From Pyrodictium delaneyi (GTDB taxonomy: Archaea > Thermoproteota > Thermoprotei_A > Sulfolobales > Pyrodictiaceae): a DNA stretch of 32,000 bases. Below are positions 1 through 32,000 of this stretch, piece after piece (position 1 is the stretch's first letter; each line of letters starts with the position of its first letter). The stretch lies in assembly GCF_001412615.1 (NCBI RefSeq), contig NZ_CP013011.1:240001-272000 (forward strand), in the 5' to 3' direction. A program made the position numbers and the translations under genes. A model generated the notes under the pieces. That model saw nothing but the letters and a program-made list of their open reading frames with translations, had not been told where the DNA came from and ran no database searches.

Positions 1-778
1 TAGCGGCTTCCGCGAGCGCGTAGTCACGTGCCCGCATAACCTCCTCGGGAGAGAGTGTACCTGCAGCAACAAGAGCTACCATGACGTATATAGCTGTCAC
101 GACCAGTACAGCGGCGAAGAACGCTCTAGGCAGGACACGTGGATCCTCGACATCAGCGGCAGCGTTAGCTATGAGTTCGAACCCCTCGTACGCTAAGAAT
201 ATTATCATACCGCCTGCTACTATGTTGACTAAGCTGGGCCACTGGGAGGGGCTAAACCTACCCCATTCTACAAACCCGAGTCCAGCGCCGGCAACTACGA
301 CTAGTATAGCAAGCTTGAAGAATACGAGAGCATCTTCAACTCTTCCAGTTACTACAGCGCCGAGCGCGTTCAGAAACGTGAATATAGCTATAGCGAGGGC
401 GATAAACACGTGCCTAAGGAGGACAGCTTCGCCAAACAGGCTTGCCGCGTAACTCCCAAAGGCGTACGCGTAGAGCGCAATCATCACTATGTAGCTCGTA
501 AGCAACATAATATTGAGCCCGCCGGCAAGAATGCCGCGGCCAAAAGCCCTCACAATATACTCTATCGTCCCGCCTTCGCTCGGATAGCGGATGGAAAGCT
601 TCGCGTAAGAATACGACGTAGCCAGAGCCACTAAGCCTGCGAGGAGAAACGCTACGGGTGCAGCAGTACCAGCAAGCTGGAGACTAAGCCCCAGAACGGC
701 GAAAATACCGCCACCTATCATTCCGCCAACTCCTATGCTGAATGCCTCTATGAAGCCTATCTTCCTCCTGTCTGGCAC
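1..778 (-). CDS. APC-superfamily amino acid/polyamine permease (N-terminal ~259 codons; 3' end lies beyond the window start)
   Basis: Absent from the ORF track because it runs off the edge. My minus-strand translation from GTG at 778 reads VPDRRKIGFIEAFSIGVGGMIGGGIFAVLGLSLQLAGTAAPVAFLLAGLVALATSYSYAKLS...GGMIIFLAYEGFELIANAAADVEDPR. The Gly-rich helix-1 motif and the FLAYEGFE block are typical of APC transporters. An in-frame TAG lies upstream and AGGAGG sits ~9 nt before the GTG. Confidence 0.75.
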   Translation of the reverse strand, partial: MPDRRKIGFIEAFSIGVGGMIGGGIFAVLGLSLQLAGTAAPVAFLLAGLVALATSYSYAKLSIRYPSEGGTIEYIVRAFGRGILAGGLNIMLLTSYIVMIALYAYAFGSYAASLFGEAVLLRHVFIALAIAIFTFLNALGAVVTGRVEDALVFFKLAILVVVAGAGLGFVEWGRFSPSQWPSLVNIVAGGMIIFLAYEGFELIANAAADVEDPRVLPRAFFAAVLVVTAIYVMVALVAAGTLSPEEVMRARDYALAEAA

Positions 779-907
779 GAATGGATGCCTCCTTTGTTGC
801 CTCTAATTTTGTACCTCAAAATTGTTTTCTTTCATTATTATTTAGCTGCTTATTGATTTTAGGCTAGAATTGAAAATTTCTATTCACGTGTTGTATAACA
901 CACTAAG

Positions 908-1996
908 TTATTCACCGATAATTCTATCTACTATAGCTTTCACACCAGTCCTTAAAGGATCCAATGCGGGCACCATATAAGTCTCACTATATTCTCTTTC
1001 GATTCTCTTAGCCTCGTTTATCGTATACATGCTAGTATTCAGCGTTATCCCCGCCAGCACCGCGTTAGGGTAGGGGTTCAGCGCTGTCAAGTAGGTTAGC
1101 TCTTCGCCGGGCTCTGGGTTACGTAGGGGCTTCCATGCGTGGCTGAATGCTGCCCGCCAGCGGCGGCCAGGCACATGCGCCACGACTATGTGTGTGGGAG
1201 AGGCGCCACGCAGTATGCCCAGAGACACGTGGCCGTAAGCTTCATGAGTTATCGCCGCCTGGCCCTCGACCACAGCCACCTCGCAGCCCTGCTCGTAGGC
1301 CTCGACTATCACCTGCTCGAGCGCTCCGGCTACGAAGTCGCTCGGCACAGCGTCCACGACTAAGCCACGTGCGCCGAGGAGCAACATCGTCTGCCCAGTG
1401 CCGATCATACAAGCTTTTACGCTGCGGCGCTCGAGTTCTTTGTAGATAGTATAGGTGGCGATATTCTTCCCCGCTTCACAGTCTGTCCCGGCTATAAGGA
1501 CGCGCTTCATCCTGGTGCCGAGTACACGTCCATCCCAGACGCGGAAGTAACGGGGATCAGGCTTACGTACATCGACTATCCTGGCACCACCCTTCTCGGC
1601 GGCAGCCCGTAGCTCGGGGTCATCGGATAGGAAGGTGTGGAGCCCGCTGTAGACGTCGAGACCCATCTCAAGCGCGTCGCGGATGTCCCGCTTCCACTCC
1701 TCTGGCAGCCGGCCACCTACCGGAGCAGCTCCAAGAATCAAGGCCTCAGCGCCTTTCTCGACCGCCTCCCTAAGCCCCTGCACTATGGGGATGCCCTTCC
1801 GGCCCAGGCCAATGAATTCGCCAGCATCACGACCGGCGTTAAACGGATCTATAACTGCGACGAGGTCCCATAGGAGCCCGCCGTCAAATATTACGAGATC
1901 GTGCCCTGTCTTACCTTCCTCCCGGCCATAGGCTCCAGGAGCATATATAGCTGCCCTTCTCCGGCCCTCATGGTACACCATAGGCACAGCTACCAC
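908..1996 (-). CDS. DUF1611-family protein (DgcN-like, P-loop-like C-terminal domain)
   Basis: 362-aa ORF. 'AAIYAPGAYGREEGKTGHDLV..VAVIDPFNAGRDAGEF' and 'LIAGTDCEAGKNIATYTIYKEL' match my recollection of DUF1611 proteins. The family call is from recall, not a search. Confidence 0.55.
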   Translation of the reverse strand: MVAVPMVYHEGRRRAAIYAPGAYGREEGKTGHDLVIFDGGLLWDLVAVIDPFNAGRDAGEFIGLGRKGIPIVQGLREAVEKGAEALILGAAPVGGRLPEEWKRDIRDALEMGLDVYSGLHTFLSDDPELRAAAEKGGARIVDVRKPDPRYFRVWDGRVLGTRMKRVLIAGTDCEAGKNIATYTIYKELERRSVKACMIGTGQTMLLLGARGLVVDAVPSDFVAGALEQVIVEAYEQGCEVAVVEGQAAITHEAYGHVSLGILRGASPTHIVVAHVPGRRWRAAFSHAWKPLRNPEPGEELTYLTALNPYPNAVLAGITLNTSMYTINEAKRIEREYSETYMVPALDPLRTGVKAIVDRIIGE

Positions 1997-2236
1997 ACCC
2001 TACATAGCCTGGCTATAGAAGACTAGCTCGGAGACCCCCTAAGCCTGAGTCTCCTTGACCACCGCCTGGAATATTTGAACTCAGCGACCCCGGTGCACGT
2101 GCACACTAGCAGGTAGGAGGAGGGCTAACCTACCAGTACGATACGAAGCATACAGTCAACTACACTCGAGACTTGACTGAATGGTTGCAGGAAATAACAA
2201 CTATGAGGCCGGACCGATGACAAGCCAATAGAGTAC

Positions 2237-2241
2237 AAAAA
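2237..2241 (-). terminator. Oligo-T terminator candidate after cytochrome gene 2274-3746
   Basis: Minus-strand TTTTT lies ~33 nt downstream of the TAA stop in an AT-rich tail. Confidence 0.3.
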
Positions 2242-2273
2242 CTATAGCGATTATTAAATTAATTATGGCTACA

Positions 2274-3746
2274 TTAACGGCGTCTTACACCAGCCATAGC
2301 TACTGCTGCTAGTCCTAATACGCTGCCAACAATTATCATCAACCTCCATGGCTCGATGCCGCTGGTATTCTCGGCTGCACTACCTCCGATACTAAGGAGT
2401 AGACGCGTAACATTATGCGGGTCCTTGAGATTCTCGAACACGCTATGGGGAATAGGTATTAGTCCAAGCTCTCTAGCCTTTTCATAAGCACCTAAGGCTG
2501 ATGGATTATCAACAACAAAGTGGCAGTTGAGGCACATCAGGTACCGTATGGCTGTATTGTTAACCATATAGCTTGCATCACCCATACGGTCAGCATAAAT
2601 CATGACAAGATAACTAGTGTACCCTGCAGCAGTATTGTTAACCTCATTGACCGGGACATAGTAGGTACTAGAGTTCCCTGCATCATAGAACCATGTAAGC
2701 CGGCCACTCAGCAGCAGTGTTTCAACGCCTGGCTTAGCATAAGCACCCCGAGGCGCATAGACAAACATCCAGGATGCAGTCCCATTCCAACGTGAAATAT
2801 GGACAACTGGGTGGCATCGACACCCTATAGAAGCATGTACGCTATTGTTCACATAATTCAATATGTCAGGCGTAGTAGTGCCGTGGCATGATAAAGTGCT
2901 ATCAACGCCGCTTGCTCCAGAACAAGTCTGCCAAGAGTATTTGGAGTCGCGGATAGCATGGGGTAGTGTGCCGCTAAAGGTCGGGTCGCTATGACAGTCA
3001 AGGCAGTTATCTGGATGAATGAGTGGATAATTCTGCTGGATATAAGGTGCGGATAGCCCATCATAGTGATTCATATGGCAATACATACATAGGAGATATT
3101 CTCTGCCTGTTGGAACACCTTCTACATTATCTATATCAAAAGGATCCACAAATGCTATAGTATAGACACCTCTTGCCGCTACAAAGCTAGATGAAAAATC
3201 GTAGTGCGTATCAAGGGTAATCGACTTTGACGAGTTCTGGTCGACCTCAATATCGAACTTTTCAAACGACACTGGATATAGTATATTCAGGGCTTCTTTG
3301 GCTCCATCGACACGCGTGCTAACTATGTTATGGCAGCCGCCACTACGCCAAGAATCGTAGGAGCAGCCAGCAAATCCTGTGTAACCCGTAACTGATGTAT
3401 AGTAGTAGCCTCCTCCCCATCCAGTATGGCCTACATGGAGTGTTGCGTGGCATGTACATCCTATGTCTCTATGTGCTGTGGCACGCAGCGCCTCTATGGG
3501 TCCACTATTTATTTGATAGTGGCACTCTATGCAGCGGAATTCAGTGAATACGAAGTCGCCAGTTTCGCGCGAGGTAGTCTTATATTCTAGTCCGCCATGG
3601 CAGATGTGGCAGCCATACGGCCCGTGGTCAGCAGTAGGTGTATAGGCATGTGCAGTATCGCTGATAATTTTAGCAGCCACCAACACGCTAAATGCTATAA
3701 GTATGAGCGCGAATAGTCTGTTGAAGCTTATCCTGCATCTAAACAT
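2274..3746 (-). CDS. Secreted, C-terminally anchored multihaem cytochrome c (5 CxxCH + 2 CxCH + 2 long-spacer CXnCH); internally duplicated
   Basis: N-terminal signal sequence LFALILIAFSVLVAAKI. CxxCH sites are CHICH, CIECH, CMYCH, CLDCH and CLNCH. CxCH sites are IGCTCHATLH and IGCRCHPVVH. At least 8 N-x-S/T sequons. C-terminal hydrophobic helix plus RRR tail. GGTGG lies 10 nt upstream of the ATG, inside the upstream gene (19-nt overlap). Confidence 0.85.
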   Translation of the reverse strand: MFRCRISFNRLFALILIAFSVLVAAKIISDTAHAYTPTADHGPYGCHICHGGLEYKTTSRETGDFVFTEFRCIECHYQINSGPIEALRATAHRDIGCTCHATLHVGHTGWGGGYYYTSVTGYTGFAGCSYDSWRSGGCHNIVSTRVDGAKEALNILYPVSFEKFDIEVDQNSSKSITLDTHYDFSSSFVAARGVYTIAFVDPFDIDNVEGVPTGREYLLCMYCHMNHYDGLSAPYIQQNYPLIHPDNCLDCHSDPTFSGTLPHAIRDSKYSWQTCSGASGVDSTLSCHGTTTPDILNYVNNSVHASIGCRCHPVVHISRWNGTASWMFVYAPRGAYAKPGVETLLLSGRLTWFYDAGNSSTYYVPVNEVNNTAAGYTSYLVMIYADRMGDASYMVNNTAIRYLMCLNCHFVVDNPSALGAYEKARELGLIPIPHSVFENLKDPHNVTRLLLSIGGSAAENTSGIEPWRLMIIVGSVLGLAAVAMAGVRRR

Positions 3747-5266
3747 GATACCACCTGGAAACTCGTCACGATTATTTCTAAAGCGTTGTCACCATCAACA
3801 TCAGCTATACTGAGTGAGGGCATGGTAGCCTTGGCGTCATAATCCGTAGAAGTAAAAGGCGCATATTGTGCTACTGTATATTTATCCATTACATCATATA
3901 TTGTTATACTCGAACCTGTCTCTACATCAATTACATAGAGGCGGTAGACGGTAGTTAAAGTATAGTACGGCGTTATCAACACTACTTCGTAAGACGTGTC
4001 GTTATTTATGTCGGCAACAGATATTGTTGCGGCGTGAGATGTAAGAACTAGTGATTGCGCTGGCCAATAAGTATCGTACTGGTACTGCCATGATATCGAG
4101 AGGGAGCCATTACTGTAATCAAGTCTGTAAAGGTACCCGTCTATAGATGCTATGAATATTTCGGCCATCCCGTCGTTGTCTACGTCAGCTGCTGCGATGG
4201 ATGGCTGAGCATGCCATGCAAATGAACCAATATCGATAAATGTGATGATACTACCCTGGCGGGGATCTACAACTATGATACTGCCATTATATCCTACTCT
4301 TGATATTGTTGTTGTATCAATAAGCTCTATGCCAGCACTCACTATAATTTCGCGATAATTATCGCCATTAATGTCTGCAGATACAGGTGAATGTGTTATG
4401 AATAGACCCTTAAAGCCATTTCTCCACAAGTCGATGCTCTTAATTAGCTGGCCAGTTGCACCATCTATTACAAATATATATCCCCATAGATTTGTTACAG
4501 CTATGTCAAGAGTACCGTCGTTGTTAATGTCGTCAAGAAGTACTGGCGAGGCAGCAGATTGAAGACCACGACCAAAGGGTGTTTTCCAGAGAACTTCTCC
4601 GCTGACTGAGTTAATCCTATATGTGGCATTAGCAGTAGATACAACTATATCGATAACTCCGTCTCTATCGATGTCGTACACTAGTGGTGAGGATGCAATA
4701 TTGATTCCCACACGTTGCTCCCACTCAATCGTACCGCTTGCGAGATCCACACATCTTAGATAACCATCGCGGCACCCAATAATGGCTTCCAGAACATTGT
4801 CTCCGTCAACGTCTGCTAACGCTGGTGTTGAGTATAACGAAGCATTAACCGTTATGATTAACTTATATATTGTTGTAAAGTTATTTGTGTCGAGACCAGG
4901 TACATCAGATCCATAAAGTACTATGACTCTGCCTCCCGCGTCTACTGCAACAACCTCGGTAAAGCCATCATTGTCGACATCTGCTATTAAGGGATTCATG
5001 TTGAACCCCATTTGGCCTTCACGTGCTGGCATTATAAAGCTCCATACACGGTAAATTGTGTTGGAAAAATTACCAACTATAACATTACGAGGTATGAAGC
5101 TTGTATGGTATGGATCGTAGCCTAACTGGGTCCACCAGCCTGGAACAGACAACTGAGCCATAGATTTGCTAGTTTGAATGAGAGCAACTATCAGGATAAT
5201 AACTAATAATGCGGCTACCGCTATGCTTACCCTTCGGACAGTAGGGGTTAACGGCTTAGAGGGCAT
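3728..5266 (-). CDS. Secreted/anchored FG-GAP (integrin-alpha-like, Ca-binding) beta-propeller protein
   Basis: Signal anchor VSIAVAALLVIILIVALI. Eight spaced D-x-[DN]-x-D-[GNT] loops: DVDNDG, DVDGDN, DIDRDG, DINNDG, DINGDN, DVDNDG, DINNDT, DVDGDN. Each is followed by a hydrophobic beta-strand, as in FG-GAP/VCBS repeats. Confidence 0.8.
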   Translation of the reverse strand: MPSKPLTPTVRRVSIAVAALLVIILIVALIQTSKSMAQLSVPGWWTQLGYDPYHTSFIPRNVIVGNFSNTIYRVWSFIMPAREGQMGFNMNPLIADVDNDGFTEVVAVDAGGRVIVLYGSDVPGLDTNNFTTIYKLIITVNASLYSTPALADVDGDNVLEAIIGCRDGYLRCVDLASGTIEWEQRVGINIASSPLVYDIDRDGVIDIVVSTANATYRINSVSGEVLWKTPFGRGLQSAASPVLLDDINNDGTLDIAVTNLWGYIFVIDGATGQLIKSIDLWRNGFKGLFITHSPVSADINGDNYREIIVSAGIELIDTTTISRVGYNGSIIVVDPRQGSIITFIDIGSFAWHAQPSIAAADVDNDGMAEIFIASIDGYLYRLDYSNGSLSISWQYQYDTYWPAQSLVLTSHAATISVADINNDTSYEVVLITPYYTLTTVYRLYVIDVETGSSITIYDVMDKYTVAQYAPFTSTDYDAKATMPSLSIADVDGDNALEIIVTSFQVVSCLDAG

Positions 5267-5298
5267 AAATGTGCACCCTTTTAACCGAGATATTGGTC

Positions 5299-5306
5299 TT
5301 TTAAAA
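5299..5306 (-). promoter_or_regulatory. Candidate TATA box for the FG-GAP / cytochrome unit (5266 -> 2274)
   Basis: Minus-strand TTTTAAAA lies 33 nt upstream of the ATG at 5266. GGGTG sits between the box and the start. Confidence 0.4.
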
Positions 5307-5442
5307 CGTCCCAGTAATGGAGGAGCAATGTACTTGAGTGTTTTATCTAGGTCGCCTATTGACTTCCCACCTTACACACATTTATACTGTTTATCTAAAT
5401 AGTATCAACCACATATTATTTTATTCATCTTGGTTGGTGTAG

Positions 5443-5456
5443 CTAAAAGAAAAGAT
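5443..5456 (-). terminator. T-rich terminator candidate after octahaem gene 5476-6291
   Basis: Minus strand reads ATCTTTTCTTTTAG, 20-33 nt after the stop codon. Confidence 0.35.
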
Positions 5457-5475
5457 GCTTAAATGGAGCAACTTA

Positions 5476-6291
5476 TTACTTCCTGTGACACTCGGTGCAT
5501 CTATCGTCGCTTATGTCGATTTCTGGCAAATCCTTGTGGCAGTCTAGACAGGTTTTGCCTTCGAGGGCACCAACATAGCATTGTGGATCTAGTGGTACAT
5601 TCCATGTTGCGGTCTCTCCGTGACATCTATAACATTCTACGCTAGGCCCTGCAACTTCTTTGATTATATCCAGTACCTCTGGAGGTAAATTACGTGTAAC
5701 ATTCTGCTCCTCTAGAATAGTTATAGCAAAGGCATAACGGTGATAGCCTTTGTGTTTTTCAAGCATTCTCTCCAAGTCGTGGCATTGTGTACAGTCGCTA
5801 TTATGGGGCTTTAGTAGATGGCTTGAGTGACAAAATGTGCAGCTGTCAGCTATCTCTGCAACCTCTAAATGTATATTGTGGAGTGGTAATTTCGCTAAAT
5901 CTTCACGTCGGTGACATTGCAGACATTCATCTTCAATATGCAGCCGTGCCTCGAGTCTGAGTTCCTCGGGATCCGGTGCCTGGCCTGTTATTGTTAGGTA
6001 TAACTCGCGTATTGTACCCTGAGCTGTTTCTAGATCAAAGACATGGCATACATGACAGTTGAACTGTCTATGGGGAGATTCTTGGAATTCTTCATAGAAG
6101 GGCTTCATAACGTGACAGGTAGCACAGAAAACATTAGCAGCTGGACTGTGTTCAAAGAATGCCCATGCTGCATAACCTACCAGGATAATTAACACTACTA
6201 GCGCAACATTCACAGGTGTAGCTTTCTCCTTTAGATATGTTGTGATCTTTGAAATTGTTGAAGATATTTTAGCTTTGAGCCCGGTCAACAA
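5476..6291 (-). CDS. Membrane-anchored octahaem cytochrome c, NapC/NirT/NrfH-type N-terminus (paralog 1)
   Basis: One N-terminal TM helix (VNVALVVLIILVGYAAWAFF), then FCATCHVMKPFYEEFQESPHRQFNCHVCHV, the NapC/NirT signature C-x-x-CH-x-M...Y-x-E...S-x-H...CxxCH. Eight CxxCH sites in 271 aa: CATCH, CHVCH, CLQCH, CTFCH, CTQCH, CYRCH, CLDCH, CTECH. TTG start; no in-frame ATG lies before the TM helix. Confidence 0.85.
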   Translation of the reverse strand: MLTGLKAKISSTISKITTYLKEKATPVNVALVVLIILVGYAAWAFFEHSPAANVFCATCHVMKPFYEEFQESPHRQFNCHVCHVFDLETAQGTIRELYLTITGQAPDPEELRLEARLHIEDECLQCHRREDLAKLPLHNIHLEVAEIADSCTFCHSSHLLKPHNSDCTQCHDLERMLEKHKGYHRYAFAITILEEQNVTRNLPPEVLDIIKEVAGPSVECYRCHGETATWNVPLDPQCYVGALEGKTCLDCHKDLPEIDISDDRCTECHRK

Positions 6292-6324
6292 TGTTATATC
6301 CCAGCAGCTCGGGAACCCTTCGGG

Positions 6325-6338
6325 ATTATTAAAATTAA
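6325..6338 (-). promoter_or_regulatory. Candidate TATA box for octahaem cytochrome gene 5476-6291
   Basis: Minus-strand TTAATTTTAATAAT ends 34 nt upstream of the TTG start at 6291. Confidence 0.4.
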
Positions 6339-6482
6339 CATAGGAATAGCGAGGTCTGCAGATACGGTAAAAAATATTAAAAACGAAAAAATAGATATAA
6401 ATGTTATAATAGTATCCGGAGATATATAATAGAAGAAACGCTCAGCTATTCGCCACGATAGAGTTTACCAGGCTTATTGCTC

Positions 6483-8444
6483 TCAGATAATGCTGCTTAG
6501 GAGGCTACGTATCCTGCCGCCGAGATCGCGCACAGACTGGAGACTAGAGACAGCAAGTGCTGCAGCAATGAACGCAATAACTATGGCTGTTTGCTCCCAC
6601 GTTGAAAGACTACCGAGAAAGCCAGTGGTCTTCCCAGTACCGGAGCCTATAGGGCGAGGTATACGTATCTCCATTGACTCTAGGCTCAGTTTAGGACAAT
6701 CGGTGTGAAGCGAGACACCTAGCACATGTATATTGCTGCCTGGTTGCAGCCATAGCTGAAGTTGTTCAGGTTTAACGTAGACTCCATAGTCTCCTTCTAC
6801 TAATGCTATACGTGCGACTGGCGCCTCAACGAAGTAGCTATTAGCCTTGTCTCCACGCCCTACAAGGATAAATACATCACCAGCACAACCGGTATAGTTT
6901 CCAGTATTTACGCCACGGAAGACTATGAGGAGGCCCCGGCTGGTATCAATATTGTCTTGGTTGTTTAGGAAACCGTAAGCTATCAGTCTTGGTACGTCCT
7001 CCATGGTGAGACTACGCTTGAGTCTATTTACCTCGGAAAGAATGTTGTATTCCTCCCAGCTGCTCAGCTCAGCTGTATGATCATAGAGAACTTCCTCAAG
7101 TTTCTCGAGCCTCTTGGTGTAGTATGGCTCGCCTGGCGAGACCATAGCCTCGATATGATAACTATCCACTATGTATTTGAGGCCGGTCAATACTGGCAAG
7201 GTTAAATTAAACTTAGCAATACTCCCATCATCAAAAATAACGGCTACAGGCAAGATGCTTTGCGTTGTATTAACAGGTAGAATCGCAGCTATCTCTAGCT
7301 CAGCCGGACTAGTCTTGGAAATATTCCAGAATAGAGCGCCCTCAACGATGCCTGCCACTGGCCTTGCTGGTATCATGTCTGTAAATCTGACTACCCAGAC
7401 AGCTCGATTACCGTCAACGAGTTTTACGGTAGCATTGCTAAAGACTGCTTTTCTTGGCGGTAGTGTTAGTGCTATACGACCACCCAGGAGGCCAACAATA
7501 TTAACGCTCTTCTTCTCTTCAGTAGTGTTTACTGAGATTATAAGCTTGGTTATTAATGCTGGCTTCTTGGGTACGAGATTATGTAGTGCTATAGGCTTCT
7601 CGCTGTAGATGTAAACTGTCTCATTAAACATAGTATTATTGGTAGCTATACCCTCAAGGGTAATGGAGATATTGAAGGGTATCTTTGACTCCGATGTAAG
7701 GGCGACGGGATTTACATATAACCGGTAGGCTTCGAAGAGGCTTGGCTCGCCAACAATGTATACCTCGGCGAAGCGATAGCCTTTCATATTATTCAGACTG
7801 CATTTGACTAGCTTAATGTCAGTTAGTTTGCAATCGATTTTAGGAACATAGGCTAGATAGTTGGGGGATACGGTGAGCGGGAGCCCGTTATCACGGAATG
7901 CCCTGGCAAGATCTACTGCCGCGACAAGCAATGTATTGTTGCCTTTTTCGGCAAGCACTACGAGCTCTAACGTATTCACATTGTATATGTGAGGACCCTC
8001 TCCCCGACTATGTGGTAACAGTCGAGATAGACTAACACCACCGATAGGTCTCAGATAATATACGCCGCGCGAAACCTCTCCATCATCACTAACAATACTG
8101 TAGAAGAGAATCACATGTACAGCATTTAGCTCCCCTAGGAAACTTTTCAGCCGATTAGTCCTCATAGTTACTATTAGGCGTATATCCTCTGCCAATGAGA
8201 TATTTTCGTTTTTATATAAACCCTTGAAGCTAGCAGCTACTGAGCCGATAAACTTGCCATCGACATAGAAGCCAACAATTAGCTTCGAACCTCCCTGCTT
8301 TGCTATAATGGTTTTAGCAAGTGGTACACCAGCACTAGCTTCCCTTGAGCTATTTGCGGCAGCTAGGTGGGTAGAAGCAGAGATGAGCACCGATAATAGG
8401 AGTAGACTAGCTATACTAGCTAACTGGAGTGTCCGCGGGCTCAT
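6483..8444 (-). CDS. Large secreted surface (S-layer-like) glycoprotein candidate with C-terminal membrane anchor; no recognisable domain
   Basis: The ORF track extends to 8522, but that overlaps the upstream gene by 61 nt. The ATG at 8444 gives a clean signal peptide, MSPRTLQLASIASLLLLSVLISASTHLAAA. Many N-x-S/T sequons and no CxxCH. The C-terminus is ...TGFLGSLSTWEQTAIVIAFIAAALAVSSL plus a basic tail. Confidence 0.6.
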   Translation of the reverse strand: MSPRTLQLASIASLLLLSVLISASTHLAAANSSREASAGVPLAKTIIAKQGGSKLIVGFYVDGKFIGSVAASFKGLYKNENISLAEDIRLIVTMRTNRLKSFLGELNAVHVILFYSIVSDDGEVSRGVYYLRPIGGVSLSRLLPHSRGEGPHIYNVNTLELVVLAEKGNNTLLVAAVDLARAFRDNGLPLTVSPNYLAYVPKIDCKLTDIKLVKCSLNNMKGYRFAEVYIVGEPSLFEAYRLYVNPVALTSESKIPFNISITLEGIATNNTMFNETVYIYSEKPIALHNLVPKKPALITKLIISVNTTEEKKSVNIVGLLGGRIALTLPPRKAVFSNATVKLVDGNRAVWVVRFTDMIPARPVAGIVEGALFWNISKTSPAELEIAAILPVNTTQSILPVAVIFDDGSIAKFNLTLPVLTGLKYIVDSYHIEAMVSPGEPYYTKRLEKLEEVLYDHTAELSSWEEYNILSEVNRLKRSLTMEDVPRLIAYGFLNNQDNIDTSRGLLIVFRGVNTGNYTGCAGDVFILVGRGDKANSYFVEAPVARIALVEGDYGVYVKPEQLQLWLQPGSNIHVLGVSLHTDCPKLSLESMEIRIPRPIGSGTGKTTGFLGSLSTWEQTAIVIAFIAAALAVSSLQSVRDLGGRIRSLLSSII

Positions 8445-8461
8445 AATGGCATCAATCCCCG

Positions 8462-10357
8462 CTATCTCGGCTCTAGTGGATAGCTGTTCATATAGCTGAG
8501 CAACCGAGAGATTAGAGCCCAAGCGTATAAGTGTTCGGCCTCGTATATGAGTGTGTTAATACGTGCATTATTGTTCTTTAGTGCATAAAGTAAACGCTCT
8601 ACGTAGTAGTGTTGGACTATACCTGCCGGCTCACCGAGCCTTATAGAGGCAAGGAGTATGTATGGTAGTCGCTCGCTCCAGAGCTCCTCCACACCGGGAT
8701 GTAACGCGAAGAATGTAAGCGAGTACGCTAAACTCTTCACTGCATGATCTATTGCACTAGCAGGATTGCTCTCGAGCTGACGGGCAGCTATAGAAGCTTC
8801 ATATAGAGCAGCATTGGGTAAGTTAGAGCGTGCTTTTCCTGTCACAGATACTAGTAGAGCGTAGCGTGCATACTCTGCAGCTGTATCTACTATCTTCTCT
8901 GCAGCAATTTTCAAGTCCATAGTGCTTCTAGTAGTGTTGCTATCCGCGAGGCCGGAGTCTCTATAGACTTCACTGAGTACAACAAGTACTGCTATAGCCC
9001 GTGTGTAGTAGGATACTGCGCTACTATACTCGCGTATAGCAGCCTCGACGAGTTCAGACCTAGCACCAAATATGTCCAAAGCGTGCTCAATCTTTAGGGC
9101 TGAAGAGATCTTGCTATCACCACTAGCTATCAGCGAGGACGCTCTAGCGTATGCTGCCAGCATGCTACCACTAATGCGTGTCACGTCAACAGTATCTAAT
9201 AGTCTACGTGCCATGCTTCGTAGCATCTCTGCATAACCCTTGGTTATCTGGTAGCCGTTTTTGCCGTACACTAGGTAGACTTGGGATAGCGATGATAGTG
9301 CAGCTGCATAATAGTCTACTGCTACAAAACAGTAACCATTCCTCCTTGCATCTTCTGCAGCATCTATGTAGCCAAGTGCTTGAGCTAATTGCCTTACTAC
9401 TATGTCGCGTAGCTGGGGCCGGTCTATATACGATAGCAGGCTTCGTGCCTCAAGCTCGATTCGGGTAGAGAGCCTGGCAAGATACTCAAGATAATCACGT
9501 AGTATAGGGCACGCACTATCCCAGTAAAGACTCCAGAGGACGGTCCCGACATCGTTGTAGTCTAGACTCTGGTTAAAGAACTCTAGTATGCTGACAACCG
9601 GGATAGCGTTGCTAACCTTAACAGCTTCGGCGGCTACACCACAATCGCTAGACACGAAAGGTCCCATAATGTTGACCCGGCATACACGCGACAGTTCATA
9701 CTCTGAGCCACGGCCATATAGAAGCCTATAGCCAGCCTCCTGTGCACCTTCAGCCTTCACTTCTAGACCGCCTACAGCACCTACAAGCCCATCTAGTCCG
9801 AGCATACCAGTAGCTATGTATCCGTTGCCGACGGGCACTCCAAGGGCACGAAGGAAAGCCAGGTATATCTCAGGGCTAGCGCTGGGACCAGCAACAAGTG
9901 GCTTAGAGCCATTTACCGGCTCTATCCGGACATAGTAGTCAAAGGCCCAAGGACTGTGACCTATAGTTATAGCTGCAAGATAAGCGGCAAACTTTGTAGA
10001 CAACATGAATGATTCGTCGAAACCTACGCCAGTGGCGACAAGGGTTCCATTGCCAGGCTCGACTTGTACATAGACACGATAGAACTGAGGAACGTTATCG
10101 ACGTACCCTATCACGAGGGCTGATGAGGAGCCGTAGCTGGGTTCAAGCTTTGAGCCGGGTACGAACTCTATGGCTATTGATGATATATTTAGAGGTGTGG
10201 TATGCGCTATTGATGAATTTGAGGATCCACCTCCAAGGAGAGGTATTGTGGGCTCATATGCTAGGGCAAGACCCCCCATCACTAGAGCGACGGCTATAAT
10301 GCCGGCTAGGGCTACGAACCAGTCGCCTACAGCTGCTCCAGCTTCATGGGGGGTCAA
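8462..10357 (-). CDS. Membrane-anchored, ATPase-less Lon-type (S16) serine protease domain fused to a ~370-aa alpha-helical domain
   Basis: N-terminal TM helix. 'VEPGNGTLVATGVGFDESFMLSTKFAAYLA' resembles the Lon 'pGkGkl.lTG.lGdvMkES..aA' block. 'AGPSAS' (Lon DGPSAG, catalytic Ser) is followed 42 residues later by 'GGLEVK' (Lon GGLKEK, catalytic Lys). No Walker motifs. TTG start with GGTG 9-12 nt upstream, 15 nt after the stop of 10373-11077. Confidence 0.65.
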   Translation of the reverse strand: MTPHEAGAAVGDWFVALAGIIAVALVMGGLALAYEPTIPLLGGGSSNSSIAHTTPLNISSIAIEFVPGSKLEPSYGSSSALVIGYVDNVPQFYRVYVQVEPGNGTLVATGVGFDESFMLSTKFAAYLAAITIGHSPWAFDYYVRIEPVNGSKPLVAGPSASPEIYLAFLRALGVPVGNGYIATGMLGLDGLVGAVGGLEVKAEGAQEAGYRLLYGRGSEYELSRVCRVNIMGPFVSSDCGVAAEAVKVSNAIPVVSILEFFNQSLDYNDVGTVLWSLYWDSACPILRDYLEYLARLSTRIELEARSLLSYIDRPQLRDIVVRQLAQALGYIDAAEDARRNGYCFVAVDYYAAALSSLSQVYLVYGKNGYQITKGYAEMLRSMARRLLDTVDVTRISGSMLAAYARASSLIASGDSKISSALKIEHALDIFGARSELVEAAIREYSSAVSYYTRAIAVLVVLSEVYRDSGLADSNTTRSTMDLKIAAEKIVDTAAEYARYALLVSVTGKARSNLPNAALYEASIAARQLESNPASAIDHAVKSLAYSLTFFALHPGVEELWSERLPYILLASIRLGEPAGIVQHYYVERLLYALKNNNARINTLIYEAEHLYAWALISRLLSYMNSYPLEPR

Positions 10358-10372
10358 GGCTAGACACCGTGC

Positions 10373-11077
10373 TCAGCGCGAATGACATCGTAGACAATCA
10401 TCAACGTTAGTTACAGGCTTGAGTGAAGCATGGCAGTGGAAGCAGCCGAATCCTTCTACACTTGCACGAAACGCGCTTGCGGGTATTGGTATTTCCCATA
10501 GTGCTTGCTGTGAATGACACTGGCCACACACTATTACGCCGCGCCGGTACTGCTCAAGAGCATAACTGTGGAACCCGCCATGACTTGACCGGATATTCTG
10601 CATATTGTGGCAACTGAGACAATCGCTAGGTGTAGGCTTAACCTCGTGGCTAGAGTGGCAAATAGTACAACTCTTAGCTGTCGATATTACGCGGAAATGA
10701 ACAACGTGTATTGCTTGTTGCTGTAGTGTCACCGGGCTATGACAGCTTGTACACTCCTGCTCCATTCTCATCTTGCGTGCCTGGAGCTCATACATGTCGA
10801 CACGGATAAAACCCATCTCGGCAGCTATACCCCTAACATACATTGATAACGGTGGATCATGACATCTTGTGCATTTAAAGTTCTCGTGAGGAGTTCCCTG
10901 AAGTTGCTCGGCAACAGAATCCATTAGATGGCACGAGCGGCAGAACCCATTAACTATATTGGTATCGTTCCCACTCCACATAGCATATACACTCATGATT
11001 ACGACTGCAAACGTTATTGCAGATACTGCTATCATTCTTCTACCCTTTATAAGCTGTACTAGCCCAGACCCGTTCAT
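10373..11077 (-). CDS. Membrane-anchored octahaem cytochrome c, NapC/NirT/NrfH-type N-terminus (paralog 2)
   Basis: TM helix IAVSAITFAVVIMSVYAMW, then FCRSCHLMDSVAEQLQGTPHENFKCTRCH. Eight CxxCH sites in 234 aa: CRSCH, CTRCH, CTSCH, CTICH, CLSCH, CGQCH, CFHCH, CLRCH. ATG preceded by AAAGGTGA. Confidence 0.85.
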   Translation of the reverse strand: MNGSGLVQLIKGRRMIAVSAITFAVVIMSVYAMWSGNDTNIVNGFCRSCHLMDSVAEQLQGTPHENFKCTRCHDPPLSMYVRGIAAEMGFIRVDMYELQARKMRMEQECTSCHSPVTLQQQAIHVVHFRVISTAKSCTICHSSHEVKPTPSDCLSCHNMQNIRSSHGGFHSYALEQYRRGVIVCGQCHSQQALWEIPIPASAFRASVEGFGCFHCHASLKPVTNVDDCLRCHSR

Positions 11078-11112
11078 GATTGTTCACCTTTAGCTGCTAG
11101 CATCTATGCTTG

Positions 11113-11120
11113 TAAATTAT
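11113..11120 (-). promoter_or_regulatory. Candidate TATA box for the 10373-11077 / 8462-10357 / 6483-8444 unit
   Basis: Minus-strand ATAATTTA lies 36 nt upstream of the ATG at 11077, inside a ~590-bp AT-rich divergent intergenic region. Confidence 0.35.
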
Positions 11121-11590
11121 GTACTGTATTAGCTTCCTAAGTCGGTCATTCTCCATTCTTCTCTATCCCCACAGTTCATGTTTTTTATGATGCGTGCAAA
11201 AGTGCTGTGTTCTGTACGAATTCGGAGCTGTCAGCATGCAATGCCATTATTAATTATTTTACAATTACCTTCATGTAATTTTGCGGGCTACAAGCTACCC
11301 TTAAATAATCCTATTCCCGTATAGATATAAAAACGCATAAAAAATAAATAAATAGCTGTAAACACTCCGCTTAACAGCTATTTATACCATTAGCATAGTT
11401 ATGTCGTTGTAAAATTTGCAAGCACCTACAACTGTCTACGTTGTTTGAATATAGTGAGATATACAATGATAGATGCGCGATAGGAGGCTGTTGCAACACC
11501 CTATGTGCCGAGGCAAACATTATGTTAAATTGATGCATTTCTTTATTAAAATTACTGTAACATGATAAATGCGATAAATGGGAGATAGTA

Positions 11591-11596
11591 TTTATA
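11591..11596 (+). promoter_or_regulatory. Candidate TATA box for cytochrome gene 11665-12591
   Basis: Consensus TTTATA preceded by the purine-rich GGAGATAGTA (BRE-like), 69 nt upstream of the ATG. This implies a ~45-nt leader carrying GGGGGAT. Confidence 0.35.
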
Positions 11597-11664
11597 CCCA
11601 AATACGGCATCAAAACCTAATGAGAGTGATGAATGGTACGAATGATGTTAAACGGGGGATAAAA

Positions 11665-12591
11665 ATGAAGGTTCGCACCTCCCTAGTTGGGGCAATAACT
11701 CTCATAGCCATATTAGCTCTAGTAGCATCAGCGACGCCGGCTGCGGCTAGCGAAGCGCTACTCCGTGACCATCCAACAGTATGTTATGGCTGCCACTCAG
11801 CAAACATAACAGATACAACTGTAGGCCCACACGACGTGAAGGCAGCCGAGAATGCATGGTTCTACTGTCTAACGTGTCATTCTAGTGCAAATAACACTGG
11901 CCTCTGGAGCGGTTCAATATGGGGCACAAACTATGGCGAGCCGGCGCCGGCCGCTGGCGACTACGTACCAAATAGCGTACATGGACAGATAGGCTGTAAG
12001 TGCCATACAATAGTGCACGCAGGCTTCAACATAAACCCGACAGTCGGTGCTGGCGTGTGGATGTACTACTATCTACCAACAGTAAATGGAGGTGCAGCGG
12101 CACCGAATCCAAATGACCTGGTAAAGTACGTAACATTCTATAACGGTACTGGATTCTACACAAACGACACCAGCACTGCAACAGTTACCAGTACAACGCT
12201 ACAACTATACTACGACACGGGCACGAGTGCTGTACCAGTAGATCCGACGAATATGACTGACGCCAAAGTGTACGTGGGCTGGTTCTACATAAACGGTAGC
12301 GCGCCTAGCGGTGTCAGCGAGAGGTTCTACATATGTTTCAACTGTCACTTCCTAGTAGAGAGTCCAGCAGGCCTAGGCATGTATAAGATAGAGAACGGTA
12401 TAGTGAAGATAGGTATACCCGCCGAGGCACTGCAGCTCAATCCGCACGCGATAACTGAGGATGCCCTACAGCAGCTACTCTCCAGTGGTGAAGAGGGCTT
12501 CGCTATCGAAGGCTTCCCGGTAGCAGCTGCTGGCATAAACATACTGGCATCTCTGGTACTATTTGCGATCGTACTTTCCCGGAAGAAATAA
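11665..12591 (+). CDS. Secreted, C-terminally anchored cytochrome c (3 CxxCH + 1 CxCH); single-module paralog of 2274-3746
   Basis: The track ORF starts at 11578. The ATG at 11665 (GGGGGAT upstream) gives signal peptide MKVRTSLVGAITLIAILALVASATPAAA. Haem motifs are CYGCH, CLTCH and CFNCH, plus NSVHGQIGCKCHTIVH. The C-terminal block CFNCHFLVESPAGLGMY is homologous to CLNCHFVVDNPSALGAY of 2274-3746. The terminal hydrophobic helix ends in SRKK. Confidence 0.85.
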   Translation: MKVRTSLVGAITLIAILALVASATPAAASEALLRDHPTVCYGCHSANITDTTVGPHDVKAAENAWFYCLTCHSSANNTGLWSGSIWGTNYGEPAPAAGDYVPNSVHGQIGCKCHTIVHAGFNINPTVGAGVWMYYYLPTVNGGAAAPNPNDLVKYVTFYNGTGFYTNDTSTATVTSTTLQLYYDTGTSAVPVDPTNMTDAKVYVGWFYINGSAPSGVSERFYICFNCHFLVESPAGLGMYKIENGIVKIGIPAEALQLNPHAITEDALQQLLSSGEEGFAIEGFPVAAAGINILASLVLFAIVLSRKK

Positions 12592-12605
12592 CAAGGCAGT
12601 TAATA

Positions 12606-12655
12606 TTTTTGTTAATCGATCATCTCTAACATATTTTTGCATTTTGGTGAAACCC
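12606..12655 (+). terminator. T-tract terminator region after cytochrome gene 11665-12591
   Basis: Three oligo-T runs (TTTTT 12606-12610, TTTTT 12644-12648, TTTT 12652-12655) lie within 65 nt of the TAA stop. Oligo-T tracts are archaeal termination signals. Confidence 0.4.
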
Positions 12656-12801
12656 GTGTGATAGTATTGTTTTATCATGTATTCTAGGTACTATTACGGC
12701 AGATGTTGAAAGTATCTACAATAGCGGATAATCCAAATGCTTGTCTCCGCCTACTCCCAGGCTTCATTGTTGCCAGAGGTTAGGGGCATAGGTGCTGTAG
12801 A

Positions 12802-14325
12802 GTGCTGCTGGTTGATGTAGGACTTATTGGGCTGTCTCTCGTAGCGCTGTACTATGTTCTAACCGGTAAGTGGGAGCCTGGATTTGCTTCTAGGTTCACG
12901 TTCATAGCTTTCGGGCTCCTTGCCCTTCTAGGGGAGTACTATGGTGACGGATATGCTGGCATTGTTGTGCCGGTAGCTCTAGCTCTATTGCTTATACATT
13001 TATATGGCTGGGATGTTGCGTTCTATGCGAGTACACTCTATGGTTACTCGTATGGATTAACGATGATCGGCAATAGCTCTGATTGGATGGGCTCGCTTGC
13101 CCTAGGCCTGGTATATTCGGGGTTCGTTGCACTATTTTCTGTGTCTATTCATGTGCCGGGATGTAGAGGCTCGGAGAAGCGCTGTATGTCTGCTATAGTG
13201 TATTCAGGTTTTACGCTTGCAGCCGCCTATGTACTGTATATATTCTCTGCTATAGCCTACATCTCTAGGGTTCCCGACCATCGTGTGCTGTATGGATTCC
13301 CTGTTACCGCTGCTGTATCGATTATCGAGCCTTATGCTGGTATCCTAGCGTCTCTCGTCTACGTAATAGTTGCTGGCATGTGGCTGGGGGTAACTGTGGG
13401 ACTAGCAGCGCTAATGACTGTAGGGTTAGTGCTACTGTTGTATGTAGCCCGTCACTCGCTACTAGGGGGTATTGGTGACGTCAAACCTAGGGTGGCTATT
13501 GCCGGGCTTATCTGGAGCCTCATATCGGTGTGGTTGATGGCGTCTCCTCCGGAGAAGCTAAAGATTGTGGGTATAGTGACCGGACTCGGCCTATATAACT
13601 TTAGTCCAGTAATATATTACTACGTCTTCGGCCGGCTAATACTCGCTCTTGGCGTCATCCTCGTGGAGTTCTTGCTGGTAGCAGTTATGTGGCCCTCTCT
13701 GGGGCAGTTGGGCTTTCTGGCTGCAGGCAGCCTTCTAGCAGCTATTGTTGTCCTTAAGAGGCTCGGCGTAGCTAGGATATTGCCCTATATCGTTGCGGGT
13801 CTTATCGTAGTTGGAGGCTATACTGCTTCGTTGCGCGGGGAAGTGAAGATTCATAGTGGCAGCTATAGTATAACCCCAGGAACTCAGATACAGCTGCATG
13901 GGGTCAATTGTACACTTGACCTCACGGATACGAGGTATAGCAATGGCTGGGCCGAAGCAGTTTACAGCCTCCAGGACTGTGATGGTGTTTTCTGGTTGAA
14001 GTTGAGTGACTTCGAGTGGACTAGTGAGCCAGCACTAGGCTACACCTTGGCTGGAAGCGGTTGCGTCTATGCTATCGACCCGGCGCCGTCGCCTACACAA
14101 AGGGCTGAGGTACAGTTATGGCTGCTTACTGGTACGGAGCCTCGGCTTGAGGATGCACCGGTCGAGCTTATGTATAGGGAGGTGTGTGGTGTAAACTGGG
14201 TAGTTGCTGCTACAGTCATTATACTAATGCTACCGGTCGCCCGACTAGTAGCGGTGCATGCAGAGCGCATTGAAGACCTAGTCCGTAGGATGGTGTGGCG
14301 GCTTGGCTCTGGTAGGCGGAAGTAG
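12802..14325 (+). CDS. Polytopic (~11 TM) membrane protein with Cys-containing C-terminal extracytoplasmic domain and final TM helix; unknown function
   Basis: 507-aa ORF that is almost entirely hydrophobic for ~340 aa. A ~110-aa soluble segment with 4 Cys follows, then a last helix (VVAATVIILMLPVARLV). GTG start with GGTG 8-11 nt upstream. Its 3' end overlaps the next cytochrome gene by 23 nt. Confidence 0.65.
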   Translation: MLLVDVGLIGLSLVALYYVLTGKWEPGFASRFTFIAFGLLALLGEYYGDGYAGIVVPVALALLLIHLYGWDVAFYASTLYGYSYGLTMIGNSSDWMGSLALGLVYSGFVALFSVSIHVPGCRGSEKRCMSAIVYSGFTLAAAYVLYIFSAIAYISRVPDHRVLYGFPVTAAVSIIEPYAGILASLVYVIVAGMWLGVTVGLAALMTVGLVLLLYVARHSLLGGIGDVKPRVAIAGLIWSLISVWLMASPPEKLKIVGIVTGLGLYNFSPVIYYYVFGRLILALGVILVEFLLVAVMWPSLGQLGFLAAGSLLAAIVVLKRLGVARILPYIVAGLIVVGGYTASLRGEVKIHSGSYSITPGTQIQLHGVNCTLDLTDTRYSNGWAEAVYSLQDCDGVFWLKLSDFEWTSEPALGYTLAGSGCVYAIDPAPSPTQRAEVQLWLLTGTEPRLEDAPVELMYREVCGVNWVVAATVIILMLPVARLVAVHAERIEDLVRRMVWRLGSGRRK

Positions 14326-14953
14326 AGAATGGACTAGACGGCAACGCCTAATGCTGCTAGCGTTCATAGTGCTAGCTCTAGTAGGCCTCGTCGAGGCATT
14401 CTATCTAGCTACACCGGAGACGCAACTAGCTGTCTGTAAGAGCTGCCACGCCGACGTTGCAGCGATCCTAGAGGCTGGCAGCCATAGGAGTGTAGCAGAG
14501 GAGCAAGGATGCCGCGTCTGTCACCAGGATGCTGAGCCGCTAACTATACCCGACATGCTATCCGGGAGCTTCCAGGTGAGGGTCTCTACTGGTAGCAGGC
14601 CATGCCTGGCATGCCACTCGGAGATCCCTCATAAGCCGGGACTCCATAGTAGTCATGCATTCGTGTCTCAGAACTTCGGCTGTACAGTCTGTCATGACCC
14701 CCACGATCCTGCGATAAGGAAGCCATGCCTGGGCTGCCACGAGCGCTCGACCATGCTTGAAGCGCACAACTTCATGCACCAGGGAGCTTCCCCCGACTGT
14801 ACTAGATGCCATTTCGGCCCCGGGAAGCCGTCTCCCTACCCCAATATTCCCGGTCATGAGCTCTCAGGTGATGTCAACTGCTTTAGCTGCCATGATGTGG
14901 CTGTAACACCGCCAGACATAGTCCGGGTCGACTGTGCCAACTGTCACCGCTAG
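14303..14953 (+). CDS. Membrane-anchored octahaem cytochrome c, NapC/NrfH-like (paralog 3)
   Basis: TM helix LMLLAFIVLALVGLVEAFYLA. Eight CxxCH sites in 216 aa: CKSCH, CRVCH, CLACH, CTVCH, CLGCH, CTRCH, CFSCH, CANCH. Motif order and spacing match paralogs 1 and 2. TTG start at 14303; the alternative ATG at 14351 would remove the basic N-terminus. Confidence 0.8.
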   Translation: MALVGGSREWTRRQRLMLLAFIVLALVGLVEAFYLATPETQLAVCKSCHADVAAILEAGSHRSVAEEQGCRVCHQDAEPLTIPDMLSGSFQVRVSTGSRPCLACHSEIPHKPGLHSSHAFVSQNFGCTVCHDPHDPAIRKPCLGCHERSTMLEAHNFMHQGASPDCTRCHFGPGKPSPYPNIPGHELSGDVNCFSCHDVAVTPPDIVRVDCANCHR

Positions 14954-14976
14954 AATGCTAGGTGAAGGTCTTGGGA

Positions 14977-15348
14977 TTAATTAATGCCGAGCATCTCTTC
15001 CACTATTGATAATGCTTCCTCCACGGTTGTTCCAGGCTTCACAATCACCACACGGAGTCCCTGGCTCTCCATGAACTCCTTCCCGCCGGGCCCGAACGCG
15101 GTGGCAACTAGATGAGTGCAATCACGGTTTAGCTCTAGTATGCGTCTCCGCTTTTCCCCGTGTCTATGGCCGCCATGATGACCGTGATGGTGGTGCTCGT
15201 GGCCGGCATATGGGTTCTCAACACGTCGAATAAGCCTCCATCCATCCTCTTCACGGACATAATGGAGGTAAAACCGTGCATCTCCGAAGTGCCCTATCTT
15301 AACATGCTGCCCATCATCCGTAGCTATAGCCACGCATACCTGCTTCAT
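14977..15348 (-). CDS. NifB/NifX-type (dinitrogenase FeMo-cofactor-binding fold) small protein with His-rich insertion
   Basis: MKQVCVAIATDDGQHVKIGHFGDARFYLHY... and ...CTHLVATAFGPGGKEFMESQGLRVV are typical of the Nitro_FeMo-Co (NifX/NifB C-terminal) family. The insertion is HEHHHHGHHGGHRHG. Confidence 0.65.
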   Translation of the reverse strand: MKQVCVAIATDDGQHVKIGHFGDARFYLHYVREEDGWRLIRRVENPYAGHEHHHHGHHGGHRHGEKRRRILELNRDCTHLVATAFGPGGKEFMESQGLRVVIVKPGTTVEEALSIVEEMLGIN

Positions 15349-15732
15349 AGCAGACCCCAGGGAGACTACCGAACCACCTAGTCCTCTCTTAGCAGCAGCT
15401 ACGCGTAGTGCAGCAGAGCATCGTAAACGAGCAACCTTGAGAACAGAACAAACTCTACTTGACGATATGATATCTGTTTCTAAGTCACGTGATTATAGGA
15501 ATCTTATGGGTTCCTGATCGCGTGTAACTAGTACAACATCATCGTAAAGAACTGTCGTGTAGAGTATACAGATTGTGTCTGTGTGTCCTAGCGTTTACTA
15601 GTTTGATAACAACTTAAGCATTAATAATAGCTGCTATTCCCTGCCTAGGGCTAGCAGACGCCTGCTACAAGGTACCGGGAATAGGTGGGCAGAGAGAAGC
15701 CACAATATAGTGCTAGGCGTCCGCAGCTGCCA

Positions 15733-16734
15733 CTACGGCGGTTCTATCGGCCTGCATTGCTGTCCGAGTATCTCCTCTAGGTTCTGGTACATCATTGCCT
15801 CGAGTGCTCTTCGGCTCGTCACGCCCCTAGATATAGCGGCTGCTGCTAGCCTCGCTGCGCTACGGGCTGGAGTGTCCTCCTCTACTACGGGATAGTCGCT
15901 GCCGTGGAGAATCCGCTCCGGGGATAGACTCCCCAGCACTATCTCTAGAACCTCAAGTGGCACGGCACTCGTGTCAAGGTAGACGTTGGAGTAGCGGCGG
16001 GCTAGCTCAATAGCCTCCCTGGTATAGACGCCAGGCGCGGCTGCGCTGTAGCCACCACAGTGAGCTATTATCACCGGCACATCACGGTACGCTGCTATGT
16101 ACTGCTCCAGCTTGGCTGGGTTACCAAGCGCACAGAACACAGGGAGCTCCCAGAGCCCCGGGTCGCAGCCAGCGTGGACGAGTATGGGTGCTGCTCTTTC
16201 GTTAGCTGCCTCGAAGACTGCCTCGACTTCCTTTGAGTCGGGCCAAACCATGTGGAGTGTAGTTATCAGTTTGAGTCCACGATAGCCACTGCTTAGCCGG
16301 CCCCGCGCCCGGCTATAGGCCTCCATAGCGCCAGCGCTGGGTTCGGGATCGGCGTAGACTACCAGGTCGGCGCCGCTGGTTGCCGCAGCCTCTTTAGGAT
16401 CTATTGCTCTAAACCGGGAGAGAAACATCACGGTTTCGGTGAGGAGTCTGCTCGGGGACTCGTAGTGCTCTAGCAGCCACGGAGCTAGCTTCTCGAGAAC
16501 AGGATGAGATAGTTTCCAGGCGCGAGGGAGGAGCCGGGAGGCTTTCTCGGAGACGAGTTGTATCGGAGGCCTTATCTCTATTACCTGGGCTAGAGAGACA
16601 CGGTAGCCTGCCAGTTCTAGTGCAAGCTCCCATGGGCTACGTCTGTCTAGCAGATGAACGTGTGCGTCCGCTATACACGGTAGTTCTTCTAGCAGTTGTA
16701 GTGCCTTATCTAGTAATGGCAGGGCCGTGTACAC
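15733..16734 (-). CDS. Metal-dependent amidohydrolase-fold (TIM barrel) hydrolase
   Basis: 'IADAHVHLLD' (HxH), 'ILVHAGCDPG', 'VIIAHCGGY' and 'ILHGSDYPV' match the metal-ligand pattern of amidohydrolase_2-type proteins. GTG start. Confidence 0.65.
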   Translation of the reverse strand: MYTALPLLDKALQLLEELPCIADAHVHLLDRRSPWELALELAGYRVSLAQVIEIRPPIQLVSEKASRLLPRAWKLSHPVLEKLAPWLLEHYESPSRLLTETVMFLSRFRAIDPKEAAATSGADLVVYADPEPSAGAMEAYSRARGRLSSGYRGLKLITTLHMVWPDSKEVEAVFEAANERAAPILVHAGCDPGLWELPVFCALGNPAKLEQYIAAYRDVPVIIAHCGGYSAAAPGVYTREAIELARRYSNVYLDTSAVPLEVLEIVLGSLSPERILHGSDYPVVEEDTPARSAARLAAAAISRGVTSRRALEAMMYQNLEEILGQQCRPIEPP

Positions 16735-16866
16735 CCCATGCTAGGGAGAGTATACACCGGCATCTTTAGACAAGGGACGATATGCTATAAAGGTAGTTTC
16801 TCGACGATAGTCGGAGTTATAGTAGTACAAGGATGGGTGTTGGAAGACTATTTAAAAGATCAAAGC

Positions 16867-17835
16867 CTACTCAACGACGGGACCTATCGCCTCCTCGCCT
16901 ACCCAGCGGTTTATCTCCTCTACGTACTGGTCCACCATGCGCTGTATCTGCTCTATCTCCTCGTCAGTCAGGTGGCGGAACCTGCCTTGAAGCTTTAGGT
17001 AATGGCGGACGTGCTTCCTCTTGGGCACCTTCACCGTTACTCTGGGCTTGCCGTTCTCTATCTCGAGTTGTACCCACATGCCGGTCTGTACTGCTAGCCT
17101 CGCGACCTCTATTGTGTGCTCGTTCTTTATCCTCCAGCCGGGAGTGCAGGGCGAGAGCACATGTACTAAGCTGGGCCCACGGGTCTCGAAGGCCTTGCGG
17201 AACTTCTCTATCATGTCAGTCGGGTAGGCTGGGTTAGCCGTCGCTATGTAGGGTATGCGGTGAGCCAGCGCTATACCGATTATGTCCTTTTTGGGCCTCA
17301 TCTCGCCCCTCATACGCTTGCCTATAGGTGTTGTAGTCGTCCAAGCACCGAGCGGGGTCGCACCACTCCTCTGAATACCCGTGTTCATGTAGGCCTCGTT
17401 GTCATACACCACGTACATCACGTCGTGGCCGCGCTCGAGCATGCCGCTGAGGCTCTGTAGGCCTATGTCGAAGGTACCACCATCGCCTGCTATCGCTACA
17501 ACCTTTATTCGGCGGTCAGGGTTTAACACACCCTTCCTTTGGAGTGCCTTAATTGCGGCCTCTATGCCGCTCGCTACTGCGCCAGCGTTCTCGAAGGCCA
17601 GGTGTATCCAGGGATTCTTCCAGGAGGTCCTGGGGAATAACGTCGTGGTTACCTCGACACAGCCTGTAGCCATGGCTATTATAGCGTCCTTACCTAAGAC
17701 TTTCATCAAGTGCCTCATTATCAGCGCTGCTCCGCAGCCCTGGCACATACTGTGGCCAGGGGCGAACCGCTCTTCACGAGGTATATCCCATACTGTGCGG
17801 ACAGGCTTTGCGAGCGCCATGCCGGGCCACCCCAT
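16867..17835 (-). CDS. 2-oxoacid:ferredoxin oxidoreductase beta subunit (TPP-binding; POR/VOR type)
   Basis: 'GHSMCQGCGAALIMRHL', 'AIAGDGGTFDIGLQSLSG' (TPP GDG motif) and 'VVYDNEAYMNTG'. Last gene of a gamma-delta-alpha-beta operon. Confidence 0.9.
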   Translation of the reverse strand: MGWPGMALAKPVRTVWDIPREERFAPGHSMCQGCGAALIMRHLMKVLGKDAIIAMATGCVEVTTTLFPRTSWKNPWIHLAFENAGAVASGIEAAIKALQRKGVLNPDRRIKVVAIAGDGGTFDIGLQSLSGMLERGHDVMYVVYDNEAYMNTGIQRSGATPLGAWTTTTPIGKRMRGEMRPKKDIIGIALAHRIPYIATANPAYPTDMIEKFRKAFETRGPSLVHVLSPCTPGWRIKNEHTIEVARLAVQTGMWVQLEIENGKPRVTVKVPKRKHVRHYLKLQGRFRHLTDEEIEQIQRMVDQYVEEINRWVGEEAIGPVVE

Positions 17836-17874
17836 TTCTAGCTGAGGGATTCACATGGTAAAACTATGGAGGGG

Positions 17875-19122
17875 CTAGTGGAGCTTAGTGCGGCTTCTTA
17901 CTCCGTAGAATAGTGTGCGGGTCTCGCTCCGGCCGCTCCGGGCCATCTCCTGGAGCTTCTTGAACATCTCCATGACCTCCCTGACGAAGATGTCTCTGCC
18001 GCCTAGACCGTGGACGAAGCTTGCCATCGGCTTAACCATACCCCGTACTGCTAGCGTTGAGGCGACGTCCAGGAATAGCGGCCCCTCTAGTGGTGCACCG
18101 AAGGATACAGCGCGGTCGAGTACACCCACAGCTGCTACGTTCTCTAGTGCCTTGGCGAGCTGGTCGGCGGGGAACGGCCTGTAGACCCTTATCTTCACCA
18201 TGCCGGCTTTTACGCCCTCTTCGCGTAGCCTGTTTACAGCGGCCTTGACGAGGCTAGCGGTCGCGCCGAGGCTGACTATAGCCACCTCAGCGTCGTCCAT
18301 CATGTACTCCTCTATGAAGCCGTAGCTGCGGCCGAACCGCTTCTCGAACTCCCGTGCAGCCTCCTCTATGACGCGGGGCGCCTCTCTCATAGCCATTATC
18401 TGCTGCATCTTTATCTCGTAGTACCAGTTCGGCGCGCCCAGGACGCCGAAGGTCATGGGCTGGTCTGGGTCTAGGACGGGGCGGTAGCCACGCGGCCTCT
18501 TCACTGCGTAGCTTAGCACCTCGTCGCGAGGTATCAGCTCGAGGGGCTCTACTGTGTGGCTTAGTATGTAGCCGTCGAGTGTGACTACCGTGGGTAGGAG
18601 CACGTCAGGGTGCTCGGCGATATAGTAGGCCTGGATGAGGTTGTCATAGACCTCCTGAACGTTCTCGCTGAATATGATTATCCAGCCGGTGTCCCTCATA
18701 CCCATGGCGTCGCCGTAGTCGTTCCAGATGTTTATTGGGGCGCTGAGCGCGCGAGTAGCGAGAGCCATTACCACGGGCTGGCGGAGGCCGCTAGCTATGT
18801 AAAGTATCTCATGCATCAGCTCTAGGCCCTGGCTGCTCGTGGCTGTAAAGACGCGGGCACCGGTGGCAGCAGCCGCAACCACGGCACTCATAGCACTGTG
18901 CTCGCTCTCTACGTGGATGACCTCGGCGTCTAGCTCGCCGTTAGCGACCATCTCTGTTATCTTCTCGGCTATCTGTACCTGTGGCGTGATCGGGTATATC
19001 GCCGCCACGTCTATGTCAGCGTCACGGGCTGCCAGCGCAGCTGCATGGTTACCCTTGGCAGCTATTCTCCGGGACTCCCTTGCCTTGGGCTTCTCCTGGG
19101 TCTTGACCTCCACTGCGGCCAT
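17875..19122 (-). CDS. 2-oxoacid:ferredoxin oxidoreductase alpha subunit
   Basis: 'GNHAAALAARDADIDVAAIYPITPQ' and 'ESEHSAMSAVVAAAATGARVFTATSSQGL' are typical PorA/VorA blocks. I prefer the ATG at 19122 (GGAGGAGAGGTGA upstream, 3 nt after the delta stop) over the track start at 19170. Confidence 0.9.
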   Translation of the reverse strand: MAAVEVKTQEKPKARESRRIAAKGNHAAALAARDADIDVAAIYPITPQVQIAEKITEMVANGELDAEVIHVESEHSAMSAVVAAAATGARVFTATSSQGLELMHEILYIASGLRQPVVMALATRALSAPINIWNDYGDAMGMRDTGWIIIFSENVQEVYDNLIQAYYIAEHPDVLLPTVVTLDGYILSHTVEPLELIPRDEVLSYAVKRPRGYRPVLDPDQPMTFGVLGAPNWYYEIKMQQIMAMREAPRVIEEAAREFEKRFGRSYGFIEEYMMDDAEVAIVSLGATASLVKAAVNRLREEGVKAGMVKIRVYRPFPADQLAKALENVAAVGVLDRAVSFGAPLEGPLFLDVASTLAVRGMVKPMASFVHGLGGRDIFVREVMEMFKKLQEMARSGRSETRTLFYGVRSRTKLH

Positions 19123-19127
19123 ACGGA

Positions 19128-19469
19128 TCACCTCTCCTCCGGAACCATGTCTATGGCCTTTACGGGGCACTCGTAGGCGCAGATACCACAGCCCTTACAG
19201 TGGGCGTAATCGACCTTGAAACTGATCTTGAATGTGCGGCCCTTGCTGTTTGTGTACTCCTCGTCTACCTCTAGTATCGCGCCGTCTGGACAGTAGACCC
19301 AGCAAAGCCTGCAACGGATACACTTATCCTGGTTGATGACCGGCTTGAAGGTCCTCCAAGCGCTAGTGTCAACCTCTTCGGTGCTGCCAGGCCAGGGGAC
19401 TATGCCGGCGATGGGAGCGTCCTCCCAGGCCTCAGGGTACTTCTTCCCGAGGAAGCGTTCGAGGCTCAC
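19128..19469 (-). CDS. 2-oxoacid:ferredoxin oxidoreductase delta subunit (2x[4Fe-4S] ferredoxin-like)
   Basis: Two cluster motifs, CIRCRLCWVYCP and CKGCGICAYECP. 4-nt overlap with the gamma gene. Confidence 0.9.
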   Translation of the reverse strand: MSLERFLGKKYPEAWEDAPIAGIVPWPGSTEEVDTSAWRTFKPVINQDKCIRCRLCWVYCPDGAILEVDEEYTNSKGRTFKISFKVDYAHCKGCGICAYECPVKAIDMVPEER

Positions 19470-20056
19470 AGGCAGACCACCTCCGTGGAGGAGTAGGCCT
19501 CCTCTACAGCGCGTAGGTTGGCCTCCGCTATGCGGGGCCTCTCGCTAAAACGCTCCTCTATGCTACGCTCGAGCGAGTCGAGCTCTACGACCTTCGAGGC
19601 GCGAACGAGGCTGCCGAGCATAGACGTGTTCACGATTGGGGCGCCTAGGTGCTTCAGCGCTATGCCTGTAGCGTCTACAACGGCTATGCAGCGCGGTGGC
19701 TCGAGCCCACGGCCCCGTAGGAGCTCGGCTACCTCCTCCGGCTTCTTCTTCGTGTTTACCACGAGTAGCCCGTCGCGCCGGAGCCCCTTCATGTATATGC
19801 TCGGATCTAGGCTCGAGTCGAGAACTACCACTATGTCTGGCTCGAGTATAGGCTCGCGTTCGAGTATCGCCTTGTCGTCAATACGGGTAAACGCCAGCAC
19901 TGGTGCACCACGGCGCTCTGCACCATACTCGGGAAAGGCCATAGCGTACTTGCCTTCGCTTATCGCGGCTGCTGCAAGAACCTCAGCTGCCGTGACTGCA
20001 CCCTGGCCTCCACGGCCATGAAACCTAATCTCTACACGGGGCATACCAAATCCCAC
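19466..20056 (-). CDS. 2-oxoacid:ferredoxin oxidoreductase gamma subunit
   Basis: 'IRFHGRGGQGAVTAAEVLAAAA' and 'AFPEYGAERRGAPV' are typical PorG/VorG blocks. An alternative ATG lies at 20044. Confidence 0.9.
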   Translation of the reverse strand: MGFGMPRVEIRFHGRGGQGAVTAAEVLAAAAISEGKYAMAFPEYGAERRGAPVLAFTRIDDKAILEREPILEPDIVVVLDSSLDPSIYMKGLRRDGLLVVNTKKKPEEVAELLRGRGLEPPRCIAVVDATGIALKHLGAPIVNTSMLGSLVRASKVVELDSLERSIEERFSERPRIAEANLRAVEEAYSSTEVVCL

Positions 20057-20471
20057 CTATACGGCTCCATACGCTCCTCTAGACGCCTGGGGCTTGCAGC
20101 CCCTTCCCAAGGGGTTTCTACACGATAAAACATTAAGAGCGTTAAACTCTAGATTTACTCAGCCCCTAGCACAGAGTCCCTGTCCTACCCTAGCACCCCC
20201 CTCTAACTAATAACCTCTACCCGCTACACAGCGTCCACACATAGTAGCCTACTTGCACAGTAGTCGAACCACCCCATTTCAGCAAATGTACTATTGCCGG
20301 ATCAGCGTCTTCAATGCAGTAATGTAATATGCTCAAATAATGGAATCCCTAGGGCAGCTAACCAGGTACGCGAGACCCCAATGGCTAGTGTATATACAGC
20401 AGTGGCGATATCGTAATAGTTAGATACGTGTTAAGCGTCTTCGCGGCTAAATTCAACTCGAGGGATGATAG

Positions 20472-21371
20472 ATGACGCTATACGGGGATCCTGAATGGGA
20501 GCTTAGCAATGCACCAGAAGTGTTGCGACGTCAGCTAGAGTCGACAAAACCCGTTCTGGCTAGTACGGAGTGTATTGCAGCTGTGGGAGCTGGCGACAGC
20601 TACGCAGCCGCAGTAGCGTTAGAGGCCTGTAGCCGGGGTCGGGCGTGGGCGCTTGACCCCCTAGATGCTGTCTCGACAGGGAAACTCGAAAGACTTATCC
20701 GCAACGGTTGTACACTCGTTGCTCTCAGTGTCGGTGGGCGAACGAGAGCTGTACTTGAGGCCGCCAGGATCTACCGGAGTCTAGGTGGCATCGTCGTAGC
20801 CGTTACGGGCTCAGATACACCCCTAGCTAGGCTGGCTGACGGGGTGATAGAGCTCACATATACAAGGCTCGCAGCTGGGATAGGCGCATTAAGGCACCTC
20901 GTCATGCTCGCTGCTCTCGCCGCCTCTCTCGGTGAAAACCCGGGGCCCATCGAGACCCCAAACATTGACTGTAATGCCCTCTGGGCCGGCATACACGCGG
21001 GGGCAGGGGAGGCGTATAGTAGCGCATTATTCGCCGTACTGAAGCTCTATGAGGTGTATGGCCGGCCCGCCCGTTACGAGAGGCTTGAGCAGCTTGTACA
21101 CGCCCCAGTCTACAGCACGGATAGCGTGACGGTCTACGAGTCCTCCATCGCACCCGCTGGGAGGCAGAAAGAGGTCGTAGATACGCTACATGCAGCTGGC
21201 CTAAGAGTCTACACTGTGCCCTGCTCTGGGGGCTGCTGGGGCACAGTCCTCGGCCAGGCGCTGGCCGTGCTCAAGTGCCTCCAGGAGGCCGCGAGAAGGG
21301 ACGGGATAGCAGAGCCCCGTTACCGCTCCCACCCAGGGCTCGAGAGGCTGACCAGGCTGATATACGAGTAA
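20472..21371 (+). CDS. SIS (sugar isomerase / phosphosugar-binding) domain protein
   Basis: 'IAAVGAGDSYAAAVA', 'LVALSVGGRTRAVLEAARIYRSLGGIVVAVTGSDTPLARLADGVI' follows the SIS pattern (GxGxS..a; S.SG.T.....a......G....iT). Substrate unknown. Confidence 0.55.
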   Translation: MTLYGDPEWELSNAPEVLRRQLESTKPVLASTECIAAVGAGDSYAAAVALEACSRGRAWALDPLDAVSTGKLERLIRNGCTLVALSVGGRTRAVLEAARIYRSLGGIVVAVTGSDTPLARLADGVIELTYTRLAAGIGALRHLVMLAALAASLGENPGPIETPNIDCNALWAGIHAGAGEAYSSALFAVLKLYEVYGRPARYERLEQLVHAPVYSTDSVTVYESSIAPAGRQKEVVDTLHAAGLRVYTVPCSGGCWGTVLGQALAVLKCLQEAARRDGIAEPRYRSHPGLERLTRLIYE

Positions 21372-21487
21372 TAGAGCAGTTTACGGCACCGTCCAGGGCG
21401 GATAGGGGCTCAATACCGGTTCTGCTGGTCTAGAGTCGAGTTGATAGGGGCTAAGCTGTCCTAGAGACGCGTCCCTGGGGCTTGGGG

Positions 21488-22417
21488 ATGCACAGAGAGC
21501 TTGTCGAGAAGCTCGAAACGCTCCGCCGTAGGCGGCGCGCTGTTATACTCGCGCACAACTACCAACCGCCAGAAGTCCAGGACATAGCCGACTTTGTGGG
21601 CGACAGCCTAGAGCTAGCAAGGAAAGCTATGGAGACTGATGCAGACGTCATAGTGCTCGCTGGCGTCAGATTCATGGCCGAGACGGCTAAGCTACTCAAC
21701 CCTGACCGGATAGTCCTCCACCCCGTCCCGGACGCTGGCTGTCCTCTTGCAGACTTCCTGACAGTCAACGCTATCCGTGAAGCACGCCGGGAGCACCCCG
21801 GAGCACCAGTCGTGCTCTACATTAACTCCCACCTAGACGCTAAGGCTGAGGCAGACTACATCGTCACGAGCAGTAGCGCGGTAAAACTGGTCTCGATGCT
21901 GGAGGACGATACTGTGCTCTTCGGCCCTGACCGCAACCTAGCAGACTATGTCGCTGAGAACCTTCCCGGTAAGCGGATAGTACCAGTACCGCTTCACGGC
22001 CATTGCCCCGTACACCAGTATCTCATCACAGCACGCCACGTCGAGGAGGCCCGGCGCCGCTACCCCGGAGCCAGGGTGCTAATCCACCCCGAGGCACCCC
22101 GGGAGGCACGGAGACTAGCAGACTACGTTGGGAGCACGAGCCAGATGGTACGCTACATAGGCGAGACCGGGGCCCAGGGCACCTACCTGCTAGGCACAGA
22201 GGAGGGCCTAGCATACCGCGCCCGGAAGCTCTACCCTACAGCAGACGTGAAGCCGCTAAACCCTAAAGCAATCTGCAGAAACATGAAGAAGATAACACTG
22301 CGCAGCATAGTAGAAGCACTCGAGCGCCTTGCACCACGGGTAGAGCTAGACCCCGTTCAAGCCAAGAAGGCGCGCGAAGCAATGGAGCGGAGCCTAGAGA
22401 TGTTTAAGAAAAACTAG
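21488..22417 (+). CDS. nadA: Quinolinate synthase
   Basis: 'ILAHNYQPPEVQDIADFVGDSLELARKA', 'GVRFMAETAKLLNP', 'CPLA', 'YINS', 'CPVH', 'HPE', 'GTEEGL' and 'CRNMK' are the conserved NadA blocks and cluster cysteines. The track start at 21482 is a TTG two codons upstream. Confidence 0.9.
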   Translation: MHRELVEKLETLRRRRRAVILAHNYQPPEVQDIADFVGDSLELARKAMETDADVIVLAGVRFMAETAKLLNPDRIVLHPVPDAGCPLADFLTVNAIREARREHPGAPVVLYINSHLDAKAEADYIVTSSSAVKLVSMLEDDTVLFGPDRNLADYVAENLPGKRIVPVPLHGHCPVHQYLITARHVEEARRRYPGARVLIHPEAPREARRLADYVGSTSQMVRYIGETGAQGTYLLGTEEGLAYRARKLYPTADVKPLNPKAICRNMKKITLRSIVEALERLAPRVELDPVQAKKAREAMERSLEMFKKN

Positions 22418-22491
22418 GCTTGTACACGGACTCTAATCCCATCGTGTTAAGTGTCTGCATAGATTCCTAGTCTTTCGCCTCTTCTAGATCT

Positions 22492-22830
22492 TTAACTCTT
22501 AGCTACTTCTGCCTCCTTGCGGCCGGTCTTCTGGGTGCTAGCAGTCTTTACTACTGTTGACCGGTGTCGAGGCCTTATCAGGCCGAGATGATACAGTAGT
22601 CCACGATAGTTGGTATACACGTGTACTATTGCAGCACCAGCTGCAGCAAACCCAGCATAGACGTGAATGTCTGTCCATAAGTCCTTGGTTAGTCCAAGTG
22701 CTGTTGCATAACCGCTACCAGGGCCTCTTGGCATAGTTTCTAGTAGGAAGCCTGATATCAGAGTTAGGAATCCTAGGCTAACCAATAGTATTACAGTTAT
22801 CCTGCGTGCTAACAATATTATGTTTGCCAT
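22492..22830 (-). CDS. Small membrane protein, DUF4405-like (possible haem-b-binding His pair)
   Basis: 112 aa with two to three TM helices. 'LWTDIHVYAGFAAAGAAIVHVYTNYRGL' resembles the conserved His-containing helices of DUF4405. Call is from recall only. Confidence 0.5.
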   Translation of the reverse strand: MANIILLARRITVILLVSLGFLTLISGFLLETMPRGPGSGYATALGLTKDLWTDIHVYAGFAAAGAAIVHVYTNYRGLLYHLGLIRPRHRSTVVKTASTQKTGRKEAEVAKS

Positions 22831-22881
22831 ATGAATTCACCCCAGCTCTAGAGCACGTGTAATCAAATTGTGTTGATAGAT

Positions 22882-23280
22882 TTAGCCTTCGGTGTATGCA
22901 ATAAATCCTGGGCCTTCGATACGTTGAGCAACTATACCCCAACGACTACTCTCCTTATACTCCACGGTAATTTTCACTCCAGGTTTTATGTATTGTGATA
23001 TGAGGTCACCAGCCCATACATTCTCATGCTTAGCGCCGTCAATCTCTACTGTCCAGTATCCTCGTACTGAGATCTCTTTCCCATCTACAACGATATACAG
23101 TTTCTCGGGATCCACAGACTTTACTATACCATGTATGATGCTCTCTGCTTCGCCTTCTTCCTGCACATTTGGGTTAAAACTCCAAAGGTATGGTGCAACC
23201 CGGTCAGCATAGAGCGGAAACAAGGCTACAAGTATACCGGCCACAACAGCCACTATGAGGCCTACATGTATGTTCTTCAT
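22882..23280 (-). CDS. Small N-terminally anchored extracytoplasmic protein, beta-rich; hypothetical
   Basis: The ATG at 23280 is preceded by GGGTGGAG (the track start at 23301 lacks this). TM helix VGLIVAVVAGILVALFPLY, then a ~100-aa soluble domain. No recognisable motif. Confidence 0.5.
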   Translation of the reverse strand: MKNIHVGLIVAVVAGILVALFPLYADRVAPYLWSFNPNVQEEGEAESIIHGIVKSVDPEKLYIVVDGKEISVRGYWTVEIDGAKHENVWAGDLISQYIKPGVKITVEYKESSRWGIVAQRIEGPGFIAYTEG

Positions 23281-23333
23281 GCAACTCCACCCATAATCCA
23301 TTAATCCATGGGCGATTATTACAACGGTCGTGG

Positions 23334-24089
23334 CTAGGATGTGTCTCCTAGGTATGTTTTACAAAGCTCCAGAGCGTATTCTGGAACCTCGTGAATCTTC
23401 TGTGCCTCTATTCTACCTGTATCAAAGAAGCCTTTAACTACTTGAGCATGAAGCTTTATTACCTCGAATGCACAATCATTGTTAGCGACTTTAACTATTT
23501 TTACTGTCGTATCATTGAGCCACTTTATTTCCGTATGCACATACTTGCTTGTTATCGCAGCATCTACTCGGAACAATGGATCAAACGGCCTGGGGTTGCC
23601 ACCATGTTCGACTACACATTCCATCTGCATTACATGGCTTACTAGTGTTTCTAGTGCAGCCTTATCCGGTGCTGATATTATCCATATTAGTGTCTTGTTT
23701 TCTGGAAACTCCATTAGCTTATAGTTGAAGATATCGTGGTTATCGAAGAGCCATTTAATGTTCTGGCCAATTGGTTTATCGTTTAGGCCTGCAGTAATAC
23801 ATGCAGCTTGAATTGTGCTATTCATCTGCATCATGCCGTTGCCTGGACCATGAGGACCCATACTAGTCGCAATGGTAGTTGCAGTGGTTGTAGTCGTGGC
23901 TCCTGTCGTCTGTGTATATGCCGGCATAGTATTGGTGGTCGTCATTCCTGGTCCGTGCGAGCTAGGTGGTAGTGTAGATACTTCAGTGCTAGTTACTTGC
24001 GGCTGTCCATAACGGAATGTGTATCCTGCCATTATGCCTACAGCTGCTAGTATACCTACGAGTGCTATTATTCCTAACCTAGAGGGCAT
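23334..24089 (-). CDS. Anchored secreted protein with Thr-rich linker and Met/His/Gly/Pro patches; hypothetical
   Basis: The ATG at 24089 is preceded by AGGGTGG (the track GTG is at 24098). Signal anchor LGIIALVGILAAVGIMAG, linker TTGATTTTTATTIATS, and 'SSHGPGM' and 'MGPHGPGNGMMQM' patches. A ~160-aa globular domain with 3 Cys follows. Confidence 0.5.
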   Translation of the reverse strand: MPSRLGIIALVGILAAVGIMAGYTFRYGQPQVTSTEVSTLPPSSHGPGMTTTNTMPAYTQTTGATTTTTATTIATSMGPHGPGNGMMQMNSTIQAACITAGLNDKPIGQNIKWLFDNHDIFNYKLMEFPENKTLIWIISAPDKAALETLVSHVMQMECVVEHGGNPRPFDPLFRVDAAITSKYVHTEIKWLNDTTVKIVKVANNDCAFEVIKLHAQVVKGFFDTGRIEAQKIHEVPEYALELCKTYLGDTS

Positions 24090-24324
24090 TCTTGCCACCC
24101 TAGCAATTGTCTCGTTTATTCTACTCTTCCAGGTATCCTTGGCTACTCTAACTACTTATACATCTCACGCACCTTTTGTCTAGACGATTTGTCTATCAAT
24201 TTTTTATATGTTTAGAGAGAAATATTGTGTCGTGCCTGGGAGAGGCACTATAGTGGGTTGGAACCTCTGTAGGCCTGGAGAAGGGGTAGACGTTATTGGA
24301 GTACCGGTAGCGAGTTGATGAATC

Positions 24325-25032
24325 ATGAATTGGCACATGACAACGTACATGGGGCCGCATGGGGGTCACGGAGGTCCGCCATGGGGTAGACCCTATCCGT
24401 GGATGATGCATTTGCATGAAATGGGTACTGGTATGGCTGCTACAGGGCTAGGCTGGATCCTGGGAATTCTCTACCTTGTGTCGGCTGTAGCAGCAATTGG
24501 TGTATCCTTCCTCCTCTATCGCGGCTACTTGGTCTCGGGGGATCGGAGGCTAGCTTTGCTGGCTCTCGGATTCGGGCTTGTGGCTGCAGGCTCTGTTATG
24601 GACCTGGCTACGGGCATAATTGTCTCTACGAGTCTTAGCTGGCTCGCCTACATGATTGGCTACATGGTAATGCTGGCTGCACGCGATGTAGCTGAACGTG
24701 CTGGGGCAGAAGCGTACACAGCTACACCTCTAGCTCTGGCCACATGGCCGCCCACTATTGCTCCCTATCACTACGCGCCCGTAGCGATGATGGGTTCCGT
24801 GATTGCAGGCATACTGGCATTGGCGGCATTTCTCGGGATGCCGGGTAGGCTACGTGCTGCCGGCATAGGTGTCGCTGCTAGTCATCTATTGGAGGCAGTA
24901 GCGCTGCTAGGCATACTTTACCCTGGACTACTTATAACAGCTGTTGCTCTACGTGCCACATCACTAGCAGCTATGACATTGGTGCTTGTCTTGGCTGCAC
25001 GTGCGCCATCCACGGGCCGGGACTCTGCATGA
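24325..25032 (+). CDS. Polytopic membrane protein with Met/His/Trp/Pro-rich N-terminus; hypothetical
   Basis: N-terminus MNWHMTTYMGPHGGHGGPPWGRPYPWMMHLHEMGTGM, then ~6 hydrophobic helices. Confidence 0.5.
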   Translation: MNWHMTTYMGPHGGHGGPPWGRPYPWMMHLHEMGTGMAATGLGWILGILYLVSAVAAIGVSFLLYRGYLVSGDRRLALLALGFGLVAAGSVMDLATGIIVSTSLSWLAYMIGYMVMLAARDVAERAGAEAYTATPLALATWPPTIAPYHYAPVAMMGSVIAGILALAAFLGMPGRLRAAGIGVAASHLLEAVALLGILYPGLLITAVALRATSLAAMTLVLVLAARAPSTGRDSA

Positions 25033-25057
25033 GACATCTCGGAGACTGGTGGATGGT

Positions 25058-25339
25058 ATGCCGTCGAGGAGGCGGAGCCGGGCGCGGATAGTCTACGAGA
25101 TACTCTCTACGCTCTCGCGGGAGGGTTCTATGCCGCCTACACGGCTCTCATACGTAGCCAGGATGCCTTATGACAGATTTGCGCCGCTACTAGAGCAGCT
25201 CGCAGAGAAGGGTCTAGTAGAGATGTATGAAGAAAATGGGCGTCGGCGGGTTCGGATAACCAGGGAGGGCTTAAAGGCTCTACGTGAGCTATCCGCGGCT
25301 CTCCAGGTGCTCCAAAAGCTTGGTCTCGACGAGTACTAG
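25058..25339 (+). CDS. Winged-helix DNA-binding protein (small archaeal wHTH regulator)
   Basis: 'RARIVYEILSTLSREGSMPPTRLSYVARMPYDRFAPLLEQLAEKGLVEMYEENGRRRVRITREGLKAL' has the wHTH layout (recognition helix, then a beta-hairpin wing). I prefer the ATG at 25058 to the track start at 24986, which overlaps the upstream gene. Confidence 0.6.
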   Translation: MPSRRRSRARIVYEILSTLSREGSMPPTRLSYVARMPYDRFAPLLEQLAEKGLVEMYEENGRRRVRITREGLKALRELSAALQVLQKLGLDEY

Positions 25340-25714
25340 CCGCCAAGTGATATGGCGGGATACTCTGAGCCTAGCCTGCTCTTCATACCCTCCCGGCGCC
25401 GCAGGGGCCCGGGAGAGTCAGAGTGTGGGGGTCTCCTAAGTCTTCATCGTAGTTAGTCTTGTGCCAGGGATCCCATGGATATTGCTCCCTAGAGAGTACT
25501 TAGGTGCTATAAGTTACAGCACTATGGTAAAAGGGTTATTAGAGGCTATAAGCTACATAAGGGTTGCCGTCAATATACGGCTACTCTTATCCGATTCCTG
25601 AGCTGGTGTACAATAAAGTCCTAGTCCTCGGGGAATTGTTATAGAACTAAGTTGAAGAACCCAACTCTATATAACTTGGTGAGGTTTTGTATGCTGTATT
25701 AACTGGGGTTTTAT

Positions 25715-26212
25715 GTGGAGGAGGCACGGGAGGTATTCAACAACCTTGTAGAAAAGACGCTAGAGGCGCTCATGCTCCTAGAACGTATTACCGGTATGTC
25801 TATCTCGCGCGAGAAGCTTAACCGTGCTATCTATAGTGCAGTTAACGTGATATTGCATGAACTTAGCCATGCTTCGATACAAACGGTTTATCCGGAGTTA
25901 GACTCTATTCGGGAGATAGATGAGTATCTTGTCCTCTGCATAGAGGAGGTCGGTGCAAGGCTATTGGAGGTCTACGTGGCGGCAAGGATAGGCCTACCTG
26001 CCCAGAGCTTCGAAGAACACGCTAACGAGCTAAGCTGGTTCCCCGTCTTTCGGGGCAGGATAAACTCGCGGCTTCTCGAAAAGCTCTACAATGAGATGAC
26101 GGAGGCCATACGGAGGAACATGTTTCGCGACTTTGTGACAGGAGAATTGCGTGACACTTGCCGCCGCATAACAATGTCGTTGGGAGGGCCACGCATAGCC
26201 GGTATACGATAG
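25715..26212 (+). CDS. Hypothetical cytoplasmic protein with HExxH motif (possible small zinc metallopeptidase)
   Basis: 165-aa ORF with a GTG start. 'NVILHELSHASI' contains HExxH and a downstream 'CIEEVGARLLE' could supply a third ligand. No family recognised. Confidence 0.4.
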   Translation: MEEAREVFNNLVEKTLEALMLLERITGMSISREKLNRAIYSAVNVILHELSHASIQTVYPELDSIREIDEYLVLCIEEVGARLLEVYVAARIGLPAQSFEEHANELSWFPVFRGRINSRLLEKLYNEMTEAIRRNMFRDFVTGELRDTCRRITMSLGGPRIAGIR

Positions 26213-26523
26213 TGAAAACTCAGGACTAATCCCGTTTACAGTAGCCACGAGCCCTAGTCTAAGACAATAACAGCAACTGCTAGTATATTTGTGGAACAAG
26301 GGGTTAAGTAGCTAGCTATATTACGGTATTGTATTCCTCCGTTTCTCGAGTAGGTGCACGTTAAGGGCTCGGCCTCACCTTGCGACACCCATACCGTCTG
26401 CCGACGGATACGTCATGTCGGGTCTAGCAGGATTCTTAAGCTAGGCTGAGAAGTACAGACTACATCTCTTCTTCCGATACTTTTCACGCTAAAGGGGTTC
26501 TAACCCCATGCATGGGAACCGGG

Positions 26524-26529
26524 TATAAA
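26524..26529 (+). promoter_or_regulatory. Candidate TATA box for prs
   Basis: TATAAA lies 42 nt upstream of the GTG at 26571. Confidence 0.4.
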
Positions 26530-26570
26530 TCGCCAGAGTAGTGTTAGCTGCTGCACTCCTGGGGAGCGTT

Positions 26571-27509
26571 GTGCACCGCTACGTAGTCGTCGCTGCGCCC
26601 GGTCTCCCGAGAAGCCTAGCTGAGGGCCTCGCAGAGAGCCTTGGAGCTGAGCTAGTCTGGGCTGAGCATAAGCTGTTCCCCGACGGCGAGAGCTATGTGA
26701 GGATATCCGCTGGCCTGGAAGCAGCTACAGCCATTATTGCATCGACAGGATACCCGGAGCCTACGCGCCGGCTCTGGGAGGCAGCACTTCTAGCCGAGGC
26801 CGCTCGGGGCCTGGGCGCGAGCCACGTGGTAGCATTCATGGGCTACCTCCCGTATAGCCGGCAGGACCGCCGCTTTATCCGCGGCGAGCCGATCAGCGTG
26901 CGGACTGTACTCTCGCTACTAGCCTCCAGCGGCGCCGAGGCAGTAGCCACAGTTGACGTCCACAAACCTACTAGCCTCACCTGGTTCCCAGGGCCCGTAG
27001 CCAACGTGGACCCGAGCCCTGCTTTTGCGGAGAAGCTCCGCCCACTACTAGAGGCTGCCGAGAAGGTTTACGTGATAGCCCCCGACCGTGGCGCACTACC
27101 ACGTGCCCACCGGCTAGCCGAGAGGCTTGGCGCCGCGTTCGACTATCTGGAGAAGCGCCGGGACCGTGTCACCGGCGAGATAACAGTGAAGCCTAAGACG
27201 CTAGACGTTAGGGGCGCGGCAGTGGTGCTGATAGACGATATAGTGAGCACTGGAGGCACGATGGCTAGGGCCGCATCTATGCTTCTCGAGCAAGGCGCCG
27301 AGACGGTGGTAGCAGCTTGTACTCACGGCTTATTCGTTGGCAATGCTATCGAGAAGCTCCGCCGCGCCGGGGTCTCCAAGATACTAGCCGCAAACACTGT
27401 GGAGCCCTCTGAGGGCGTAGAGACCGTGGATGTTAGCCGTCAAGTGGCGGAGGCAATAGACCAGCTCCTAGAGACCCTGGCAGGCTATGAGCAGGAGAAG
27501 CCAGCATAG
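26571..27509 (+). CDS. prs: Ribose-phosphate pyrophosphokinase (PRPP synthase)
   Basis: 'FPDGESYVRI', 'MGYLPYSRQDRRF', 'VDVHK', 'VIAPDRGA', 'VLIDDIVSTGGTM' and 'ACTHGLF' are canonical Prs blocks. The track start at 26541 lies only 12 nt after a TATAAA box (26524-26529). The GTG at 26571 with GGGGAG upstream fits better. Confidence 0.9.
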   Translation: MHRYVVVAAPGLPRSLAEGLAESLGAELVWAEHKLFPDGESYVRISAGLEAATAIIASTGYPEPTRRLWEAALLAEAARGLGASHVVAFMGYLPYSRQDRRFIRGEPISVRTVLSLLASSGAEAVATVDVHKPTSLTWFPGPVANVDPSPAFAEKLRPLLEAAEKVYVIAPDRGALPRAHRLAERLGAAFDYLEKRRDRVTGEITVKPKTLDVRGAAVVLIDDIVSTGGTMARAASMLLEQGAETVVAACTHGLFVGNAIEKLRRAGVSKILAANTVEPSEGVETVDVSRQVAEAIDQLLETLAGYEQEKPA

Positions 27510-27784
27510 CTAGTGGGAATCATAGTAGACAAGTATGGAGAAGGTGAGTGCCCGCGGCCTCTAGCGCCGGGCCCGGGGTCACAGCCCGCCAGAGGCGGCG
27601 GCCTCGCCCCCGGGTGTCGGCCGAGGCGCCGTGCCTTCTCCAGGTCTACCCGGGGCTTACTTGGATAACGCCCGGGAGCGCCAGCGGAGGCTAGAGGGGC
27701 GCGCTCAGCCGTGTACCGTGCGATGCCATCCGGGCGTTTCTTTAATGGGGGTAAACGTTCTGCTGGGCCAGTCTCCTGACCCTC

Positions 27785-28333
27785 CTAGGCTAGTTCGAGG
27801 ATGCTCCGGGCTGTCAGCTTCTGGCTCGCCGGGGCCTTGGCGCAGAGGCTCCAGTGTATTGTGTAGAGCGTATAGCTAGCCCTTTCGAGAAGCACTGAGA
27901 GGAGCTGAGCCATGTCGCGGGGGATTACTCCCTCGCTGTGGGCGCGTGCTACTAGCCTGTCGCCAGCCCGGAGCCTGGTCATCGCTAGGACTATGTCTGG
28001 GTCTTCGGGTGTGCAGCCTGTTAGGCTCCAGCCGCTGGGCTGCTCGAGCCCCTCCCCAGCCTCCTCTATGAAGCGTAGCGGCTCTCTAGGGTCTACGGAG
28101 CCTGCGAGGACTCCTGGGAGGAGTCTTACTGCACGCTGTAGCTTGTAGAGCCGCTCGGCTAGCCCGGGGTCGCGGGGCTCCAGCTGTACCCGTGCCCTGG
28201 CTATCAGCGCCTCGGCCTCCTCGAGGACACCGTAGAACTCTATAACGGGGCTGTGCTTCGGCAGCCTTACCAGCCGGCCCGCTATCAGCGCCTCTGTCTC
28301 TAGGCCGATGCAGCTGCCGCCGGCACTCGGCAC
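27785..28333 (-). CDS. PduO-type ATP:cob(I)alamin (corrinoid) adenosyltransferase
   Basis: 'GLETEALIAGRLVRLPKHSPVIEFYGVLEEAEALIARARV' follows the PduO N-terminal pattern (G.ET.l..G.rv.K.s..ie.yG.lDE..a.iG.a). Size is ~180 aa. GTG start. Confidence 0.55.
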   Translation of the reverse strand: MPSAGGSCIGLETEALIAGRLVRLPKHSPVIEFYGVLEEAEALIARARVQLEPRDPGLAERLYKLQRAVRLLPGVLAGSVDPREPLRFIEEAGEGLEQPSGWSLTGCTPEDPDIVLAMTRLRAGDRLVARAHSEGVIPRDMAQLLSVLLERASYTLYTIHWSLCAKAPASQKLTARSILELA

Positions 28334-28414
28334 AGGAGAGCCCCGTGTAGTAACACCCTATAAACAGGGTATTTATCGGCATCTATGTGGCCGATTCTCC
28401 GGCTCCATTACGGG

Positions 28415-29101
28415 CTAGGCTGGTAGTATTCCAGCCTGGTGGGCTGTGAGGAGTATAGCTAGACTTACTGCAGGCACACTAATATTATCATCTATAAGAC
28501 CACTCTTCTCAGCTAATGCTGCTGCTAGGGCTGCCAGGCCGCCAGCTGCCCCGAACACTATTAGGCCGACTGGTAGGCTTACTGCTAGGAAGCCTACTGT
28601 GCCGTCCCAGCTCTTGACGCGGCGGCGCTGCCTTATCCCCCTTATTATCCCGGTTACGCCGTCGCCAAAGCTCATGAGGAAGAGCGGGAATACTGCTATC
28701 CTAACGTCAAAGGGCCAGGCTAGGAAGGCGGCCAGGCCCCAGCTTACACAGTAGTAGACCTCGCTAATATTGCTGGGATCCTGGAACCAGGTCATAAGGC
28801 GGCCCATGCGGCGAGGGATGTAAACATAGGCGGCGAGTATGAGACCGAGGATGAGAGGCGTCCAAGGCTCCCTGAAGAGGAAGGGCACTAGGAGTGCTAC
28901 GAATCCGCCGGCAGCCATGTGTATGACTTTGCGTGCGAAGTATACCCCTACGCCTTCGCCCCAGCGGCTACGCGCCCAGAGGTAGCTCCACCGCGACAGT
29001 CCGTGGACTACGAAGAGAACCCATGCTGCAAGGGGTAGGGCCCTCAAGAGGTCCTGGAGCACTAGCTGGGGGCTTACTAGGTAGGTATCGAGTATAGGCA
29101 A
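28415..29101 (-). CDS. Polyprenol/dolichol kinase-family integral membrane protein
   Basis: ~7 TM helices. 'ARKVIHMAAGG' (RK..H...G) and 'SFGDGVTGIIRG' (GDxxAxxxG-like) are the two signature blocks of dolichol/phytol kinase-type CTP-dependent kinases. TTG start is uncertain (alternative GTG at 29062). Confidence 0.55.
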   Translation of the reverse strand: MPILDTYLVSPQLVLQDLLRALPLAAWVLFVVHGLSRWSYLWARSRWGEGVGVYFARKVIHMAAGGFVALLVPFLFREPWTPLILGLILAAYVYIPRRMGRLMTWFQDPSNISEVYYCVSWGLAAFLAWPFDVRIAVFPLFLMSFGDGVTGIIRGIRQRRRVKSWDGTVGFLAVSLPVGLIVFGAAGGLAALAAALAEKSGLIDDNISVPAVSLAILLTAHQAGILPA

Positions 29102-29303
29102 GTCTGCTCAAGCCTCCGGCTCTCTCGTCACCGGATGGGAGAGGCTTGTGCCGGAGGGTTATAGCTGGTACTCTTCGACGTTAGCCGTTGGCTCTAAGCC
29201 CATTGTTCTAGCACTATCTACAATGTGGGAGAGTGTTGATACGTGTTAGATCGAGGGTTCTCAGCCCGGCCTCCAGGCCAACTAATATAACCGTGGGAGC
29301 CTC

Positions 29304-31415
29304 GTGGGCTGTACGCCGGGGCCCACTGCATTGCCAGCGAGCATAAGGTTAGTAGCGGGTTATAAGCCGCCCGTGGGCGGCGGCCGTACACCAGAGTTTT
29401 GGAGCCGCGACCGCATAGCAGCGATAAGATATGCTGCAGAGCACGGTATGGAGAAGACTATCCTCAGCAAGCCAAAGGCTCGCGGGAGGCTTCTCGACCG
29501 CCTTGCTATACGCGACTTAGACCCCCGCGAGCTCCGGGAACTCGCTCAGAAGCTTGGCCCGGAGGGCATCGACCGGCTAGACGTTGACGCGGGCGTAGAC
29601 TTCGCGGACGTACATTTACGCGTCCCAGTCTACCTGGGCGACATGAGTTTCGGAGCGCTCTCCGGCCGCCCCAATATAGCGCTAGCGAGAGCCGCCGACA
29701 TAGCTGGCGCAGTAGTGGGTGTAGGCGAGGGCGGCCTCCACCCCGAGGTGGCACGGTGCAGGAACATCGTCATACAGTGGGCTAGCGGCCGCTTCGGGAT
29801 AGACAGGTACATGCTCCGTCGCGGCCTCGCAGTCAACATCAAGATAGGACAGGGCGCGAAGCCTGGCATAGGCGGGCACCTCCCAGCCCGTAAGGTCGTA
29901 GGCGAAATAGCTAAGCTGCGTAAGCTCCCACCAGGTAGTGAAGCCCTAAGCCCCGCACCCCACCACGATATCTACAGCATAGAAGACCTAGCACAAAGGG
30001 TGAAGATGCTCCGCGAGCTCACAGGCCGCCCAGTTCTCGTCAAGACTGCTGCTACTAACCAGGTCGGCTTTGTGACCCTTGGCACAGCACGCGCCACAGC
30101 CATGGGGATAATCATCGACGGTGCTGGCGCAGGCACCGGGGCTACACCGCGGATCGTCCGCGACCATGTGGGCATGCCCGTGGACTACGCTGTACCTGTC
30201 GCCGACCGGCTGCTCCGGGAGAACGGGCTCAGAGACGGCTTCCTAGTGATAGGCGGCGGCATGATATCCAGTGGTGAGGATATAGCCAAACTGATCCTGC
30301 TCGGCGCTAACATGGCTAACATAGCGACTGCGGCACTCATAGCTATGGGGTGCATCATGTGTCATATATGCAATACTGGCAACTGTCCTGCAGCGTTAAC
30401 GAACAGTATTGACAGTGCGTTCAAGATCGACATAGACTGGGCCGTTGCAAGGGTCGTGAACTGGCTACGCGCAGTCGAGAGAACACTGAAGCTGATAACC
30501 TACGCACTCGGCGAGGACAGCCTACAGAAGCTCGTAGGCCGCCGCGGCCTACTAGAGCTCTACAACGCCGACGAGTACGTGGCCAAGGTCGTCGGCGTAG
30601 AGCTGGCCGAGCCTGGGCAGATAGCCTGGTATGGTGACCCAGGCGAGGAGCCGCTGCCACGCGAGGTCTACATGGAGGCTAAGACCCCGGTTCTAGGCAT
30701 GGGCGGCTACGTGCCGGGCTACACGACGCCCGCCGAGAGGCCGCTAGACCTCCTCCGGGTAGAGGCGGCGCAGGTGACCCGGCCCAGTGTAGACCCGTAT
30801 CGCGAGGAGATAGACCTCACAGTAAGGCTCCCCGACGGCACGGTATACGAGGCGCCGATAGCGGTCCCATGCCTGGAGGAGCCCCTTGTGGAGGCCGCGG
30901 AGGGGCTCGGCTACCCGCTAGAGTGCGAGCTGATGGAGAGGCCGTACGCGATAGCTCTGCCGCCGGGCCTAGAGCCTCCACCCGGCACTACGTTGGTTAT
31001 AGTCGACGAGGAGCTACGGGGTCGCGGCGGCCGCTCCAAGCCATGGCTAGAGGAGTGGATAGTCTGGCTAGACGACGAAATGTGGAGCAGTGGGATACGG
31101 AGCGACGTAGCCCTCGTGGCGGCAGGCGACCTCCGGAGCGCTGCCGACGTCTACAAACTGCTAGCCCTAGGCGCTGACCTGGTCACGCTCCGCCGGCCTC
31201 TACGCTGGCTGAGCAAGAAGATAGCCGGGTGGCCCGCTGAGAGGAGGAGAGAAGCGTACGAGAACACACTGATAGCAGTCACCTGGGAGCTGAAACTCCT
31301 GATGGGTGCCGGCGGTTTGACTAGCTACCAGAGCCTCCAGGGTAACCGGTGGCTCCTCCGCAGCCTCGACGGCGAGGTCGCCCAGCGGCTCCGCGTATCA
31401 GTGGCAGGCGAGTAG
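29304..31415 (+). CDS. Archaeal-type glutamate synthase FMN-binding (GltB domain 2-like) subunit with ~240-aa C-terminal extension
   Basis: 'GDMSFGALSGRPNIALARAA', 'NIKIGQGAKPGIGGHLPARKV', 'SPAPHHDIYSIEDL', 'IIIDGAGAGTGATP', 'GGGMISSGEDIAKLILLGANMANIATAAL' and Cys cluster 'CIMCHICNTGNCP'. GTG start. Confidence 0.85.
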   Translation: MGCTPGPTALPASIRLVAGYKPPVGGGRTPEFWSRDRIAAIRYAAEHGMEKTILSKPKARGRLLDRLAIRDLDPRELRELAQKLGPEGIDRLDVDAGVDFADVHLRVPVYLGDMSFGALSGRPNIALARAADIAGAVVGVGEGGLHPEVARCRNIVIQWASGRFGIDRYMLRRGLAVNIKIGQGAKPGIGGHLPARKVVGEIAKLRKLPPGSEALSPAPHHDIYSIEDLAQRVKMLRELTGRPVLVKTAATNQVGFVTLGTARATAMGIIIDGAGAGTGATPRIVRDHVGMPVDYAVPVADRLLRENGLRDGFLVIGGGMISSGEDIAKLILLGANMANIATAALIAMGCIMCHICNTGNCPAALTNSIDSAFKIDIDWAVARVVNWLRAVERTLKLITYALGEDSLQKLVGRRGLLELYNADEYVAKVVGVELAEPGQIAWYGDPGEEPLPREVYMEAKTPVLGMGGYVPGYTTPAERPLDLLRVEAAQVTRPSVDPYREEIDLTVRLPDGTVYEAPIAVPCLEEPLVEAAEGLGYPLECELMERPYAIALPPGLEPPPGTTLVIVDEELRGRGGRSKPWLEEWIVWLDDEMWSSGIRSDVALVAAGDLRSAADVYKLLALGADLVTLRRPLRWLSKKIAGWPAERRREAYENTLIAVTWELKLLMGAGGLTSYQSLQGNRWLLRSLDGEVAQRLRVSVAGE

Positions 31416-31656
31416 CCCCAGGGCTACGCCCGTACGGCGAGGGCACGGCCCTGGTGCAGATGCGCTCCCCGCCATCCCCGAGCCTCTTTATAACCCTGCC
31501 CGGCTAGTCTAGGCCCCCTAGGCTCCCACCAGGGGCACAACTTAGCAGATTACCCTTGCCGCATTGCATGCCCAGGGCTCCCTCGGTGCGGGCAGCAGTC
31601 CCTGGGCGTGAAAAACACTCATAGGGTAGAGCTAGCGCATGAGGTGAGTGTAGGCC

Positions 31657-32000
31657 GTGTGCGGTATAGCTGGGGTAGTCAGCCTTGACGGTAGCCAGGT
31701 AGAATCTAGGCTCGTCATCGAGGCACTCGAGGCTATGAGAGAGCGTGGCACAGAGCACGGCGCTGGTTACGCCGCCTATAGTCCAGAGCCCCGCGGTTTG
31801 GTGCGTGCTAGGGTGTTTACCCGGATAGGCCTCGACGAGCCCGTAGCTGACGAGCTGCTGGGCAGTCTTACCGAGAAAGGGCCCCGCAGGATAGCAGAGC
31901 TGGGGCACGGGATAGCTGTCGACGAGAGGCTTCTCCTCGACTACCCGCCCGCCAGCGTTGTCGGTAGACTCTGGCTGCTACAGGCGGCCCGGTTCCTCGA
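31657..32000 (+). CDS. Class-II (Ntn) glutamine amidotransferase, probable glutamate synthase amidotransferase subunit (5' part; continues beyond window)
   Basis: Absent from the ORF track (edge-truncated). My translation from GTG 31657 reads (M)CGIAGVVSLDGSQVESRLVIEALEAMRERGTEHGAGYAAY... The Met-Cys-Gly-Ile N-terminus is the hallmark of Ntn amidotransferases. GAGGTGAG lies 9-16 nt upstream. Confidence 0.7.
   Translation, partial: MCGIAGVVSLDGSQVESRLVIEALEAMRERGTEHGAGYAAYSPEPRGLVRARVFTRIGLDEPVADELLGSLTEKGPRRIAELGHGIAVDERLLLDYPPASVVGRLWLLQAARFL

Follow-up and report, generated by a model that had tools for sequence, protein, structure and literature searches.

A nine-gene cytochrome island

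The DNA that we analysed is a 32-kb window (32,000 nucleotides, the whole stretch) of the genome of Pyrodictium delaneyi, a hyperthermophile that respires iron. It contains an island of nine genes at 2274-14953, annotated Pyrde_0256-0264 and lettered here A to I in that order. A sequence-only reading had spoken of eleven genes but itself listed nine, and all of the ORFs that it listed are present at its coordinates and on its strands. In a 2021 paper the island was entered as "hypothetical membrane proteins". Genes A to F lie on the minus strand and G to I on the plus strand, and the F-E-D(-C-B-A) and G-H-I sets diverge from an AT-rich intergenic stretch of 587 bp (11078..11664, GC ~42%) that presumably holds the promoters of both. 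The divergent F-E-D/G-H-I layout recurs in two of the orthologous loci, L006 and L009.

Counting in-frame motifs gives 32 CxxCH sites in five c-type cytochromes (A 5, C 8, F 8, G 3, I 8), together with three CxCH sites (residues 97 and 309 of A, residue 111 of G) and two long-spacer sites, both in A (CX10CH at residue 128 and CX12CH at residue 275), in agreement with the earlier tally. Only five CxxCH motifs lie outside the island cytochromes across all six frames of the window, so their clustering here is far beyond chance.

Homologues of an archaeal nanowire subunit

PcECN, the nanowire subunit of Pyrobaculum calidifontis (UniProt A3MW92), forms a tetrahaem filament (PDB 8E5F; Baquero et al. 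2023, Cell). Both G (11665..12591, plus strand, 308 aa) and A (2274..3746, minus strand, 490 aa) match its chain 8E5F_A in phmmer searches (E=9.6e-10 and E=1.7e-5, respectively). A family profile built from seven sequences recovers 8E5F_A at E=3.2e-33 over nearly the full length, from signal peptide to C-terminal helix, and its next PDB match lies at E=0.04. Residues 244-465 of A align with residues 36-282 of G (BLASTP, E=3e-22), and residues 5-106 of A with residues 2-120 of G (E=5e-5). By homology, G is a single-module tetrahaem cytochrome of the PcECN family and A is a duplicated member with two modules in tandem.

The family alignment has four invariant Cys motifs and five additional invariant His. 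The full PcECN sequence has only three CxxCH motifs plus CACH, and G has three plus CKCH; at the third haem site some family members carry CxCH and others CxxCH. Judged from these alignments, CxCH is a feature of the PcECN family, and it very probably binds haem. The CX12CH of A aligns with haem site 2 of module 2 within the A-type clade, and A is predicted to carry 8-9 haems.

The likeness of G to PcECN takes in the whole precursor: four haem sites including the CxCH third site, the conserved His, a Sec signal peptide, and a C-terminal helix that ends in basic residues. The two differ in length (308 aa against 385 aa), as G lacks the central insertion of ~80 aa present in Pyrobaculum-type subunits, with which it shares ~28-30% identity. 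The low identity and the missing insertion speak against taking polymerisation of G for granted, and G is a candidate nanowire subunit.

Hydrophobicity analysis finds a signal peptide and a C-terminal transmembrane helix with a basic tail on both proteins (SRKK in G, RRR in A), which bears out their earlier description as two secreted, C-terminally anchored cytochromes. The helix and basic tail are kept in every full-length family member. They would suit an arrangement in which G and A are surface-tethered monomers or short oligomers that relay electrons across the pseudo-periplasm to the S-layer and a mineral touching the cell, as would the absence of the ~80-aa insertion from G and the strict need of P. 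delaneyi for direct contact (PMC8105010). However, the PcECN precursor carries the same type of helix and is nonetheless recovered as filaments sheared from cells, so a C-terminal anchor does not exclude polymerisation. The conserved neighbouring protease described below also suggests processing, and we consider a purely tethered conduit unlikely.

Membrane-anchored octahaem cytochromes

The other three cytochromes, C (5476..6291, minus strand, 271 aa), F (10373..11077, minus strand, 234 aa) and I (14303..14953, plus strand, 216 aa), each combine an N-terminal anchor, seen in hydrophobicity analysis, with eight CxxCH motifs, as expected for the three membrane-anchored octahaems first proposed. 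All eight motifs are invariant across a ten-member family alignment. In C, an NrfH-like N-terminal tetrahaem module is followed by a C-terminal tetrahaem extension; the protein matches NCBIfam NrfH (E=3.4e-13), Pfam Cytochrom_NNT (24.3 bits, cut-off 24.1) and the NrfH structure 2J7A_C (E=1.3e-4). F matches NCBIfam NrfH at E=7.2e-7 and falls slightly below the Pfam cut-off (23.9 bits). C and F also share the CxxCHxM haem-1 motif. A NapC/NirT-type N-terminus, which had been assigned to all three, is thus well founded for C and F but only faint in I, which lacks CxxCHxM and matches the NrfH model at E=0.03. Their alignment places C, F and I in one octahaem family, in which C and F have an NrfH-type quinol-dehydrogenase module.

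Like members of the NrfH/NapC/CymA family (Pfam PF03264; D. vulgaris NrfH, PDB 2J7A), these proteins have an N-terminal transmembrane helix and a tetrahaem module, with CxxCHxM in C and F. Unlike them, all three carry the extra four-haem C-terminal extension, have neither NrfA nor another catalytic partner, and score at or below curated cut-offs, and I is without the Met signature. Gene I overlaps H by 23 nt, and its orthologues come after the H-like gene in L006, L007 and L009.

Protease, membrane and surface partners

E (8462..10357, minus strand, 631 aa) is membrane-anchored, with an extracytoplasmic Lon-type domain followed by a long helical domain. As a single sequence it matches Lon weakly (E about 0.001-0.05), and its family profile matches PDB Lon protease domains at E=2.2e-12 (3M6A) and E=6.7e-10 (1XHK). 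The catalytic dyad, Ser159 in GPSAS and Lys201 (+42), is invariant in the family, and an AAA+ region is absent from E. The ATPase-less Lon-type call of the sequence-only reading, weak for one sequence, becomes solid with the family profile and the dyad; these features mark the E domain as a Lon-type (S16) Ser-Lys protease, extracytoplasmic and ATPase-less.

H (12802..14325, plus strand, 507 aa) has 11 hydrophobic segments in hydrophobicity analysis, the ~11 helices that were originally counted. They are arranged as ~10 transmembrane helices, an extracytoplasmic domain of ~120 aa with four conserved Cys, and a final transmembrane helix. We considered a cytochrome b and rejected it, because the orthologue alignment contains no conserved His. 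Wherever the sequence of a locus extends far enough, the gene immediately downstream of the single-module ECN subunit encodes a protein of H architecture.

B (3728..5266, minus strand, 512 aa) is an N-terminally anchored FG-GAP beta-propeller that passes the Pfam thresholds (FG-GAP_3, E=3.5e-23; FG-GAP, E=1.7e-20), and its eight DxDxDG-type motifs match the eight repeats previously claimed. The 19-nt overlap of genes B and A would fit translational coupling, and L009 has a B orthologue ahead of its A-like gene. D (6483..8444, minus strand, 653 aa) is a surface protein of bitopic topology, its signal/anchor being matched by a transmembrane helix at the C-terminus; it has 12 N-glycosylation sequons, and searches of Pfam, NCBIfam and PDB returned no match or recognisable domain. 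Homologues of D occur in L006 and L009, and at the corresponding place L002 and L010 encode proteins that are built in the same way.

A conserved neighbourhood that lacks a catalytic reductase

Partners of the subunit gene are also conserved in other lineages. L009 preserves the whole nine-gene order of the island and L006 has 7 of the 9 genes. L010, which holds a PcECN orthologue (E=3e-160), runs octahaem, Lon-like protease, PcECN, polytopic membrane protein, CcmF and double-module ECN, so that the octahaem, protease, membrane protein and double-module paralogue are common to the PcECN locus and the island. In the Geothermarchaeota locus L002, an octahaem-ECN pair adjoins a Lon-like gene, a D-type gene and Ccm genes. 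In Pyrobaculum-type, Desulfurococcales/Pyrodictiaceae and Geothermarchaeota loci alike, the subunit gene has NrfH-like octahaem and Lon-like genes as neighbours, and the polytopic membrane protein lies downstream of it in all of these lineages except at the Geothermarchaeota locus. Homologues of E adjoin the ECN subunit gene in L002, L005, L006, L008, L009, L010, L014 and L018-L021; the distant ECN-family loci L022 and L023 have no detectable Lon-like or octahaem neighbours. The Pyrobaculum-type loci differ from the island in carrying Ccm genes and an NrfCD-like module of 4Fe-4S and NrfD-type subunits, without a catalytic molybdopterin subunit. The island has neither; it has instead the FG-GAP propeller, which was not found in Pyrobaculum-type loci. 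A Ccm haem-maturation system, which the sequence-only reading needed for its cytochromes, is reported for P. delaneyi (PMC5556600).

The island was described as having no terminal reductase, and domain searches extend this to the whole window, in which no molybdopterin, NrfA, Nir or HAO-type enzyme was found. The sequence-only reading had also allowed that orthologous loci might always carry an adjacent reductase; none adjoins any cluster examined. It is possible that the island is an electron-distribution hub, in which constitutive octahaem quinol dehydrogenases feed reductases of other loci, namely the Nap nitrate reductase and the iron-induced molybdopterin enzymes Pyrde_0919-0921 and Pyrde_1511-1513, and the ECN-like proteins are periplasmic wiring rather than terminal extracellular reductases. 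In keeping with this, P. calidifontis, the maker of PcECN, is not known to respire minerals. Pyrde_0258 is abundant on both nitrate and ferrihydrite with no significant change, and the proteome study itself proposes that cytochromes feed outward-facing molybdoenzymes (PMC8105010). The lack of a neighbouring reductase in the orthologous clusters nevertheless argues against a hub, as does the filamentous, extracellular nature of the solved homologue. Nor would a simple periplasmic relay be expected to have its own protease and membrane partner, and we regard this explanation as quite improbable.

A candidate extracellular cytochrome nanowire cluster

We think it probable (roughly 0.6) that the island is the P. 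delaneyi version of a PcECN-type extracellular cytochrome nanowire (ECN) gene cluster. The PcECN filament has been seen in P. calidifontis, whereas a filament in Pyrodictium is a prediction. In such a cluster, methylmenaquinol would be oxidised at the outer membrane face by the NrfH-like octahaems. Electrons would then pass to ECN-family cytochromes that are either tethered by their C-terminal helix or polymerised into a haem wire as in Pyrobaculum, and such a wire would lead through the wide pseudo-periplasm and the S-layer to an insoluble acceptor or another cell. The remaining roles that we propose draw on gene neighbourhood and topology: E may be a processing protease for the subunits that, for instance, cuts off their C-terminal anchor; H may be a membrane platform for assembly or anchoring; and A (with propeller B) and D may be accessory base, tip or surface parts. 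The earlier model of quinol to octahaem to surface cytochrome remains reasonable, its surface cytochromes being PcECN homologues, but it missed that relationship. The novelty it implied for the partner set is overstated, as the island would correspond, in Pyrodictium, to an archaeal filament locus that is already known. Comparing versions of the cluster across lineages yields candidate helper proteins for wire assembly.

Published proteomics detected Pyrde_0256, 0258 and 0259, with Pyrde_0258 (C) the most abundant island protein, and none differed between ferrihydrite and nitrate (adjusted p=1); G (Pyrde_0262), B, F and I are not in the whole-cell tables. The sequence-only reading would have been weakened by missing expression or induction with insoluble acceptors, and this has come about in part: three proteins are present but unchanged, and G is absent. 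Expression independent of the electron acceptor would also fit a role in cell-to-cell or inward electron transfer, or in structure or biofilm, with wires linking cells in the Pyrodictium network or drawing electrons from reduced minerals or partner cells. In bacteria, a part in cell-cell transfer and biofilm formation has been proposed for bundled cytochrome wires. P. delaneyi, however, is an H2-oxidising respirer with no need of an external electron donor (PMC8105010), and we hold such a role to be very unlikely.

The iron response of P. delaneyi maps elsewhere, to a cytochrome complex at Pyrde_0784-0787 and to molybdoenzymes at Pyrde_0919-0921 and Pyrde_1511-1513, which counts against the nanowire-cluster reading. 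In favour of that reading, the organism requires direct ferrihydrite contact, with no shuttles and no conductive-pilus candidates (PMC8105010). The Pyrde_0784-0787 'Mcc' locus (Kashyap & Holden 2021) resembles the island in pairing a membrane octahaem with a large multihaem partner, a pair for which outward transfer of methylmenaquinol electrons has been proposed. It differs in that its octahaem is induced 60-fold on ferrihydrite, whereas the island proteins are not induced.

Bacterial Mtr/Pcc conduits likewise move respiratory electrons out of the cell along a multihaem chain. In domain searches, however, the island has no beta-barrel porin or MtrA/MtrC-type decahaem, with only faint partial matches, and the P. 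delaneyi envelope is a single membrane with an S-layer. The OmcS, OmcE and OmcZ loci of Geobacter/Desulfuromonas have no sequence homology to the island in any search; they belong to cells that have an outer membrane as well as porin-cytochrome complexes, and their accessory proteins are unrelated. They are alike in having a small multihaem subunit that is polymerised outside the cell. OmcZ requires a dedicated protease, OzpA, which parallels E but is subtilisin-type rather than Lon-type. OmcE clusters contain genes for beta-propeller proteins and for additional multihaem cytochromes, a parallel to B and to C, F and I.

Surface cytochromes of the nanowire-subunit family

The single-module cytochrome of the island (G, 308 aa) matched one chain in the PDB, 8E5F_A (E=9.6e-10), and the double-module cytochrome A matched the same chain at E=1.7e-5. 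The protein solved as 8E5F, PcECN, is the tetrahaem subunit of the Pyrobaculum calidifontis extracellular cytochrome nanowire. A profile of seven members of this family (ECN) aligned to 8E5F_A at E=3.2e-33, profile positions 8-275 spanning chain residues 8-380, signal peptide through C-terminal helix, and its runner-up PDB match reached only E=0.04. By sequence comparison, both surface cytochromes are homologues of PcECN. The sequence-only reading had suspected an unprecedented system; the island is a PcECN-type nanowire locus, a known kind. Its description of these cytochromes as secreted and C-terminally anchored agrees with the signal peptide and the C-terminal hydrophobic helix with basic residues predicted in both G and A. 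Such a helix followed by basic residues is present in every full-length family member, the PcECN precursor included.

The family is very small, which makes each further cultured host valuable: an exhaustive profile search among 1.84 billion representative proteins recovered 54 clusters at 50% identity, in single-module (~250-385 aa) and double-module (~440-515 aa) forms. Word-indexed protein searches with G, the ECN profile and the protease E gave 3-5 close relatives each and missed PcECN. Comparison of A with G shows A to be a tandem duplication of the ECN module.

All 32 CxxCH, three CxCH and two long-spacer CXnCH motifs previously counted in five island reading frames were found in frame, and the six frames of the 32-kb window hold only five further CxxCH. 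Four haem motifs (C40xxC43H44, C68xxC71H72, C111xC113H114 and C224xxC227H228) and five further histidines (H36, H56, H106, H118 and H261) are invariant in the ECN family. The full PcECN sequence, read off its alignment to an orthologue of 75% similarity, carries CISCH, CINCH, CACH and CFNCH and no additional CxxCH. When P0013, P0017, P0021, P0025 and P0026 were compared with P0016, P0018 and other family representatives, the third site proved to be CxCH in some members and canonical CxxCH in others, a swap seen even among close relatives (for example, GCKCHSVLH versus GCKGCHAVLH). The CxCH sites of the window lie at residue 111 of G and residues 97 and 309 of A. Because PcECN binds four haems with only three CxxCH, and because the two motif forms alternate, we infer that all three sites bind haem. 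We rejected the alternative that they are chance motifs or metal sites, since they are invariant, interchangeable with CxxCH and needed for the fourth haem of PcECN. The CX12CH of A aligned to haem site 2 of its second module. Its CX10CH aligned to a variable C-Xn-(C)H element of the A-type clade, and haem binding there is uncertain since the second cysteine of that element is not universal in the clade. With these assignments the island would carry a predicted total of ~36-37 haems.

Attachment motifs for haem c with a spacer of one residue are very unusual, and attachment at CxCH may need a particular CcmF. Cytochrome c maturation (Ccm) genes adjoin the subunit gene in five of the fetched homologous loci (L002, L008, L010, L022 and L023), and a Ccm system has been reported for P. 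delaneyi (PMC5556600).

Octahaem cytochromes

The three octahaem cytochromes C, F and I form one family in which all eight CxxCH are invariant. The NapC/NirT-type N-terminus earlier ascribed to all three is supported for C and F, whose NrfH-like module scores near the curated thresholds, and only faintly for the divergent I. Against Pfam PF03264, C scored 24.3 (cut-off 24.1) and F 23.9, and I had no match; the NCBIfam NrfH model gave E-values of 3.4e-13 for C, 7.2e-7 for F and 0.034 for I, all below the equivalog cut-off. C also matched the NrfH chain 2J7A_C of the PDB (E=1.3e-4). The NrfH-type CxxCHxM motif at haem 1 is present in C (CATCHVM) and F (CRSCHLM) and absent from I, which carries CKSCHAD. 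No catalytic reductase of the molybdopterin, NrfA, Nir or HAO type had been recognised in the island; the 32-kb window as a whole has none either, and none was found beside the orthologous clusters examined, where an adjacent reductase would have spoken against the electron-transfer reading.

Protease, membrane and surface partners

The profile of the E family matched the Lon protease domains of 3M6A, 1XHK and 1Z0B in the PDB (E=2e-12 to 8e-10), and its catalytic dyad, a GPS serine with a lysine ~42 residues on, is invariant in six divergent members. The PDB matches of E are restricted to the protease domain, and the ATPase-less character proposed for it is borne out by the lack of any AAA or P-loop match in Pfam, NCBIfam or the PDB. 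With no AAA+ module, E is a Lon-type protease domain protein and not a canonical Lon. In the E-like proteins of L002 and L008 the N-terminal segment is hydrophobic and resembles a signal peptide; together with their C-terminal anchor, this places the Lon domain outside the cell. AlphaFold2 models of E (4-sequence alignment, pLDDT 41.5) and of the polytopic membrane protein H (single sequence, pLDDT 44) were unusable.

Neither H nor the bitopic surface protein D had a match in the PDB, Pfam or NCBIfam. The outer domain of H holds four conserved cysteines. H has no conserved histidine, ruling out a cytochrome b; a CcsBA-type haem lyase or an archaeosortase was likewise rejected, as no family matched and no Trp-rich WWD-type motif was seen in its sequence. 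In every locus with enough sequence, the gene for the single-module subunit is followed directly by one for a polytopic membrane protein, which has 7-13 hydrophobic segments and a cysteine-containing insert of ~115-135 aa ahead of the last helix. Phmmer and hhalign comparisons of H with its positional equivalents in L003, L008, L010 and the N-terminus of the ECN-family representative P0051 revealed no sequence homology. Similarity between lineages being undetectable, only architecture and position are common to these partners. P0051 itself (863 aa) has an N-terminal polytopic membrane domain of H architecture (~400 aa) and a double-module ECN cytochrome in one predicted chain, which may reflect a true fusion uniting both functions or a read-through in gene calling.

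D carries 12 sequons and an anchor at each end, and has no recognisable domain. The eight-repeat FG-GAP propeller proposed for B is well supported (PF13517, 82.4 bits with a cut-off of 26.9; PF01839, 72.9 bits; eight DxDxDG-type motifs). Among the loci compared, such a propeller is confined to the Pyrodictiaceae-type clusters (the window and L009).

Conserved neighbourhoods and island composition

Neighbourhoods were defined by HMM searches of the fetched loci, a gene map of L010 and an architecture check of the downstream membrane partner. A scan of genome contigs supplied only four loci, mostly short, and a metagenome scan was the source of the Pyrobaculum-type loci. Genes for an octahaem, a Lon-like protease and a polytopic membrane protein are common to the window and the Pyrobaculum-type locus. 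Another assembly (L009) has all nine genes in window order, its E-like protein sharing 43-44% identity with E; in L006, F-E-D-C are divergent from G-H-I, and A and B are absent. The Geothermarchaeota locus L002 encodes an octahaem followed by an ECN cytochrome, and divergently a Lon-like protein, a D-type protein, then CcmF, CcmC, CcmA and CcmB. L010, which encodes a PcECN orthologue (E=3e-160), has the order octahaem, two 4Fe-4S proteins, NrfD, bitopic sequon-rich protein, octahaem, Lon-like protease, PcECN, polytopic membrane protein, CcmF-like, double-module ECN, CcmC-like and CcmA; segments of this order recur within each of L008, L014 and L018-L021. Ccm genes also lie close by in the distant ECN loci L022 and L023, where HMM searches detected no Lon-like or octahaem neighbours.

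Two 4Fe-4S dicluster proteins and NrfD-type membrane subunits lie beside an octahaem in L010 (3355-5799 and 14-730). This set, possibly a second quinol-oxidising entry module of Pyrobaculum-type loci, is missing from the Pyrodictium island.

In P. delaneyi, the gene order from an amino-acid permease (0254) to pyruvate oxidoreductase (0267-0270) identifies the island (2274-14953) as Pyrde_0256-0264. The nine genes earlier listed are all present, the accompanying count of eleven being mistaken. In the type strain Su06, G is Pyrde_0262 and E is Pyrde_0260, each 100% identical; contig NCQP01000006.1 of strain Hulk is 99.94% identical to the window and bears a gene whose protein is identical to A. 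Kashyap & Holden 2021 drew the island as "hypothetical membrane proteins" in their Fig. S1 (PMC8105010).

The island is compositionally foreign in this genome, with a GC content of 46.7% versus 54-56% in the flanks and a GC3 of 37-50% in genes A to H versus 59-72% in adjacent housekeeping genes. The orthologous clusters of L009 (5573-18014) and L006 (4192-13000) are also ~47% GC and have entirely different flanking genes. Composition and differing flanks together suggest that the whole cluster moved laterally within the Pyrodictiaceae.

Expression and host physiology

Induction on an insoluble acceptor, as the sequence-only reading would have it, was not seen in the published proteome: Pyrde_0256, 0258 and 0259 were detected, and their abundance on ferrihydrite did not differ from that on nitrate (adjusted p=1). 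In that data set, Pyrde_0260 and 0263 were detected, untagged, and Pyrde_0257, 0261, 0262 and 0264 are absent; the iron-induced complex of P. delaneyi is Pyrde_0784-0787, plus two molybdoenzymes (PMC8105010). That no Pyrodictium filament is on record also counts against a wire. A wire or conduit does fit the host, which must touch iron oxide minerals such as ferrihydrite to reduce them and has neither shuttles nor conductive-pilus candidates (PMC8105010).

Discussion

Homology and gene neighbourhood are the grounds for the nanowire reading, which the available expression data do not support. What the sequences establish is the family to which each protein belongs, its topology and the conservation of the neighbourhoods; the electron route and the roles of the partners are what we infer. 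In the proposed route, the NrfH-like octahaems would oxidise methylmenaquinol at the outer face of the membrane and pass electrons to the ECN-family cytochromes, which, polymerised as in Pyrobaculum or tethered, would conduct them through the pseudo-periplasm and S-layer. Subunits may be freed of their C-terminal anchor by the Lon-type protease E and assembled on H as a platform; the base, the tip or other surface parts may be supplied by A with B, and by D. A PcECN-type locus in P. delaneyi offers a concrete hypothesis for how electrons cross a wide pseudo-periplasm and S-layer.

Beside the subunit gene in most lineages sampled are genes for a Lon-type protease, a polytopic protein and NrfH-like octahaems, and these three partners are specific candidates for the machinery of wire secretion, processing and assembly and for the route of electron entry. 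It is tempting to go further and propose that the conserved neighbours are the as yet missing machinery by which archaeal cytochrome nanowires are made, a tentative reading to which we assign a probability of roughly 0.3. Under this biogenesis reading, an extracytoplasmic, ATP-independent Lon-type protease would cut the precursor off its C-terminal membrane anchor and so permit polymerisation, and the fast-evolving polytopic protein encoded directly downstream of the subunit would be the platform on which wires are assembled and anchored. For the base or tip of the wire, this reading would call on the double-module paralogue, joined in Pyrodictiaceae by the FG-GAP propeller, and the family-wide CxCH with frequent adjacency of CcmF/CcmC paralogues would imply an undescribed haem-attachment specificity. 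From the island come a testable mechanism by which iron reduction could depend on contact, and specific candidate proteins for the making of nanowires.

The likeness to the PcECN locus is a family-level sequence match with common partners. With the Geobacter OmcS, OmcE and OmcZ loci the island shares logic but no sequence, and OmcE clusters likewise encode propellers and extra cytochromes. Unlike Mtr/Pcc conduits, the island has no outer-membrane beta-barrel and no MtrA-type periplasmic decahaem; decahaem models gave only sub-threshold partial matches. What may be new is the link of the Pyrodictium island to PcECN and the conservation of protease and membrane-protein partners. No paper linking a Lon protease with cytochrome nanowires was found in a literature search whose coverage did not extend to Baquero et al. 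2023.

Other features of the window

Outside the island, the window encodes housekeeping functions (pyruvate oxidoreductase, NadA, PRPP synthetase and glutamate synthase). An Rfam search of the window returned no match, and a scan for bacterial-type promoters and terminators, a model that does not apply to archaea, did not rise above shuffled sequence. Four ORFs at 22882-23301, 23334-24098, 24325-25032 and 25715-26212 had no Pfam match at E<=0.001; the stretch that holds them (22882-26212) has a lower GC content, 45-52%.

A glutamate-synthase-domain protein encoded at 29304-31415 (+) contains a single in-frame CxxCH (CIMCH at 30351). It is probably Pyrde_0283, the 'monohaem cytochrome annotated as glutamate synthase' that the 2021 paper counts among 17 cytochromes (PMC8105010). 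In a cytoplasmic enzyme, this CIMCH is most likely a chance motif.

Adjoining the island at 14977-15348 (-) is the gene for a small protein, Pyrde_0265, assigned a Nitro_FeMo-Co domain in the 2021 supplement and detected, untagged, in the published proteome (PMC8105010). Its His-rich stretch, HEHHHHGHHGGHRHG, suggests metal binding.

Follow-up and report, generated by a model that had tools for sequence, protein, structure and literature searches.

Extracellular cytochrome nanowires consist of tetra- to octahaem subunits whose bis-His c-type haems are stacked to form a wire outside the cell. AvECN from Archaeoglobus veneficus (F2KMU8, PDB 8E5G) and the cytochromes OmcS, OmcE and OmcZ are of this kind, as would be the two archaeal proteins described here. 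The system to which they compare most directly is PcECN, the extracellular cytochrome nanowire subunit of Pyrobaculum calidifontis (UniProt A3MW92, PDB 8E5F). PcECN has been described as a tetrahaem protein with bis-His c-type haems (10.1101/2023.06.12.544705; PMC11936953; PMC12203936), and a published supplementary table gives four haem-to-haem steps per 8E5F subunit.

Beside the canonical CxxCH, several non-standard haem c motifs are established, i.e. CX3CH and CX4CH in cytochromes c3, CX15CH in MccA, CXXCK in NrfA and the single-Cys form (A/F)XXCH. They share with the CxCH motif treated below the Cys…Cys-His logic and the setting in a secreted multihaem protein. What sets CxCH apart is a spacer below, not above, the canonical length. 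According to mutagenesis of bacterial cytochromes, the Ccm machinery of E. coli tolerates spacers of two to six residues; we know of no demonstration for a spacer of one. Variation of the spacer within a family has a parallel in MtrA, where Cx2CH and Cx3CH alternate among homologues (bioRxiv 10.1101/2025.05.29.656830) much as CxCH and CxxCH do here. In the searchable literature, to which the original report of the 8E5F structure does not belong, we found no description of CxCH as a natural haem-attachment motif. CXCH is mentioned there together with haem once, as a regular expression of the FEET pipeline given without supporting data (PMC11218250).

Pyrodictium is a hyperthermophile that reduces iron. 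In a proteomic study of P. delaneyi, in which CxxCH served to count cytochromes, the authors concluded that there was no evident conductive appendage; the locus presented here was not discussed (PMC8105010). We analysed this locus in a stretch of 32,000 nucleotides of P. delaneyi DNA, called the window throughout, in which positions are counted from the first nucleotide.

Results

Two cytochromes with CxCH motifs

An earlier interpretation, the sequence-only reading, had pointed to a CxCH signature present three times in two putative surface cytochromes. The peptides match exactly on translation, namely HRDIGCTCHATLH at 3435-3473 and NSVHASIGCRCHPVVH at 2799-2846, both on the minus strand, and NSVHGQIGCKCHTIVH at 11971-12018 on the plus strand. 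The reading frame at 2274-3746 thus lies on the minus strand, a point on which that reading had been silent. A six-frame census of the window, comprising 89 stop-free stretches of at least 80 aa with 15,470 residues, yielded 33 CxxCH versus 3 CxCH, the latter being those already reported. The common 12-mer AATAGCGTACAT was likewise found where expected, at 11971-11982 (+) and 2835-2846 (-). It codes for N-S-V-H only, and because DNA identity ends directly past these four codons, its sharing was treated as a codon coincidence and given no weight. Gene conversion as its source was rejected, as four codons are involved and no extended DNA identity exists. The two genes and their relevant sites are as follows; A2 denotes the alignment of 28 family sequences.

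11665-12591, plus strand: gene for a 308-aa PcECN-type cytochrome subunit (phmmer match to 8e5f_A, E 9.6e-10)
11782-11796, plus strand: CYGCH, canonical site of haem 1, invariant columns in A2
11866-11880, plus strand: CLTCH, canonical site
11995-12006, plus strand: CKCH (C111-K-C113-H114), proposed attachment site of haem 3; C111, C113 and H114 invariant in A2
12334-12348, plus strand: CFNCH, canonical site
2274-3746, minus strand: gene for a 490-aa tandem double-module PcECN-like cytochrome (BLASTP against the 308-aa protein)
3447-3458, minus strand: CTCH (residues 97-100), site 3 of the N module; the column is CxxCH in 14/19 double-module relatives
3330-3365, minus strand: CSYDSWRSGGCH (C-x9-CH), additional site 4 in the N module; the column holds Cx3-5CH, Cx11CH or a single Cys in relatives
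2883-2924, minus strand: CSGASGVDSTLSCH (C-x11-CH), second site in the C module; in relatives these columns read C-G-R/S/V-CH
2811-2822, minus strand: CRCH (residues 309-312), third site in the C module; 18/19 double-module proteins have CxCH in this column and P0043 has CRYCH

Both proteins are relatives of PcECN

As judged from homology searches, both cytochromes are relatives of PcECN. For each of them the chain 8e5f_A is the best and only significant match in the PDB (phmmer E 9.6e-10 for the 308-aa and 1.7e-5 for the 490-aa protein), and the alignment pairs QIGCKCHTIVHAGF of the window with SYGCACHAVAHVGY of the chain. The profile built from 28 members of the family covers 8e5f_A over its entire length (E 2e-54; profile positions 1-266, chain residues 1-384). 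The Pyrobaculum protein P0042 came up in the search with the window-seeded profile (E 3.4e-12). Its match to 8e5f_A has an E of 1e-163, and the alignment with this close relative served to reconstruct the full sequence of the chain. In the family-profile search of the PDB, 8E5G and the Geobacter Omc chains gave no match even at E<=10. Pfam and NCBIfam hold no model for the family, returning sub-threshold generic cytochrome matches only, and close relatives in the databases are named 'hypothetical protein' and come from Pyrodictium, Pyrobaculum and Desulfurococcales. By these comparisons, the PcECN family gains two new members that had lacked annotation.

The likeness extends to architecture. 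PcECN and the 308-aa protein, whose sites read CYGCH, CLTCH, CKCH and CFNCH, have the order CxxCH, CxxCH, CxCH, CxxCH in common, and with it the signature GC-x-CH-xxx-HVG, the conserved extra His and a C-terminal block CFNCHF…KIGIP…PH. A signal peptide, a C-terminal transmembrane segment and a basic tail recur as well, and the termini align with those of 8e5f_A. As read from its sequence, the 308-aa protein has a signal peptide and ends in a Pro and a transmembrane helix followed by RKK; the 490-aa protein ends in a transmembrane segment followed by RRR. On the other hand, identity between PcECN and the window proteins is only about 25-30%, and the 308-aa protein lacks four extra Cys of PcECN and its insertion of ~80 residues in the beta-rich middle. 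Cx9CH, Cx11CH and tandem modules are features of the 490-aa protein that are absent in PcECN. PcECN is a solved filament, and the window proteins would form filaments by analogy to it.

The chain 8e5f_A carries three CxxCH (CISCH, CINCH and CFNCH) and one CACH, which occupies the CxCH column of the window proteins and is aligned with CKCH of the 308-aa protein. The homology and the motif counts come from our own analysis and the four c-type bis-His haems from the papers cited above. From counting three CxxCH and one CxCH against four reported haems, we deduced that the fourth PcECN haem sits on C-A-C-H. PcECN contains four further Cys (at about positions 62, 69, 133 and 163) that neither window protein has and that most of the family lack. 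These could in principle take part in haem binding, which counts against the main reading.

Cys, Cys and His of the CxCH site are invariant across the family

A profile A1, made from the window proteins and a few close relatives, was searched with HMMER against 1.84 billion representative proteins and returned 55 family representatives. A word-indexed protein search had found only 3 and 2 relatives, and the full HMMER search was needed to show the family. Conservation among orthologs, which the sequence-only reading had named among the checks to be made, is complete at the site in question: C, C and H are kept in all 48 modules from the 55 representatives. They are invariant in 29/29 single-module members, PcECN included, and in 28/28 sequences of A2, where no columns vary less than H261 and the four Cys-Cys-His triplets, the only ones without any exchange. 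In the alignments, C, C and H of the CxCH site are kept as strictly as at the three canonical sites, and the occurrence of the motif is far beyond chance.

The His residues near the motif are retained too. H106 and H118, flanking CxCH, are conserved to at least 90% in A2, in line with the earlier observation. The same is true for the five non-motif His that had been counted in the 308-aa protein: H36, H56, H106, H118 and H261 are present and kept in 24-28/29 single-module members. The apparent losses of H36 are mostly alignment shifts with a His close by. This conservation bears on the possibility that CxCH is a degenerate, dead remnant of CxxCH minus one residue and that the window proteins carry no haem there. 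Multihaem cytochromes do indeed commonly lose haem-binding motifs through point mutations (bioRxiv 10.1101/2025.05.29.656830). However, C, C, H and both flanking His have been kept across proteins of only 20-30% identity, and an empty site mid-chain among four haems would break the wire, so that we regard a dead site as exceedingly improbable.

In the 308-aa protein all 8 Cys lie inside the four haem motifs, and none is found between C71 and C111. Most single-module members have exactly 8 Cys with the spacers x2, x2, x1 and x2. If the family is tetrahaem, no Cys is thus left for another role.

CxCH and CxxCH interchange at the same column

In MAFFT alignments, site 3 is CxCH in 38/48 modules and CxxCH in 10/48, at the same column. 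The flanks read SVHxxIGC-x-CHxVxHVG in the CxCH form and SVHxxxGC-xx-CHxVxHVG in the CxxCH form. Parsimony on a rough NJ tree indicated at least ~8 changes of spacer length at this site. Repeated flips between CxCH and CxxCH, with all flanking ligand residues kept, argue that the site does the same job in both forms. Based on the PcECN homology and this interchange, CxCH is most likely where the third haem of each four-haem module is covalently attached in PcECN-type extracellular cytochromes of archaea. It would follow that the protein encoded at 11665-12591 is a tetrahaem subunit, as had been suggested before.

The interchange also speaks to two other readings. According to the first, which had been offered as an option from the outset, CxCH is a non-haem Cys/His metal site, either Rieske-like or binding Cu, Zn or Fe, and the haems equal the number of CxxCH only. 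In its favour are the conserved flanking His and the resemblance to the strictly conserved box II of Rieske proteins, C-P-C-H (PMC4122944). The four-residue pattern of the Rieske [2Fe-2S] box II (C-P-C-H-G-S) is indeed alike, but fold and context differ, which marks a coincidence of pattern. A Rieske site would need box I (C-x-H) about 15-20 residues before box II, as well as disulfide Cys. No such box lies upstream of the motif, no Cys exists outside the four motifs of the 308-aa protein, and neither Pfam nor NCBIfam gave a match to a Rieske or other metal-site family. Furthermore, the same column is a canonical CxxCH in 10/48 homologous modules, and the solved homologue is reported with four haems yet has three CxxCH. 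We consequently rejected the metal site, which is very improbable in the light of these findings.

According to the second, likewise among the earlier options, CxCH holds haem 3 by one thioether only, like the single-Cys (A/F)xxCH of euglenozoan mitochondrial cytochromes, with the other Cys free or serving elsewhere, for example in a persulfide, in a cross-link or in redox tuning. No established two-thioether motif is sterically as tight as one with a single-residue spacer, and cryo-EM maps of filaments seldom resolve thioethers unambiguously, both of which can be counted in favour of such a bond. Against it stands the invariance of both Cys (29/29 and 28/28 sequences), as well as the fact that the site flips repeatedly to the two-Cys CxxCH and never to a one-Cys form. 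The contrast is provided by site 4 of the N module in the 490-aa protein, whose second Cys is missing in some double-module relatives, indicating that loss is tolerated where a Cys is dispensable. A single thioether at CxCH is therefore unlikely, and attachment of haem 3 through both Cys is the reading followed below.

The 490-aa protein is a double module with expanded spacers

The 490-aa protein consists of an N module (about residues 1-234) and a C module (about residues 235-490). In BLASTP, the entire 308-aa protein is matched by residues 244-465 (E 8e-23), and residues 5-106 correspond to the N-terminal third of it. The mature protein has 18 Cys that make up nine C…CH pairs, in the order CHICH, CIECH, CTCH, C-x9-CH, CMYCH, CLDCH, C-x11-CH, CRCH and CLNCH. 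Accordingly composed, it could carry up to nine haems, two of them on CxCH.

Alignment with the 19 double-module relatives revealed that CSGASGVDSTLSCH is a canonical CxxCH widened by a 9-residue insertion between its cysteines. P0005, a close homologue, has C-x8-CH at this site of the C module. Given the C-x11-CH, C-x8-CH and canonical forms at this site, and the C-x9-CH, Cx3-5CH, Cx11CH and single-Cys forms at site 4 of the N module, the Cys-Cys spacing in the PcECN-type family is, from its alignments, unusually plastic and comprises x1, x2, x3-5 and x8-11.

Predicted backbone at the CxCH motif

The AF2 model of the 308-aa protein, computed without haems, is mediocre (mean pLDDT 63.8). It places the canonical motifs in short helices, while C111-H114 is non-helical and enters a strand at 115-122, in a block with pLDDT 77-84. 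A one-residue spacer would require an extended, non-helical backbone, and we take the model as weak evidence that the predicted backbone at C111-H114 matches this need. When the model was compared with the PDB by Foldseek, the sole significant match was 8e5f (E 6.7e-4, prob 0.98), but with a low TM-score of 0.24-0.25 over 176 columns.

A conserved gene cluster around the cytochromes

The two PcECN-like genes are embedded in a cluster that contains the following further genes.

3728-5266, minus strand: FG-GAP beta-propeller protein, 512 aa (Pfam FG-GAP_3, E 3.5e-23)
5476-6291, minus strand: NrfH/NapC-like membrane-anchored cytochrome with 8 CxxCH
6483-8522, minus strand: 679-aa secreted or anchored protein conserved in the cluster (homologue at the same position in L005, E 6e-62)
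8462-10357, minus strand: large secreted protein of 631 aa whose C-terminal region weakly resembles Lon (S16) proteases (NCBIfam LonB, E 1e-3)
10373-11077, minus strand: second NrfH-like octahaem cytochrome with a membrane anchor, its gene in divergent orientation to that of the 308-aa protein
12802-14325, plus strand: polytopic membrane protein of 507 aa, encoded immediately downstream of the gene for the 308-aa protein (kept downstream of the ECN gene in L005 and L006)
14303-14953, plus strand: third membrane-anchored octahaem cytochrome

The cluster genes occur in the same order on the metagenomic contigs L005 and L007. The 3′ end of the FG-GAP gene overlaps the start of the 490-aa cytochrome gene, and the same pair is found in L007. 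A gene for an NrfH-like octahaem cytochrome adjoins the ECN gene in L001, L002, L004 and L005. The 631-aa protein has a homologue in L005 (E 2e-65), and its counterpart in L001 passes the Pfam cut-off for Lon_C. Neither the 679-aa nor the 507-aa protein matched a family in Pfam or NCBIfam. The 507-aa protein was considered as a dedicated haem lyase and dismissed, as nothing supports this role and no match to Cytochrom_C_asm or another family was obtained. Genes for cytochrome c maturation were not found within the 32-kb window. In L001, a Geothermarchaeota MAG, ccmB, ccmA, a ccmE-like ORF, ccmC and ccmF are located directly beside the homologous cluster. The window also carries a four-gene pyruvate:ferredoxin oxidoreductase and, downstream, a glutamate-synthase-like protein with a single CxxCH, both of which agree with the numbering of genes in the P. 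delaneyi study (PMC8105010).

Discussion

If CxCH is the attachment site of haem 3, both of its cysteines would hold the haem via the vinyl groups and the His of the motif (H114 in the 308-aa protein) would be the proximal iron ligand. The conserved flanking His (H106, H118 and others) would serve as distal ligands to haem 3 or to neighbouring haems; this pairing is inferred, like the thioether chemistry itself. With all haems bis-His coordinated, a continuous electron wire would result. The cytochrome encoded at 5476-6291, which is NrfH/NapC-like, is likely the electron input on the quinol side. The NrfH-like membrane-anchored cytochromes would draw electrons from the quinol pool, from where these could pass to the PcECN-like subunits and outward from the cell via stacked bis-His haems. 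The haem on CxCH would be the third link in each four-haem unit.

Archaeal Ccm systems are generally without CcmH (PMC4429474), and maturation of the window proteins would presumably depend on such a variant of archaeal System I. The free Cys-Cys spacing in the PcECN-type family may, as we infer, be due to the lack of CcmH in this system. We lean towards a broader interpretation, in which CxCH truly binds haem c by two thioethers across its one-residue spacer, is ancestral and dominant throughout the archaeal family and freely interconverts with CxxCH. Together with the x3-x5 and x8-x11 spacers at other sites, this would imply that spacing is governed much more loosely in the CcmH-less System I than in the bacterial systems from which the textbook CxxCH rule derives. 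MccA and NrfA have dedicated lyases. In this respect the locus differs from them, as no dedicated lyase gene is evident in the window.

The idea that a one-residue spacer represents a new haem-attachment geometry can be maintained in part. The haem-site reading is supported and the motif is absent from the searchable literature; however, it is not a new kind of site since the motif is already embodied in 8E5F, released in 2023. What may be new are the family-wide conservation, the repeated interchange between CxCH and CxxCH, the double-module architecture carrying two CxCH and the widened sites Cx9CH and Cx11CH, all of which emerge from comparison of the genes.

If the broader interpretation of CxCH and of the looser spacing holds true, pipelines that look for no motif but CxxCH would consistently arrive at too few haems in extracellular cytochromes of archaea. 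For instance, a CxxCH-only count would arrive at 3 instead of 4 haems for the 308-aa protein and at 5 instead of 9 for the 490-aa protein. The family-wide data lend evolutionary backing to a haem c motif that the standard lists omit. In summary, recognition of a PcECN-type locus would provide P. delaneyi with a candidate nanowire system, composed of the tetrahaem subunit, the double module with its nine sites, three octahaem cytochromes anchored in the membrane, a protease resembling Lon and the FG-GAP propeller.

Cysteine spacings and use of the CxCH motif

In the mature 490-aa cytochrome, a tandem double-module protein, nine C…CH pairs hold all cysteines (18/18). Two of its motifs have expanded spacings:

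2883-2924, minus strand, C-x11-CH, CSGASGVDSTLSCH
3330-3365, minus strand, C-x9-CH, CSYDSWRSGGCH

At the C-x11-CH column, where relatives carry a canonical CxxCH, the motif is split here by a 9-residue insertion. At the C-x9-CH column relatives differ from one another, with either Cx3-5CH, Cx11CH or just one Cys. Among the family representatives, the N modules of the double-module relatives P0047, P0048 and P0049 contain two further CxCH motifs (e.g. YCYCHSYF and NCACHVVIHI) and, therefore, CxCH is employed at more than one position across the family. Elsewhere in the window, a 703-aa ORF (29304-31415, plus strand) has a single CIMCH within a Cys-rich stretch, CIMCHICNTGNC. This CxxCH may reflect an Fe-S motif or chance instead of haem attachment.

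Genes of the cytochrome cluster

The genes resembling extracellular cytochrome nanowires (ECNs) are flanked by three NrfH/NapC-like cytochromes that are paralogous to each other, and such a gene lies next to the ECN gene in all related loci examined. The neighbouring genes are:

3728-5266, minus strand, FG-GAP beta-propeller
5476-6291, minus strand, NrfH/NapC-like membrane-anchored cytochrome, 8 CxxCH
8462-10357, minus strand, 631-aa protein whose C-terminal region weakly resembles a Lon (S16) protease
10373-11077, minus strand, NrfH/NapC-like membrane-anchored cytochrome, 8 CxxCH
12802-14325, plus strand, 507-aa polytopic membrane protein with a soluble C-terminal domain
14303-14953, plus strand, NrfH/NapC-like membrane-anchored cytochrome, 8 CxxCH

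The first 19 nt of the 490-aa cytochrome gene lie within the FG-GAP gene, and the pair is kept in the related locus L007, which suggests translational coupling and a common function. The 507-aa protein, for which the family search gave no match, may act as an anchor or as a platform for assembly; its gene is kept directly downstream of the tetrahaem gene in loci L005 and L006. Shortly past the cluster, a 123-aa ORF (14977-15348, minus strand) with the histidine-rich run HEHHHHGHHGGHRHGEKRRR may encode a metal-binding protein.

Possible subunit processing and maturation

All family members, including the products of 11665-12591 (plus strand) and 2274-3746 (minus strand), share a C-terminus in which a nearly invariant Pro precedes a hydrophobic helix and then an RRR/RKK tail, an arrangement that resembles a sorting signal. 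As only 293 of the 385 residues of the PcECN chain are modelled in its structure (PDB 8E5F), its termini are probably removed or disordered. The 631-aa protein, whose Lon-like region lies around GPSAS…GGLEVK and whose counterpart in a Geothermarchaeota MAG (L001 6892-8808, minus strand) scores above the Pfam Lon_C cut-off, could be a processing protease acting on the C-terminal anchors of the subunits. In the same MAG, ccmB, ccmA, a ccmE-like ORF (128 aa, containing …KCPSKE…), ccmC and ccmF directly adjoin the homologous ECN cluster (L001 359-4979, minus strand), which ties the CxCH protein to the archaeal variant of System I.
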